Counted from the first letter of the whole stretch, positions 1 through 59,786 are shown. The stretch: 59,786 nucleotides of DNA, filler included, from 3 parts of 3 records of this genome joined end to end with filler, not necessarily neighbours in it; one strand, 5' to 3'. Notes: generated from the letters alone by a model not told the origin. Made by a program: numbers and translations.

Positions 1-828
1 GGACATGAAAAAGGGGCCTTTACCGGCGCCCTGAAAAACCATCCGGGCCTGATCGAACAGGCGGATGGCGGTACTCTTTTCCTGGATGAAGTGGGAGAAC
101 TTACTCCTTCGCTGCAAAAATCCTTCCTTCGGATTCTTCAGGAACATCGCTTCCGCCCCCTGGGCGGAAAAAAAGAGGCGTCAAGCAACTTCAGACTGGT
201 GGCGGCCACCAATCGAAACCTGGACGAAATGGTGGCAACGGGCCGATTCCGAAGCGACCTCCTGTACCGTCTTCGCACCGTTGTGATTGAATCGCCGCCC
301 TTGCGACACCGGCTCGAAGACGTTGAGGATCTCGCCATTCATCATGTGGGAAGATTCTGTGAGAAATCACGGATCATGATGAAGGGGTTTTCTTCGGATT
401 TTTTTAAAGTTCTGAGAGCCTATGGCTGGCCCGGAAACGTTCGGGAACTGCACAATGCTCTGGAGAGCGCTGTCATAGCCGCTCGGGATGAACCGATAAT
501 GTATCCGTATCACCTTCCGAACCACATCCGTGCCGCAGCTGCAAGGGCCTCGGTCGACGGGAATAAGAACTTCATTCCCCATGAAAAGGATCTCATTGAA
601 AATGACCTTTCCGCCGAAGGATCTCTTTTGCCGTTTAAGGATTACCGCGCCCGGCTTCTGGAACAGGGGGAAAAGGTATATTTCAACCACATCGCCTCGC
701 TTTTCAAGGGAGAAGTGAACGAAGCGTGCAGATTATCGGGGCTGTCAAGATCCAGGCTTTACCATCTTCTTAGAAAGCACAATATTTCCCTTTCAAATCA
801 TTCCCGTTCCGGCGCAAACGGGTCCTGA
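1..828 (+). CDS. Sigma54-dependent transcriptional activator (bEBP, NtrC/Fis family), 5'-truncated by the window edge
   Basis: Frame +1 from base 1 reads [10 protein letters not shown]...[12 protein letters not shown]...[10 protein letters not shown]...FRSDLLYRL...WPGNVREL, ending in a Fis-type HTH ([19 protein letters not shown]). Confidence 0.93.
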
Positions 829-862
829 TTTTCAGGACATGCATTTCCCGTTATTCAGGATT
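822..862 (+). promoter_or_regulatory. Putative bEBP upstream activator sites (perfect palindrome plus a degenerate copy)
   Basis: GTCCTGA-TTT-TCAGGAC at 822-838 and a similar TTCCCGTTATTCAGGA nearby, about 120-135 nt upstream of a -24/-12 promoter. Confidence 0.55.
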
Positions 863-957
863 CGTCCTGCCCGCCGGTAGAAAATCACCTGCAATCCTAT
901 CCGTAAATATTGTAAAAGCTTTCGAAATCATTATGTAAGTTGCCTTTCCGCCGTATG

Positions 958-973
958 TGGTATGGATTTTGCT
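958..973 (+). promoter_or_regulatory. Sigma54 (-24/-12) promoter
   Basis: TGGTATGGATTTTGCT matches GG-N10-GC with TTGC at -12, about 45 nt before the ATG at 1018. Confidence 0.75.
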
Positions 974-1017
974 GAAACTGCTTTTCAACAGTGTCAGCGA
1001 AAGGATATTGAACCGCC

Positions 1018-1404
1018 ATGGTATTGCTTTATGTAAATGATGGGGTGAATGGTGTTGCCCAACGCCTTGAAATGACCGTCGGCCATGTGGTTCCCAAAGG
1101 GAACCTTCAAACATGCCATGGGTTGGAAGATTTCTCTAAGCGGCTTCTCAGACGCCCTTGGGAGGGACTCAAAATTGCGGTTATTGCGGTCATGAACCAT
1201 GAGGATCTGCAGGAATTCATTTCACTTCGGGAATTGCTCAATGGCCTTTCCATCATTCTTATCCTGCCCATTGGGGAGAGCAGCCGTGTTTCCAAGTGGC
1301 ATTGCCTTTATCCACGTTATGTGACCCACGCCGACAGTGATTTCAAGGATGTTGCCGCTGTTTTGGAAAAATTGCTTAAAAACCTGGAAAAAGAGAAATA
1401 TTGA
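1018..1404 (+). CDS. Hypothetical protein, possibly a degenerate receiver-like alpha/beta domain
   Basis: 128-aa ORF, first gene after the sigma54 promoter. Alternating beta/alpha pattern (VLLYVND, IAVIAV, IILILP) with no clear phospho-Asp/Lys set. Confidence 0.6.
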   Translation: MVLLYVNDGVNGVAQRLEMTVGHVVPKGNLQTCHGLEDFSKRLLRRPWEGLKIAVIAVMNHEDLQEFISLRELLNGLSIILILPIGESSRVSKWHCLYPRYVTHADSDFKDVAAVLEKLLKNLEKEKY

Positions 1405-1419
1405 GGGAAAGGAGATGGG

Positions 1420-1932
1420 ATGGCGCAAAGAGTGGATAATGGGGAGCAGGGTGTAAAAACCATCGCCCACAGGGAAGGTAAATATTTAACCTTTACCCTG
1501 GCCGGTGAAGAGTACGGCATCGGCATATTGAAAATCAAGGAGATCATCGGAATGATGCCCATTACTTCGGTGCCTCGAACGCCATTTTTTGTAAAGGGCG
1601 TGATCAATCTTCGCGGCAAGGTGATTCCCGTTTTGGATCTTCGCGTGCGGTTCGAAATGGAGGCCATCGATTATACGGAGCGGACCTGTATCGTGGTGGT
1701 GGAGATGGACGGCTCGGCCGGTACGGTCATGATCGGCATGGTGGTGGATTCGGTTTCGGAGGTGTTGAACATCAAGGAGGATGATATCGAAGATACGCCT
1801 TCCTTCGGTGACACAATCGACACCGATTATGTTCTGGGCATGGCCAGGATGGGCGGGGATGTGAAGATTTTGCTGGATATTGATCGGGTATTGAGTGACG
1901 GAGAAATGGATCTGGCGGAGGACTTGGCCTAG
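1420..1932 (+). CDS. cheW: Chemotaxis coupling protein CheW
   Basis: KYLTFTLAGEEYGIGILKIKEII...VPRTPFFVKGVINLRGKVIPVLDLR...GMVVDSVSEV; RBS AAGGAG. Confidence 0.95.
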   Translation: MAQRVDNGEQGVKTIAHREGKYLTFTLAGEEYGIGILKIKEIIGMMPITSVPRTPFFVKGVINLRGKVIPVLDLRVRFEMEAIDYTERTCIVVVEMDGSAGTVMIGMVVDSVSEVLNIKEDDIEDTPSFGDTIDTDYVLGMARMGGDVKILLDIDRVLSDGEMDLAEDLA

Positions 1933-2022
1933 TTTCGGGATGGCTTAGCTGGTTGGAATTCCCGATTTTTATAAAAATCCGAAAGCCAATGAAAAAAACC
2001 AATTAAATTGAGGAGTGAAATT

Positions 2023-3981
2023 ATGTTCAAGAATATGACGGTGGGTGCCAAAATCGCGGGTGGATTTGCCATTGCGTTGGTTTTGACCGCGGTGATCGGT
2101 CTCATCAGTATCTATTACATGAGTGATGTGGGAAAAATCGTTAACCAACTGGCAACCCAGGAGATTCCCGAGACGTCGGCCGTTGTGGAGACCGAGCGGG
2201 CCATGTGGCATACCCACGTCTTATCTTACGAATTCGACATTAAGCTGAACGAGCAGAGCAAGAAGGAATGGTTTGACCAGCGGGATATGATCGGAAAGGC
2301 CGTCGGTAAAATCGTACCCATTGCAACGGCCCTGAACCATCAGGAGACTTTAAAGGCCGCCAACGGCGTCAAAAAACGCCTTGCGGAATATGCCAAGGTC
2401 GGAGAAGAGTACACCTCGTTGGCCATGGCGAATAAGGGAATAGAGAAACAGATGGAGAAGGACGCATCCATCATTGAGGAACAGTGGACGGGCTATATAA
2501 GCGGTCAGAATGAAAAGATTCATAAATCGATCGCTGATCAGGATTTTGAGGATGTCGTATCGAGAATCACCAAACTCAAACTCGCCAACGACGCCATAGA
2601 TCTCTATAACCATATCCGGAAAAACGAATATCTCTATATCCTGCATCAACATCCGGAAAACGCCGACACGCTGCATGAAAGCCTGAATAAGCTGATTTCG
2701 ATGACCCAAAATACATTCATGCTGTCCAAATCCGCCGATGACGTGAAGCGGGGGGAACTGGCCCTCGAGTACACGAAGAAATTCGAAGAGCATATGGATC
2801 AATGGATCGGCAACAAGAAAAAGCAGGTCAACCTCCTCAAGCAGTCCGACAGGGTTGCCATGGGGATTGTCGATCTGGCTTCGAAAACCGCCATACAGGC
2901 CGACAAGGACGCTTACGACGTGGGCGTGGCCGCCGTGGATCTTGTGAACAATGTAAAACTGCTCCTGATTGTGCTGCTGGTCTGCGCCATCCTCATGGGG
3001 TCCCTACTGGCCTATTTTATTACCCGGGGGATTACCAGGCCCGTGAACCGTATCATCGAAGGCCTTAACGACGGCGCCGAGCAGGTGGCCGCCGCCTCTT
3101 CCCAGGTATCCTCCGCCAGTCAGTCCCTGGCGGAGGGGTCGAGCGAGCAGGCCGCTTCCATAGAGGAGACCTCCGCATCCCTGGAAGAGATGTCCTCCAT
3201 GACCAAACAAAACGCACAACATTCAAGAGAGGCGGACCAACTTATGAAAGAGGCCAATCAAGGGGTCGGTCAGGCCAATGATTCCATGAACCGACTGACC
3301 CGTTCCATGGGAGAGATTTCAACGGCCAGCGAGGAGACCTCGAAAATCATCAAGACCATTGACGAGATTGCCTTTCAGACCAATCTCCTGGCGCTGAACG
3401 CGGCGGTGGAGGCGGCCCGTGCCGGCGAGGCGGGCGCCGGATTCGCCGTGGTGGCCGACGAGGTGCGAAACCTGGCCATGCGTGCGGCGGATGCGGCCAA
3501 GAGCACGGCGGAACTGATTGAAGGAACCGTTAAAAAAGTAAACGACGGTTCAGGCCTTGTTGCCAAGACCAACGCGGACTTCAACCATGTGGCAACAAAT
3601 GCCGGCAAGGTCGGGGAATTGGTGGGCGAGATTGCGGCCGCTTCCAGTGAACAGGCCCAGGGCATTGACCAGGTCAACACGGCCGTGGCCGAGATGGATA
3701 AAGTGGTTCAGCAGAACGCCTCCACTGCCGAGGAGTCGGCCAGCGCCTCCGAGGAGATGAATGCCCAGTCCGAACAGATGAAGGCCATGGTGAATGAATT
3801 GGTGGTTCTTGTGGGCGGGACTGCAAAGGGCAAAAGCGGGGGAAACCGCCATGAATCTTTGTCCCACGGGGTCCTTCCGGCAAGGAAGGCCGACGAAAGG
3901 GCGGTTGTTCCCCACAAGGCAAAGGCCTTGAGTCCCGGGCAGGTTATCCCCATGGATGAAGAGGATTATAAGGATTTTTAA
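2023..3981 (+). CDS. Methyl-accepting chemotaxis protein
   Basis: Two TM helices flanking a large periplasmic domain, plus the signalling hairpin [43 protein letters not shown] 2023 follows GAGGAG. Confidence 0.95.
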
Positions 3982-4007
3982 AGGAAACGGATGCCGCGGT
4001 TTTTCAT

Positions 4008-4241
4008 TCAACCCCCCTCAAGGGGTGGAAAGAATACCAACGCATCCCCCTGTTCCAGTACATGATCCAGGGCGCAGTGACGGCCGTTAACCATGGTGAT
4101 GATCTTGATGTCCTTGGGGACCGCCAATTCCCCAAGGGCATCCTTCACCGTGGCCCCATCCGGAACGTCCAATCCTCCACCTGGGTTCAGCCCTTCGGTA
4201 AACCGCCTTAATGAGGCATATCCCCTGATTTTTATACGCAT
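4008..4241 (-). CDS. MoaD/ThiS-family sulfur carrier (AOR-associated)
   Basis: 77-aa ubiquitin-like protein ending in FFPPLEGG (C-terminal GG); divergent from the AOR gene. Confidence 0.9.
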   Translation of the reverse strand: MRIKIRGYASLRRFTEGLNPGGGLDVPDGATVKDALGELAVPKDIKIITMVNGRHCALDHVLEQGDALVFFPPLEGG

Positions 4242-4361
4242 CTCCCCTTAACCTCGCCTTCTTTTCGCTATGTGTAATAAAAGTTATATATCATATTTAA
4301 ATTGCAAGGAAAATGAATATTTGATAAGGTAAAGGGAAATTGATGGAGGAGGCTTTTTGAG

Positions 4362-6194
4362 ATGGGTTACATGGGTAGAATTTTAAGGGTTGATCTGGTG
4401 AATAGAAGCGTTCGCCATGAGGTTTTGAACCGGAAATGGGCAAGGGAGTATATCGGAGGCAGAGGCCTGGGCATGCGATATCTGTTTGAGGAGGTGGACC
4501 CTTTGTGTGATCCCATGGGGCCCCACAACAAACTGATCATGATGACGGGCCCCCTTACGGGTACCGCGGCCCCCACCGGCGCCCGCTATATGGTCATGAC
4601 CAAATCACCCCTGACCGGGGCGGTTACCTGTTCCAATTCAGGTGGGCATTTCCCCGCCATGCTTAAGAAAACCGGTATTGACGGAATCATTTTTGAGGGG
4701 TGCGCCAGTGAACCGGTCTATTTGTACGTTACTGAAAAAAAAGCCGAACTCAGGTCGGCAAATCACCTCTGGGGAAAAGATACCCATGAAACCACCGATC
4801 TTTTAAAAAAGGAGACGGATAAAAGAACAAAGGTTGCCTGCATCGGGCCCGCCGGTGAAAAGGGGGTTCTGTTTGCCGGCATCATGAACGACAAGGATCG
4901 GGCCGCCGGCCGATCGGGGGTGGGCGCCGTCATGGGCGCCAAAAACCTCAAAGCGGTTGCGGTCACGGGTGATTTGAAGGTGCCTCTGGCGGATGGGAAG
5001 GTTTTTCAAGGGCATGTGAAAACCTATGTTGCAAAATTCAAAGAGAGCTTCAAGGACCAACCGCCGCCCCTTCGTACCTACGGCACCGCCATTACGGTTA
5101 TCGGTACGCAGAACGCCGGCGTTTTCCCAACCCGTAATTTCCAACAGGGCACTTTTGAAAAATGGGAGGAGATCGGAGGGGAGGCGCTTACGGAGAAGTT
5201 CCTGGTGAAGCCGGCCGCCTGTTTCAGTTGTCCCATCGCATGTGGCCGGGTGACCCGAATTACGGAAGGCCCCTATCAGGGGGAAGGCGAAGGCCCGGAA
5301 TATGAGACCGTTTATGCCCTCGGAAGCAACTGCGGTATCGGGGACTTGGCGGCGCTCACCAAGGCCAATTACATCTGCAACGAAATGGGCATGGACACCA
5401 TCACCATGGGCGCCACCGTGGCTTGTGCCATGGAGATGTACGAAAAGGGTATTTTGAGTGAAGCTCAAATCGGACGTCCCCTGCCCTTTGGAGATGCCGA
5501 AGGCCTCATCGAAATGTGTCGGAAAACCGCGTCCATGGAGGGTTTTGGAAAGGAACTGGCCATGGGGAGTCTCAGGCTGGCAACCGCCCATGGGTGCCCG
5601 GAGCTGGCCGTTGTGTCCAAGGGACAGGAATTTGCGGGCTATGATCCGAGGGGCGAAAAGGGGATGGGGCTGGCCTATGCCACCAGCAACATCGGAGCCT
5701 CCCATATGCGGGGAGATCCGGCTTACATCGAACTGCTCGGGGTACCCATGCTCGTTGATCCCCTGGCGCTGGACGGCAAGGCCCAAGTGGTCAAAGACTG
5801 GCAGGACGTATTTGCGCTCATCGATTCAGCCGGGCTCTGTGTGTTCTTCTCCGTTCGCAATCTGGTGACGCCTACGAAAGACATCCGTCCCGACGGTTTG
5901 TTAAAGCTTCTTAACGCCGCCACCGGCGCAACGTACGACGTGGACGAACTGGTGCGGGCGGGGGAGCGGATCATCAGCCTGGAGCGCCTTTTTCTCAAAA
6001 GGGCGGGGTTCGGTGCCAAAGACGATGCCCTACCCAAACGGATCACCTCGGAACCCCTTCCGGACGGGCCCGCAAAAGGGCAGGTGTGCGAACTGGATCG
6101 GATGCTGCCCGAGTATTACACCCTTCGCGGGTGGACCGATGATGGTTGTCCGGGGAATGAAACCCTGAAAACCCTGGGGCTCGATACACTTTGA
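4362..6194 (+). CDS. aor: Aldehyde:ferredoxin oxidoreductase (tungsten AOR family)
   Basis: GYMGRILRVDL, YIGGRGLG, RAAGRSGVGAVMGAKNLKAV, CFSCPIAC, GPEYET, GMDTIT, DSAGLCVF, EYYTLRGW. Confidence 0.93.
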   Translation: MGYMGRILRVDLVNRSVRHEVLNRKWAREYIGGRGLGMRYLFEEVDPLCDPMGPHNKLIMMTGPLTGTAAPTGARYMVMTKSPLTGAVTCSNSGGHFPAMLKKTGIDGIIFEGCASEPVYLYVTEKKAELRSANHLWGKDTHETTDLLKKETDKRTKVACIGPAGEKGVLFAGIMNDKDRAAGRSGVGAVMGAKNLKAVAVTGDLKVPLADGKVFQGHVKTYVAKFKESFKDQPPPLRTYGTAITVIGTQNAGVFPTRNFQQGTFEKWEEIGGEALTEKFLVKPAACFSCPIACGRVTRITEGPYQGEGEGPEYETVYALGSNCGIGDLAALTKANYICNEMGMDTITMGATVACAMEMYEKGILSEAQIGRPLPFGDAEGLIEMCRKTASMEGFGKELAMGSLRLATAHGCPELAVVSKGQEFAGYDPRGEKGMGLAYATSNIGASHMRGDPAYIELLGVPMLVDPLALDGKAQVVKDWQDVFALIDSAGLCVFFSVRNLVTPTKDIRPDGLLKLLNAATGATYDVDELVRAGERIISLERLFLKRAGFGAKDDALPKRITSEPLPDGPAKGQVCELDRMLPEYYTLRGWTDDGCPGNETLKTLGLDTL

Positions 6195-6243
6195 TGTCCA
6201 CGTCTTGAATGTACTAAAATTTCAGAATTCACAGGATAATCCC

Positions 6244-7056
6244 ATGAAGAAACTCATTATTACGGTTGCACCAACCGGTTCGATTCCCACAAAAAAACAG
6301 AATCCCCATGTCCCCATTACCCCTTCGGAGATCATTGAAACCGGCATCCGTTGCGAACAGGCAGGCGCATCCATCATCCATGTCCACGCCAGAAATCTCG
6401 AAGACGAATCCCCATCCACCGACTATCATCTCTTTGAAGAAATCTATACGGGGCTCAAGGAAAAAACCGATCTTATCATCCAGATTTCAACGGGAGGTCG
6501 GGCAGGGATGACCTATGAAGCCCGTTGTGATCGGCTCCGCCTCAGGCCTGAGATGGCCAGCTTGACCACCGGTTCCGTGAATTTTCCCACCTCGGTCTAC
6601 GAAAACAGTCCGGACCTTATTCAGGCTCTGGCAAACGATATGATGAAATACGGCATCAAGCCTGAAATGGAAGTTTTTGATCTGGGTATGATCAATAATG
6701 CCGTTTTGCTCGCAAAGAAAGGGTTTGCGGATCCGCCCCTTCACTTTGATTTTATCATGGGTCTAAAAGGCGCAATGCCGGCTACCATTGAAAATCTGGT
6801 TTTTTTGAGAAACACCATCCCCCTTGACGCCACCTGGACCGTAGCGGGTGTGGGTCCGGCCCAGCTTTACATGGGGGCGCATGCCATCCTCATGGGGGGG
6901 CACGTTCGGGTGGGTCTTGAAGACAATATTTATTACAAAAAAGGGCAACCGGCAAAAAATGAAGACCTGGTGGATCGCATGGTCCGTTTAAGCCATGAGC
7001 TTGGCCGGGATGTGGCCACACCGGATGATGCCAGGGATATCCTCAGCCTCGGGTGA
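6244..7056 (+). CDS. BKACE (beta-keto acid cleavage enzyme, Kce/DUF849 family)
   Basis: KLIITVAPTG, NPHVPITP, AGASIIHVHAR (Zn His pair), IQISTGG, KPEMEVFD, GGHVRVGLEDN. Confidence 0.9.
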   Translation: MKKLIITVAPTGSIPTKKQNPHVPITPSEIIETGIRCEQAGASIIHVHARNLEDESPSTDYHLFEEIYTGLKEKTDLIIQISTGGRAGMTYEARCDRLRLRPEMASLTTGSVNFPTSVYENSPDLIQALANDMMKYGIKPEMEVFDLGMINNAVLLAKKGFADPPLHFDFIMGLKGAMPATIENLVFLRNTIPLDATWTVAGVGPAQLYMGAHAILMGGHVRVGLEDNIYYKKGQPAKNEDLVDRMVRLSHELGRDVATPDDARDILSLG

Positions 7057-7074
7057 GTCTGAACATAGATCCAT

Positions 7075-7422
7075 TATTCCTTTTCAAAAAATGGCATTTT
7101 AACAATTCGGGCAATCGACCGAACTATATGGTTTGTGTCATATTGGCCAAATATATCCTTCGCTGTCCCGACCGGTCTCATGATGAACCGGAATGGGTTT
7201 CCTTTAAAGATTTCAAACGAACCTCCCATTTCCTGACTTTCCGTGGCGTTCGCGGCGTTACCCCGTGTTTCCCTACTGTTGCTGTTCAATGATGTGGACG
7301 ACGAATTTCCCGCTCAATGTACCGTGCTATTTCAAAAACAGTCGGAATTCTATCTTGATCCGGAATCTCACGCCATGACCGGCGCTTATTTTGCAAAACG
7401 CCTGCAAGGGATCGAAATGTGA
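7075..7422 (+). pseudogene. Degraded DUF3786-like gene (frameshifts and an internal deletion)
   Basis: One frame gives SGNRPNYMVCVILAKYILRCP...EWVSFKDFK. After about 7236 another frame gives LSVAFAALPRVSLLLLFNDVDDEFPAQCTVLFQKQSEFYLDPES...* (stop 7420-7422), which resembles DUF3786 C-termini. Confidence 0.55.
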
Positions 7423-7507
7423 TCATTGAAGATGGGCCTGCCTTTTCAGATTCCCCGGATTCAAAAGGATAGGCTTTAAAAAAAGAAGCGGTAGGAGTGG
7501 TATTTTC

Positions 7508-8527
7508 ATGGCAACTAATATAGAATCCATCAAAACCTATTGTGAAGCATTCAACCTCCTGTTCCGTATGGACCATGAAATAGTGATAATGCAGATGGAT
7601 CCAATGGCCAAAAAAACGCAAACCTCCACGAGAGGTCACGGATTTTCCAAGAAAACTGAAAATGAATTTTCATTCCATGACCTGAGGGTTTACTTTGGAC
7701 CCATGTTCAAACCCGGAGGGCTATCGGAAAACGATATGATGGCCAGTTTCCGCATGGAACCGGATGTCAGTGTTCTGTTCCCATATCTGAACGCGGTTTC
7801 AAAACGGGCGGAACTTCATCAAACGCCCCATTTCATCAGGTTCCTGTATGAAGATCGGTTTTGTGTCCTCTACCCTCGGGCGGGGCTGGTGACACCCGTT
7901 ATAGACCGGCCTCAAGCCCGATTATTCCTGGAGCGGCTGTTTGCCTTTTTGAATGACATATCTTCACGGCGCCGTGAAATCACACCGAACCACAGAATAC
8001 ATCGTCGTGTTTCCGTACTCAATATCCTGAAGCTCCTGCCGAAGACCAACTGCGGTCAATGCGGCTACGCTTCCTGCATGGCGTTTGCCGCTTCCCTCAG
8101 CCTTCAGGAATCGTTCCCTGAAAAATGCCCCCACATCCAATCTCCTCTGGGTGAGCAGGCATTCTACCCGGTTTACGATGCTGAAGGGAATCTGGTCACC
8201 ACGGTGGCCATCGACATCAATACGGCCAGAACCGGTGCGCTTCAACATGCCACCAAAGAATCATCGAATCCCGATGCCACAACCCCCTTGGAGATGGATC
8301 CGGAAAATGCAGAAGCGGCCAACATGTCGTTGCCCATGCCGCTTTCCTCTCGGGAACTGGAGGTCCTCTGTATCTTGGCCGAAGGTACCAGCAACAACGA
8401 AATCTCACGCATGCTTGACATCAGTCCCCATACGGTCAAAAGCCACGTCATTCATATTTTCAACAAACTGGGCGTAAACGACCGTACTCAGGCCGCCGTC
8501 TGGGCGGCCCGCCATCACCTGATATAA
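7508..8527 (+). CDS. Fe-S cluster domain / LuxR-HTH fusion transcriptional regulator (start uncertain)
   Basis: LFPYLNAV N-domain, [19 protein letters not shown]...CP (4Fe-4S 'FeS' domain), and C-terminal LSSRELEVL...[35 protein letters not shown] (LuxR). Confidence 0.85.
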
Positions 8528-8561
8528 TTGCAGAAAGTTGATTTAAAAATAGGGTGAAGCG

Positions 8562-9272
8562 CTACAGCCCCAGATATGCCCGCCTGATATCTTCATCTTT
8601 GGCCAGGTCGTTTGAAGGACCGCTTCGGGTGATTCGGCCGCTCTCAAGGATATAGGCCCGTTCGGAATGTTTCAGGGCCTGTTCCACATTTTGTTCAACC
8701 AGTAATATGGTGGTTTCTCCGGATAAGGCATCCAGGACCTTGAAAATTTCCTTGGTGACCAGCGGCGCCAATCCCAGGGATAACTCATCAATGAAGAGCA
8801 TCCGGGGACGGCTCATGAGTGCCCGTCCGATGGCGAGCATCTGTTGTTCGCCGCCGCTTAAGGTGCCGGCGGCCTGGTGTTTCCGCTCCGCCAGTATGGG
8901 GAACAATTGAATTACGTGAGCCCTGGTTTGGTCCTTATCTTTTCGGCCCCGTTTGGGATAGGCGCCGATCTCAAGATTTTCCCATACGGTCATGTCCCCA
9001 TAAACCCGCCGTCCTTCAGGCACCAGGGCCAGCCCTTCGCGTATGATCTGGTAGGCTTTCAGTCCTGAAATGAGACGGCCTGCAAAGTGTATTTCGCCCT
9101 GTCTGGAGGGGAGAGCGCCCATGATTGAGAATAGAAGGGTGGACTTTCCGGCGCCGTTGCTGCCTAAGATCGCCACTTTTTCCCCTTGGGCGATCTTAAG
9201 GGAAATGTCCCAGAGGATTTGGGTTTCGCCCCGAAAGACATTTAAATTTGAAAGCTTCAGCAGGTTTTTCAT
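8562..9272 (-). CDS. livF: Branched-chain amino acid-type ABC transporter ATPase (LivF-like)
   Basis: GSNGAGKST, LVPEGRRVY, LSGGEQQMLAIGRALM, LLVEQN. Confidence 0.9.
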   Translation of the reverse strand: MKNLLKLSNLNVFRGETQILWDISLKIAQGEKVAILGSNGAGKSTLLFSIMGALPSRQGEIHFAGRLISGLKAYQIIREGLALVPEGRRVYGDMTVWENLEIGAYPKRGRKDKDQTRAHVIQLFPILAERKHQAAGTLSGGEQQMLAIGRALMSRPRMLFIDELSLGLAPLVTKEIFKVLDALSGETTILLVEQNVEQALKHSERAYILESGRITRSGPSNDLAKDEDIRRAYLGL

Positions 9273-9280
9273 GTTTGCCC

Positions 9281-10000
9281 CTATTCTCCCAGATACGCCT
9301 TTATGACCTGAGGGTCGCTCACCACTTCTTCCGGACTCCCTTCCATGAGATTGGCCCCCTGGTCCAGAACGATAACCCGGTCTGCCGCCTTCATGATGGC
9401 GCCCATGACGTGTTCGATCCAGAAAATCGTCAACCCGAGACTTTCTCTCAGTTCCTGAATCAGTGCGACCGCTTCCTGGATTTCCTGGGAATTGAGCCCG
9501 CCCAGGACTTCGTCCAGCAGCAGAACATTGGGTTTCGTCGCCAAGGCCCGGGCCATTTCCAGCCTTTTTTTCTCAATGAGGTTCAGGCCTTTGGCCAGGG
9601 TCTTGCCGTGGGCGTGAAGCCCCACATGTTTAAGGGCCGCCTGGGCGGGTTCATGCCAGTTGCCGCGCCCGGACTGCCTGGGACTGTTGATCACCGAAAC
9701 GCCTACGTTTTCAACACACGTCATTTCCGGAAAGGGTCGTGTGACCTGGAACGTTCTGGCAATGCCTTGACGGCAGGTGCGGTTGGCGCTGTGCCCCGTT
9801 ATGTCGGCATTGTTAAATATCACGCGGCCGGAAGTGGGTTTGAATGTACCGGCGATCACATTGAAAAGCGTGGTTTTTCCGGCACCGTTGGGACCGATGA
9901 GGCCGACGATTTCGCCCCTGTTTAACGCGAAACGCACATCCGTCAGCGCCAGAACGCCGCCGAATTTCTTGGTCAGGCCGTGACCTTCAAGCAAAGCCAA
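9281..10000 (-). CDS. livG: ABC transporter ATPase (LivG-like)
   Basis: TKKFGGVLAL, GPNGAGKTT, GIARTFQ, LLLDE, IEHVM, VIKAYLG. Confidence 0.9.
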   Translation of the reverse strand: MALLEGHGLTKKFGGVLALTDVRFALNRGEIVGLIGPNGAGKTTLFNVIAGTFKPTSGRVIFNNADITGHSANRTCRQGIARTFQVTRPFPEMTCVENVGVSVINSPRQSGRGNWHEPAQAALKHVGLHAHGKTLAKGLNLIEKKRLEMARALATKPNVLLLDEVLGGLNSQEIQEAVALIQELRESLGLTIFWIEHVMGAIMKAADRVIVLDQGANLMEGSPEEVVSDPQVIKAYLGE

Positions 10001-10004
10001 AATA

Positions 10005-10961
10005 TCACCTCCTTTTGATAATCCCTACGAGTCCTTTGGGAAAGAACCTCGCCATGAGAAGGGCCACCAGCCCGAACACCAGAACATGGTATTCACCGTA
10101 TGCGCGGATATATTCGGAGAGCACTTCCAGGGCAAAGGCGCCGATGATGGGACCCACAAAGGAACCCATGCCGCCGATCACGGTCATGGACAGCACCAGG
10201 AACTGCTGGTTCAATGAAGGGATCTCAGGGGTCACCAGCAGCAGATAGTGGCCGTACAGTCCACCGGCGAGACCCGCCAGAGCGCTTGAAACGGTAAAGG
10301 CCAGGACACGGACCCTGACCACATTGACGCCAAGGGATGCCGCGGCCCGCTCGTCGTTCTGCACTGCCCTGAAATTGAGCCCCACATTGGAATGGATGAG
10401 TTTGTACAGGATCACCAGGGTGAACACGGCCCCTAAAAGGAAAATATAGAAATAGGCGGATTTGGTGTAATCGGCAAGGAGCCCGGGTACCTGCAATCCC
10501 ATGGTGCCCCGGGTGATTTCATATTCGTTTGTGATGATGATGTGAAGAATTTCCGAGAACCCGAGGGTTGTGAGCGACAGGTAGATGCCCCCCATCCTCA
10601 AACAGAGTACGCCCACGGCCAATCCCAGAATACCGGCAACCAGCACGCCCAGGGTCACGCCGATCCAGGGATTGATGCCCATTTTGGCTGAAAGGATGCC
10701 GGTGGTGTAGGCACCGATGCCTGCAAAGGCCGCATGGGCGAATGAGACCTGGCCCGTATATCCGGCCAGGAGGTTCCAGCTGGATGCCATCATGACGTAA
10801 AAGAGACAGAGGATCACCACATGAAGGTTATAGTCATCCAGAAACAGAGGCAGAAAGCAGAACAGGCCTGCAATCAGGATCAAAATGGAAAAAAAAGGTT
10901 TGTCTTTCAACAAAAATCCTCCAGCCAGGGGTAATGAGGGATTAGTTCTCTCGCCGGCCAA
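10005..10961 (-). CDS. livM: ABC transporter permease (LivM-like)
   Basis: WNLLAGYTGQVSFAHAAFAGIGAY, YLSLTTLGFSEI, VIGGMGS. Confidence 0.9.
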   Translation of the reverse strand: MAGERTNPSLPLAGGFLLKDKPFFSILILIAGLFCFLPLFLDDYNLHVVILCLFYVMMASSWNLLAGYTGQVSFAHAAFAGIGAYTTGILSAKMGINPWIGVTLGVLVAGILGLAVGVLCLRMGGIYLSLTTLGFSEILHIIITNEYEITRGTMGLQVPGLLADYTKSAYFYIFLLGAVFTLVILYKLIHSNVGLNFRAVQNDERAAASLGVNVVRVRVLAFTVSSALAGLAGGLYGHYLLLVTPEIPSLNQQFLVLSMTVIGGMGSFVGPIIGAFALEVLSEYIRAYGEYHVLVFGLVALLMARFFPKGLVGIIKRR

Positions 10962-11799
10962 AAAGGCCCACCGGTCGAATGGCCAGTATTAGAATCAGAA
11001 TGATGAACCCGAACACATGTTTGTAACCCGTGGAGACAAAGGCTGCCCCGAAATTTTCCACCAGCCCCAGGGTAAGGCCCCCAACGATACAGCCCCACAT
11101 GGACCCCATCCCTCCCAGGACCACCACCACGAAAGCCGTTAATGCGATGGGAACCCCTGAAGTGGGGGTTACCGGAAAAACCGGGGCCAGGATGACGCCG
11201 GCGGCTCCCGCCAGGGCACATCCCAGACCGAAGCTGAGCATGTTCAGCCATTTGGTGTTGACGCCGTTTAGTTCCGCCATTTCCCGGTCCTGGCTGGTGG
11301 CGCGAATGATTTTCCCAAACCAGGTTTTTTTCAACATGATGAACACCGCCGCAATCACAACCACCCCCGCTACGAGTGCCGCCAGCCGCTGGTTGCCGTA
11401 GTAGAATTGGCCCAAGACATGGGTCGCCCCCTTGACCCAGCCGGGCGGTTTATTGGGATAGGGTCCGAATATGAACAGGTAGGCATTCTGTAGCACAATG
11501 GAAAGGATGAAGGTCAGGATCAGGGAATACATGTCGTCGCCGTAGGTGGGGCGGATCAGGGTGTATTCAATGAGAATGCCGAAAAGAAAGACCAGACCCA
11601 CTGCGGCTGCCATGGAAATGTAGATGTTCCAGCCCAGGGCATCCGCAAAAAGGAAGCTGAAATAGCCGGCCAGAATATAGAGTTCCCCATGGGCGAAGTT
11701 GACCACGTTCATGATGCCCACAATCAACGAAACGCCGAGGGCCGAAAGGGCATAAATCACGCCGATTACAATCCCGTTCATCAATGCCAGTGAAAACAT
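10942..11799 (-). CDS. livH: ABC transporter permease (LivH-like)
   Basis: YALSALGVSLIVGIMNVVNFAHGE, IRATSQDREMAELNGVN, VVLGGMGS, RPVGLFG. Confidence 0.9.
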   Translation of the reverse strand: MFSLALMNGIVIGVIYALSALGVSLIVGIMNVVNFAHGELYILAGYFSFLFADALGWNIYISMAAAVGLVFLFGILIEYTLIRPTYGDDMYSLILTFILSIVLQNAYLFIFGPYPNKPPGWVKGATHVLGQFYYGNQRLAALVAGVVVIAAVFIMLKKTWFGKIIRATSQDREMAELNGVNTKWLNMLSFGLGCALAGAAGVILAPVFPVTPTSGVPIALTAFVVVVLGGMGSMWGCIVGGLTLGLVENFGAAFVSTGYKHVFGFIILILILAIRPVGLFGRREN

Positions 11800-11889
11800 T
11801 TCAACAACCCTTCATGGATTAAAGGTTCTGAGGTTCAAAGGCTGCTCCAGCCCTGAACCCCGGAACGGTTACGGCTGTCCGCAAATAAA

Positions 11890-13080
11890 TTACTTAATGA
11901 GTTTGCCGGTGGCGCCTTCAGGGGGATAGAGTACCACCTGTTTTTTATCCTGCCACTGAATCACCAGCATGGGGGGCATCCAGTGATGATAGGACGGCCC
12001 GCCTTTCTCCGTCCCGAATTTGACATTGCCCCGGGTCACCAGCAGATTGCTTTCCTCGAGGGCCTTGACGATTTTATCCGGATCCGTGGAGCCGGCCCGG
12101 TTGATGGCATCGGCTGCAATGAGGACTGCGTCAAACATGGATCTGGATTTGTAGTCGGTCGGTTTTTTTCCGAATTCTTTCACATAGGCCTCACGGAAAT
12201 GGGTGGCCAGCTTTGTCAGCTCCACCTTTTCGTGCATGGATGAAACAAAGCATTCCAGGTTGCCGTAGTCCCCCACGTTTTTCCAGAAATTGGGCCAGAG
12301 GCTCGGAGGACCGGCCCCGTCCAGAATGGTGGCTTTGGGGGTGACTTTCATTTCGCCGGCCTGGGCCACGAAATAGTGAAGGCCCGTACCGTAAACAAAG
12401 GCCAGGATGACGTCCGGATCAAAGGCTTTGATCTTGGCCAGTTCCGTGTAATGATCCTGACCTTTCCGCTCGGTGACCAGGCTTTCGTTTTTAACACCGG
12501 CCTTGTCCAGGGCTTTTTTGCACAAGTCCGCAATCCCTAAGCCCCAGTCGGTGTTTTCGGCCACAATGTAGACTTTCTTGAATTTTTCAAAGGCCACCCA
12601 TTTGGCGATGGTATGGTTCACAACGCCTGAGTTGGAGGGGCCGGCACGAAACACATACTTGTAGTTCTTGGCGGTAATGGGATCTGCCCAGGCTTCCGCC
12701 ACGATAAAGGGCACCTTGAGCCGGTTGGCCACTTCGATTTCCGCCAAAGCCGCCGATGAGTGACTTTCACCCAGAACCATGGCAACCTTGTCACGGGTCA
12801 CCAGCCTCTCAAAACCGGAAGCGGCCTTGTCGGGGGCGCCTGCCGTGTCTTCAAAGACGACCTGCAGCTTTTTGCCCAGGACCCCGCCTTTGCCGTTGAT
12901 ATAGTCCGTGGCCAGTTTGATCCCCTCGTCAAAAGCTTTTCCCGTTGCGGCCGCCGTTCCCGTACGGGGGCCCACCACCCCTACCTTGATGGTGTCTTCG
13001 CAAAAACCCTGGGGGGCCGTAAAGATCAGGCACAATGCCAGAAAAAAACCACAAAATCCAAGCGTTAACTTCTTCATCAT
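11890..13080 (-). CDS. ABC transporter substrate-binding protein (LivK/LivJ-like)
   Basis: Signal peptide, IKVGVVGPRTG, INGKGGVLGKKLQVVFEDT, AINRAGSTD. Confidence 0.9.
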   Translation of the reverse strand: MMKKLTLGFCGFFLALCLIFTAPQGFCEDTIKVGVVGPRTGTAAATGKAFDEGIKLATDYINGKGGVLGKKLQVVFEDTAGAPDKAASGFERLVTRDKVAMVLGESHSSAALAEIEVANRLKVPFIVAEAWADPITAKNYKYVFRAGPSNSGVVNHTIAKWVAFEKFKKVYIVAENTDWGLGIADLCKKALDKAGVKNESLVTERKGQDHYTELAKIKAFDPDVILAFVYGTGLHYFVAQAGEMKVTPKATILDGAGPPSLWPNFWKNVGDYGNLECFVSSMHEKVELTKLATHFREAYVKEFGKKPTDYKSRSMFDAVLIAADAINRAGSTDPDKIVKALEESNLLVTRGNVKFGTEKGGPSYHHWMPPMLVIQWQDKKQVVLYPPEGATGKLIK

Positions 13081-13150
13081 TTGATCCTCCCGTAAAATTT
13101 GTTAACCTACCCGTTCCACGGTTGAAACGGAAACCCAAAGCGCAGGTTTT

Positions 13151-14482
13151 TCAGGATCCCGCACTGTTCAACACTTTTTCAAGAACCGTCTTGATGGCGT
13201 CAACCACCCGGTCCAGTTCCTCCCTTTTGATGGTAAAGGGGGGACCCAGCATGATGGCATCTCCCTCCCCTTGTGCAAAGCCCACACACTTGTAGGTAAT
13301 GACGCCCGCTTCCATGAGTGCATCAAAGATATCTTCCGTTATTTTTCTCTCTCTGGGAAAAGGGGCAAGGGTTTTCTTGTCCTTGGTGAATTCGATGGCC
13401 CACATCATGCCGATACCGCGCACTTCCGCCACATGGGGATGGTCCGAAAGGCTTGTTAGAATGTTCCCCAGATATCCTCCCAATTGGTATGCCCGTCTTA
13501 TAAGATCTTCTTTTTCAAGGATGTCCACGACGGCCAGGGCCGCAGCCGCCGCCACCGGGTGATGGGAAAAGGTGTGTCCATGGATGAAATTGCCACTGGT
13601 CTCATGCAGCAGGTCCAGGTGCGAGCTTCCGCATCCCACCGCGGACAGGGGTGCATATCCTCCGTTCAACCCCTTGCCCAGAACCATTATGTCGGGTTCG
13701 ACACCATACTGTTCGGCGCCGAACCATGTTCCGGATCGTCCCATGCCGCACATGATCTCATCCAGGATGAGCAAAACACCGTGTTTTTTGCAGATACGGG
13801 AGATGATATCATAATACTCCCGCGGGGGGACCACGGCCCCGATGGTGGAGCCCAAAATGGTTTCCGCCAGAAAGGCGGAGATGGTGTTTTTGCCTTCAAG
13901 CCGGATGGCCTCATCCAGTGCATGGGCACAACGGATATGGCATTGGGGATAGGTGAGACGGTAGTGGCAGCGAAGGCAGTAAGGCGGGGGGATGTGAATG
14001 GATGGGGGGAGCATGGGAATAAACGGATCCCGCATGCCCGGCTTTCCCGTTGCCGACAAAGCCCCCAGGGTGGAACCGTGGTAGGCGTGCCAGCGCGAAA
14101 TGACCCGATAACGGCCCGACTCCCCCCGGGATATTTGAATCTGGCGTGCCAGTTTCATGGCGGTTTCAACGGCTTCGCATCCACTGGAACAGAAGTAGAA
14201 ACGATCAATGGATCGTGGCCCATGAAAACTGAGACGTTCCGCTAAGGTTTCCACCGTTTCGGTGGTGAACATGGGGCCGTGTACGTAATCCACCTGAGTT
14301 GCCTGGGCCGCCATGGCTTCCGCCACTTCCCGGCGCCCATGACCCACATTGACGCAGATGGGTCCGCCGCTGGCGTCCAGATATCGTCTGCCCTCTTGAT
14401 CCGTGATCCATAAGCCTTCAGCCCGGACCGCCGTGGGGAGATCTCGGTCCAGGCGCCTGTGAAATACAAAACTATTGTCCAT
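13151..14482 (-). CDS. Class III PLP aminotransferase (omega/beta-amino acid type)
   Basis: YLDASGG, AYHGSTLGALS, LLILDEIMCGMGRSG, PDIMVLGKGLNGGY, HGHTFSHHP. ATG 14482 follows GGAGGGAGG and overlaps the IclR gene end. Confidence 0.9.
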   Translation of the reverse strand: MDNSFVFHRRLDRDLPTAVRAEGLWITDQEGRRYLDASGGPICVNVGHGRREVAEAMAAQATQVDYVHGPMFTTETVETLAERLSFHGPRSIDRFYFCSSGCEAVETAMKLARQIQISRGESGRYRVISRWHAYHGSTLGALSATGKPGMRDPFIPMLPPSIHIPPPYCLRCHYRLTYPQCHIRCAHALDEAIRLEGKNTISAFLAETILGSTIGAVVPPREYYDIISRICKKHGVLLILDEIMCGMGRSGTWFGAEQYGVEPDIMVLGKGLNGGYAPLSAVGCGSSHLDLLHETSGNFIHGHTFSHHPVAAAAALAVVDILEKEDLIRRAYQLGGYLGNILTSLSDHPHVAEVRGIGMMWAIEFTKDKKTLAPFPRERKITEDIFDALMEAGVITYKCVGFAQGEGDAIMLGPPFTIKREELDRVVDAIKTVLEKVLNSAGS

Positions 14483-15272
14483 GGCCTCCCTCCTCATAGA
14501 AGCCCAGGGCCCGGGAAATTTTGAGTGCCATGGATTTAACGGTGGGCGCCAGTATCCGGTGAATGTTCTCTTTTTCATATTGGGCTGCATTGACGGCCAT
14601 GTTAAGGGCCGCCACCACGTGCCCCTCCCGATTCCGGACAGGGGCCGCCACCGAGATGAGTTCCAGGGCCAGCTCTCCGTCATTGACCGCATAACCGTCA
14701 TGCCTGACTTTTTGCAGTATCCCTTTGAGGGCTTCCGTGGTCAGGACCGTACGGGAGGTCATGGGTGTTTTTGAGGACTTTTCGATAATGTTTATGGCCT
14801 GCTCCTCGGGTAGAAAAGCCAGGAGCACCCGGCCCATGGATGTGCAGTACGCAGGCAATTTTGAACCGATTTCAAGATTGATGGTCAGAATTTTCCGGGT
14901 CTTTATCCGGTCGATGTAGAGGATGTCGGTCCCGTCCAGAATGGCCAGGTTGAAGGTTTCACCATGGTCACGGCTGGCGCGCAACAGATAGGGGTGCGCG
15001 GTCTGCCAGAGATCCGAGGATTGAAAAGCGCCATACCCCAATGCCAGTACCTTTGGGGATACCCGGTAAGATTTCATGTCCGGGTCCTTGTCCACATAGC
15101 CCAGGGATTCCAGGGTGAAGAGGAATCGGTAGACCGTGGGGAGTGTCAAAGCCATGTCGGCCGCAATCCGACTGAGGGTAAGGGGTTCATGGCTCCGGGC
15201 CAGCAGTTCAAGGATTTTCAAGCCCCGGGCCAGGGAATTAATATGGTATCTTGTCTGGGTTGAATTTTGCAT
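14472..15272 (-). CDS. IclR-family transcriptional regulator (alternative start 15293)
   Basis: SLARGLKILELL...TLSRIA...TVYRFLFTLESLGYV HTH; LPAYCTSMGRVLLA; GYAVNDGELALELISVAAPV. Confidence 0.92.
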   Translation of the reverse strand: MQNSTQTRYHINSLARGLKILELLARSHEPLTLSRIAADMALTLPTVYRFLFTLESLGYVDKDPDMKSYRVSPKVLALGYGAFQSSDLWQTAHPYLLRASRDHGETFNLAILDGTDILYIDRIKTRKILTINLEIGSKLPAYCTSMGRVLLAFLPEEQAINIIEKSSKTPMTSRTVLTTEALKGILQKVRHDGYAVNDGELALELISVAAPVRNREGHVVAALNMAVNAAQYEKENIHRILAPTVKSMALKISRALGFYEEGGHGQ

Positions 15273-15376
15273 TGCGAAACCTTGTTTTGTCATATAAAAT
15301 AAATATTCGTTTTTTTCAAGAAAAAAATGAAGCGAAAATATTCAGCTTAGCAGAATTTGATAGGCTCTCAACTGTT

Positions 15377-15928
15377 TCAAAAAGCAAGGCGTCTTGAATA
15401 AAACCGTTGATTTTGTGACATAATGATGTGGTGACAACGATCAACCATTTTGATTTTTCGGATACGGTATGTGGATTGATCCATATCTACCCAAAAGAAC
15501 CCTTTTTGGGAATCTTGCCGGCAACCCATCCATGCCCCTTCAATGAGATAGCTGTTCCGCGCCAGTGGGACCATACGGTTAATTTGATAGATGACGACCG
15601 TTTCGCCGCTTATCCTGTCATAAAACCCCTTTCCAAAACCTTTTCCCCGTATGTGGTCAAGGTCGACCCGTTTGTCGTTTAGGTCATCAAACCTTTTCAA
15701 GAATCGTGTGCCGGGCATTTTGAGAGGATTTCCAAATGCCAGACAGATCTTCTTTTGACATTGAATCACGCGGCTCTCCCGAATGAGATAGCGGAAAAGT
15801 GCTTCTCGAAAATTCATTTCATGAATATCGGCTTCTTTTTTTTCAACCGGAGAGAGGCGGCACCCGGATGTCCATAATAATAAACCCAACATCAAAAAAT
15901 ATGCCTGAATTCTAAATTGAATAGTCAT
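15377..15928 (-). CDS. Hypothetical lipoprotein
   Basis: ATG 15928 follows GAAGAGGG; hydrophobic N-terminus with lipobox-like LWTSGC; divergent from the MocR gene. Confidence 0.55.
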   Translation of the reverse strand: MTIQFRIQAYFLMLGLLLWTSGCRLSPVEKKEADIHEMNFREALFRYLIRESRVIQCQKKICLAFGNPLKMPGTRFLKRFDDLNDKRVDLDHIRGKGFGKGFYDRISGETVVIYQINRMVPLARNSYLIEGAWMGCRQDSQKGFFWVDMDQSTYRIRKIKMVDRCHHIIMSQNQRFYSRRLAF

Positions 15929-15985
15929 TTTTCCCTCTTCTTGAACTTGTTTATCAAAATTTTCCTTGCCCTTGCATGATAGGGG

Positions 15986-16048
15986 ACCATAAACTGTTGT
16001 ACCCTGTAAAAACAGATGCAGTTTGTTGAAAAACCAACCATAACAGTT
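15986..16048. promoter_or_regulatory. Putative MocR operator (direct and inverted repeats)
   Basis: ACCATAA direct repeat (15986, 16037) and AACTGTT/AACAGTT inverted pair (15992, 16042) in the divergent intergenic region. Confidence 0.45.
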
Positions 16049-16061
16049 TCGAGGGAAACCC

Positions 16062-17507
16062 ATGTCAATTGCCGCCCAAAAAACCTGTTCCGATTTTCAC
16101 TACGTCAAGCTTGCCAATGAGCTGGAAGGCAAAATCGCGGAAGGTGTTTTCGAGATCGGTGAAAGACTCCCTTCCATAAGGGAACTTCACAAGAGGACCG
16201 GGCTGAGTATCACCACCGTCTATCAGACCTACATTGAGCTGGAAAAACGGGCGCTGATCGAAGCGAAGCCCAAATCCGGATATTATGTGAAAGATACACC
16301 CAAGTGCGACCTGGCTGTTCCGGCGCCCGGAAAGGCGTTGACCGGTCCCAGCAGACTTAAAGCGGAACATCTTTTGTCTTCGGTGGTGTCTACCCTTGGG
16401 GATAAGGATCTGCTTCAGCTGGGGTGTACGGTGATTTCTCCGGAACTGCTCCCCTTGAAACAATTTTCAAGGTCCATCCGGAACATTTCAAGGCATGACA
16501 TGGAAAGTATCGTTAGCTACGGCAATCCCCAGGGGGCGCCTGAACTTCGAAGGGAGTTGGCAAAACGGATGATCACGGGCCGGTTAAACCCGGTTCGTGA
16601 GGAGGATATGATTGTAACCAACGGCTGCATGGAGGCCCTTTCGCTCTCTTTGAGAGCGGTGGCCGCCCCGGGAGATGTCATTGCGGTTGAATCTCCCACT
16701 TTTTTCAGCCTTCTTCAGTTGATCCAGGATCTGGGAATGAAGGCATTGGAGATACCCACCCACCCACAAATGGGGGTGGACCTGGCATCGCTGAAAAAGG
16801 CATTGAAACTGAACCCGGTAAGCGCCTGCCTTTTCATTTCAAACTTTCATAATCCTTTGGGATGCGTAATTTCCCATGAGAACAAGCGGGAACTGGTGGG
16901 TTTTTTAAATGGAAAAGAGATTCCCGTCATTGAGGATGATATTTATGGGGACCTGAATTTCCAGAAGCCCCGGCCCGCCACTTTGAAATCCTTTGACCAA
17001 AAGGGGTTGGTACTTTACTGTTCCTCTTTTTCAAAAACCCTGGCACCGGGTTTGAGGGTTGGATTCACCCTGCCGGGCATATTTTCGGAAAAAGTGAAAA
17101 GGCTCAAAATCAACACCACCTTAACCGCGCCCACCATGAATCAATTGATCCTTTCCGATTTTCTTAGTAGCGGATCGTACGAACGCCATTTAAGAACTCT
17201 GCGCACTGCCCTTAAAAATCAGATGCATCGATCCACCATGGCCATAGCCCGCTATTTTCCTCAAAAAACCCGGGTGACCGCCCCTGACGGGGGATTCATG
17301 CTTTGGGTGGAACTGCCGGGGAAGATCAACAGCCTGGATGTTTACAGGGAGGCGCTCAAAAAACGGATTTCCATTATTCCCGGATTGATCTGCTCCAATT
17401 CCACCCGTTACGGACATTTCCTACGGATCAGTTGCGGTTATCCCTGGAATGACCGGATGGCGGAAGGATTTCAAACCCTGGGAAAGATCATAAAAGGATT
17501 GGAATAA
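16062..17507 (+). CDS. MocR/GabR-family regulator (GntR wHTH plus PLP aminotransferase-like domain)
   Basis: GERLPSIRELH...SITTVYQTYIELE...PKSGYYV; IVTNGCMEAL; HNPLG; IEDDIYG; SSFSKTLAPGLRVG. Confidence 0.93.
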   Translation: MSIAAQKTCSDFHYVKLANELEGKIAEGVFEIGERLPSIRELHKRTGLSITTVYQTYIELEKRALIEAKPKSGYYVKDTPKCDLAVPAPGKALTGPSRLKAEHLLSSVVSTLGDKDLLQLGCTVISPELLPLKQFSRSIRNISRHDMESIVSYGNPQGAPELRRELAKRMITGRLNPVREEDMIVTNGCMEALSLSLRAVAAPGDVIAVESPTFFSLLQLIQDLGMKALEIPTHPQMGVDLASLKKALKLNPVSACLFISNFHNPLGCVISHENKRELVGFLNGKEIPVIEDDIYGDLNFQKPRPATLKSFDQKGLVLYCSSFSKTLAPGLRVGFTLPGIFSEKVKRLKINTTLTAPTMNQLILSDFLSSGSYERHLRTLRTALKNQMHRSTMAIARYFPQKTRVTAPDGGFMLWVELPGKINSLDVYREALKKRISIIPGLICSNSTRYGHFLRISCGYPWNDRMAEGFQTLGKIIKGLE

Positions 17508-17534
17508 AAACACGCACCAGCTCAAGGTATGGTG

Positions 17535-17585
17535 CCCCCGAAATTTCGAAATTCCGCCGAAATTCCGCCGGGGCTCTTTTTTTTT
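17535..17585 (+). terminator. Possible intrinsic terminator after the MocR gene
   Basis: GCCCCCG...CCGGGGC pairing potential followed by a long T run; the loop contains a duplicated GAAATTCCGCC. Confidence 0.4.
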
Positions 17586-17698
17586 GTGACGTTTTGAAAC
17601 CGGCCGGTGTCTTAATAACAAACGTCGTACGGTATTTTCCGAGCGCCCGCCTTTGAGCGGACCCTCGGGAGAAAACCCACATACATAAGGAGATGGTG

Positions 17699-19516
17699 AT
17701 GAATATATTAAAAAAGGTAATGTTGTTCTCTTTTATCATGATCGTTGGTTTTGTTTCCCAAGCATTTTCCGGTGACAAGATCATTCTGGGGAACTTTGCG
17801 GAATGGGCGGTTTACGGAAGAAATTACCATGTCATGGATATCCCCGCCCACAAATTGACCCATATCAATTATGCTTTTGCAAAGGTCACCAGCGACGGCG
17901 AAATCGAGGTCTGGGACACATATGCGGCCCTGGAAAAGCACTATCCGGAAACCGATTCCTGGGAAATTGATGAAATTAAAGGCAATTTCAAGCAGTTGCG
18001 ATTGCTTAAAGAGGCGCATCCCCACTTGAAGCTCACGGTTGCGCTGGGTGGGTGGACCGGATCACAGTATTTTTCGGACATTTCCGCCACCGGGGAGGGC
18101 CGCATCAGGTTTGCCGAATCGGCAGAGAGGTTCCTGGAGCAGTACCCCATTTTTGACGGCTTTGACATCGACTGGGAATTTCCGGTCATCGACGGCCTGA
18201 CGCCGGGCCGGCCCGAAGACCGTGAGAACTTTTCCCTCCTCCTTAGGGAACTGCGGGCCACCCTCGGCCCGGACCGTCTCATCAGCGTCGCCGTGAATGC
18301 CGGCCCCAAGGGCATCGCGGCCATCGATTTCAGGGAGGTGGTGAAGTACGTTGACTGGATCGGCCTCATGTCCTATGACTTTCACGGTACCTGGGACCCC
18401 GCAACAGGGTACAATGCCGCGCTCTACAATAATGGCGATCTTCTCGAACCCCAGGCCAACATGGACTCGGCCGTGATGAACCTGATGGATGGGGGGGTCC
18501 CTCCGGAGATGATTCTCCCCGGCCTCCCCTTTTACGGCAGGAGCTACGCGGGCGTGACGGCGCCGGGCATCAACCAGTCTTTTACCGGGGCAGGTCCGGG
18601 GACGTACGAGCGCGGTTTTCTCGATTATAAAGATATACAAGAGAATTATGTGGGAAAGGATGGATACGAATACTGCTGGGACGATATTGCCGGCGTGCCT
18701 TATCTCTACAATGAAGCCAAGCAGGAGTTTGTCAGTTATGACGATGCCAGTTCCATCGCGGGCAAGGCCGCCTATGTGGCGGATAAGGGGCTGGGAGGGG
18801 TCATGATTTGGGAACTCTCCAGTGACAACGGCGATCTGGTCCAGGCCGTCCACGACGGTTTCGGCAATCCGCCACCGCCCTCCCCTGAACCCGTGCCGGA
18901 ACCTGACCCGGAACCGGAGCCCGACCCGGAGCCCGTTCCGGGCGGTGATGCCCATTTCGAAATCCAAATTACCTCCGACTGGGGAAACGGCTACTGCGCC
19001 GATGTAACGGTGACAAATCCCTACGCGCAGACCATCGCATGGAAAGTGATCTTCGAACTGGACGGAAGCCTGAGTTCCCTTTGGAGCGCAAATTACGAAG
19101 TATCCGGTAACACCGTTACGGCCACGGGGGTCTCCTGGAACCGCGAACTCGCGCCTCAATCGTCCACAACTTTCGGTTTCTGCGCAACCCGTTCCGAAGA
19201 CACGCCACCACCCGATCCGGAACCGGAACCCGATCCCGCACCCGACCCGGAACCCGATCCCGAACCGATACTGGAGACAGCCGTGAGCGTCACCTCCGAC
19301 TGGGGAAACGGCTACTGTGCCAACATCGACATCACAAACAAGGGCTCAAGCAACGAGGAATGGACCGTCACCGTCCCCATCGAGGGAAATGTCTCTTCCC
19401 TCTGGAACGGAACCTGGGTCCAGGATGGCCAACTGCTCACCGTCGAAGGGATGAGTTGGAACCGCACCCTGGCGCCGGGCGGTAGCGTGCAGGTGGGGTA
19501 TTGCGCTGCCAGGTAG
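17699..19516 (+). CDS. Secreted GH18 chitinase with two C-terminal CBM2-like modules and Pro/Glu/Asp linkers (alternative start 17693)
   Basis: Signal peptide; LTHINYAFA; ALGGWTGS; catalytic FDGFDIDWEFP (DxxDxDxE); MSYDFHG; GLGGVMIWELSSD; two SDWGNGYCA...W...SWN..L.P....FGFC/GYC modules. Confidence 0.92.
   Translation: MNILKKVMLFSFIMIVGFVSQAFSGDKIILGNFAEWAVYGRNYHVMDIPAHKLTHINYAFAKVTSDGEIEVWDTYAALEKHYPETDSWEIDEIKGNFKQLRLLKEAHPHLKLTVALGGWTGSQYFSDISATGEGRIRFAESAERFLEQYPIFDGFDIDWEFPVIDGLTPGRPEDRENFSLLLRELRATLGPDRLISVAVNAGPKGIAAIDFREVVKYVDWIGLMSYDFHGTWDPATGYNAALYNNGDLLEPQANMDSAVMNLMDGGVPPEMILPGLPFYGRSYAGVTAPGINQSFTGAGPGTYERGFLDYKDIQENYVGKDGYEYCWDDIAGVPYLYNEAKQEFVSYDDASSIAGKAAYVADKGLGGVMIWELSSDNGDLVQAVHDGFGNPPPPSPEPVPEPDPEPEPDPEPVPGGDAHFEIQITSDWGNGYCADVTVTNPYAQTIAWKVIFELDGSLSSLWSANYEVSGNTVTATGVSWNRELAPQSSTTFGFCATRSEDTPPPDPEPEPDPAPDPEPDPEPILETAVSVTSDWGNGYCANIDITNKGSSNEEWTVTVPIEGNVSSLWNGTWVQDGQLLTVEGMSWNRTLAPGGSVQVGYCAAR
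18859..19270 (+). repeat. Two PEPD/PEPE coding linker repeat tracts in the chitinase (about 18870-18940 and 19205-19270)
   Basis: Degenerate CCGGAACC/CCCGATCC hexamer repeats encoding (P-E/D)n. Confidence 0.8.
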
Positions 19517-19523
19517 GGTACCA

Positions 19524-20471
19524 CTAGATTACCTCTACCCCGTGTTCCCGGTAGATACTCCTAAGCCGTTCAAAGCGATCTTTGTCATATAGACTTCCTA
19601 TGGCTTCCCTTTTGGAGAGCCTGGGGTCGAGGCGGAATTTTCCGTATTTGTCGATCCACAGTGGATTGTTCTTGAGCAGAGACGTGCGGATGACGCCGTT
19701 GGCCTGATAGAACATGGCCAGTGCCCTGATATTCTCCTCGGAGTCCGTGATACCGGGAATGAGCGGCGTCCGCGGAAGAATATCGAAGGGGCCGGATTGG
19801 GACATCCGGTGAAGTCGCAGGAAGTTCTTCCGAATGATGTCGTTATCATCTCCGCAGAAATGTTTGTGTCGGTCCCTATGGAAGATCTTCATGTCCATGT
19901 GGATCGTATCCACAAAAGGGAGTATTGCCCTTTCGAAATCTTCTATGGGGAATTTTCCATTGGTCTGGATCAGTGTATGAAAGCCTTCCCACTTGAAGCG
20001 CTTCAGCAGGGAGGATAGAAAGTCCATGAACAGCGTCGGTTCGCCGCCGGACACGGTGATCCCGCCGCCGGACACAAGGAAAAATGTCTTGTACGGGACG
20101 ACATGGCGCACCAATTCTTCGATGCTCATTTCACGCCCTACAGTTTCAAGAGCGTTGGCGGGGCACACTTCCACACACAAAAAGCAGAGGGTGCAGGCTT
20201 TTCCGTCAAACACCACAGGCGGCTCATCAAGCGTCGGATCTCCCTTTTTTCGCGCCTTTTCCGGACAGGCGGCAGCGCACGTGAGACACCCCGTGCACCG
20301 ACTCCGGTCATGGAACAGCTCGCTCCGGGGCAGTTTGCTCTCCGGATTGTGACACCAGGCACAATCCAGCGAGCACCCTTTCAGAAAGATGACTGAGCGT
20401 ATCCCCGGGCCGTCCTCCAGTGAATTGTGCTTTATTTCAAAGACAAGAGGCTTTTCCGGCCGGTTAAACAA
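19524..20471 (-). CDS. Glycyl-radical enzyme activase (radical SAM with a ferredoxin insert)
   Basis: SLEDGPGIRSVIFLKGCSLDCAWCHNPE (CxxxCxxC); CTGCLTCAAACP and CTLCFLCVEVCP; GGITVSGGEP; overlaps the GRE stop. Confidence 0.93.
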   Translation of the reverse strand: MFNRPEKPLVFEIKHNSLEDGPGIRSVIFLKGCSLDCAWCHNPESKLPRSELFHDRSRCTGCLTCAAACPEKARKKGDPTLDEPPVVFDGKACTLCFLCVEVCPANALETVGREMSIEELVRHVVPYKTFFLVSGGGITVSGGEPTLFMDFLSSLLKRFKWEGFHTLIQTNGKFPIEDFERAILPFVDTIHMDMKIFHRDRHKHFCGDDNDIIRKNFLRLHRMSQSGPFDILPRTPLIPGITDSEENIRALAMFYQANGVIRTSLLKNNPLWIDKYGKFRLDPRLSKREAIGSLYDKDRFERLRSIYREHGVEVI

Positions 20472-23400
20472 TAAACTCGGTTCTCCCGATAATTTCCAAC
20501 TGCAGATCCTGCTGCATGCGGGTGTAATACCCCGTATATCCGGAAACCCGGGCGATCAGGTCCGGATAGTACTCCGGGTGGGCCATGGCATCCTTGAGGG
20601 TATCGGCGTCCACCATGTTGAACTGGATCTGCATGCCGCCATTAATAAAATACGCTTGCACATAATTTGCGATATGATCCACATTCTGCCTGTGGGAGCT
20701 GCGATCCGCAAAGGAAAGGCGGACGTTCAGGGTGTAGTTGTTATCGCACGTGAGGGGATCGATGCTGGCAACGTCATTGAGGTTGTCGAGGAGGTTTTTG
20801 GAAGCCGCCGGATTCGGCGTCAGCCCGGAGGGGAAAGGGGTTCCCGCAAGCCTTCCCGATGGTGACGCCCCCGAAACCCTTCCGTAAACCGTGTGGTTGT
20901 TGTTGGTCCGGTACCCCGTGCTGTAATGTCCGCCCCTCCCGTTGTCATGGCTGTGCAGGAAGTCGGCGATCATACGGGTAATCCGTCCCACCATGCCCCT
21001 TCCCTCGGCATGTCCCGATCCGAATTTGGGAACACGGTTCATGATATAATGATGCATCCGCTCATGTCCCCGAAAGTTTGCATCCATGGCATCCCTCAGT
21101 TCTTTGAGCGAGTATTTCTTCTCTTCAAAAACCATCTGTTTGATGGTAAGCAGAGAGTCGGCAACGTCGGAGAGCGCAATGAAGGCCGCCCCCGATGAGT
21201 TATACCTTGCGCCCCCATGGGTCATTCCGCGACCCGACGGGATGCAATCCTGGAGCATGAGTGAGTAAAGCGGGGCGGGCATGATCTGCTGATGGATCCG
21301 CAGGATTTGGTGGGAAGCCTCCATCGCCTCCTTGTAGATGAATTTGAATTGTGTTTCAAAGGCATGGAAGAAATCATCGAAGGTTTCGAATGTTTCCACG
21401 TCCCCGGTCTTGGGGCCGAAGTCCCATCGGGCGGTGGGGTGATACCCGTTATAAACGGCCATGGTGAGAGGAACCATCAGGTTGGAATCCAGATCTCCGG
21501 GGGAGGCGAAATGTTTGCCGTGAATAACCGGTTCCACGCACCCGCACGACACCCAGTCCCTGGCATCCTCGACCCTCCAGCCGTGCTGACACAGGGAATC
21601 AATGATCGCCTGGTCGTTGTGGATCGACGGGGTCCCGCTGGTGAGATAATTGAGTTCGGCCACACGCCGGATAAAGGCGGTGCTGTTGACCCCCACCATA
21701 TAGCGGGCATCCATGTCCGGATCATCGAGGGAGAGCATTTCAGCCACCTTCAGAATAACATAGGTCATGTCGTTCACCCCGTCCTTACCCTCTGGGGTCA
21801 CGCCTCCCACCACCACGGATGCAACCCCCGGCGCTCCCGAGTTCTGCCATGAGGCGATGGTGGCCGCCGCGATCCGGTGGCTGGTGAAACGCAGGAACAG
21901 GCATCCCACCAGCTCCATGGCGTGTTTGATGTAAGGTGCCCTCTCGCTTTCAGGCAGCTTCTCCATATCCGCTTCAAAATACGGTTGCAGGATCTGGTCG
22001 AGCCGCCCGATGGTAATATCGTCATCCATACTGTCCAGACACAATGCCACAAACATGATCCAAAGCGATTGAACCGCTTCATGAAGGGTTTCGGCCGGGT
22101 ATCGGGGTACCCGTTTAAGGTTCTCATGAATGGTCTCAAGTTCCTTTTTCCGCACCGGGTCCTTTTCCCTTTCCGTTTCCCCCTTGACCGTTTCCGCCAG
22201 ATTCCGGGTATAGGCCAGCACACCGTCTATGGACGCGAGCATGGCGTTCCAGGTATTCCGCTTCTCTTCATCGGCCTTCTGATAGACCCTTGACGTATCC
22301 TCACTGGCGGCCAATTGCTGCAGGATTTCGCTTCTTATGTTCTCGAGACCCATGCCAACCACCCTTTCGAATCCCGGGCTGCCGGGATTCAGGGAAAAGA
22401 GGCTCCAGAAATTGAAGCAGAACATCCGGTCGTTTATTTGAGCGGACAGGGGGTAGTTGTTTTGGTCTTTCCACATGTGCAGAATATGTTTGTCCATCCA
22501 GTAAGGGAAAACATACTTGTGCAAGATTTCCTTTGTCTCGTCGCTGATGTAGAAGGGGTCCAGTTCACGGTCTTTCAGGGTGGTCATCTCTCCCCAGATG
22601 GACCAGCCCACCGTGTAGGGCTGGTTGACGGAACCGCAGATGGGGTTCGGCGTGACGGTGCCGGCAAGGAGGTCGTCTTTGCGGAGCAGCGGCTCCTTGT
22701 TTTTCATCAGGTGTTCAAAGGCTTTTGCCGTGCGAAGCATGGGATCCCAGGCTGAACCGTCTTTTTTCTTATGAAATCCGTTCTCCACATGGAAGTCGGT
22801 CAGCAACCGACCTTGTTCGGCGGTGACTTCCGGCATGGTATGGTAGTGATCCTTCCGGAACCTCACAAGGCGGGGAAAGTCCTCCAAGGCGTATGGGGAC
22901 AGGTACGGTTCCTTGAGCCACTTGACACCGGGATCCATGTGTTCCGCCCGCAACCTTCCCCCAATCCGGTTCTGGCGCATCTTTCGCTGGGGTTCTCCCG
23001 CTTTTTCCGCACGCTCAAGGTTTTCCCGTCTGTGCTTTTGGGCCTGTTCCCTGAACGACTTCACGTCCTCGTCCCGGCTGATCAGGCCGGCCAGATAGCT
23101 CACGTACCCGAATGCCGCGGGATTGCCTTCCATACGAACATGACTGGCCAGAAACATTCTGATGGCCTCGTCATGGCCGGCGTTGAGGTATTTTGCAAAC
23201 GTCTGTTTGCCGTCAAACACCAGGGTTGCATTCGCATGGCGTTTGCAGACACCCTTGATGACGTTACATCTGGCACCTTGGATCTCAATGGTGAACCGGA
23301 TGGCATCATCTTCCGTCCTGATCCCCACGACCGCGTTGATCGGTCCCAGCATGCCGACCATTTCCCGGTTCAGATTCGGGTCCGTGTTGAGTGCCTCTTG

Positions 23401-23493
23401 AATGTCCCTCAGTGTTGAATGCAACAGCTCCCCTGGGTTCTCACTTTCCTTTCCTATGGAGTGGATACCTACCAGATTCCTGAAATCGTTCAT
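20464..23493 (-). CDS. Glycyl radical enzyme (PFL superfamily) with an N-terminal SCP2-like domain
   Basis: PAETLHEAVQSLW, IGRLDQILQPY, VGGVTPEGKDGVND, Cys loop SCGCVEP, PKFG, GASPSGRLAG, GGMQIQFN, glycyl loop LIARVSGY; about 150-aa N-terminal extension. Confidence 0.92.
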   Translation of the reverse strand: MNDFRNLVGIHSIGKESENPGELLHSTLRDIQEALNTDPNLNREMVGMLGPINAVVGIRTEDDAIRFTIEIQGARCNVIKGVCKRHANATLVFDGKQTFAKYLNAGHDEAIRMFLASHVRMEGNPAAFGYVSYLAGLISRDEDVKSFREQAQKHRRENLERAEKAGEPQRKMRQNRIGGRLRAEHMDPGVKWLKEPYLSPYALEDFPRLVRFRKDHYHTMPEVTAEQGRLLTDFHVENGFHKKKDGSAWDPMLRTAKAFEHLMKNKEPLLRKDDLLAGTVTPNPICGSVNQPYTVGWSIWGEMTTLKDRELDPFYISDETKEILHKYVFPYWMDKHILHMWKDQNNYPLSAQINDRMFCFNFWSLFSLNPGSPGFERVVGMGLENIRSEILQQLAASEDTSRVYQKADEEKRNTWNAMLASIDGVLAYTRNLAETVKGETEREKDPVRKKELETIHENLKRVPRYPAETLHEAVQSLWIMFVALCLDSMDDDITIGRLDQILQPYFEADMEKLPESERAPYIKHAMELVGCLFLRFTSHRIAAATIASWQNSGAPGVASVVVGGVTPEGKDGVNDMTYVILKVAEMLSLDDPDMDARYMVGVNSTAFIRRVAELNYLTSGTPSIHNDQAIIDSLCQHGWRVEDARDWVSCGCVEPVIHGKHFASPGDLDSNLMVPLTMAVYNGYHPTARWDFGPKTGDVETFETFDDFFHAFETQFKFIYKEAMEASHQILRIHQQIMPAPLYSLMLQDCIPSGRGMTHGGARYNSSGAAFIALSDVADSLLTIKQMVFEEKKYSLKELRDAMDANFRGHERMHHYIMNRVPKFGSGHAEGRGMVGRITRMIADFLHSHDNGRGGHYSTGYRTNNNHTVYGRVSGASPSGRLAGTPFPSGLTPNPAASKNLLDNLNDVASIDPLTCDNNYTLNVRLSFADRSSHRQNVDHIANYVQAYFINGGMQIQFNMVDADTLKDAMAHPEYYPDLIARVSGYTGYYTRMQQDLQLEIIGRTEFIV

Positions 23494-23572
23494 ATCCTGT
23501 TTTCCTCCATGTTTTCAGGCTCATTACCTTTAAGAACCATCCGTTTGGATAGGCCCTCCGGGTTGACGTATA

Positions 23573-24496
23573 TCAGGCCAAAGGTGGCGGGGGCGGGGGC
23601 AATTCACCACGCTCCAGGGCTTCACGGGCGGATTTTACCGGTATGGTTCCCTCGCAGGGGACACCCACCTGGCACAACCCGCACCCGTACCCTTCAAAGC
23701 GGTAGGTTTTTTCCACATACTCCCTGGAGCGGGCCAGATGCTGCCGGCACTTTTCTTTGTCATGGCCCGCTTCGGTGATGGCTCGGACCGGGCAGCGGTC
23801 AATGCATTTTCCGCAGGTCCCTTCGGCAAAAAAGAGGCAATAGGCCCGGTGATCGGCATAGGGCCGCGGTGTGGGTTCAATGGAGATTCTGGCAATGACC
23901 GATCCGGCCCGCAACGCTTTGCCCTTTTGGGTGATCAAACCATCGCACAGGCCGAAGGTGCCCAGACCGGCGGCGTGGGCCGCATGGCGTTCGGACCAGG
24001 AGGAGGCGTAGGAGAACCGTTTTGATTTGAGAACGGTCCAGTTGGGGACCAGCATGGGCGGAATGGCCATGTGTCCGGTATCTCCCAGGCGCCCAACCAC
24101 ATGGCGACGCAGGGCGATGTTGAAGGCTTCCCCGTAAACCCTGATTCTGGCCCATTGTTCGGCCGGAAATTTCCTGGCCCGGCGATTTGCCTCCCGGACC
24201 CGCTTTCTCTGGGGCAGAACCCATGAGATGACGGTCAACTCATCCGGCGTGGCGGGTTCCCGGGGAGAGTGCTGGGTATAGATCTCCCACGGGGTCCAGT
24301 GGAAGGCACCGATGTACTCCTTGTACTGTTGCCAGATGGGATCCGCACCCGAGGCAAATCCCACCAGAACATCGTCGTCCCAGGCCGCTTGGCCCGATTC
24401 GTCTCCCATGGTGTTGCGGGGTGAAGAGACAATAAAGGTCCGGATAACATTTTCAACCCACGCTCCGGCGTCACCCAAAATCGGTTCTTTGTCCAT
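23573..24496 (-). CDS. QueG/reductive-dehalogenase-like 4Fe-4S protein (epoxyqueuosine reductase-like)
   Basis: LVGFASGADP, WSERHAAHAAGLGTFGL, CLFFAEGTCGKCIDRCPVRAI, CGLCQVGVPC. Confidence 0.8.
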   Translation of the reverse strand: MDKEPILGDAGAWVENVIRTFIVSSPRNTMGDESGQAAWDDDVLVGFASGADPIWQQYKEYIGAFHWTPWEIYTQHSPREPATPDELTVISWVLPQRKRVREANRRARKFPAEQWARIRVYGEAFNIALRRHVVGRLGDTGHMAIPPMLVPNWTVLKSKRFSYASSWSERHAAHAAGLGTFGLCDGLITQKGKALRAGSVIARISIEPTPRPYADHRAYCLFFAEGTCGKCIDRCPVRAITEAGHDKEKCRQHLARSREYVEKTYRFEGYGCGLCQVGVPCEGTIPVKSAREALERGELPPPPPPLA

Positions 24497-24537
24497 TTAA
24501 ACCCCCTGTAACATTATAAATGTTCCGTGAAAAAAAC

Positions 24538-26205
24538 TTAGATTCGTATGGTGTATTCATATCCCTGTTCGCACAAAAACAGCTGGCGTTTCAGGGCAAA
24601 ATCCTGCTCCACCGTATCCCTTGTGACCAGCGAATAGAAGTAGGCCCGGTTTTCCCCGGGTTTGGGCCTCAGGATCCTGCCCAGGCGCTGGGCTTCCTCC
24701 TGCCGGGAGCCGAAGGTGCCGGAAATCTGGATGGCCACGGCGGCATCGGGAAGATCCACCGCAAAATTGGCCACCTTGGAAACCGCCAGTGCACTGATTT
24801 TTCCCTCCTTGAAATCTTCGTAAAGGCTGTCCCGTTTTTTCTGGGATGTGGACCCGGTGATCAATGGGATACAAAGCCCTTTGGCCGCCTCCTTCAACTG
24901 ATCGATATACATGCCGATCAAAAGGATTTGTTTTCCCCTGTGCCGGGCCATGATCTCCTTAATCAAACCCTGTTTGGCGGGATTTTCCGAAGAAATCCGG
25001 AATTTTCTTCGCTTGTCGGCTACGGCATAATCCATGCGCAACTCTTCGGGGAGGGGGATGCGGATTTCGCAGCATCGGGCTTTGGCGATCCATCCCTGCT
25101 GCTCCATCTCCTTCCAGGGTACATCCACCTTTTTGGGGCCGATCAAGGCAAACACATCCTCTTCCTTGCCGTCTTCCCGAACCAGCGTTGCGGTAAGACC
25201 CAGCCGCCGTCGGGCCTGAAGCCCTGCCGTCACCTGAAATACGGGGGCCGGCAGCATGTGGACCTCGTCGTAGATGATGAGCCCCCAGTTGCGGTGGTCA
25301 AAAAGGGTCAGGTGAGGAAAATCACCTTCCTTATCCGGCCGATAGGTCATGATCTGGTATGTGGCGATGGTGACTTGGCGAATCTCTTTGGTATTCCCGC
25401 TGTATTCTCCGATGTCTTCTTCAGAAAGGTCGGTTTTATCCATCAGTTCCTGCTTCCACTGGCGGATGGCGGTCACATTGGTGGTGAGGATCAGGGTGGA
25501 GGTTTGAAGCTGGGCCATGCAGGAGATGCCCACAATGGTTTTTCCGGCCCCGCACGGCAGCACGATAACCCCGGCACCGCCCCGGTCGGCACCTTCGGCG
25601 TAAAAGGCATCGGCCGCCTGCTGCTGGTAGGGGCGAAAAGAAAAAGGCGTGTCCGAAAGGGTGGTGGCGCGCACGGCGAAATTTACCCTCGCACCCTTTA
25701 CATACCCGGCCAGGTCTTCCGCCGGAAATCCCGCTTTGATGAGTGCCTGTTTGATTCTGCCGCGGTCGGCGGCTCTGATCTGAAATTCGGTTTTTGAGAT
25801 CCGTTCCGTCAGTAGTTCCCCTATGGCGGGTGTATGGACCATCTCTTCCGCAAGGGGTTCACTGTCGGCCGTGAGGAGAAGCCCTTTGCCATTGCGGCGG
25901 AGCTTCATGCGCCCGAACCGGGATGCGAAATCATTGATCTCCACCAGGACGTGTTCCGGAACCGGGTATTTGGAAAATTCGCACAGGGCATCCATAATAG
26001 TGGTGGCGGGAATGCCGGCGGCCCGGGCATTCCAGATGGAAAGGGGTGTGATGCGGTAGGTATGAATGTGTTCGGGGGATTTGACCAGTTCCGCGAACCG
26101 GACCAGTTCGTTTCGGGCGGCTTCATAACGGGGGCTTTGCACTTCCACCAAAACGGTGTGATCCCCTTGGACAATGAGCGGGTTGACGGGGTTGAAATCG
26201 GTCAT
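24538..26205 (-). CDS. XPB/Rad25-like SF2 DNA helicase
   Basis: PLIVQGDHTVLVEV, ELVKSPEHIHTYRITPLSIWNA, FRPYQ, GVIVLPCGAGKT, IIYDEVH, RRLGLTATLVRED, QRLGRILRPK. ATG 26205 overlaps the upstream TGA (ATGA). Confidence 0.92.
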   Translation of the reverse strand: MTDFNPVNPLIVQGDHTVLVEVQSPRYEAARNELVRFAELVKSPEHIHTYRITPLSIWNARAAGIPATTIMDALCEFSKYPVPEHVLVEINDFASRFGRMKLRRNGKGLLLTADSEPLAEEMVHTPAIGELLTERISKTEFQIRAADRGRIKQALIKAGFPAEDLAGYVKGARVNFAVRATTLSDTPFSFRPYQQQAADAFYAEGADRGGAGVIVLPCGAGKTIVGISCMAQLQTSTLILTTNVTAIRQWKQELMDKTDLSEEDIGEYSGNTKEIRQVTIATYQIMTYRPDKEGDFPHLTLFDHRNWGLIIYDEVHMLPAPVFQVTAGLQARRRLGLTATLVREDGKEEDVFALIGPKKVDVPWKEMEQQGWIAKARCCEIRIPLPEELRMDYAVADKRRKFRISSENPAKQGLIKEIMARHRGKQILLIGMYIDQLKEAAKGLCIPLITGSTSQKKRDSLYEDFKEGKISALAVSKVANFAVDLPDAAVAIQISGTFGSRQEEAQRLGRILRPKPGENRAYFYSLVTRDTVEQDFALKRQLFLCEQGYEYTIRI

Positions 26206-28007
26206 ATCTGCTCTCGCAGTTGCGGCACGATGTAGCCCAGCCGCACCAGGGCCGTCATGAATTGTTTCTCTTTTCCCGGCAGGATCACAATATGTTTTTC
26301 CCCGGCTGGCCGGCACAGTTTTGACAGTTTTGTATCGGTGGTCACCAGTTTTTGAAGCACGGGATCTTTGCACCCAATGAGATGACTCCTGCCTGAGTAT
26401 TTAAGCCCGGATGAACGATTTTTCGCATCCTTTAAAAGGGTGGTTACGGTTTCGGGAATGGGCTGGGAGGACCGGGATGCCAGGAAAGTTTTGATTTCTT
26501 CAATGGTCGTTCCGTTTTGTGCCGATTCCAGGAGGGTGCGGGTGGTCAGTTTCCACAAAGCTGAAGACTTTTTTTGGCATGTTTTTTCAAGAAACAATTT
26601 GTCCGCAGGGGAAAGGGCGTGCATGTCGGTCACCACCACATCATGGTTGGGCAGGACGGTGAGAACCGCTCTGTTTTCGGTGGGTGCGGTTTCATAATCA
26701 TCGGCCATTTCCATGGCAAAAGCGCCCAATGCATTAAGCCTGATATACATGAGTCCGTCGTAACGGCTCAGGAAGTTTGTATCGTCCTCACCCCATCCCC
26801 AGATATCGTGGCAGTCGGAAAGGGCGCCGTCGGGATGGATATAGGCCACGTCAATGAGCCCCAGGGTGGCCGCATACTCAAACAGAAAGGCCAATACGTA
26901 CCGCTTTTTGACCATGGTCTCCCCATACTCATCCAGGTGTCCGTACTGGGAATCCCCCACATAGAGCTTCCAGGCGTACCGTACCACCTCGAAATCGAGA
27001 CCTTCCGAATTCATGGCACGGATCAATTCTTTCACCGTGAGCCATTTTCCGGGAGCGCACAGCATAAGACCGTCGTACAAAACCGGCCTTCGCGTATGGG
27101 CCGCAAACAGCGTGCGTCCCCTGGAAGACTTCTGTCCCTTGATCCGGTCCACCCGGCTGAATTCATCCAGGAACTTGGTGGTGTGCCATTTTGCCCAAGC
27201 GTCTTTAATGATCTGGGGAAGATTCCCCTTGAGTCCCTTTTTCCCCTTGTTGGTGAGTTTGAGTGTGCTGCCGTCCGCCTTTGCCAATCCCGTACCCTGA
27301 AGCAATACGGGCCATGCAAAGGCCTGTATATGGCCGATGCCCCCCAGAATATCCTGTTCTTCATACCAGTCGCCCTCCTGAAGGAGCTTTGCCAGTTTTT
27401 TCTGGGCTGCCAGGGTAGGGCGCCCCGTTTTGGCGCTGACCTTGATTTTGCCCCCTTCAACCAGCCGCAAAACGGTCTCCAGGTTATGGATGGCGGAAGC
27501 CGCCGTATTGCGAACCATGAGATCACTGTCCACCGTCTTCTCGTGGATGTCAAGCGGGATGGATTCAGGCAGTTTGTCCGAATATTTTATGCGATCTTCT
27601 TCGGGTTTTTTGAGAAATTCTTTTAATGCGTTCCTTAGGTCATTGGGGATATGCCGGTTAATTATAAAGAGGTCCACCAGGTGGCCCTTGGAACGCCACT
27701 CAAGGCTTTTACCGATAGACGGCGCATGTTGATACTTGGCCTTGAATCGGACGATATCCAACTCTCCTTCGGGAGAAAAGGCCGCTTCTTGAACCGCGGC
27801 CTTTTCGAGATCGACCAGTTTTTCAAAATGGGATTTTAGATGGGGACTCAACAGGGTCCCACAGATGGCGTTGACGATATCCGCTTTTCGAGTGGGAATT
27901 TTGTGACAAACCAGTTTTGCCAGAGGTTTAAGAGTGTCCACCCCGTAGCTGTTGAACAGGGCTTCTTTCAGGGTTTCGTATGTGGGGTTTTCAAGGTATG
28001 CGGGCAT
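26202..28007 (-). CDS. XPB-associated protein with a C-terminal helicase-associated (Helicase_C_3-like) domain
   Basis: 601-aa ORF translationally coupled to XPB. The C-terminal VLPNHDVVV...WKLTTRTLLESAQNG...FLASRS..PIPETVTTLL resembles the helicase-associated domain. Confidence 0.7.
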   Translation of the reverse strand: MPAYLENPTYETLKEALFNSYGVDTLKPLAKLVCHKIPTRKADIVNAICGTLLSPHLKSHFEKLVDLEKAAVQEAAFSPEGELDIVRFKAKYQHAPSIGKSLEWRSKGHLVDLFIINRHIPNDLRNALKEFLKKPEEDRIKYSDKLPESIPLDIHEKTVDSDLMVRNTAASAIHNLETVLRLVEGGKIKVSAKTGRPTLAAQKKLAKLLQEGDWYEEQDILGGIGHIQAFAWPVLLQGTGLAKADGSTLKLTNKGKKGLKGNLPQIIKDAWAKWHTTKFLDEFSRVDRIKGQKSSRGRTLFAAHTRRPVLYDGLMLCAPGKWLTVKELIRAMNSEGLDFEVVRYAWKLYVGDSQYGHLDEYGETMVKKRYVLAFLFEYAATLGLIDVAYIHPDGALSDCHDIWGWGEDDTNFLSRYDGLMYIRLNALGAFAMEMADDYETAPTENRAVLTVLPNHDVVVTDMHALSPADKLFLEKTCQKKSSALWKLTTRTLLESAQNGTTIEEIKTFLASRSSQPIPETVTTLLKDAKNRSSGLKYSGRSHLIGCKDPVLQKLVTTDTKLSKLCRPAGEKHIVILPGKEKQFMTALVRLGYIVPQLREQI

Positions 28008-28346
28008 ATCGGGAGATCCGTTTCATCTTTGATTTTTTACGGGTGCGGAAGTGGTAAAAGATGACGGCAGCATAGAAAAATGAGACGGGGTTGTCAATCA
28101 GGGGGATTTCAGGAAATGATGGTATTTGATTCCCATCAGCGTTTGCCTGAACAATGGCTACATTCTCACTATCTCCTCCACAGGACTGTTGACAACCCCC
28201 GATGTTGGGCATATGCTCACACCCATAAACCAAATCGGTAAGTGTGCACCCAATTTATCGGTTAACAGGTGTGTTTTGGTAGAAATCAACAAGAAAGAAC
28301 TTAGTGAAAATGTCTGTTCCGATTGAATTATGAACATATAGGAAAT

Positions 28347-29898
28347 ATGAACCCACAAGAACTGAAACAGCTTGAAGACGATCTGTGGCGAAGTGCTGAT
28401 ACGCTGAGGGCGAATTCCGACCTGAAATCCAGCGAGTATTCCACACCGGTGCTGGGACTGATTTTTCTAAAATTCGCCGACAACAATTATCGCCGGAATG
28501 AAAAGGCGATTATCGCACAATACGCCAAACTCCAGGGCACGCGGAGGGAAAAGCCGGTATCGGAAATCGCCATTGAAAAATGCGGGTTTTACTTGCCGGA
28601 TCACGCCCGTTACGATTCCCTGCTCAAGCTGCCGGAGGAGCAGGATATCGCCAAGGCCATCAAAAAAGCCATGGAGGCCATTGAAGATTATAAGCCGGAA
28701 CTCAAAGGTATACTGCCCCAGGAGGAATATTTCAGGCTCACCCGCACCGACAAATCCATTCCCATACAATTGCTGAAAAACTTCTCCAACATTCCCGAAG
28801 ATGCGGCCGGAGATATGTTCGGGCAGATCTATGAGTATTTTCTGGGCAACTTTGCCATGGCCGAAGGCCAGGGAGGTGGGGAGTTTTTCACCCCGCGCTC
28901 GGTGGTGCGGTTGATGGTGGAGATTATCGAGCCCCATCGCGGTACGGTATTTGACCCGGCCTGTGGCTCGGGCGGGATGTTTGTGCAGTCGGCTAAATTT
29001 ATCGAGCGGCATCGCCATGAGATGGCCAACGGCAATGGGGATTTGTTCGTCTACGGTCAGGAAAAGACACTGGAAACGGTCAAGCTGGCCAAGATGAACC
29101 TGGCGGTAAACGGGCTTCGCGGCGACATTCGACAGGCCAACACCTACTATGAGGATCCTTTCGAGAGTTTCGGGCAGTTTGATTATGTGTTGACCAATCC
29201 GCCCTTTAATGTGGACGACGTGAGCCTTAAACGGGTGGAGACAGACAAACGTTTCAACACATACGGCATCCCCCGCAAGAAAACCAAAGCCAAGAAAAAG
29301 GACCAGGGCAACGAGACCGTTCCCAATGCCAACTATTTGTGGATCAACCTGTTTGCCACATCTCTCAAACCGGAGGGGAGAGCGGCATTGGTCATGGCCA
29401 ATTCGGCCTCCGATGCCCGCCACTCCGAGGCGGAAATCTGTAAAACCCTGATCAAAAACAACTTGATCTACGGCATGCTGACCCTCCCTTCCAACATGTT
29501 CTATACGGTTACCCTGCCGGCCACCTTGTGGTTTTTCGATCGTTCAAAAAAGGATAAACGGATTCTTTTCATCGATGCCAGAAACATTTTTACACAAATT
29601 GACCGCGCCCACCGTGAATTTTCCGATGAACAGATTCGTAATATTGCTGTCATAAGCCATCTGCGTCGGGGCAAGCGCCACGAGTTCATAGCCCTCATGG
29701 ACCACTACCTTGAAACGGGCATGAAACAACTGGTTGAAAGCAAGGTACAGGTGGAAACGGTGTCTGCGCAACTGGAGGATGTTCTGGACGGCAATGGCGG
29801 CAAGGAAACGGCAGCCGATCTGGTAAAAAAGTGGTCGGATCTTAAAGTGCTCGAAACCCGATACGACCGATACCTGCAACAGAAGGGCAAGGAATCCT
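28347..29898 (+). CDS. hsdM: Type I restriction-modification methyltransferase subunit, 3'-truncated at the contig end
   Basis: LWRSADTLRANS, YEYFLGNFAMAEGQGGGEFFTPRSVVRLMV, VFDPACGSGGMF (motif I), TNPPFN (m6A motif IV), LFIDAR. Confidence 0.93.
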
Positions 29899-29998
29899 NN
29901 NNNNNNNNNNNNNNNNNNNNNNNNNNNNNNNNNNNNNNNNNNTTAATTAATTAANNNNNNNNNNNNNNNNNNNNNNNNNNNNNNNNNNNNNNNNNNNN
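29899..29998. other. Artificial contig linker
   Basis: N44-TTAATTAATTAA-N44 (stops in all six frames); composition and gene content change across it. Confidence 0.97.
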
Positions 29999-30030
29999 TT
30001 TATGTAAACCTATTTCAGGACAAGACATCT

Positions 30031-30079
30031 TACTTCCTACTTCCTACTTCCTACTTCCCACTTCCTACTTCCCACTCCC
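30031..30079. repeat. Heptamer tandem repeat (TACTTCC) x7
   Basis: tacttcc x4, cacttcc, tacttcc, cactccc. Confidence 0.9.
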
Positions 30080-30135
30080 CCGATCTAACAACTAAACGCC
30101 TATCTTCGCAGCCGTTTTCCGAAAAAAAATATTTG

Positions 30136-32001
30136 ATGAATATCCTGACTGTTGAAAATATTTCCAAAGCCTATGGCGAAAAGCTGCTCTTCGAAAATTT
30201 ATCTTTGGGGATAGCTGCCGGCCAAAAGATTGCACTGATTGCCCGAAATGGAACCGGTAAATCCAGCCTCATAAAAATTATGACAGGTATGGAAGAACCC
30301 GATTCGGGGCAAATCTCCAAAGGGAATGACATCAGGATATCATACCTGCCCCAAAATCCCGAAATGGATCCCGAAGCCACGGTTTTGGATTACTTATTTG
30401 ATTCTGATAATCAAGTCACGAAACTGGTATACAGCTACAATATGCTAACCTCCGGTATGATAACCGATGAGGCCGAAAGTACGGAGATCATGAACCGGAT
30501 GGATGAGTTGCATGCCTGGAATTTTGAAGCAAAAATCAGGGAAATCCTGGGAAAGTTTAGTATCAACAAACTGGATCAAAAAGTGAGGGAACTTTCAGGA
30601 GGGATGCGTAAAAAAGCTGCCCTTGCCAAAGCACTCATCGAAGAATCCGACCTGATAGTAATGGACGAACCCACCAACCACCTGGATGTGGTTACCATCG
30701 AATGGCTCGAAAACTACTTAAAAAGACAAAACCTGGCCGTGTTCCTGGTGACCCACGACCGCTACTTTCTGGATAATGTGTGCGATGAAATCCTGGAACT
30801 CGACAACCAGGCCATTTATAAATATCGTGGCAACTACACCTACTTTCTGGAGAAGCGTGAAGAACGGCTGGCCCTCGAAAAGACCGAAATAGAAAAAGCC
30901 CGTTCACTGTATAAAACCGAACTGGAATGGATGCGCAGGATGCCCCAGGCACGTGCCACCAAAGCCAAAGCCCGCGAAGATGCTTTTTATAAAATCGAAG
31001 AAAAAGCCCATCAGTCGCTGGACGGTGAAAACAAAGGTTTTGATGTGGATATGCACCGTTTGGGAGGTAAGGTGCTGGAGTTGAATAACATTGAAAAAAC
31101 CTACGACCGGCAAAAAATCCTGCAGGATTTCACCTACATCTTTAAAAAAGGTGACCGTATTGGTTTGATTGGCAGAAATGGCGTTGGGAAAAGTACGCTT
31201 TTGGAAATCATTATGGGAAACACCAAACCGGACAGCGGAAAAATTGTGGTTGGAAAAACCGTGGAATTTGGCTACTTCAGGCAGGAAGGGCTTCCGATAA
31301 AAGAAGACAAGCGCATCATTGATATCGTGAAAGACATCGCAGAACATGTGGAATGGAAAAAGGGCAGCATGTCGCCGGCGCAGTTCCTGTCCTATTTTAA
31401 CTTCCAAACAAATATTCACTACAATTATTTTTCGAGCCTGAGTGGCGGTGAAAAACGGAAATTATACCTGCTCACTGTCCTGCTACGAAAACCCAACTTT
31501 CTCATCCTTGACGAGCCTACCAACGATCTTGATATTGAAACGCTGAACAAACTGGAAGAGTTTCTGCAGAGTTTTAACGGGTGCCTGATGGTTGTATCGC
31601 ACGACCGGTATTTTATGGATCACATGGTGGAACACATTTTTGCTTTTGAAGGTGATGGCAGGATTAAAGACTATTGGGGCAATTATTCGGAATATGCCAG
31701 ATTGCGAAAATTAAATGAAAAGTCTCCGGCTAAAGCTGAACCAAAATCAACGGCAAAAAAAAGTGCTAAACCTAAAAAACCATCCAATAAACCCACCTAC
31801 AAACAGCTGAAGGAATACGAAATCCTGGAAGTGGAGATTGCAGATTTGGAAGAAAAAAAAGAAGCGCTGTTGCAGAAAATGAACAGTGGCCGAGGTAACC
31901 CGGATGAGTTAAGGGAATGGTCTGAAGCATTTGAAAATGTTACGAAAGAGATCGATGAGAAATCGGATCGATGGCTGGAATTAAGCGAACTGATGGAGTG
32001 A
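30136..32001 (+). CDS. ABC-F family ATPase (Uup-like)
   Basis: Two ABC domains (ARNGTGKSS...LSGG...DEPTNHLD; GRNGVGKST...LSGGEKRKL...DEPTNDLD), no TM segments, C-terminal coiled coil ending RWLEL. Confidence 0.92.
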   Translation: MNILTVENISKAYGEKLLFENLSLGIAAGQKIALIARNGTGKSSLIKIMTGMEEPDSGQISKGNDIRISYLPQNPEMDPEATVLDYLFDSDNQVTKLVYSYNMLTSGMITDEAESTEIMNRMDELHAWNFEAKIREILGKFSINKLDQKVRELSGGMRKKAALAKALIEESDLIVMDEPTNHLDVVTIEWLENYLKRQNLAVFLVTHDRYFLDNVCDEILELDNQAIYKYRGNYTYFLEKREERLALEKTEIEKARSLYKTELEWMRRMPQARATKAKAREDAFYKIEEKAHQSLDGENKGFDVDMHRLGGKVLELNNIEKTYDRQKILQDFTYIFKKGDRIGLIGRNGVGKSTLLEIIMGNTKPDSGKIVVGKTVEFGYFRQEGLPIKEDKRIIDIVKDIAEHVEWKKGSMSPAQFLSYFNFQTNIHYNYFSSLSGGEKRKLYLLTVLLRKPNFLILDEPTNDLDIETLNKLEEFLQSFNGCLMVVSHDRYFMDHMVEHIFAFEGDGRIKDYWGNYSEYARLRKLNEKSPAKAEPKSTAKKSAKPKKPSNKPTYKQLKEYEILEVEIADLEEKKEALLQKMNSGRGNPDELREWSEAFENVTKEIDEKSDRWLELSELME

Positions 32002-32162
32002 AAAAAGCTTTGAGCTATGGGTAATGAGCTTGCCTCGCCGACGACGGGTTAGGAGTTCTGAATTACGCATTTTGAGTCGGGTTTAATTGATGACTGAAAT
32101 TAAAAGGTGAGGATTTTTATCCTCTTTTCAGAAAAATAGCTTACCGTAAAAGAATTGATACA

Positions 32163-32272
32163 AATAAAAAACGCCGCGGGGGTTGCGGCGCTTTTCTTTG
32201 CAATCAAAATCAGATACTAACTTAAATCAATTATGGGGAGAGGAAAATTTTAATTCGTTATTAATTCATGAA
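32163..32272 (-). ncRNA. Candidate sigma54-dependent small RNA
   Basis: Minus-strand TGGCACAGTTTTAGA (32297-32283) lies about 100 nt upstream of a terminator with a T6 tail on the minus strand; no meaningful ORF in between. Confidence 0.35.
32166..32195. terminator. Bidirectional intrinsic terminator
   Basis: AAAAAA-CGCCGC-gggggtt-GCGGCG-CTTTT. Confidence 0.75.
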
Positions 32273-32423
32273 TATTGAATTTTCTAAAACTGTGCCAAAT
32301 ATCTTTTTAAACTAATTATCAATAAGTTAGACCAAAGCAAAAAAACTTACCCAGCTAAATGTGTTCATTTTTAAAAACAGCCGTACGTTAACGGACACAC
32401 AAAAGTTTGCCTGAATTTTCGAC

Positions 32424-32431
32424 TAATTTTG
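32424..32431 (+). promoter_or_regulatory. Bacteroidota -7 promoter element
   Basis: TAATTTTG (TAnnTTTG), 4 nt before the ATG at 32436. Confidence 0.65.
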
Positions 32432-32435
32432 CACC

Positions 32436-33317
32436 ATGACCAACCAGAATAAATCATATGCTTTTGCACTTACAGCCATTCTGTTTTGGTCCACAATCGG
32501 ATCTGCATTAAAAATCACACTGCGTTTTATTTCATTTCCCGAACTGTTGTTTTATGCAGCGGCCACCTCCCTTGTTTTGCTGTTCTTATTTCTGGCCTTC
32601 ACTAAAAAACTAACCAAACTTAAGCACCTAAGCATTGGGGATTTCAAACGGGCAGCGTTACTGGGGCTAATCAATCCGTTTTTGTATTATCTGGTTTTAC
32701 TGAAAGCGTATAACCTTTTGCCTGCGCAGGAAGCTGGCACCCTGAACTATATCTGGCCGGTCGTTCTTGTCATTCTTTCCATCCCGTTGCTCAAACAAAA
32801 AATTGGATTTGTCAGCCTTCTGGCAATTTTGATCAGTTTCCTTGGGACAATAATTATCGCCACACGTGGAAATTTGCTCAGCCTGGAGTTTGGTAATCCG
32901 CTTGGTGTAGGCCTTGCGCTGGGAAGTGCCATTTTTTGGGCACTCTTTTGGATTTACAATGTAAAAGACAAAAAAGATGAAACCATCAAACTCTGCCTCA
33001 ATTTCGCTTTCGGACTGGTTTACATTTTTAGTTATCTGTTATTCACGAACGGATTTAACGCTGTACAATTCTATGGCCTGGCAGGTTCCATATACACCGG
33101 AATTTTCGAGATGGGCCTCACATACATACTATGGCTCAAAGCCATGAAATATGCCAAAACCACAGCTAAAATCTCTAACCTGGTTTTCTTGTCGCCCTTC
33201 ATTTCATTGATATTCATACGTTATGCTGTTGGGGAAAACATTTTACCATCAACGATTATTGGATTGGTTTTTATCGTGAGCGGAATTTTAATGCAACGGT
33301 TTTTTGTCAAATCATAA
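32436..33317 (+). CDS. DMT/EamA family transporter
   Basis: About 10 TM helices in two repeats; LNYIWPVVLVILSIPLLKQK; LVFLSPFISL...GE. Confidence 0.88.
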   Translation: MTNQNKSYAFALTAILFWSTIGSALKITLRFISFPELLFYAAATSLVLLFLFLAFTKKLTKLKHLSIGDFKRAALLGLINPFLYYLVLLKAYNLLPAQEAGTLNYIWPVVLVILSIPLLKQKIGFVSLLAILISFLGTIIIATRGNLLSLEFGNPLGVGLALGSAIFWALFWIYNVKDKKDETIKLCLNFAFGLVYIFSYLLFTNGFNAVQFYGLAGSIYTGIFEMGLTYILWLKAMKYAKTTAKISNLVFLSPFISLIFIRYAVGENILPSTIIGLVFIVSGILMQRFFVKS

Positions 33318-33335
33318 AATTTAACCGATTAAATA

Positions 33336-33343
33336 TAGTTTTG
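33336..33343 (+). promoter_or_regulatory. Bacteroidota -7 promoter element (lgt operon)
   Basis: TAGTTTTG followed by CACC, upstream of lgt. Confidence 0.55.
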
Positions 33344-33400
33344 CACCTGTCTGATTGAGTTATTTAAATAAGTCCATCACCCACATTCCAAACATCAATT

Positions 33401-34567
33401 GTGTATCCAAGAATAAGTGACCTCATCAACGACCTGCTTGGCACCAGCATCATGTTACCGGTGCAGACCTACGGATTTTTTGTTGCCCTTGCTTTTTTTG
33501 CTGCCGGGCTAATCGTTTATTTTGAACTTCGCCGTAAGGAAAAATCGGGGCTGATACCCGCTACTTCAAAACAGGTTTTAAAAGGAGCCCCGCCCAAACT
33601 GAGCGAATACCTGGTTACCGGGTTGCTCTATTTCATTATTGGATTTAAAGGCGGGGCTATCATCCTTAATTATGATCAGTTTGCAGCAAACCCCCAGGAA
33701 TATATCATGTCAGGGAATGGCAATTGGCTGATTGGTTTGATCCTGGCAGCAGCGATGGTGGGTTACATTTATTACAGGGGCCAAAAACAAAAACTCGACA
33801 AACCAGTTCGCGAAGAAGTAACCGTACACCCTGCACAACTCACACCTGCCATTGTTTTGATAGCGGCAATAAGCGGCATCCTTGGTGCCAAAATTTTCGA
33901 TCTTGTTGAGCATCTCGATGACTTTTTCAGGGATCCGGTTGGATCGTTGTTTTCATTCAGCGGACTTACATTTTATGGTGGACTGATTGTTGCGACCTTT
34001 GCAGTGGCCTGGTATGGCGAAAGAAATAAAATTAAATGGCCTGTTCTTGCCGATTCGGTAGCGCCTGCTCTTTTGCTTGCATATGCCATTGGCCGGATAG
34101 GGTGCCAACTATCAGGCGATGGTTGTTGGGGCATTCCAAACACAGAACCCAAACCAGAATGGCTTACATTTCTCCCCGACTGGATGTGGGGATTTACCTT
34201 CCCGCACAATGTGATTAAAGAAGGTGTTCCGATAGCTGGTTGCGATGGTGATTTTTGTTATGAATTGGGCCAGCCGGTTTTCCCGACTTCGTTTTACGAA
34301 ACCACACTGAGCCTGGTATTTTTCCTGGTGCTTTGGTTCATAAGAAAGCGGCTCGCCATTCCCGGGATGCTGGCATCAATTTACCTGATACTGAATGGCA
34401 CCGAACGGTTCCTGATCGAATTTATCAGGGTGAACATTCAATATACCCTTGCAGGAACCCATGCTTCACAGGCACAATTTATTGCCATTGGTATCATCCT
34501 GCTAGGCGTATTCGGCATCATTTATTTCAAAAAAATTCACCCCGGATTCTTAAATAAAAACGTATGA
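33401..34567 (+). CDS. lgt: Prolipoprotein diacylglyceryl transferase
   Basis: TYGFFVA, GLTFYGGLI, YAIGRIGCQLSGDG, FPTSFYE, ERFLIEFIRVN, SQAQ. Confidence 0.88.
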   Translation: MYPRISDLINDLLGTSIMLPVQTYGFFVALAFFAAGLIVYFELRRKEKSGLIPATSKQVLKGAPPKLSEYLVTGLLYFIIGFKGGAIILNYDQFAANPQEYIMSGNGNWLIGLILAAAMVGYIYYRGQKQKLDKPVREEVTVHPAQLTPAIVLIAAISGILGAKIFDLVEHLDDFFRDPVGSLFSFSGLTFYGGLIVATFAVAWYGERNKIKWPVLADSVAPALLLAYAIGRIGCQLSGDGCWGIPNTEPKPEWLTFLPDWMWGFTFPHNVIKEGVPIAGCDGDFCYELGQPVFPTSFYETTLSLVFFLVLWFIRKRLAIPGMLASIYLILNGTERFLIEFIRVNIQYTLAGTHASQAQFIAIGIILLGVFGIIYFKKIHPGFLNKNV

Positions 34568-35355
34568 ACCTGCAACAATTAACCCTTCAGGTGGCCAACC
34601 TGGCCCGCTCTACCGGCAAAATATTAAAAGATGAGTTGTCGAAATTTTCGGTTGACGCTGTTGAAACCAAAGGCCTGCATGACTTTGTTTCGTATGTAGA
34701 TAAAAACACTGAAAAAATTCTTATCGGGGAACTTGGCAAAATCCTACCCGTTGCCGGATTTATAGCAGAAGAAAACCAGGAGATGAAAAAAGCTGACAGG
34801 TTAAACTGGGTCATCGATCCATTGGATGGTACCACCAATTTCATACATGGCATCCCGGTGTTTTCGATCAGTATAGCCTTGCTGGATAGAGATGAAGTAA
34901 TCTCCGGGGTAGTTCATGAGGCCAACCTTGAAGAATGTTTTTACGCCTGGAAAAAGAGCGCGGCATATTTAAACGGCAAAGAAATTAAGGTGAGCCAGTC
35001 CGCTAAGATTAGCGACAGTCTTTTAGCAACAGGCTTTCCGTATTACGACTATTCTAAGCTTGAGCCTTACCTTAAAATGTTTACACACCTGCTTCAACAT
35101 TCGCATGGTGTGCGCCGGTTGGGCTCGGCAGCTGTTGATCTGGCCTATGTTGCATGTGGCCGTTTCGAGGGATTTTATGAATACGGCTTAAACGCATGGG
35201 ATGTGGCTGCCGGCACACTTATCGTTAAGCAGGCAGGAGGAACAATTTCTGATTTTGATGGTGGAAAGGATTACATATTCGGCAGAGAATTACTGGCAAC
35301 CAACACACTGATCCATAATGAATTTCTTTCGGAACTGAAAAAATATTTTGCCTGA
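34564..35355 (+). CDS. suhB: Inositol monophosphatase family protein
   Basis: DFVSYVD, WVIDPLDGTTNFIHG, ATGFPY, RRLGSAAVDLAYVACGRF, WDVAAG. Confidence 0.9.
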   Translation: MNLQQLTLQVANLARSTGKILKDELSKFSVDAVETKGLHDFVSYVDKNTEKILIGELGKILPVAGFIAEENQEMKKADRLNWVIDPLDGTTNFIHGIPVFSISIALLDRDEVISGVVHEANLEECFYAWKKSAAYLNGKEIKVSQSAKISDSLLATGFPYYDYSKLEPYLKMFTHLLQHSHGVRRLGSAAVDLAYVACGRFEGFYEYGLNAWDVAAGTLIVKQAGGTISDFDGGKDYIFGRELLATNTLIHNEFLSELKKYFA

Positions 35356-35406
35356 AAACGATTTTAGATTAATATTGTAACAGCAACCAATCCACCGGCG
35401 CGAAAA

Positions 35407-35781
35407 ATGCAGGAAACAATTTCCGACAAACACAAATTGAGCGATCCACAGGAAGATTTATCTGTTGTGGAAAACACCAAGGATAGCCCAACGCGAAGTA
35501 TACTTAAGGCCATCAGCTGGCGCTTTATTGCATCAGGCACCACATTTATTGTAAGCTTTATCATATTCAGGAACACAACAGACCAAACCATGAATGAGGT
35601 TCTTGAAACAGCCTGGTACATAACCGTTGTTGAGTTTTCAGCCAAAATCATCATTTATTACCTCCACGAACGCATGTGGACAAACATCAGGTGGGGAAAA
35701 TACTGGAGAAAAAATTACTGGCAACGCAGAGGGTGGAAGAGGCTTTACCGAAAAATGCATCAGGAGCAAAACATAAATTAA
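35407..35781 (+). CDS. DUF2061-like small membrane protein
   Basis: RSILKAISWRFIA...KIIIYYLHERMW..I.WG. Confidence 0.8.
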   Translation: MQETISDKHKLSDPQEDLSVVENTKDSPTRSILKAISWRFIASGTTFIVSFIIFRNTTDQTMNEVLETAWYITVVEFSAKIIIYYLHERMWTNIRWGKYWRKNYWQRRGWKRLYRKMHQEQNIN

Positions 35782-35816
35782 TCTGGCTTGTTAAAAATTC
35801 TATCGAAACACTACCA

Positions 35817-37190
35817 ATGAAGATATTCCGACATATACAAATGGTTTTGATGATGCTCATTTTTGCAGCCTCATCCAACCTTAATGCAGAGAATCCATTT
35901 GCTGATTCTTCCAAAACTTACCGGATCTATAAATTCGACATCAAGGAAGAAATCGCGCCACCGGTCTGGCATATTACTAAAAATTCCATAAAGGAAGCAA
36001 AAGATACGGCTGCCGATTTGATCCTGATTCACATGAATACATATGGAGGGATGGTTGAAACCGCCGACTCCATCCGAACGGCGATTTTGCAATCACCTAT
36101 TCCGGTTTGGGTTTTTATCGACAATAATGCTGCATCGGCAGGAGCACTCATTTCGATTGCCTGCGACAGTATATACATGAGGTCGGGAGCCAATATTGGA
36201 GCAGCAACGGTTGTCAACCAAACCGGGGAAGCCGTTCCGGATAAATACCAGTCGTACATGCGTTCGATGATGCGCTCTACGGCCGAGACCAATGGCCGCG
36301 ACCCTAAAATTGCAGAAGGCATGGTAGATCCGCGAATCAAAATTCCAGGCGTTTCCGATTCAGGACGGGTTATTACTTTTACCACCAGCGAGGCCATCAA
36401 GAATGGCTTTTGTGAAGGCGCAGCGGAAAGCATCCCGGAGTTGTTGGAAAATGCCGGAATTGAAAATTATAAGATGATCAGGTTTGAACTTTCAACCACT
36501 GATCGCATCATCCGGTTTTTGATTAACCCTATTGTTTCAGGTGTGCTGATCATGATTATCATTGGAGGCATTTATTTCGAATTGCAATCGCCCGGCATTG
36601 GTTTCCCGATCGGGGCGTCGATTATTGCAGCAATGCTATATTTTGCACCTTTATACATTGAGGGGCTTGCTGCCAACTGGGAGATTATCATCTTTATTAT
36701 CGGTGTTATTCTGGTTGCTGTTGAGATCTTTGCTATACCGGGGTTTGGCGTGGCCGGGATTTCGGGTATTACGCTTATCGTTGCAGGCCTTGCCCTGAGT
36801 ATGATCGACAATATCGGTTTCGAAATGGGCTCTTTTCCTGTTGGCGAACTGGTTTCTGCAATTTTCATCGTGGTCATTGCATCGTTCTTATCACTCATTG
36901 GATCCATCCTACTCAGCCAAAAAGTGTTTTCTACCGAATCCAGGTTTTTTGGAGGACTTGCCCTGGCTACCACCCAGGAAAAATCAGATGGCTTCACTTC
37001 AGCGGTTAGTACCTATTCATCCATGATCGGCCAGGAAGGAATATCAAAAACTGTTTTACGTCCTTCCGGTAAAATACTCATTGAGGATGAAACCTACGAC
37101 GCCACAGCAGAATCAGGATACATCGACAAGGGGGAAGCAGTAAAAGTAACCCGCTATATGAACACACAGCTGTTTGTTAGAAAAATTTAA
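35817..37190 (+). CDS. nfeD: NfeD-family protein (ClpP-like domain, TM region, OB fold)
   Basis: MNTYGGMV, NNAASAGALI, IGAATVV, EIFAIPGFGVAGISG, TVLRPSGK; likely start ATG 35817. Confidence 0.88.
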   Translation: MKIFRHIQMVLMMLIFAASSNLNAENPFADSSKTYRIYKFDIKEEIAPPVWHITKNSIKEAKDTAADLILIHMNTYGGMVETADSIRTAILQSPIPVWVFIDNNAASAGALISIACDSIYMRSGANIGAATVVNQTGEAVPDKYQSYMRSMMRSTAETNGRDPKIAEGMVDPRIKIPGVSDSGRVITFTTSEAIKNGFCEGAAESIPELLENAGIENYKMIRFELSTTDRIIRFLINPIVSGVLIMIIIGGIYFELQSPGIGFPIGASIIAAMLYFAPLYIEGLAANWEIIIFIIGVILVAVEIFAIPGFGVAGISGITLIVAGLALSMIDNIGFEMGSFPVGELVSAIFIVVIASFLSLIGSILLSQKVFSTESRFFGGLALATTQEKSDGFTSAVSTYSSMIGQEGISKTVLRPSGKILIEDETYDATAESGYIDKGEAVKVTRYMNTQLFVRKI

Positions 37191-37267
37191 TACCCTCCTG
37201 AATTTAAATCACTGCTTACCAAACATATAGAACCATCCGGCAAACGGAATGTTTTGAATTTTTGTAT

Positions 37268-37275
37268 TACCTTTG
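37268..37275 (+). promoter_or_regulatory. Bacteroidota -7 promoter element (prfA)
   Basis: TACCTTTG followed by CGCCC. Confidence 0.6.
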
Positions 37276-37302
37276 CGCCCACAAAATTTTTGAGGAACCC
37301 AT

Positions 37303-38382
37303 ATGCTTGAAAAACTCGAAGCAATAAAAACCCGCTACAAGGATATTGAGAGTCAAATGAACCAACCGGAAGTTATTTCGGACATGAAGCGGTTTATTCA
37401 GCTTAACAAAGATTATAAAGACCTCCAGCCCATTATTGAGGGGTACGAGGAGCTAAAAAATATCACCAGCAACATCGAAACTGCCAGAGACGTCATCAAA
37501 AACGAGAAGGATGAAGAATTCAGGACGATGGCCAAGGAAGAGCTTACTGAACTCACCAAACGTCAGGAAGACCTGGAAGAAGAAATCCGATTGATGCTCA
37601 TCCCTGCCGACCCCCAGGACAGCAAGAACTCGATTGTTGAGATCAGGGCCGGAGCCGGCGGTGATGAAGCCAGTATTTTTGCAGGCGACCTGTACCGCAT
37701 GTACCAGAAATTCTGCGAAACCAAAGGCTGGAAAGTGGAAGGCGTTGATGCCACTGAAGGCACAGTCGGCGGATTTAAAGAGATCATTTTTAATGTGATC
37801 GGAGAAAATGTTTACGGCCAGCTTAAATATGAATCGGGGGTACACCGTGTGCAGCGCGTTCCCCAAACGGAAACACAGGGCCGTGTGCATACATCGGCGG
37901 CATCGGTAGCCATCCTGCCCGAGGCTGACGAATTTGATATTGACCTCAAACAAAGCGACATCCGTAAAGACCTCTTTTGTTCTTCAGGACCCGGCGGCCA
38001 ATCGGTAAACACCACCTATTCTGCCGTTCGTTTAACACACATCCCTACAGGCATCGTTGCCACATGTCAGGACCAAAAATCCCAGATTAAAAATTATCAG
38101 AAAGCACTGTCTGTTTTGAGGACCAGGATCTTTGAAATGGAATACCAGAAATACCTCGACGAGATTGCCTCAAAGCGGAAAACAATGGTTTCGACCGGCG
38201 ACCGCTCGGCCAAGATCCGGACATATAACTATCCTCAGGGTCGCGTAACCGATCACCGCATCGGATTGACCATGTATAACCTACAGGCCATCATTGACGG
38301 TGACATCCAGGAAATAATAGACCAACTTCAACTTGCCGAAAATGCTGAACGTCTTAAGGCAGAAGTTGAAACCACATCCTGA
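37303..38382 (+). CDS. prfA: Peptide chain release factor 1
   Basis: [27 protein letters not shown] (PxT), [27 protein letters not shown]. Confidence 0.96.
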
Positions 38383-38432
38383 TAAATCAGGAATTTTATG
38401 AACCTATCGAAATAATTAAATAACTGAATCCA

Positions 38433-39035
38433 ATGGAATATAACACTCAGCGCGAACATCTTATCATACCTGAATATGGCAGAAACCTGCAAAAAATTGT
38501 TCAGGTTGCTGTGAACACCGAAGATCGCAACAAACGAACTCAAATTGCCTACATGATCGTGGATATCATGGCCCAACTTAACAATAAGGTGAAGGATTCA
38601 CCCGAACTGCGTCATAAATTATGGGACCATTTACATATCATTTCAGATTTCAAACTAGATGTTGACGGGCCATTTCCTCCCCCCGACAGCGAAATACTCA
38701 CAAAGAATCCCGAGCGCCTGAACTATCCTAAGAAAGATATGCGCTACAGCTACTACGGAAAAAATATCGAGATGATCATCGATAAAATTGCTGATACTGA
38801 GGATCTTGAAAACAAACCCGCTATTGCAAAAATTATCGCAAATCATCTTAAAAAAGCCTACCTCATCTGGAACCGCGATTCGGTTGATGATAACCTGATA
38901 AAAAGACATTTGGATGATCTCTCGCATGGGAACCTAACCCTGAGCGAAGATGATCAATTGATCAGCACCTATGAAGTGGTTGGTAAACCCAAAAAGAAAA
39001 TGATCCCGAAAAAGAAAAAAGGCAAGAAAAACTAA
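38433..39035 (+). CDS. DUF4290-like protein
   Basis: MEYNTQREHLIIPEYGRNLQK...HKLWDHL...YYGKNI; the usual Bacteroidota neighbour of murA. Confidence 0.8.
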   Translation: MEYNTQREHLIIPEYGRNLQKIVQVAVNTEDRNKRTQIAYMIVDIMAQLNNKVKDSPELRHKLWDHLHIISDFKLDVDGPFPPPDSEILTKNPERLNYPKKDMRYSYYGKNIEMIIDKIADTEDLENKPAIAKIIANHLKKAYLIWNRDSVDDNLIKRHLDDLSHGNLTLSEDDQLISTYEVVGKPKKKMIPKKKKGKKN

Positions 39036-39070
39036 TCTTTTCATCGCAAACCCAAAATACTCAGGTTTTT

Positions 39071-40375
39071 ATGGGCTCTTTTAAAATTCGCGGTGGGAAA
39101 TCGCTTAAAGGAAGCATCATTCCGCAGGGCGCCAAAAACGAAGCCCTTCAGGTGATCTGCGCCACCCTCCTCACCGACCAAAAAGTCACCATCAGCAATA
39201 TTCCACAGATCATTGATGTAATCAAACTGATGGATCTGTTGAAATTTCTTGGCGTTCAGGTTGAGAAAATTAACGAAACAACTTATTCATTTCAGGCCTC
39301 TCAAATCGATCTCGAAATACTCAAATCAGAAACCTATAAAAAGAAAGGTGCCGGTTTGCGCGGATCGATTATGGTGGTGGGCCCGTTGCTTACAAGATTT
39401 GGTAAAGGATATATTCCACAACCTGGAGGCGACAAAATTGGCCGACGCAGACTTGACACCCATTTCATTGGATTGCAAAAGCTTGGTGCTGAGTTCAAGT
39501 ATGATTTTAATGAAAATTTTTACAAGGTTGATGCCTCCAAACTAACCGGTGCACATATGCTGCTGGATGAGGCATCGGTAACCGGTACGGCAAATATTGT
39601 GATGGCAGCTACCATGGCCAAAGGAAAAACCACCATTTTCAATGCAGCCTGCGAGCCTTACGTTGTTCAGCTATGCAAAATGCTCAACCGGATGGGAGCA
39701 AAAATCACAGGTATTGGATCAAACCTCCTCACCATTGAAGGGGTAAATTCGCTGAGCGGCTGCCAACATGAATTACTTCCCGATATGATCGAGGTTGGAA
39801 GTTTTATCGGACTGGCAGCCATGACACGCTCTGAGATTACCATCGAAAAGGTAAAGCCCGGGGAACTGGGAATCATTCCATCTGTTTTTAACAGGCTGGG
39901 CATTCAACTGGAGATCGGGCAAAATTCCATTTCCATTCCAAAACAGGACACTTACGAGGTAGAGACTTTCATGGACGGCTCCATCATGACCATAGCTGAT
40001 GCACCATGGCCGGGTTTCACCCCAGACCTGATCAGTATTGCCCTGGTAACGGCCATCCAGGCCAAAGGCAGCGTACTGATCCATCAAAAAATGTTTGAAA
40101 GCCGCCTGTTCTTTGTTGATAAACTTATCGATATGGGTGCCCAGATTATTTTGTGTGATCCGCACAGGGCAACCGTTATCGGGCTGGATCATAAGTATAA
40201 CCTGCGTGGCATCAGGATGAGTTCGCCCGACATCAGGGCCGGTGTGGCTTTGTTGATTGCTGCATTATCGGCCGATGGCAAAAGTATCATCGATAACATC
40301 GACCAGATCGACCGGGGATATCATAACATCGACGGCCGGTTGAAGAACATAGGTGCAGAAATTGAGAGAATCTAA
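39071..40375 (+). CDS. murA: UDP-N-acetylglucosamine 1-carboxyvinyltransferase
   Basis: QGAKNEAL, LRGSI, PGGDKIGRRRLDTH, SVTGTAN, PDMIE, PWPGF, PDIRAG, IDRGY. Confidence 0.95.
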   Translation: MGSFKIRGGKSLKGSIIPQGAKNEALQVICATLLTDQKVTISNIPQIIDVIKLMDLLKFLGVQVEKINETTYSFQASQIDLEILKSETYKKKGAGLRGSIMVVGPLLTRFGKGYIPQPGGDKIGRRRLDTHFIGLQKLGAEFKYDFNENFYKVDASKLTGAHMLLDEASVTGTANIVMAATMAKGKTTIFNAACEPYVVQLCKMLNRMGAKITGIGSNLLTIEGVNSLSGCQHELLPDMIEVGSFIGLAAMTRSEITIEKVKPGELGIIPSVFNRLGIQLEIGQNSISIPKQDTYEVETFMDGSIMTIADAPWPGFTPDLISIALVTAIQAKGSVLIHQKMFESRLFFVDKLIDMGAQIILCDPHRATVIGLDHKYNLRGIRMSSPDIRAGVALLIAALSADGKSIIDNIDQIDRGYHNIDGRLKNIGAEIERI

Positions 40376-40402
40376 AAATTAACCTCCAAAGCAAATTAAG
40401 CC

Positions 40403-40936
40403 ATGCAAAAAGTTCATGTATTTGGTTTTATAATCGGAGCATTTTTTCTATTAAACAACAACACTTCCAGCGCCCAGGCTGAAAGAGAAACCGGGCTGCA
40501 TATTGGAAACATACTGCCTGACCTGACCCTGAACGACCCTGAAGGGAACCCTGTAAGTCTTTCCGACCTCAGGGGAAATATTGTGTTTGTTGATTTTTGG
40601 GCATCATGGTGCCGTCCCTGCCGCAGGGAAAACCCGGTAGTTGTTGATACGTACAAAACATATAACGAAAGGGAGTTTAAACATGCTGAAGGGTTTAAAA
40701 TTTTTAGCGTTTCGCTGGATAAAACCAAAGAAGACTGGGTTAATGCAATCAAGGAAGACGGATTAATTTGGGACGAGCACGTGAGCGATTTGAAGGGCTG
40801 GCGTTCACCGGTTGCAAAAGCTTTTAATGTCAGGGCTATTCCGATGAATTACCTGATAAACCAGGATGGTGTGATCATCGCCAAAAATCTCCGTGGCCAC
40901 CAGATTGAAGAAAATTTGAAGAACCTGGTAAAATAA
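40403..40936 (+). CDS. TlpA-like thiol-disulfide oxidoreductase
   Basis: Signal peptide; VFVDFWASWCRPCRRENP; cis-Pro AIP. Confidence 0.9.
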   Translation: MQKVHVFGFIIGAFFLLNNNTSSAQAERETGLHIGNILPDLTLNDPEGNPVSLSDLRGNIVFVDFWASWCRPCRRENPVVVDTYKTYNEREFKHAEGFKIFSVSLDKTKEDWVNAIKEDGLIWDEHVSDLKGWRSPVAKAFNVRAIPMNYLINQDGVIIAKNLRGHQIEENLKNLVK

Positions 40937-40951
40937 ACCACGCAGCCGAAG

Positions 40952-40991
40952 TGACAATTTGACGTTAAATATGCATTGGCAGATTTTTTGA
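40952..40991 (+). promoter_or_regulatory. Putative sigma54-like promoter of grpE-dnaJ with an upstream TGAC repeat
   Basis: TGGCAGATTTTTTGA (GG-N10-GA) at 40977-40991, preceded by TGACAATTTGAC. Confidence 0.45.
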
Positions 40992-41055
40992 TCTGCGCCA
41001 TTCCATAATTCATGGAAGTTTTTGTTAATCTATTGGTTTTTAATACGATATTAAA

Positions 41056-41667
41056 ATGTCAGAAGAAAAAAAAGTAAAAGAGCAGGAAAATATGGAAGTG
41101 GAAAATGATGCCACAAAAGCAGAAGAAAAAGCCGATGTTAAAAACCAGACAGCAAAAAGTAAAAAGAAAAAGAAAGCTACAAATAAAAAAGTGAGCAAAG
41201 AAGCTAAACTGGAAGAGAAGATCGGGGAACTGGAAGAAAATCTGGCTGAGCTCAACGATAAATACCTCAGGCTTTTTTCCGAGTTCGATAACTACCGGAA
41301 ACGCACGACAAAAGAGCGACTTGAACTAATTGATACCGCATCAACAGATGTAATCAGGGAACTGCTACCTGTTTTGGATGATTTTGAACGGGCATTCAAA
41401 GCCAACGAAGCAAAATCAGAAGAAGATCAAAGCAACCTGGAAGGCTTCAAATTGATCTACAATAAAATGAAAGGAATCCTCAACCGCCGCGGGCTCGAAC
41501 CCATGAAGGCCATAGGAGAAGCTTTCGACACCGATTTTCATGAAGCCCTCACCAACATCCCGGCCCCTTCAGCAGATTTGAAAGGCAAAGTTGTTGATGA
41601 AATCGAAAAGGGTTATACCCTGAAAGGAAAAGTGATCCGGTTTGCCAAAGTAGTGGTGGGCCAGTAA
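41056..41667 (+). CDS. grpE: Nucleotide exchange factor GrpE
   Basis: YLRLFSEFDNYRKRT, LLPVLDDFERA, FDTDFHEA, KGYTLKGKVIRFAKVVV. Confidence 0.95.
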   Translation: MSEEKKVKEQENMEVENDATKAEEKADVKNQTAKSKKKKKATNKKVSKEAKLEEKIGELEENLAELNDKYLRLFSEFDNYRKRTTKERLELIDTASTDVIRELLPVLDDFERAFKANEAKSEEDQSNLEGFKLIYNKMKGILNRRGLEPMKAIGEAFDTDFHEALTNIPAPSADLKGKVVDEIEKGYTLKGKVIRFAKVVVGQ

Positions 41668-41706
41668 ACTGATCAATAGTCGCAAATGACCATTTAAAAC
41701 TCCGTC

Positions 41707-42849
41707 ATGACAAAAAGAGATTACTACGAAATACTGGAAGTATCAAAAACGGCATCCGATTCCGAGATCAAGAAGGCCTATCGTAAAATGGCCATAAAAT
41801 TTCATCCTGATAAAAACCCGGGTGATTCTGGAGCTGAAGAAAAATTCAAGGAAGCAGCCGAAGCCTACGAGATATTGCGCGATCCTGAAAAACGGCAGCG
41901 CTACGACAGGTTTGGCCATGATGGTGTGAGAGGCCAGGCAGGCGGCGGATATGGCATGTCGATGGATGATATTTTCTCCAATTTCGGTGATATTTTCGGA
42001 AGCGCTTTTGGAGGCTTTGGCGGAGGTTTTGGAAGCAGCTCGCGGAGGCGTCAGGTGAACCGGGGCACCAACCTGAGAGTGAAAGTTAAACTCACGCTTG
42101 AGGAAGTGGCCAATGGTGTAAAGAAAAAGATCAAGGTCAATAAATATGTCAAGTGTGATTCCTGTTCAGGTTCAGGTGCAAAGGGAGGTTCTTCGTACAA
42201 CACCTGTAGCACATGCCATGGTACCGGACAGGTAACACGTGTAACCAACACTTTCCTTGGCCAGATGCAAACCACATCTACCTGCCCAACCTGTGGGGGC
42301 GAAGGCCAGACCATCACATCGAAATGTACCAAATGTGGTGGCGATGGTATTGTGAAAGGTGAAGAAGTAATCAGCATTGACATCCCTGCCGGAGTTTCTG
42401 AAGGTATGCAACTTTCAGTAAGTGGAAAAGGAAATGCAGGTGCCCGCGGTGGCATTAACGGCGACCTGATTGTTTTGGTTGAAGAAATAGAACATAAGGA
42501 TTTAGTCCGTGATGGAGATAATATAATTTATAACCAATTCATCTCATATACCGATGCAGCACTTGGCTGTGACATTAGTGTTCCGACACTTGACGGTACA
42601 GCCAAAATAAAAATCGAGCCTGGAACACAGAGCGGTAAAGTGCTCCGGCTGAAAGGAAAAGGTGTACCTCACCTCCAGCAATATGGCCGTGGCGACCTGT
42701 TGGTGAACATCAGCCTGTGGACACCTCAAAGTTTGACAAAAGAAGAAAGAACCATGCTGGAAAAACTTGGAAAATCCGAAAATTTCGCACCCAATCCAAC
42801 AAGGAGCCAGCGCAATATTTTCAGCAGAATGAAGGAATATTTCCAGTAG
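41707..42849 (+). CDS. dnaJ: Chaperone DnaJ
   Basis: J-domain with HPD, G/F region, four CxxCxGxG repeats. Confidence 0.97.
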
Positions 42850-42921
42850 AAACTGGTTATTGATAAACAACTTTATTTGATTCGATTCAGATGACTTTCA
42901 ATCATAAAAAAATATAGGACC

Positions 42922-42951
42922 AAACCGGCAATCATAAATGCCGGTTTTTTT
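42922..42951 (+). terminator. Intrinsic terminator after dnaJ
   Basis: AAACCGGCA-atcataaa-TGCCGGTTT followed by TTTT. Confidence 0.8.
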
Positions 42952-43037
42952 GTATTTTTTTTGCATACAGTTAAAAAACAACCTACTAAAAATGAATTTA
43001 CCAGGCTATTTTTAGCCGTCAGAAACACCTAAGATCG

Positions 43038-43964
43038 ATGAACATATTAACCGCAGAAAATATTCGCAAACAATTCTCAGGTCACCTCGCCCTGGATGAT
43101 GTAAGCATAAGTGTACCTTCCGGTAGCATATTCGGGCTGCTGGGGCCGAATGGTGCCGGAAAGACCACCCTCATCCGGATCATCAACCGCATTACCGCCC
43201 AGGATCAGGGTGAACTTCTTTTTGACGGAAAACCCATCAGGGCAAAGGATGTAAACCAAATCGGCTACCTGCCTGAAGAACGTGGGCTTTACAAAAAAAT
43301 GAAGGTCGGCGAACAGGCCCTCTACCTGGCTCAATTGAAAGGACTCAGTAAAAGTGAGGCCCTGAAACGATTGAAGGAATGGTTTGTTAAATTTGAGATA
43401 GAGGCCTGGTGGAACAAAAAGGTAGAGGAATTGTCCAAAGGTATGCAGCAAAAAGTACAGTTTATCGTAACGGTACTGCATAAACCAAAGCTGCTGATTT
43501 TTGATGAGCCCTTCTCCGGTTTCGACCCGATTAATGTTAACCTGCTCAAGGCTGAGATTATCAAACTGAAAGATGAAGGCAGCACGGTAATTTTCTCAAC
43601 CCACAACATGGCCTCCGTTGAAGAGTTGTGTGATCACATTGCCCTGATCAACAACTCCCGGAAAATTCTGGACGGAGAAATGAACCAAATAAAATCCGAT
43701 TTCAAAAAGAACATTTTTGAGATCGTTTATAAAAACGGCCATCACTGCCTCAGTGAAAACCTTCCGGAAACATATCAAATCCTGGAAGAGAAACATGATG
43801 TTCAGCTCAATCGTGCGAAGATACAGGTCCCACACTCCGAATCGCCCAACGACCTGCTCAACTTTGCCATCAGCCATGTTGAGGTTCATGGATTTACCGA
43901 AATTCTACCTTCCATGAACGACATATTTATTTCGAAAGTTGAAGAAGCCAAAAAAGCCAGTTAA
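43038..43964 (+). CDS. ABC-2 type transporter ATPase (YhaQ/NatA-like)
   Basis: GPNGAGKTT, GYLPEERGLY, LSKGMQQK, DEPFSGFDP, PSMNDIFI. Confidence 0.9.
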   Translation: MNILTAENIRKQFSGHLALDDVSISVPSGSIFGLLGPNGAGKTTLIRIINRITAQDQGELLFDGKPIRAKDVNQIGYLPEERGLYKKMKVGEQALYLAQLKGLSKSEALKRLKEWFVKFEIEAWWNKKVEELSKGMQQKVQFIVTVLHKPKLLIFDEPFSGFDPINVNLLKAEIIKLKDEGSTVIFSTHNMASVEELCDHIALINNSRKILDGEMNQIKSDFKKNIFEIVYKNGHHCLSENLPETYQILEEKHDVQLNRAKIQVPHSESPNDLLNFAISHVEVHGFTEILPSMNDIFISKVEEAKKAS

Positions 43965-43966
43965 CC

Positions 43967-45307
43967 ATGAACAAGATATTTATCATCATAAAACGCGAAT
44001 ATCTAACGCGCGTAAAAAAGAAGTCATTTTTAATCATGACATTCCTCGGGCCTTTGCTCATGGCCTCGGTTTATATTCTCCCGGTATATTTTGCTACACT
44101 TTCGGATGAAGAAAAAACCATCCAGATACTCGATGAAACCGGTTTATTCATCAATCAGTTTAAGGACACTGACGAGTACACCTTTATTCCGATAGATTTT
44201 GATGTGGAGATAGCCAAGGAAAACTTTGCCAACAGCGGGGATTACGGCCTGCTTTATATCCCGAAAACTGAACTGAGCGTACCTTCAACCGGAATCCTTT
44301 ACACGCTCACATCGCCGGGTATGGACATTGTAAGCCACATAAAGGGTGTGATGAAGCGGGAAGTGGAAAGCCTGAAACTGGAGGCCTCCGGAGTGGATCC
44401 GGAAATCCTCAAAGCCATTAAATCCAATGTCAATATAACAACACTTGAAATAACAGAAACAGGTGAAGAAAAGGAAAGCAGCCCGATTTTTAATATGGGG
44501 CTGAGTATAATTGCCGCCCTGCTTATATATATGTTTATTTTCATTTTCGGTTCGCAGGTAATGCGTGGTGTGCTTGAAGAAAAAACCAATCGGATTGTGG
44601 AGGTTATTGTATCATCGGTAAAACCATTCCAGCTTATGATGGGAAAAATCGTGGGAGTTGCCATGGTTGGCCTCACACAGTTTATGCTTTGGGTTGTGCT
44701 CACGCTCATCCTGGTAACAGTTGTTGGCAGTGTAATCGGTATGGATCAGTTTACCGAAAACCCCCAACAAATTGTTGGAACGCAGGGCAAAATGCTCAAT
44801 GAAGAACAGTTGGCCGAATTCAAGCAAAGCCAGGAAAGCAATTCCGGAATCAGCAATACCATCTTCCAGGGGTTTGCAAACACCGAATGGGGCGTAATGA
44901 TCGGCGCATTCCTGTTCTACTTCCTTTTCGGATACTTTCTCTACGGTGCTTTGCTGGCAGCCATTGGCTCAGCAGTGGATAACGAAACAGACACCCAGCA
45001 GTTTATGTTGCCGGTTACCATTCCGCTCATCCTGTCTATGGTGATGATCGGTTTCATCATCAGCAACCCCAACAGTCCGGTGGCCTTTTGGTTTTCCATC
45101 ATTCCACTCACTTCACCGGTTGTGATGCTTGCACGATTGCCTTTCGGCGTTCCGGTTTGGGAAGTCTGGCTTTCGATGGGACTGCTATTGCTGGGATTTC
45201 TGGGTGCCACCTGGCTGGCCGGTAAAGTATACCGTACAGGCATCCTGATGTATGGTAAAAAACCAACCTACAAGGAATTGTGGAAGTGGATCAAGTACAG
45301 GAATTAG
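43967..45307 (+). CDS. ABC-2 type transporter permease (YhaP/NatB-like)
   Basis: KREYLTRVKKKSF, VMRGVLEEKTNRIVEVIVSSVKPFQLMMGKI, IPLTSPVVM, YRTGILMYGKK. Confidence 0.9.
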   Translation: MNKIFIIIKREYLTRVKKKSFLIMTFLGPLLMASVYILPVYFATLSDEEKTIQILDETGLFINQFKDTDEYTFIPIDFDVEIAKENFANSGDYGLLYIPKTELSVPSTGILYTLTSPGMDIVSHIKGVMKREVESLKLEASGVDPEILKAIKSNVNITTLEITETGEEKESSPIFNMGLSIIAALLIYMFIFIFGSQVMRGVLEEKTNRIVEVIVSSVKPFQLMMGKIVGVAMVGLTQFMLWVVLTLILVTVVGSVIGMDQFTENPQQIVGTQGKMLNEEQLAEFKQSQESNSGISNTIFQGFANTEWGVMIGAFLFYFLFGYFLYGALLAAIGSAVDNETDTQQFMLPVTIPLILSMVMIGFIISNPNSPVAFWFSIIPLTSPVVMLARLPFGVPVWEVWLSMGLLLLGFLGATWLAGKVYRTGILMYGKKPTYKELWKWIKYRN

Positions 45308-45394
45308 GCGTAGCGCAAAGGGCACAGAGCTTAGCGCAGAGCGCTAAATCAAACATCTGACTTCTGACATCGGACATCTGATATCAGTTATCTG
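45308..45394. repeat. Two degenerate heptamer tandem arrays
   Basis: gcgtagc/gcaaagg/gcacaga/gcttagc/gcagagc, then acatctg/acttctg/acatcgg/acatctg/atatcag/ttatctg. Confidence 0.7.
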
Positions 45395-45455
45395 AAGTGC
45401 AATTTTTGATCTGTGATTTTACTGCTCTCGATATTTTAATTACTTTTTTAAGACA

Positions 45456-45488
45456 ATTCATAAGATGACTTCGAGTCATCATATGAAT
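45456..45488. repeat. REP-like palindrome
   Basis: ATTCATA-A-GATGACT-tcg-AGTCATC-A-TATGAAT; a degenerate relative lies at 42885-42905. Confidence 0.55.
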
Positions 45489-45558
45489 ACAACACTTGTA
45501 TTAATTCAAACAATAGTGCTATCATTGCCGGCAGATTAATCAATCATAAAATATCCGG

Positions 45559-46398
45559 ATGAATTACATACAGATTGAGTTTATATTTAACGAGGAAAAA
45601 TCAGCAGAATCCACAGAAATCCTGATTGCACTGTTGGGCGAGATGCCTTTCGAGAGTTTCGAAGAAACTGAAAAGGGACTAAATGCATTTATGCCTGCAA
45701 ATCTCTACAATCAGGATGAAACAGCATTTCAAATAAAGGAAATCCAAAGCATCCTGGGGTTCACTTTCGAGGTTACAGAAATCGAAGACCAGAACTGGAA
45801 CAAAAAATGGGAAAGCAATTACGACCCCGTTTTGATTGACGAAAAATGCTACATCCGTGCGCCATTTCACGATCTAAAACCCGGTGTTGATTTCGAAATC
45901 ATCATCGAACCTAAAATGTCGTTCGGCACAGCCCACCACGAAACCACCTCCATGATGATCAGTTACGTTTTGGAAAACAAATGGAACGGACGATCAGTTT
46001 TGGATATGGGTTGCGGAACCGGCGTACTGGCGATCCTCGCCTCAATGAAAGGCGCAACGGATCTGGTGGCCATCGACAACGATGAATGGGCCTACACCAA
46101 TACCCTGGAAAACCTGGAGAGAAACAAAACCCAAAATATCCTGGCGTTGATGGGTGGAAAAGAGGCTATTCCTGACAGAAAATTCGAGGTTATTCTCGCC
46201 AACATCAACCGGAATATTTTACTCGACCAAATGGAAAGTTACGAAAAAGCCCTTGCACCAAATGGCCGGCTGATCATTAGTGGGTTCTATGAGGAGGATC
46301 TTGCGGTAATTAAGGAAAGTGCTGCAAAATGGAATCTGAAGTTTACAACTCACAAAACCAAAAATAACTGGTGCGCCGCAGCTTTCGAAAAAGAATAA
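45559..46398 (+). CDS. prmA: Ribosomal protein L11 methyltransferase
   Basis: NWNKKWE, IEPKMSFGTAHHETT, VLDMGCGTGVLAI, ILANINRN, ISGF. Confidence 0.94.
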   Translation: MNYIQIEFIFNEEKSAESTEILIALLGEMPFESFEETEKGLNAFMPANLYNQDETAFQIKEIQSILGFTFEVTEIEDQNWNKKWESNYDPVLIDEKCYIRAPFHDLKPGVDFEIIIEPKMSFGTAHHETTSMMISYVLENKWNGRSVLDMGCGTGVLAILASMKGATDLVAIDNDEWAYTNTLENLERNKTQNILALMGGKEAIPDRKFEVILANINRNILLDQMESYEKALAPNGRLIISGFYEEDLAVIKESAAKWNLKFTTHKTKNNWCAAAFEKE

Positions 46399-46462
46399 TT
46401 GAATAATATTGCGGACGGTTTTGCGCTATAATCAAATATTAAAAACAGAATCTCAATCGCTG

Positions 46463-49400
46463 ATGAAGCACGCCGGAAACCTCGTCCTGATCATCCTTTT
46501 ACTGACCTCATCCCTGGTCAGGTCGCAGGTGGTTCGTAATTTCACACCCGATTCTGCAAAATATATTGAGGGGCTTTCCATCCTTTTTGAACGGATTTCC
46601 AATAAAGATAACCAGGAAGATGCAATACAAACCCTCGAAAACTTTAAACAGTTGTGGGGCATCCAGGCCTTTGACACCACCCAACAAAACAACATTTACC
46701 GCCTCTCCAACCTGATGCTCGACCGCAGGGTAAAATCCTATCCCTACTTTGCCGTGATGCTGCAATCGCTTACCTCGATGAAAAATCAGGCCTATACTGA
46801 TGACCAGATCAACACCTGGATTACGGGAGCCACACAAATACTGGAGCAATCAAGGAGCCAGAAAAACTTCATCAGTTTGATGGATTTCTCGGCATCGTTG
46901 TTCGAAAACAATGCACTTTATGAGGCCAGGCTCTTTAAATGGTACGCCACCGGACGGAATAATTTCAGGTTTAAGAGCGACTCTGTTTTCAAAGTAATTT
47001 TTGAAACCACAGATCTGGTATGCACCAACCTGCTCGACAGCTCAATAATATACAACACAGCAGGAACCTATTATCCGCTGGATTTCAAATGGATAGGGAA
47101 ATCCGGAAAAATAACCTGGGAACGGGCCGGACTGGATCCCGATGAAGTTTATGCAAGATTTGGAAATTTTACGGTTTCCCTGAAATCATCGCCATACACC
47201 ATTGACGATGTAAACTTTTATCACGCCAAATATCTGCCGGAGCCGCTTACCGGAAAGCTTACCGAAAAAATTTCAACGGATGTGGTTGAACCGGGTAACG
47301 CCGATTATCCATATTTCCAATCGGATGTTAGAGACCTTTTTATCGGCGATATTTTTAAAGATGTGGATTATGACGGCGGTTTTGCCATGAAAGGCATCAA
47401 CATCCTTGGCGAAGGTGACGAATACCGGGTGGCAAAACTAACCTTTAAACGGCCTTATCGCGATAAGCAGGGAAAATACGACATGCTCCTGGCACGGTCG
47501 AAAGCATTTATTATCAAGCCGGATGGCATCAACGCGTCAAATGCCCAGGTAACCATTCATCACCAGGACGACTCTTTGTTTCATACCGGGTTGCAGTTTA
47601 AATACATACATGACACCCGCGAGGTATCACTCCTTCGGGTTGAGAAAGGGATCAGCGAAAGCCCGTATTTCAACACCTTCCATAATGTGGACGTGGATGT
47701 GGAGGCCGTTTATTGGGATATGGACGAGTCCGACATCAGGTTTCGGTCCATAATGGGTATACAGCCCATTAGCGAAGCTTTGTTTATTTCGGACAAGTAT
47801 TTCATCGAAAGGGAATACGACATGCTCCAGGGCCTGGATTATACCCATCCGCTCGTCGTGATCAACAACTATGCAAACAAATACAACACCGATCGATTTT
47901 ATGCATATCAGCTGGCCCGCTTCATGAACATGCCCGAAAACCAGGTTGAGCTGCAATTGATAAGGTTGGCGAAATATGGTTTTCTGTTTTATAATACGGA
48001 TACCAAACGAGCCATCATCAACGACAAACTTTACCACTACATTGCCGCCAAGGCCGGAAGGAAAGATTATGACGTGATCTCATTCTTTTCGCAGGTTGAA
48101 AACCAGGACAATGCCACCCTGAGCCTGGACAATTTCGACCTGAAGATCAGAGGTGTGCCACAGGTTTTTATCAGTGATTCGCAGAATGTTTACATCCAGC
48201 CTACCAACGGTGAGGTTACGCTACGGAAAAACCGCGATTTTCTTTTCTCGGGAAATATCGAAGCCGGGCTGTTCCAGTTTAAAACCACAGGAGCCTATTT
48301 CGAGTACGACACATTCAAGGTAAATCTTCCGGTAATTGATGAGATGCGTTTTAAGGTGCGTGCTTTTGACGATGAACCCGGTGAGTTGAATTTTGTGGAT
48401 GTGAAGACGGTAATTTCTGACATCAGCGGTGAGATTTTCATCGATTTTCCCTCCAACAAAAATGGCTTGCGTGATTACCCGGATTACCCGATTTTTTCGA
48501 GTTCCGGACAGTCGTTCGTGTACTACAACCAGGATTCCATTCACAACAACGCATATAATCCCGAAACTTTCAACTACAATGTGCAGCCGTTTACCATCAA
48601 ACGGCTGGCGGATTTTTCCAACAAGGAACTGGAATTTAACGGCTTCCTCAACTCCGGGGGCATTTTCCCGCCGGAGGTGAGCAGTGCGCTCAAAGTGATG
48701 CCGGATTATTCCCTGGGATTCAACATTAAATCGCCACCACAAGGCTATCCAATTTACGGTGGAACCGGAACTTTTTACGATTCAGTTTCGCTCAGCAACA
48801 AGGGCCTACGTGGGTCGGGAAGGCTGGAATACCTGAACACAACTGCTACAGGCCGAAACCTGGTCTTTTATCCTGATTCAGCCATCGGAAAGTTTGACCG
48901 TTTCAGCATTGAGCAATCAACCCGGGGAAATGGGTTTCCCAAGGTTGAGGGCAGCGATCTGGCCATGCGTTGGATGCCTTACCGCGATTCGCTGTTCCTG
49001 GCGAGCAACGATTCGCTTATCGATATGTACGGTGGAAGAGCCCAACTCAAAGGCAACCTGACATTTACACCTGATGTTCTGACAGGTGACGGACGACTGG
49101 ATTTTTACACTGCCAGGACATTTTCGGAGGATTACACTTTTGGAAACGATTATTTCAGTTCAGACTCGTTAAAGCTGGCCATTCGCGATTTCAACGGGGA
49201 AGAAGTGGCTTTTTCCGCCGACAGGTTTTCCGCCAATGTGAATTTCGATCAGCAGACGGGGTCATTCCAATCCATATCTGACAGTTCATTTGTTGGCTTC
49301 CCATTGAACCGGTTTGAAGCAGGCCTGAATGAGTTCGACTGGTACATGAACCGGAATGAGATAAAATTGCACAGCTACCAGATAAATAGCAATAAAGACC

Positions 49401-51001
49401 AAACCGAACTTTCATTGAGGGAACTAATGGATGTAACACCGAACGGAGCCCGGTTCCTCTCCCTGCACCCACTGCACGATTCACTGTCGTTTTACGCCAG
49501 CGGGGCCACATTTAACCTGACCGACACAACACTGGTGGCCGAGGATGTTAAATACATCAAGGTTGCCGATGTTGCCGTATTCCCTGGCGATGGCAGGGTT
49601 GAGATCAGGGAAAATGCCAACATCCGGCCGCTGGAAAATGCCATGATCATAGCCGACACTGCTGATAGAACACACCTGATTACCGAGGCAAAAGTCAACA
49701 TCGAATCAAAATATTCCTACAAAGCCAGCGGAACATATGCCTACCAAAATCTGGTGGACGATATCCAGATCATCGAATTTGATAACATTGAGGTGGACAC
49801 CGGCTACCAGACTGTGGCTGAAGGAAAGATCACCCAAGAACAGCAGTTCATGTTCAGCCCGCAGTTTACCTTTATGGGCGATGTTTCGCTGAACGCCGGA
49901 AATCCATTATTGAATTTTGACGGATCATTTCAGATCATCCAGGATTGCGATCCAGCCCTTTCGAGGTGGGTGAATTTTACCGGCAGAATAAAACCTGACA
50001 GTGTTGTATTTCCCGTGCTTCAGCAGCCCAAAGAATATGGCGGCAGAAAATTATATACCGGAATTTATCACAGCAACGAAAACAACAAAGTATACCCTGT
50101 TTTTCTCTCACCAAGAACTTATTTTAGCGACACCCTGATGATAACTGCTGACGGCGTGATCACCACCCGCAAAAAAGGCACTGAATTCCTGATCACAAAA
50201 GCAGGATTTACCGGCATACCGGATGATGAATTTCCTGATGCTCCCTTTTTGGCCTTGAACACAGACGACTGTAAAATAACTGCCGGCGGACCGGTAAGTT
50301 TTGCCACGGATTTCAAAAAGGTGAAGATGGAAGCATTTGGGATGGCAACCCACTTTATCATTCCGGATTCAACCCTGTTTAATGTCTTCATCACCCTCGA
50401 CTTTTTCTTTAACGAAGAAGCGCTGGCATTTATGGCACAAAGCCTCCGCAACACCAATGTGCAGGGAGCACCCGTTTCAGGCCCGGTTCAGAATATGGCC
50501 TACCGCGAAATGTTGGGCAGCGAAGGTGCCAAAGAATATTTATTCGAATTGAACTCCTTTGGCCGTGCCCGTGATTTGCCGGAGAGGCTGAACAAAGAAC
50601 TTGTGATTTCGGATGTCACACTCAAATACTATCCTGATACGCGCTCCTTTATTTCGCAGGGGCCCATTTCAATCGGGATGATTGGCGGTGAGCCTGTCAA
50701 CAAGCAGTTGGAAGGATACCTGGAGATCGTTAGAAAACGCAGTGGCGATATCTTCACCCTCTACCTGGAAGTTGACCGGCGGCATTGGTATTTTTTCAGC
50801 CATATGGGGAATCTAATGCAAACCATCTCATCCAAAAACGAATACAATCGCTACATCAACGATACGGATGCGGGAGATCGAAAACAGAAGGCTGAGAAAA
50901 ACGAAACAGAATACCGCTACATCATTTCAACAAATGCCAAGAAAAACCGTTTCCTGAGAATGATCAGGCAAATGCAGCCCAACGAAAACGAGGAGGATTA
51001 A
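46463..51001 (+). CDS. Large exported protein of unknown function (about 1510 aa, beta-rich)
   Basis: Long intact ORF with an N-terminal signal peptide (MKHAGNLVLIILLLTSSLVRS); no recognisable catalytic motif; stop is 3 nt before plsY. Confidence 0.8.
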   Translation: MKHAGNLVLIILLLTSSLVRSQVVRNFTPDSAKYIEGLSILFERISNKDNQEDAIQTLENFKQLWGIQAFDTTQQNNIYRLSNLMLDRRVKSYPYFAVMLQSLTSMKNQAYTDDQINTWITGATQILEQSRSQKNFISLMDFSASLFENNALYEARLFKWYATGRNNFRFKSDSVFKVIFETTDLVCTNLLDSSIIYNTAGTYYPLDFKWIGKSGKITWERAGLDPDEVYARFGNFTVSLKSSPYTIDDVNFYHAKYLPEPLTGKLTEKISTDVVEPGNADYPYFQSDVRDLFIGDIFKDVDYDGGFAMKGINILGEGDEYRVAKLTFKRPYRDKQGKYDMLLARSKAFIIKPDGINASNAQVTIHHQDDSLFHTGLQFKYIHDTREVSLLRVEKGISESPYFNTFHNVDVDVEAVYWDMDESDIRFRSIMGIQPISEALFISDKYFIEREYDMLQGLDYTHPLVVINNYANKYNTDRFYAYQLARFMNMPENQVELQLIRLAKYGFLFYNTDTKRAIINDKLYHYIAAKAGRKDYDVISFFSQVENQDNATLSLDNFDLKIRGVPQVFISDSQNVYIQPTNGEVTLRKNRDFLFSGNIEAGLFQFKTTGAYFEYDTFKVNLPVIDEMRFKVRAFDDEPGELNFVDVKTVISDISGEIFIDFPSNKNGLRDYPDYPIFSSSGQSFVYYNQDSIHNNAYNPETFNYNVQPFTIKRLADFSNKELEFNGFLNSGGIFPPEVSSALKVMPDYSLGFNIKSPPQGYPIYGGTGTFYDSVSLSNKGLRGSGRLEYLNTTATGRNLVFYPDSAIGKFDRFSIEQSTRGNGFPKVEGSDLAMRWMPYRDSLFLASNDSLIDMYGGRAQLKGNLTFTPDVLTGDGRLDFYTARTFSEDYTFGNDYFSSDSLKLAIRDFNGEEVAFSADRFSANVNFDQQTGSFQSISDSSFVGFPLNRFEAGLNEFDWYMNRNEIKLHSYQINSNKDQTELSLRELMDVTPNGARFLSLHPLHDSLSFYASGATFNLTDTTLVAEDVKYIKVADVAVFPGDGRVEIRENANIRPLENAMIIADTADRTHLITEAKVNIESKYSYKASGTYAYQNLVDDIQIIEFDNIEVDTGYQTVAEGKITQEQQFMFSPQFTFMGDVSLNAGNPLLNFDGSFQIIQDCDPALSRWVNFTGRIKPDSVVFPVLQQPKEYGGRKLYTGIYHSNENNKVYPVFLSPRTYFSDTLMITADGVITTRKKGTEFLITKAGFTGIPDDEFPDAPFLALNTDDCKITAGGPVSFATDFKKVKMEAFGMATHFIIPDSTLFNVFITLDFFFNEEALAFMAQSLRNTNVQGAPVSGPVQNMAYREMLGSEGAKEYLFELNSFGRARDLPERLNKELVISDVTLKYYPDTRSFISQGPISIGMIGGEPVNKQLEGYLEIVRKRSGDIFTLYLEVDRRHWYFFSHMGNLMQTISSKNEYNRYINDTDAGDRKQKAEKNETEYRYIISTNAKKNRFLRMIRQMQPNENEED

Positions 51002-51004
51002 CTT

Positions 51005-51637
51005 ATGGAAATATTATTAGCGATCGCAGGAATTTTGCTGGCATACCTTATTGGCTCCATCCCATCGGCAGTTTGGGTCGGGAAAGCCTTTTTTAATGTG
51101 GATGTCCGCAACGAGGGAAGTGGCAATGCCGGAGCTACAAACACCATTCGGGTTTTAGGTGCAAAGGCAGGTGTGCCGGTATTGCTTATGGATGTGTTTA
51201 AAGGATGGCTTGCCGTGTTTCTTGCATGGTATTTTATTCCTGAATATTTCACCGATTTACAAACCACCTATTTCCGGATTGTTGCGGCAGCAGCGGTAGT
51301 TTTGGGGCATGTTTTTCCGCTTTTTGCCGGCTTCAGGGGTGGCAAAGGAATCGCCACGTTGCTTGGAGTAGGCATTGCACTGTACCCGATGGCTGTGCTG
51401 GTTGTGGTTGCCATTTTTGTTGTGGCACTGATCGTTTCCGGGTATGTATCACTGGGTTCCATTAGCGGAGCCATCAGTTTCCCATTAATCGTGATTTTTC
51501 TTTTCAACCCCGGTTCATTGCCCCTGATCATTCTGGCTGTTTTTGTCGGTGTTTTCGTTCCGATCACCCACCGCAAAAATATCACCAGGCTGCTCAATGG
51601 AACAGAATCAAAATTCTCACTAAAGAAGAAAAAATGA
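51005..51637 (+). CDS. plsY: Glycerol-3-phosphate acyltransferase PlsY
   Basis: AYLIGSIPS, GSGNAGATN, DVFKG, GHVFPLFAGFRGGKGIAT, YVSLGS, HRKNITRLLNGTE. Confidence 0.95.
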   Translation: MEILLAIAGILLAYLIGSIPSAVWVGKAFFNVDVRNEGSGNAGATNTIRVLGAKAGVPVLLMDVFKGWLAVFLAWYFIPEYFTDLQTTYFRIVAAAAVVLGHVFPLFAGFRGGKGIATLLGVGIALYPMAVLVVVAIFVVALIVSGYVSLGSISGAISFPLIVIFLFNPGSLPLIILAVFVGVFVPITHRKNITRLLNGTESKFSLKKKK

Positions 51638-51696
51638 TTCCGGTATAGTTAATAACATTTTCATAAAATGAATTCATTTCACTGCATCGAAATCAT

Positions 51697-51704
51697 TACT
51701 TTTG
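51697..51704 (+). promoter_or_regulatory. Bacteroidota -7 promoter element (dnaN)
   Basis: TACTTTTG upstream of dnaN. Confidence 0.55.
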
Positions 51705-51745
51705 TCCTTCAATTGAAAAAAAATCATTCATAAAATAATAAGAAA

Positions 51746-52873
51746 ATGAGGTTCATTGTTTCAAGTGCTTTATTGCTTAAGAATTTGCAAGCCATTGGCG
51801 GGGTTGTGAGTTCAAACAACACCCTTCCGATTCTTGATGATTTCCTTTTTGAGATCAGTGAGGATACATTAACAGTAACAGCTTCTGACCTGGAAACAAC
51901 CATGTCGGTAAAGCTAAAACTTACCATGAGTGAAGAAGAAGGTAAGGTGGCCATCCCGGCCCGCATCCTGCTGGATACGCTGAAAACATTTGCGGATGTG
52001 CCGGTAACCTTTACGGTAAACGAAGAAACATTTGCTGTGGAAATGACCGCTGGCGAAGGTAAATATAAACTCAACGGGCACAATGGCAATGAGTATCCTG
52101 AAACGCCTGTAATTGAAGATGGCAATGCGTTTGAAATGGAATCGGCTGTGCTTGCTGAGGCCATTGCCAAAACAGTTTTTGCCGCCGGAAACGATGAACT
52201 CCGTCCGGTGATGTCGGGTGTTTTGATGGAGATGGAAGAAGAGGAATTGTCGTTTGTTGCCACCGATGCCCACAAACTGGTTCGGTTCTCACGCCGCGAC
52301 ATCAAGCCCGGACGCAGTGAATCCATCATCCTGCCTACCAAACCGCTGAATCAGATCAAATCGATTTTGATGCATGAAGAAGGTGATGTGAAAATTGAAT
52401 ACAATGAGAAAAATGCATTTTTCGGTTTTGGAAATGTGCAACTGCTCTGCAAACTGATCGTCGGGAAATATCCAAACTACCGGGCAGTGATTCCTGCAGA
52501 AAACCCAAACAAACTGCAAATCCAGCGTAGCTTATTGCTCAACACCATCCGTCGCGTGTCATTGTTTGCCAACCAGTCGACACACCAAATCAGGTTTAAG
52601 ATTTCAGGCCAGCAACTGGAGCTATCAGCCGAGGACATCGATTATTCCAATGAGGCTGTTGAAACAGTAATCTGTAACTACGACGGTGAGGATCTGGAGA
52701 TTGGATTCAACTCAAAATTCATCCAGGAAATGCTCAGCAATATTCCTACCGATGAAGTATTGATGGAAATGTCGCAACCCAACAGGGCCGGCCTGATCCA
52801 CCCCATCAGCACCGACGAAGATAAAACCGAAAACATCCTCATGCTGGTGATGCCTGTGATGCTGAACAGTTAA
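51746..52873 (+). CDS. dnaN: DNA polymerase III beta clamp
   Basis: TLPILDDFLF, TASDLET, DELRPVMSGV, VATDAHKL, GKYPNYRAVIP, IGFNSKF, LMLVMPV. Confidence 0.96.
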   Translation: MRFIVSSALLLKNLQAIGGVVSSNNTLPILDDFLFEISEDTLTVTASDLETTMSVKLKLTMSEEEGKVAIPARILLDTLKTFADVPVTFTVNEETFAVEMTAGEGKYKLNGHNGNEYPETPVIEDGNAFEMESAVLAEAIAKTVFAAGNDELRPVMSGVLMEMEEEELSFVATDAHKLVRFSRRDIKPGRSESIILPTKPLNQIKSILMHEEGDVKIEYNEKNAFFGFGNVQLLCKLIVGKYPNYRAVIPAENPNKLQIQRSLLLNTIRRVSLFANQSTHQIRFKISGQQLELSAEDIDYSNEAVETVICNYDGEDLEIGFNSKFIQEMLSNIPTDEVLMEMSQPNRAGLIHPISTDEDKTENILMLVMPVMLNS

Positions 52874-52891
52874 AAAACATTTTTATAATAC

Positions 52892-52952
52892 GAGATCACC
52901 TTTTCAGGAAATCCAATCACATTTGGCCAACCGGAAGGTGATCTCTTTTTTT
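52892..52952 (+). terminator. Long-loop terminator or hairpin after dnaN
   Basis: 11-bp stem GAGATCACCTT...AAGGTGATCTC followed by a T run. Confidence 0.6.
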
Positions 52953-52973
52953 ACACTAATTTAAAGTATCGGA

Positions 52974-53879
52974 ATGTCGATCATCATCAAAAATATCACG
53001 AAGGTTTACGGCGAACAAAAAGCGCTCGACAACATTTCTTTGGAAATTTCCCCGGGACACATCGTAGGTTTGCTGGGGCCAAACGGAGCCGGAAAAACAA
53101 CCCTGATGAAAATACTCACCGGGTTTATTCCACCAACTTCCGGAAATGCCGAAATTAACGGCCATGATATTTTTGAAGATTCACTGGAAATCAGGAAAAT
53201 TATCGGGTATCTCCCTGAAAACAATCCGCTTTATCATGAAATGTACGTGCGGGAATACCTGGAATTTATCGGAGGCATCTATAAAATCATCCATCTCAAA
53301 CAACGTGTAGATGAGATGATTGACCTCACAGGACTGACTCCAGAGCGTAAGAAAAAGATTGGTGCGCTTTCCAAGGGATTCCGGCAACGTGTAGGCCTTG
53401 CACAGGCACTGATTCACGAACCCAAAATTCTAATCCTCGACGAACCCACCTCCGGCCTCGATCCAAACCAGCTTGTGGAAATTCGCAACCTGATCACCAA
53501 AATCGGCAATGACCGGACGGTTTTACTTTCCACCCACATTATGCAGGAAGTAGAAGCCATTTGCGACCGGGCCATCATCATCAACAAAGGAAAAATCGTT
53601 GCCGACGATACAACAGGCAACCTGCAAATGCTTAAGAAAAGTGAGGTTGTTTTGATGGTTGAATTCAATAAGCAAATCAATCCGGAAAAATTGCAATCCC
53701 TCGAAGGTGTTAAGGCACTTGAAAACACTTCAGAAAACACCTGGAAAATTTCAACCACGGGAGAAAGCGACATTCGAGAGGCCATTTTTAACTGGGCCGT
53801 GTCGGAAAACCTGTCCGTTTTATCACTTCAAAAAAAGGAACACTCGCTGGAACAAATATTCCACGACCTGACCAACTAA
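52974..53879 (+). CDS. gldA: Gliding-motility-associated ABC ATPase GldA-like
   Basis: YGEQKALDNIS, GPNGAGKTT, GYLPENNPLY.EMYVREYL, KKIGALSKGFRQRVGLAQAL; same position after dnaN as in other Bacteroidota. Confidence 0.75.
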   Translation: MSIIIKNITKVYGEQKALDNISLEISPGHIVGLLGPNGAGKTTLMKILTGFIPPTSGNAEINGHDIFEDSLEIRKIIGYLPENNPLYHEMYVREYLEFIGGIYKIIHLKQRVDEMIDLTGLTPERKKKIGALSKGFRQRVGLAQALIHEPKILILDEPTSGLDPNQLVEIRNLITKIGNDRTVLLSTHIMQEVEAICDRAIIINKGKIVADDTTGNLQMLKKSEVVLMVEFNKQINPEKLQSLEGVKALENTSENTWKISTTGESDIREAIFNWAVSENLSVLSLQKKEHSLEQIFHDLTN

Positions 53880-53910
53880 TCCCGGTCCGGAATTGTAATC
53901 AGTAGGTTAA

Positions 53911-53939
53911 GTTATTGGTTAATTGGTTATTGGTTATTT
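53911..53939. repeat. Short 7/8-mer tandem repeat (GTTATTG)
   Basis: gttattg gttaattg gttattg gttattt. Confidence 0.65.
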
Positions 53940-54066
53940 GCATGCCCTCTGAAAACATACAACTCAGCTAAGGGCTACGGTGAATAGAAAGCGAAGACCT
54001 GACTCAATTCTCATTTTACAATTTTTAAGTTAGCTTCGAAGTACTTTCACAATAAGATAAAATATT

Positions 54067-54074
54067 TACATTTG
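54067..54074 (+). promoter_or_regulatory. Bacteroidota -7 promoter element (metK leader)
   Basis: TACATTTG, about 35 nt before the riboswitch-like element. Confidence 0.65.
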
Positions 54075-54107
54075 CGAACTGTTTCGGAAAGGTAATGCAA
54101 CCAACCG

Positions 54108-54159
54108 GAAATGGAAAGATTTGATTGATTGCAACCATTTAAAAAAATGCTAAAACAAT
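54108..54159 (+). ncRNA. Probable SAM-II riboswitch upstream of metK
   Basis: P1 AAATGG/CCATTT encloses GATTT...TTGC and is followed by AAATGCTAAA, the SAM-II hallmark strings; the downstream gene is metK. Confidence 0.7.
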
Positions 54160-54227
54160 ATGTTTTACCATCCTTCAATCATCAATCCTTCCCCAACACC
54201 ATTGTTTAATTTTAAAATTTACTGATA

Positions 54228-54296
54228 ATGAGTTATTTATTTACCTCGGAATCTGTTTCAGAAGGCCACCCCGACAAAGTCGCTGACCAGATTTCC
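54228..54296 (+). CDS. metK: S-adenosylmethionine synthetase, N-terminal fragment truncated by the contig end (not in the ORF track)
   Basis: MSYLFTSESVSEGHPDKVADQIS is the invariant MetK N-terminus. Confidence 0.93.
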
Positions 54297-54396
54297 NNNN
54301 NNNNNNNNNNNNNNNNNNNNNNNNNNNNNNNNNNNNNNNNTTAATTAATTAANNNNNNNNNNNNNNNNNNNNNNNNNNNNNNNNNNNNNNNNNNNN
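54297..54396. other. Artificial contig linker
   Basis: N44-TTAATTAATTAA-N44. Confidence 0.97.
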
Positions 54397-54606
54397 TATA
54401 AAAGTTAGCAAATATACAAGTATCAAATTGAAATCAATAATTTCATTAAAATTTCAAATTGAAATCTTATTAAAAAATTAACTTTCAATTTATTAAGAAT
54501 GGCAATTATGCACGAAAACTTGTTATAAATCCTTAATTTTTATCATGTTTTTATACAGTTGACGTGCCTATTTTTGGTTTCGAATAAATTATAATGATAT
54601 ACCGAG

Positions 54607-55719
54607 ATGATAATTGGAGTACCTAAGGAAATAAAAAATAATGAAAACCGGATTGCATTAACACCAGCAGGAGCAGCTGAGCTTGTTAAACACGGACACG
54701 ATGTTTATATCCAGGCAGGTGGAGGAAACGGAAGCGGTTTTCCCGACGAAGATTATATTGCTGCAGGAGCAACTATTCTTCCTGCAATTGAAGATGTTTA
54801 TGGAATTGCTGAAATGATTATAAAGGTGAAAGAACCTATTGAACAGGAATATAAACTGATTAAAAAAGGGCAGATTTTATATACTTATTTTCATTTTGCA
54901 TCGTCGGAAGTGTTAACCAATGCCATGATTGAAAATGGCTCTGTTTGTTTAGCGTACGAAACGGTTGAGCTTGACGATCGTTCATTGCCTTTATTGGTTC
55001 CAATGAGCGAGGTTGCGGGAAGAATGTCGGTGCAGGAAGGTGCGAAATATCTGGAAAAAACATACGGCGGATATGGCGTATTATTGGGAGGTGTTCCGGG
55101 AGTATTGCCGGCAAAAGTGCTGATTATTGGTGGTGGAATTGTTGGAACTGAAGCAGCAAAAATGGCTGCCGGACTTGGTGCAGATGTTACCATTATGGAT
55201 GTTTCGTTAAAACGTTTACGGTACCTCGACGATATTATGTCTGCCAATGTAAAAACCATGATGAGCAACGAATTTAATATTCGTGAATTGGTTCAAACAC
55301 ACGATGTGGTTATTGGAGCTGTTCTTATTCCGGGGGCAAAAGCGCCTCGGCTAGTTACCCGCGATATGCTAAAAACAATGCGGCCGGGAACCGTTTTGGT
55401 GGATGTGGCTGTTGACCAGGGTGGTTGTTTTGAAACAACACAGGCAACAACTCATACCGAGCCAACTTATACCATCGATGAGGTAATTCACTATTGCGTG
55501 GCAAATATGCCGGGTGCAGTTCCGCGTACTTCAACCATTGCATTAACAAATGCAACGCTTCCATATGCCATTCAAATTGCAAATAAGGGATGGAAACAGG
55601 CTTGTATTGATAGCGTTCCGTTGCGCAAAGGATTAAATGTTGTAGATGGGAAAGTGGTTTACGAAGGAGTTGCAGAAGCTTTTAATTTTCCTTTTGAAAA
55701 AGTAGAAAGTGTGCTTTAA
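54607..55719 (+). CDS. ald: Alanine dehydrogenase
   Basis: MIIGVPKEIKNNENRIALTP, KVKEP, LPLLVPMSEVAGR, IIGGGIVG, DVAVDQGGCFET, HYCVANMPGAVPRTST. Confidence 0.96.
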   Translation: MIIGVPKEIKNNENRIALTPAGAAELVKHGHDVYIQAGGGNGSGFPDEDYIAAGATILPAIEDVYGIAEMIIKVKEPIEQEYKLIKKGQILYTYFHFASSEVLTNAMIENGSVCLAYETVELDDRSLPLLVPMSEVAGRMSVQEGAKYLEKTYGGYGVLLGGVPGVLPAKVLIIGGGIVGTEAAKMAAGLGADVTIMDVSLKRLRYLDDIMSANVKTMMSNEFNIRELVQTHDVVIGAVLIPGAKAPRLVTRDMLKTMRPGTVLVDVAVDQGGCFETTQATTHTEPTYTIDEVIHYCVANMPGAVPRTSTIALTNATLPYAIQIANKGWKQACIDSVPLRKGLNVVDGKVVYEGVAEAFNFPFEKVESVL

Positions 55720-55746
55720 AATAGATAATAATCGTAATTTTTAGGG

Positions 55747-55779
55747 AAAGCCTTCTGTCTGATGACAGAAGGCTTTTTT
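55747..55779. terminator. Intrinsic terminator between ald and the convergent gene
   Basis: AAAGCCTTCTGTC-tgat-GACAGAAGGCTTT followed by TTT. Confidence 0.85.
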
Positions 55780-55783
55780 ATCT

Positions 55784-56326
55784 CTAAAATACAAATCCAA
55801 GGTTTATCTCCGCAAAATTATTATTCAAATTAAATCCAAAATTATTATCGGTGCTTTCGCCTTCCTTGTTTGAAGAATAATAAATTCCCGGATTAATTTC
55901 AAATCCCAGTTTAAGGATATCGTTTAGATAATAAGAAAAACCAAGTATTCCTTTACCCTGAATAGAATAGGTATGACTATTTACATCTATAGTTTTATTA
56001 TAACGACCAAATAATTCAAAGCCGTAATAAAAGTTGATTTTTTCATTTAACATTTTTGGAAATTCTATTCCTGCCCCTAATCCAACTCCAATTTTATTCT
56101 GATCGTAAAAACCTCCATCGTTTATATCTTCATAAGAAAAGTAACCCGATGACAACCTGAATAAATGATTCTCATTCCCAAATTTATATTTTAACATAAA
56201 CTGGTTAAATGTTTTGGTGGCAACGATTAATTCATTTCTTTTTTCTTGTGCATTCCCGGAATATATAATCATTCCAAGAAATAGAGACAAAAATAATGTT
56301 ATGCTTATTTGCGTAGTTTTTTTCAT
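55784..56326 (-). CDS. Putative outer-membrane beta-barrel protein
   Basis: Signal peptide, alternating aromatic/Gly beta strands, C-terminal INLGFVF (terminal Phe). Confidence 0.65.
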   Translation of the reverse strand: MKKTTQISITLFLSLFLGMIIYSGNAQEKRNELIVATKTFNQFMLKYKFGNENHLFRLSSGYFSYEDINDGGFYDQNKIGVGLGAGIEFPKMLNEKINFYYGFELFGRYNKTIDVNSHTYSIQGKGILGFSYYLNDILKLGFEINPGIYYSSNKEGESTDNNFGFNLNNNFAEINLGFVF

Positions 56327-56334
56327 AATTTTTA

Positions 56335-57873
56335 TTATTTTATGATTATTTGTCGCTTGTAAATATCATTTTCTGTAATAATATGTAAATAATATTTGCC
56401 TGGCTTAATATCATTTATATACATTCTTTTATTCAGTTCATTTCCGTAAGAAGATTTCAAGATATTTCCGTTTTTGTTAAGTATTTCTATGGTATAGTTA
56501 CCTAATTCCCCGTCTTTATTTTTTTTAATTATTGTTGATTCATCAATGGAAGTCAATTTATCTTGATTGTCATCTTCGTCTATAAAAGTTAATTCAACAT
56601 ATGAATCCGCTGGGTTTGGGGATAATACCATGTAATATCCACCGCAATACCCACCTGCAAAATAATCAGTAACTACTTTGCGATTAATTTCACAACAATT
56701 ATCCGCATATACTTCAGTCATACCTCCCGGTGAAGAATTTGTATAAATTGATATCATGTTATTATAGGCGTAATTGGTTGTCCAGCCAGATGGTATTGAC
56801 CACGTATAATTTGAAAGAGAACAAGAACCAAAATTATTTTGACAAAAGAGATGGTAATGTGTATTTGGACACATAAAAGAAGCAGAGGAGCCATCTGTGT
56901 TTTTTAATTCAATTACAACATCTGAGTATGATGGGCCATTCAGCCTAACAAGTTTATCAGGTAAATCGAATGAAGAATTACATGTATTAGAACTTATTGT
57001 TGCCTTGATATAGCCATAATCATAGTTTGTACTCGAAAAGCTACATGGATTTGAGCCTTGTGCACCAGTTCTTGTAATATTAGAACTTGCATCCCATGTA
57101 ATTGAATAACCGGAAGGAAGATTATTTATCTGATAACTTGAAGAATTGCATATCACTGGAGAGCCTTCTATTTCCACATCTGGCCAGATTCTAGATATAT
57201 CAACTGACTTTTTATTAGATGCTAGAAAACCTTCACAATACGTATTTTCAGCCCAAACCTTTATTTGACCATCGGTGCACAGATCAGGTGTCACAGTTAA
57301 ATGTCGAATTGCTGTAGTATAAATATTGCTACCATCACTAATAACACCATTGACTTTCCAGTTTGGAGGGATTGTCCACGAATATATAGTAACGTTTTCA
57401 TTAGTTCCATACTTAATAACATCAGTAGTATATGTAATCGGAACTGTTGATAATAATTCAACTTGTCTATTTCCAGATATGCTTTGCGATATAGTTCCTT
57501 TTAATGAACGAATTCCTACTGAGAGTTCAACATCATCTTCATAGTAGGTTCCTAAATTATTGGTTTCTACAACGACTCGATCAATATGTATTTGTCCTTC
57601 TCTCTCGTCGAACCATCTAATACTACAATTATTATCATTGATTCCCCCATCATCAACAATTTCTCCATTTGTTACTGACCATGCAGTATTTGTAACAGAT
57701 TCAACTTCAGTTGCATCGATGTTGTGTTCAATGGTATAATGTTTAACATCGTTAGGACATGGATAACTTAATGGAAAAGGTGCGTAATGTTTAATATACG
57801 CATTAAACTGCCCGTATGAATTTATCACTGACGAAAAAGATAAAAAGATAAAAAGATAAAAAGATTTTTTCAT
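56335..57873 (-). CDS. T9SS type-A CTD cargo protein with PKD/Ig-like repeats
   Basis: Signal peptide; ISG..QV / IEGSPVIC / YTWSIPSGW repeats; CTD LSPNPADSYVEL...IKPGKYYLHI...KRQIIIK. Confidence 0.8.
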   Translation of the reverse strand: MKKSFYLFIFLSFSSVINSYGQFNAYIKHYAPFPLSYPCPNDVKHYTIEHNIDATEVESVTNTAWSVTNGEIVDDGGINDNNCSIRWFDEREGQIHIDRVVVETNNLGTYYEDDVELSVGIRSLKGTISQSISGNRQVELLSTVPITYTTDVIKYGTNENVTIYSWTIPPNWKVNGVISDGSNIYTTAIRHLTVTPDLCTDGQIKVWAENTYCEGFLASNKKSVDISRIWPDVEIEGSPVICNSSSYQINNLPSGYSITWDASSNITRTGAQGSNPCSFSSTNYDYGYIKATISSNTCNSSFDLPDKLVRLNGPSYSDVVIELKNTDGSSASFMCPNTHYHLFCQNNFGSCSLSNYTWSIPSGWTTNYAYNNMISIYTNSSPGGMTEVYADNCCEINRKVVTDYFAGGYCGGYYMVLSPNPADSYVELTFIDEDDNQDKLTSIDESTIIKKNKDGELGNYTIEILNKNGNILKSSYGNELNKRMYINDIKPGKYYLHIITENDIYKRQIIIK

Positions 57874-58051
57874 GTTTGAAAGTTTTAATTATTAATTAAG
57901 GATTAATTATTAAAATTACTTATAATAATTTTATAGCAAAATGCTATAAAACATAATGACATGATAAATTTCGTTGTGAACTTTATATTAGTGGTTGATT
58001 CCCATTTATTTTAAAGAACTTATTTAACTTTAGATATAATGATAATGTGTT

Positions 58052-58855
58052 ATGAGAATATTAGATAAACTCTACGAAATTATTTTCGAAGCCGATACGA
58101 AAGAAGGTAAATTTTTTGACGTGGTTTTACTTGTTGTAATTCTGCTGAGTGTTTTGCTTGTAATGCTCGAAAGTGTTCCATCGATACAGAATTCATATAA
58201 CGAAATACTAAAAATTTCAGAATGGGTAATTACCATAATTTTCACATTGGAATATATTTTACGGATTTTGATTGTAAAAAAAGCGTATAAATATATTTTT
58301 AGTTTTTATGGAATTATCGATTTTCTTTCGGTAATACCAACCTATTTAAGTTTGGTAATTATTGGCTCTCAAAGTTTGGTGGTAATTCGGATTTTGCGTT
58401 TACTTCGTGTGTTCCGGATTTTAAAACTTACCCGTTATACACAGGCCGGGCGTTCGCTTGGAAAAGCCATGTGGGCCAGTCGCGAAAAGATTGGTGTTTT
58501 TATCTTTTTTGTTCTTCTTTTAGTGATAATTATTGGTACAATTATGTATTTGGTGGAAGGCGAAGAACACGGTTTTACCAGTATTCCACGAAGCATTTAT
58601 TGGGCTATTGTTACGCTTACTACAGTTGGTTATGGCGATATTAGTCCGGAGACCGCACTTGGGCAATTTTTGGCCAGTATGGTTATGATTATGGGATATG
58701 CAATAATTGCTGTTCCTACCGGAATTGTAACCGCAGAAATTATAAAACCTTCGGCTAGTCGTAATACTCAAGTTTGCTCAAACTGCTTACACGACAAACA
58801 CGATGATGATGCAGTTTATTGTAAAAAATGCGGAGAACATCTGCATCCTGTTTAA
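58052..58855 (+). CDS. Voltage-gated-type potassium channel (ion transporter)
   Basis: S4 segment IRILRLLRVFRILKL, selectivity filter TTVGYGD, C-terminal CxxC...CxxC ribbon. Confidence 0.92.
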   Translation: MRILDKLYEIIFEADTKEGKFFDVVLLVVILLSVLLVMLESVPSIQNSYNEILKISEWVITIIFTLEYILRILIVKKAYKYIFSFYGIIDFLSVIPTYLSLVIIGSQSLVVIRILRLLRVFRILKLTRYTQAGRSLGKAMWASREKIGVFIFFVLLLVIIIGTIMYLVEGEEHGFTSIPRSIYWAIVTLTTVGYGDISPETALGQFLASMVMIMGYAIIAVPTGIVTAEIIKPSASRNTQVCSNCLHDKHDDDAVYCKKCGEHLHPV

Positions 58856-58929
58856 ATATGGAATAATATTTGACCAACGAATACTGTATTATAGTATGCT
58901 TTAAAAACCACTTTTAAAATCTAATAATC

Positions 58930-59565
58930 ATGAAAAAGTCAAAAGCCTTGGGATTACTCGGAATATTAGTTTTTGTTTTCTCCGGATGTGCAACCGTTTA
59001 TACAGCGACTGAAATGCCACTAGCTGAAAAAAAACATAAGGAAATTGCAATTCTTCCATTCGATGTTAATGTTCAGTATAATAAACTTCCCAAAAATGTT
59101 ACGGTAGAACAAATTAAAGAAAATGAATATGAACTTGGATTTGTATTACAGAATCAAATGTACAACCGTTTCTTAAGAAAAAACGATCAGTTTTATATCA
59201 ATTTTCAGGATGTAGATGAAACCAATATGATGCTAACCAGAAATAAAGTGGATATTGAGAATTTGATGGAATATTCAAAAGATGAGTTAGCCCGGTTGCT
59301 GGAAGTAGATGCAGTAATTTCAGGGAAGTTGGTTACAACAAAACCCATGTCTACCGGAGCAGCACTTGTCGTTGGAATATTATTTGACGTTTGGGGCTCA
59401 ACGAATACGGCCGATGTTACCGTTTCGTTACACGATGGGAATGATTCAAAACTGCTTTGGAAATTTAATCATGTTTATTCTGGCAGCGTGGGAAGTAGTC
59501 CGGAACAACTTTCAAATGCCATGATGAATCCGATTTCCAGAAAATTCCCGTACAGAATTAATTAG
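58930..59565 (+). CDS. Hypothetical lipoprotein
   Basis: Lipobox FSGC; IAILPF...LARLLEVDAVISG resembles CsgG/TolB_N-like lipoproteins. Confidence 0.75.
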   Translation: MKKSKALGLLGILVFVFSGCATVYTATEMPLAEKKHKEIAILPFDVNVQYNKLPKNVTVEQIKENEYELGFVLQNQMYNRFLRKNDQFYINFQDVDETNMMLTRNKVDIENLMEYSKDELARLLEVDAVISGKLVTTKPMSTGAALVVGILFDVWGSTNTADVTVSLHDGNDSKLLWKFNHVYSGSVGSSPEQLSNAMMNPISRKFPYRIN

Positions 59566-59786
59566 AAAATTAATGAACAAGTTGAACTAGCATGTTTTCA
59601 TAAAAAAAGGAAGGATTGGAATAGATGGTATTAGAAACTATCGGTTTTAGGTAATGAAGTTGGCAAATAGTTTCAAAAATTAGAATAACTTTTGAATGAA
59701 AAATACCTGGTTCTTTGCCAGGTTTTTTTGTTTTAAGTTGCGGTTAACAACATCTGAACATTTGTGGATATTTAAATGTAGTTTTA

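Follow-up and report, generated by a model that had tools for sequence, protein, structure and literature searches.

The window, i.e. the whole 59,786-nucleotide stretch of DNA analysed here, encodes on its minus strand a glycyl radical enzyme (GRE) fused to an N-terminal domain for which an SCP2 lipid-carrier fold is strongly supported by modelling. SCP2-GREs are an undescribed branch of the GRE family; our literature search found no description in print of an SCP2-fused GRE. We read the window system as a two-gene, SCP2-assisted, eliminase-like GRE for a hydrophobic hydroxylated substrate, with a probability of about 0.5.

Organization of the locus

The elements of the locus are located as follows.

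19524..20471, minus strand: GRE-activating radical SAM enzyme with a ferredoxin-type insert, 315 aa (NCBIfam, Pfam)
20464..23493, minus strand: SCP2-fused GRE, P0001, 1009 aa (ORF and translation)
20536..20550, minus strand: glycyl radical loop RVSGY, residues 982-986, with Gly985 (translation, alignment)
21529..21549, minus strand: Cys loop SCGCVEP, residues 649-655, with catalytic Cys652, Glu654 and the extra Cys650 (alignment)
22372..22392, minus strand: loop LNPGSPG, residues 368-374, containing Pro370 (HMMER and MAFFT alignments)
22864..23073, minus strand: helical linker from the SCP2 domain to the GRE core, residues ~141-210 (low-confidence prediction)
23074..23442, minus strand: predicted SCP2-fold domain, residues ~18-140 (AlphaFold2, Foldseek)
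23503..23508, minus strand: Shine-Dalgarno sequence GGAGGA, 9 nt ahead of the GRE ATG (sequence reading)
23573..24496, minus strand: QueG-like Fe-S protein P0003, 307 aa (Fer4_16), judged to be outside the system

The functional unit is formed by two genes, the GRE and its activase. The coordinates and both loop motifs of the 1009-residue GRE, as given by an earlier sequence-only reading, were confirmed. The same holds for the ferredoxin-insert activase that it saw overlapping the GRE stop codon: the TTG start of the activase overlaps that codon by 8 nt (TTGTTTAA), and the two genes are probably translationally coupled. The activase scored 246.8 bits with TIGR02494 (GRE-activating protein; cut-off 174.35) and showed a Radical_SAM match and, at residues 54-108, the Fer4 matches of a ferredoxin-type insert. 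In the GRE, Pfam PFL-like (PF02901) covered residues 211-871 with 480.2 bits (cut-off 24.3), and Gly_radical (PF01228) covered residues 890-990 with 70.8 bits (cut-off 22.2). Sequence analysis thus strongly supports an intact GRE, an enzyme type sensitive to oxygen, with its own activase; equally well supported is that an activase of this type installs the radical on Gly985, from where it is passed to Cys652.

The QueG-like ORF lies upstream on the same strand, with 79 nt between its end and the GRE ATG; on the other side, a convergent chitinase gene stops 8 nt short of the activase. Because the activase also overlaps the GRE, there is no space for small-subunit genes, and no small beta/gamma subunit genes of the X-succinate-synthase type were found beside the window GRE. 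The absence of adjacent microcompartment and aldehyde-processing genes, asserted previously, was borne out. Tblastn searches with PduA, PduB and a BMC protein returned one chance-level match in the window (E 0.77) and none at E ≤ 1e-3 in 49 related loci. The window has no TetR gene, and no aldehyde- or alcohol-processing gene adjoins its GRE; the nearest aldehyde gene in the window, encoding an aldehyde:ferredoxin oxidoreductase (4362-6194, plus strand), is 14 kb off.

The N-terminal domain and its predicted docking

The N-terminal extension had been estimated at about 150 residues and likened to SCP2. The likeness holds and the length does not, as ~200 residues precede the PFL-like domain. 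The AlphaFold2 model of the N-terminal domain built from 31 sequences reached a pLDDT of 87.9 and a pTM of 0.80 (an earlier model from five sequences, pLDDT 63.1). In Foldseek searches against the PDB, either of these two models found 36 matches with E ≤ 1e-3; all those listed at that threshold were SCP2 domains, with probabilities of 0.99-1.00 and target-normalised TM-scores of up to 0.67. Among them were AF1534 (3bn8), SdsA1 (2cfu), UbiJ (6h6p), and MFE-2 SCP2L (1ikt). SCP2 domains bind fatty acids, and the fold matches also included 1pz4; the SCP2-like domain of Eis acetyltransferases matched more weakly (E ~0.02-0.04). The structure-prediction check proposed earlier for this region therefore agrees with an SCP2 fold, which is strongly supported, at the level of the model, for ~120 residues. 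A Gly-Asn pair (EGN, residues 122-124) was invariant in 31/31 sequences, and AF1534, UbiJ, human SCP2, and MFE-2 SCP2L likewise have a Gly-Asn or Gly-Asp motif ahead of the last helix.

By sequence, Pfam SCP2 (PF02036) gave no match to window residues 1-210 even at E ≤ 10, and no PDB sequence matched the region better than E 0.03. A profile search with the N-terminal region found 74 proteins in 1.84 billion representatives, of which 11 matched Pfam SCP2 at E ≤ 0.01 and four scored above its cut-off; two of these four also carry PFL-like. No solved SCP2-GRE was found, the GRE matches in the PDB beginning at query residue 202 or later.

With AF1534, UbiJ, human SCP2, and MFE-2 SCP2L the window domain shares the alpha/beta fold and the order of secondary-structure elements (target TM-scores 0.55-0.67). 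Unlike the stand-alone SCP2 proteins, it forms one covalent chain with a GRE core, on which it is predicted to be docked. The closest precedent for such a fusion is given by the alkylsulfatases SdsA1 and Pisa1, in which an SCP2 fold is also fused to an enzyme; the sequence identity is 15-19%, and SdsA1 was among the top Foldseek matches (E 2.1e-6 and 2.7e-6). In both, a metallo-beta-lactamase hydrolase is followed by the SCP2 domain, which presumably recruits hydrophobic alkyl substrates; the SdsA1 structure was solved with decane-sulfonate and dodecanol. In the window protein, by contrast, the domain is N-terminal and sits on a radical enzyme.

According to the prediction, the SCP2 domain packs onto the catalytic barrel. 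When residues 18-150 were docked to residues 205-1009, the ipSAE was 0.91, compared with 0.32 for the best of three controls; this score is the model's own confidence rather than a measurement, and the two docked chains are parts of one polypeptide. The mark reached was also attained by 51/78 solved complexes and 2/108 mismatched pairs. The docking runs had at least 86% of contacts in common, with partner pLDDT of at least 83. The linker was predicted as long helices with pLDDT of 37-58, and its sequence is conserved within the window subclade.

Catalytic residues and the SCP2-GRE family

Cys652 and Glu654 aligned with the GCVE motif of glycerol dehydratase (Cys433/Glu435), HypD, and CutC; in PflB, Cys652 aligned with the latter residue of the CC pair, presumably Cys419. 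There is strong support that Glu654 matches the Cys-x-Glu base with which every known GRE eliminase and isomerase H-bonds a hydroxyl of its substrate; GCVE was kept in 37/37 N-domain-bearing GRE rows. As a mark of eliminases, which the sequence-only reading took it to be, Cys-x-Glu is too permissive: a 2026 review describes it for eliminases and isomerases (sections 5.6-5.7), the latter including HplG, YbiW, and PflD, and also for the decarboxylase HPAD (Cys503/Glu505). The eliminase-type assignment made in that reading stands with respect to Cys-x-Glu and fails at the general-acid His, since Pro370 occupies the position of His164 of glycerol dehydratase in HMMER alignments with 1r8w and 6vxc and in the MAFFT alignment. 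In glycerol dehydratase, this His protonates the leaving hydroxyl; its HypD counterpart is presumably His160. The His was kept in 30/30 wider-family rows, whereas Pro was found in 6/6 rows of the window subclade, which sets the subclade apart from C-O dehydratases of the glycerol/propanediol dehydratase and HypD type.

Other positions also distinguish the window subclade, which has seven members within the SCP2-GRE family. The extra Cys highlighted in the sequence-only reading (Cys650) is present, but it is a trait of these seven members and not of the family at large. The loop that follows the Cys loop is altered to HGKHFAxxGDxDSN. The window GRE has Thr677 in place of the Glu of dehydratases, HypD, and CutC, and Gly666 in place of Asp447 of glycerol dehydratase. 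In total, 63 positions were fixed differently in the subclade and the wider family.

The full N-terminal domain was found in 30/32 GRE ORFs of loci L001-L029, and a partial one in L015 and L016. In quick trees of 54 rows, under both LG+G4 and LG+C20, all 37 N-domain-bearing GREs formed one clade (SH-aLRT 100), with HypD, CutC, glycerol dehydratase, propanediol dehydratase, YbiW, and PflB outside; on these sequences, the SCP2-GRE fusion defines a monophyletic family. No family member reached an NCBIfam equivalog cut-off. The window GRE scored 413 for HypD (cut-off 1100), 377 for CutC (1050), 338 for HpfG (1000), and 333 for HpsG (1000), and 409 for the subfamily PFL2-3 (678). The tree and NCBIfam thus both place the core apart from characterised GREs, in line with the uncharacterised class proposed earlier. 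The hosts are mostly sulfate-reducer-type anaerobes, and the lineages include Desulfosudis oleivorans, Desulfobacterales, Syntrophomonadaceae, and Oleiphilus MAGs, which are known for hydrocarbon or fatty-acid degradation.

The GRE 1,2-eliminases (glycerol and propanediol dehydratases, HypD, HpyG/HpzG, CutC; names as in sections 5.6-5.7 of the 2026 review) share with the window system the PFL-like barrel, the Gly loop, GCVE, and a ferredoxin-insert activase. They differ from it in forming a separate clade at ~26-28% identity (tblastn to plasmid homologues); moreover, the window GRE has the extra ~200-residue N-terminal SCP2 module and no microcompartment genes. The best PDB matches of the window GRE were 5i2a (4.5e-108), 6vxc (1.9e-101), and 8id1 (6.5e-101).

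The usual neighbours in the wider family are a TetR regulator, adjacent in 10/16 annotated loci, and the activase, whose homologues adjoin the GRE in 24/29 SCP2-GRE loci. An aldehyde dehydrogenase lies directly upstream of the GRE in L014, which also holds two acyl-CoA ligases and an enoyl-CoA hydratase. Immediately downstream of the L007 GRE are genes for a ferredoxin and an aldehyde:ferredoxin oxidoreductase. Aldehyde-oxidising enzymes were adjacent in only these 2/16 annotated loci, and a short-chain dehydrogenase/reductase (SDR) of the 3-beta-HSD type was adjacent in L003 and L006. The relatives that provide such clues are just 36-40% identical to the window GRE, and the gene context of the subclade is readable in the window alone, the L001 and L002 contigs being 4.1-4.4 kb long. 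The aldehyde-oxidising enzymes, the SDR, the acyl-CoA ligases, and the enoyl-CoA hydratase near wider-family GREs may serve as clues to the product.

Proposed function and alternative readings

The SCP2-GRE branch probably degrades greasy, hydroxyl-bearing molecules without oxygen. The SCP2 domain would capture a lipid-like substrate that bears a hydroxyl and dissolves poorly, and would hand it over to the active site, where an adjacent C-O, C-N, or C-S bond would break to yield an aldehyde or ketone. The lipophilic substrate suggested by the sequence-only reading is reasonable, while nothing points specifically to its other suggestion, an acyl-CoA. As the general-acid His was lost, the loop after the Cys loop changed, and Cys650 gained, the window subclade probably has another leaving group or substrate than the main family. 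Eliminase chemistry is also less secure for the subclade than for the wider family, since the His and other eliminase-conserved positions (such as Thr677) differ.

The carrier role has to be weighed against a structural or regulatory one, in which the SCP2 domain gates the substrate channel, shields the radical domain, tethers the enzyme to a membrane or mediates oligomerisation, comparably to the small subunits of benzylsuccinate synthase and HPAD, and the substrate is an ordinary small polar molecule. The firm predicted docking would suit a fixed accessory part and a carrier equally, the weaker fold matches include the Eis domain, and GREs regulate channel access by small subunits or bulky residues (2026 review). 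Nonetheless, we consider this role unlikely: the fold is most closely matched by SCP2 domains that carry ligands, that of SdsA1 among them; genes near family members encode, among others, acyl-CoA ligases, an enoyl-CoA hydratase, aldehyde-oxidising enzymes, and TetR regulators; and no transporter or pathway for a polar substrate is conserved beside the SCP2-GRE gene. Less probable still is that a hydrophobic substrate undergoes a radical reaction other than that of eliminases, such as hydrocarbon activation or the decarboxylation of an isoprenoid or fatty acid. The Cys-x-Glu of HPAD, the divergent active site of the subclade, the degradative lifestyles of the host lineages, and fatty-acid binding by SCP2 domains such as the matched 1pz4 would agree with it. 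X-succinate synthases (BSS, MASS), too, handle water-insoluble substrates with accessory parts near the channel (2026 review, section 4.3); they need, however, fumarate and separate small subunits, for which the window locus has no room, and their similarity to the window GRE is much weaker (MasD, 9o8u, 3.3e-55; TutD, 4pkc, 2e-49; versus propanediol dehydratase, 5i2a). Eliminase models also outscored those of decarboxylases (HypD 413 and CutC 377 versus indoleacetate decarboxylase 260 and HPAD 204 bits), and in the wider family the dehydratase His and Glu are both retained.

It is highly improbable that the eliminase-like pair is in fact part of a three-gene system, with the QueG-like Fe-S protein serving, for instance, as a reductase that would draw on the extra Cys in new reductive radical chemistry. 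The shared strand, the short gap, the lack of a predicted terminator between the QueG-like gene and the GRE, and the conservation of Cys650 in the subclade would fit such a system. P0003 itself matched Pfam Fer4_16 (30.9 bits) and, below threshold, Fer4 (16.4 bits). It failed the QueG equivalog TIGR00276 (31 bits, cut-off 200), lacked a Pfam match to DUF1730, an N-terminal domain that we take to be a feature of QueG, and matched QueG in the PDB over residues 163-281 only (E 8.9e-4). The sequence-only reading had its position and strand right; its inclusion in the system did not hold, nor did the neighbourhood conservation that was to be checked, which was found for the activase. No P0003 homologue occurred within the fetched stretches of 49 related loci, and the 267 nt upstream of the GRE in L002, the closest testable relative, encode nothing P0003-like. 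Owing to this absence, and to a family far commoner than the GRE, we judge the QueG-like gene to be an incidental, unrelated neighbour: P0003 had 6363 matches (the best 120 at 75-94% identity) in a database that holds four relatives of the GRE subclade.

The GRE locus and its N-terminal domain

Three ORFs followed one another on the minus strand of the window between 19524 and 24496:

23573-24496, minus strand: ORF for an Fe-S protein of 307 aa (P0003, QueG-like)
20464-23493, minus strand: glycyl radical enzyme (GRE) of 1009 aa; Pfam PFL-like over residues 211-871 (480 bits) and Gly_radical over residues 890-990 (70.8 bits)
19524-20471, minus strand: GRE activase of 315 aa; TIGR02494 at 246.8 bits against a cut-off of 174.35

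The Gly loop of the GRE, RVSGY, was located at residues 982-986, and the Cys loop, SCGCVEP, at residues 649-655. The activase carried a ferredoxin-type insert; its TTG start codon lay in an 8-nt overlap with the GRE stop. The end of the Fe-S ORF was separated by 79 nt from the GRE ATG, which was preceded by GGAGGA with 9-nt spacing. The ORFs, motifs, overlap and 79-nt gap agreed with the sequence-only reading of this locus. At the level of sequence, the window GRE is established as intact and paired with its own activase.

That reading had also proposed an extra N-terminal region of about 150 aa with an SCP2-like pattern. The extension was present, although the region before the PFL-like match was longer, ~200 aa. 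Searches with residues 1-210 returned nothing useful from Pfam at E ≤ 10 (only ORC5_C at E 0.24) or from PDB sequences (only EF-1beta at E 0.033). In the ESM Atlas, the top score (0.84) belonged to a 90-member PFL-like cluster; we treat this as a lead only. When 5.8 billion proteins were searched by word index, just four relatives bearing the N-terminal region emerged (P0004-P0007, all 1007-1009 aa, with 49-64% identity over it).

The AlphaFold2 model built from five sequences had a pLDDT of 63.1 (65-88 over residues 21-130), and the model built from 31 family sequences had a pLDDT of 87.9 and a pTM of 0.80. The latter predicted the order helix, helix, four strands, two helices, strand, helix, with a Gly-Asn pair ahead of the last helix that was invariant in all 31 sequences. 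Foldseek gave 36 PDB matches at E ≤ 1e-3 for each model, and among the matches listed these were SCP2 domains throughout, including AF1534 (3bn8), the SCP2 domain of the alkylsulfatase SdsA1 (2cfu), UbiJ (6h6p), MFE-2 SCP2L (1ikt) and rabbit SCP2 (1c44). Sequence support independent of the fold model came from an exhaustive search of 1.84 billion representatives with the N-terminal profile, which detected 74 proteins at E ≤ 1e-3 (30 at E ≤ 1e-10). PFL-like was present in 19 of the 74. Eleven had a Pfam SCP2 match at E ≤ 0.01, and four passed the Pfam SCP2 cut-off (P0011, P0023, P0041 and P0079), with P0011 and P0023 also carrying PFL-like; four of the 74 matches were evidently unrelated (VWA, Big_12, PilN and Bac_transf proteins). 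Together, the models, the Foldseek matches and the Pfam SCP2 matches of relatives bear out the proposal, and the N-terminal domain of the window GRE is, as modelled, an SCP2 fold.

We also folded the SCP2 domain (residues 18-150) and the core (205-1009), which are parts of one polypeptide, as two chains. The pair gave an ipSAE of 0.91, compared with 0.32 for the best of three controls; that mark is reached by 51 of 78 solved complexes and by 2 of 108 mismatched pairs. The docking runs shared at least 86% of contacts, with a partner pLDDT of at least 83. PDB searches with the GRE and with the N-terminal region revealed no solved SCP2-GRE, so recall of a similar known complex is an unlikely source of the result. 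Contacts predicted with confidence were formed between SCP2 residues 44-54 and 107-140 and core residues 236, 297-358, 545-549, 687-690 and 869-873 (full-length numbering), of which 355-358 lie just ahead of the strand-loop bearing Pro370. The conserved GRE substrate channel is placed, in a passage of a GRE review, at the loop after β1 and two helices (PMC13450708). The models show the SCP2 fold docked on the catalytic core, and we infer that the domain is positioned at the substrate channel.

The SCP2-GRE clade and its active site

Our family scan, with one genome per species, yielded 49 loci. The GREs of two loci, L001 and L002, shared 75-78% identity with the window GRE; those of L003-L029 shared mostly 36-41% (two partial matches 45-48%), their full-length matches spanning from residue ~10-50 to the C-terminus. 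The remaining loci, L030-L049, held ordinary-length GREs with 27-38% identity over the best segments. The full N-terminal domain was found in 30 of the 32 GRE ORFs of L001-L029, and was partial in L015 and L016. Most of the L003-L029 sources belonged to Desulfobacterales or related groups, among them the Desulfoluna limicola ASN36 chromosome and an MAG of Desulfosudis oleivorans; the others were Syntrophomonadaceae, Clostridia, Myxococcota, SAR324, Oleiphilus and a single Promethearchaeia MAG. In that last source, a contig binned as a Promethearchaeia (Asgard) archaeon, the SCP2-GRE (L012:3174-6161) was accompanied by an activase homologue.

The tree was calculated from the catalytic core alone (54 rows, 789 columns, no row left out). 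As references, all from annotated plasmid records, we used HypD, CutC, YbiW and PflB, a Clostridium butyricum GRE beside its activase and an iron alcohol dehydrogenase, taken as glycerol dehydratase, and a PduA/B-associated GRE. All 37 rows with the N-terminal domain formed one clade (SH-aLRT 100; stem 1.12 under LG+G4 and 2.11 under LG+C20+F+G4), both trees being quick searches in which the program flags long branches. The six named references fell outside this clade under both models. Within it, the window GRE, P0004-P0007, L001 and L002 formed a subclade of seven rows (SH-aLRT 100, stem 0.88 to 1.33); we refer to the remaining SCP2-GREs as the wider family. The NCBIfam scores of the window GRE were far under the equivalog cut-offs (HypD 413 against 1100, CutC 377 against 1050, PFL2-3 409 against 678). 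The tree and these scores place the core outside the characterised GREs compared; together with the alignment columns, they rule out membership in HypD, CutC or the glycerol/propanediol dehydratases. The best solved relatives were propanediol dehydratase (5i2a, 4.5e-108), HypD (6vxc, 1.9e-101) and 8id1 (6.5e-101), identified as HpyG in a part of the review (PMC13450708).

In the mixture-model tree, the nearest outgroup of the SCP2 clade was a Thorarchaeota/Promethearchaeota GRE clade (SH-aLRT 96), a join flagged as long-branch. The closest relative of the window GRE (L001, and likewise the NCBI record of P0004; 78% identity) came from the assembly of a Mycobacterium isolate, on a contig of 4.1 kb. 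Another, in L002, was on a contig of 4.4 kb that belongs to a tar-biofilm MAG of Actinomycetota. These short contigs may be contaminants or mis-binned, which makes the host range of the subclade uncertain.

The G-C-V-E motif was kept in all 37 SCP2-GRE rows. As stated in the review's treatment of structures, all eliminases and isomerases with a characterised structure have the substrate hydroxyl hydrogen-bonded by the Cys-x-Glu glutamate; the decarboxylase HPAD, as given there, has Cys503/Glu505 (PMC13450708), so the motif is not exclusive to eliminases. The earlier suggestion that it marks the window GRE as eliminase-type therefore held for its presence and not for its specificity. In the same source, His164 of glycerol dehydratase is described as protonating the leaving hydroxyl (PMC13450708). 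An aligned His was present in 30 of 30 wider-family rows, whereas in the subclade that position was Pro370 (6 of 6 distinct rows), and in CutC it is Asp. Moreover, Asp447 of glycerol dehydratase corresponded to Gly666 in the subclade, and a Glu present in both dehydratases, HypD and CutC was replaced by Thr677. The loop after the Cys loop read HGKHFAxxGDxDSN in the subclade and HxxHT in the wider family, and the Gly loop RVSGYTGYY and RISGYNAYF, respectively. In total, 63 positions were fixed differently in the subclade compared with at least 90% of the wider family. The additional Cys two residues before the catalytic Cys, which had been pointed out earlier, was indeed present (Cys650), but in the subclade alone rather than across the family. 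It aligned one residue ahead of the first Cys of PflB, which rules out the PFL-type CC pair. The window GRE is on the most divergent branch of the family, with an altered catalytic set.

Family neighbourhoods and candidate chemistry

An activase homologue was found within the fetched stretch in 24 of the 29 SCP2-GRE loci. Pfam annotation covered 16 loci and 122 of 173 called ORFs, the 51 excluded being short ORFs and the matched GRE ORFs. A TetR regulator (TetR_N and TetR_C_33) adjoined in 10 of these 16 loci. In L014, an aldehyde dehydrogenase lay between the TetR gene and the GRE, and the locus also encoded an enoyl-CoA hydratase and two AMP-binding ligases. Directly downstream of the GRE in L007 were genes for a ferredoxin and an aldehyde:ferredoxin oxidoreductase (AOR); in L003 and L006, a 3-beta-HSD-type SDR separated the activase from the GRE. 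In an Oleiphilus MAG (L023:12954-14979), a fatty-acid-hydroxylase-family (PF04116) gene overlapped the SCP2-GRE stop, followed by an acetoacetate-decarboxylase-like gene; one account of PF04116 includes alkylglycerol monooxygenase in the family (PMC3304488). Tandem or divergent SCP2-GRE paralogues occurred three at a time in L018:2969-12937 and L019:1158-12913, and in pairs in L022:5261-12988, L024:7000-12943 and L025:6076-12943. The array copies came from different subclades, and some arrays had two TetR genes. Neither the window nor any of the 49 loci contained a BMC shell gene, which rules out a microcompartment association and confirms what had been noted for the genes adjacent to the window GRE.

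The window lacked the TetR, aldehyde-oxidising and SDR partners seen beside the wider-family GREs. No TetR homologue was detected in it by tblastn at E ≤ 1e-3, and a 228-aa ORF (15377-16063, minus strand) had no similarity to the TetRs of the family.

GREs are the main anaerobic route to chemically hard bond cleavages. To our knowledge, every characterised GRE eliminase, isomerase and decarboxylase acts on a small soluble substrate, hydrophobic substrates being left to the succinate synthases, which have several subunits. The presence of a lipid-carrier domain within the enzymes of one monophyletic GRE clade therefore points towards radical chemistry on molecules resembling lipids. In the mechanism we propose, the SCP2 domain would deliver a hydrophobic, hydroxyl-bearing substrate, Cys652 would abstract a hydrogen from the carbinol carbon or from a position adjacent to it, Glu654 would deprotonate the substrate hydroxyl, and cleavage of the vicinal C-X bond would yield an aldehyde or ketone. 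Support for such a product comes from the aldehyde-oxidising and SDR neighbours, and for the wider family only. By analogy, a candidate reaction is C-O cleavage of 1-O-alkylglycerol ethers, in which hydrogen abstraction at the carbinol carbon would be followed by beta-alkoxide loss, the same logic as in ring-ether cleavage by YbiW/PflD and C-S cleavage by HpsG. The leaving group of the subclade likely differs from that of the wider family; we speculate that its Asp-rich loop suits a cationic group. With Pro for the acid His, the GDxDSN loop and the second Cys, the subclade would be retuned, e.g. to an amine leaving group, as in sphingoid bases or other long-chain amino alcohols. We give roughly a one-in-eight chance to the overall reading that SCP2-GREs are the missing oxygen-independent cutters of unactivated head-group bonds in membrane and sediment lipids, with the subclade retuned to another leaving group.

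We found no description of an SCP2-fused GRE in the literature searched, subscription journals apart. Queries linking SCP2 or sterol carrier protein with glycyl radical or pyruvate formate returned nothing relevant, and none of the papers found joined glycyl radical with ether-lipid terms. The terms SCP2, sterol, "N-terminal domain" and "N-terminal extension" had no occurrence in the available text of the 2026 GRE review, one section of which notes that entire GRE clades still lack experimental validation (PMC13450708). The glycyl radical literature found on Hxd3 concerned fumarate addition only; in the relevant part of Callaghan 2013 (PMC3653055), Hxd3 is described as having no alkane-activating GRE, and an excerpt on the limonene GRE describes a succinate synthase (PMC12583861).

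Members of the clade occur in sulfate reducers, syntrophs, Myxococcota and SAR324, and one comes from an Asgard MAG; frequently they form TetR-controlled tandem arrays of paralogues. The chemistry of the clade would bear on the breakdown of ether lipids, long-chain diols and amino alcohols in anoxic sediment, and it offers specific targets for study, among them Desulfoluna limicola ASN36 (L020), a host in culture.

The QueG-like gene and the rest of the window

Upstream of the GRE, on the same strand, were the QueG-like gene and then an XPB helicase (NF045503, 861 bits). P0003 scored 31 bits on the QueG model against a cut-off of 200, no DUF1730 domain was found, and only the double-cluster ferredoxin domain was common to it, QueG and the reductive dehalogenases. 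It had 6363 matches in a database that held only four relatives of the GRE subclade. The best 120 of the 6363 showed 75-94% identity, with lengths of 290-312 aa (almost always 304-307); where a source was named, it was a Deltaproteobacteria or Desulfobacterales MAG. This very large family is unusually conserved, and its sources name it epoxyqueuosine reductase despite the QueG score. No P0003 homologue was matched by tblastn at E ≤ 1e-5 in any of the 49 loci, and the 267 nt upstream of the L002 GRE contained nothing similar to it; the QueG-like C-terminus, searched for upstream of L001 and L002 (tblastn, E ≤ 100), matched only Fe-S motifs within the activases. A role for this gene in the system, as first suggested, was not borne out by the neighbourhood check; on these comparisons of sequences, its place beside the GRE is incidental.

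The XPB-type DNA repair helicase was preceded by a 601-aa protein with a weak, sub-threshold Helicase_C_3 match (32.5 bits against 34.2), and the two (together 24538-28007, minus strand) may form an XPB-Bax1-like pair. The G+C content fell from 0.49-0.57 over positions 1-29000 to 0.40-0.48 over 30000-59786, then 0.31-0.35 at the right end. The left part contained sigma-54, CheW/MCP, AOR and Liv-type ABC genes, as well as P0003, whose family is typical of Deltaproteobacteria MAGs. On the right were DUF4290, PrmA, GrpE-DnaJ, DnaN and a PKD-domain protein, a set that we take to be Bacteroidota-like. Near 28-30 kb the window takes on a different character, and it may have been assembled as a chimera or join different genomes. 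A 1530-aa ORF (46409-51001, plus strand) matched no Pfam model at E ≤ 1e-5.

The gene that converged on the activase gene (17693-19516, plus strand), with 8 nt between the two stops, encodes a GH18 chitinase that has a proline-rich linker and two CBM2 modules; it is an odd neighbour for the radical enzyme of an anaerobe. An AOR followed by a beta-keto acid cleavage enzyme was located at 4362-7056 (plus strand), 14 kb from the GRE, compared with the AOR directly beside the SCP2-GRE in L007.
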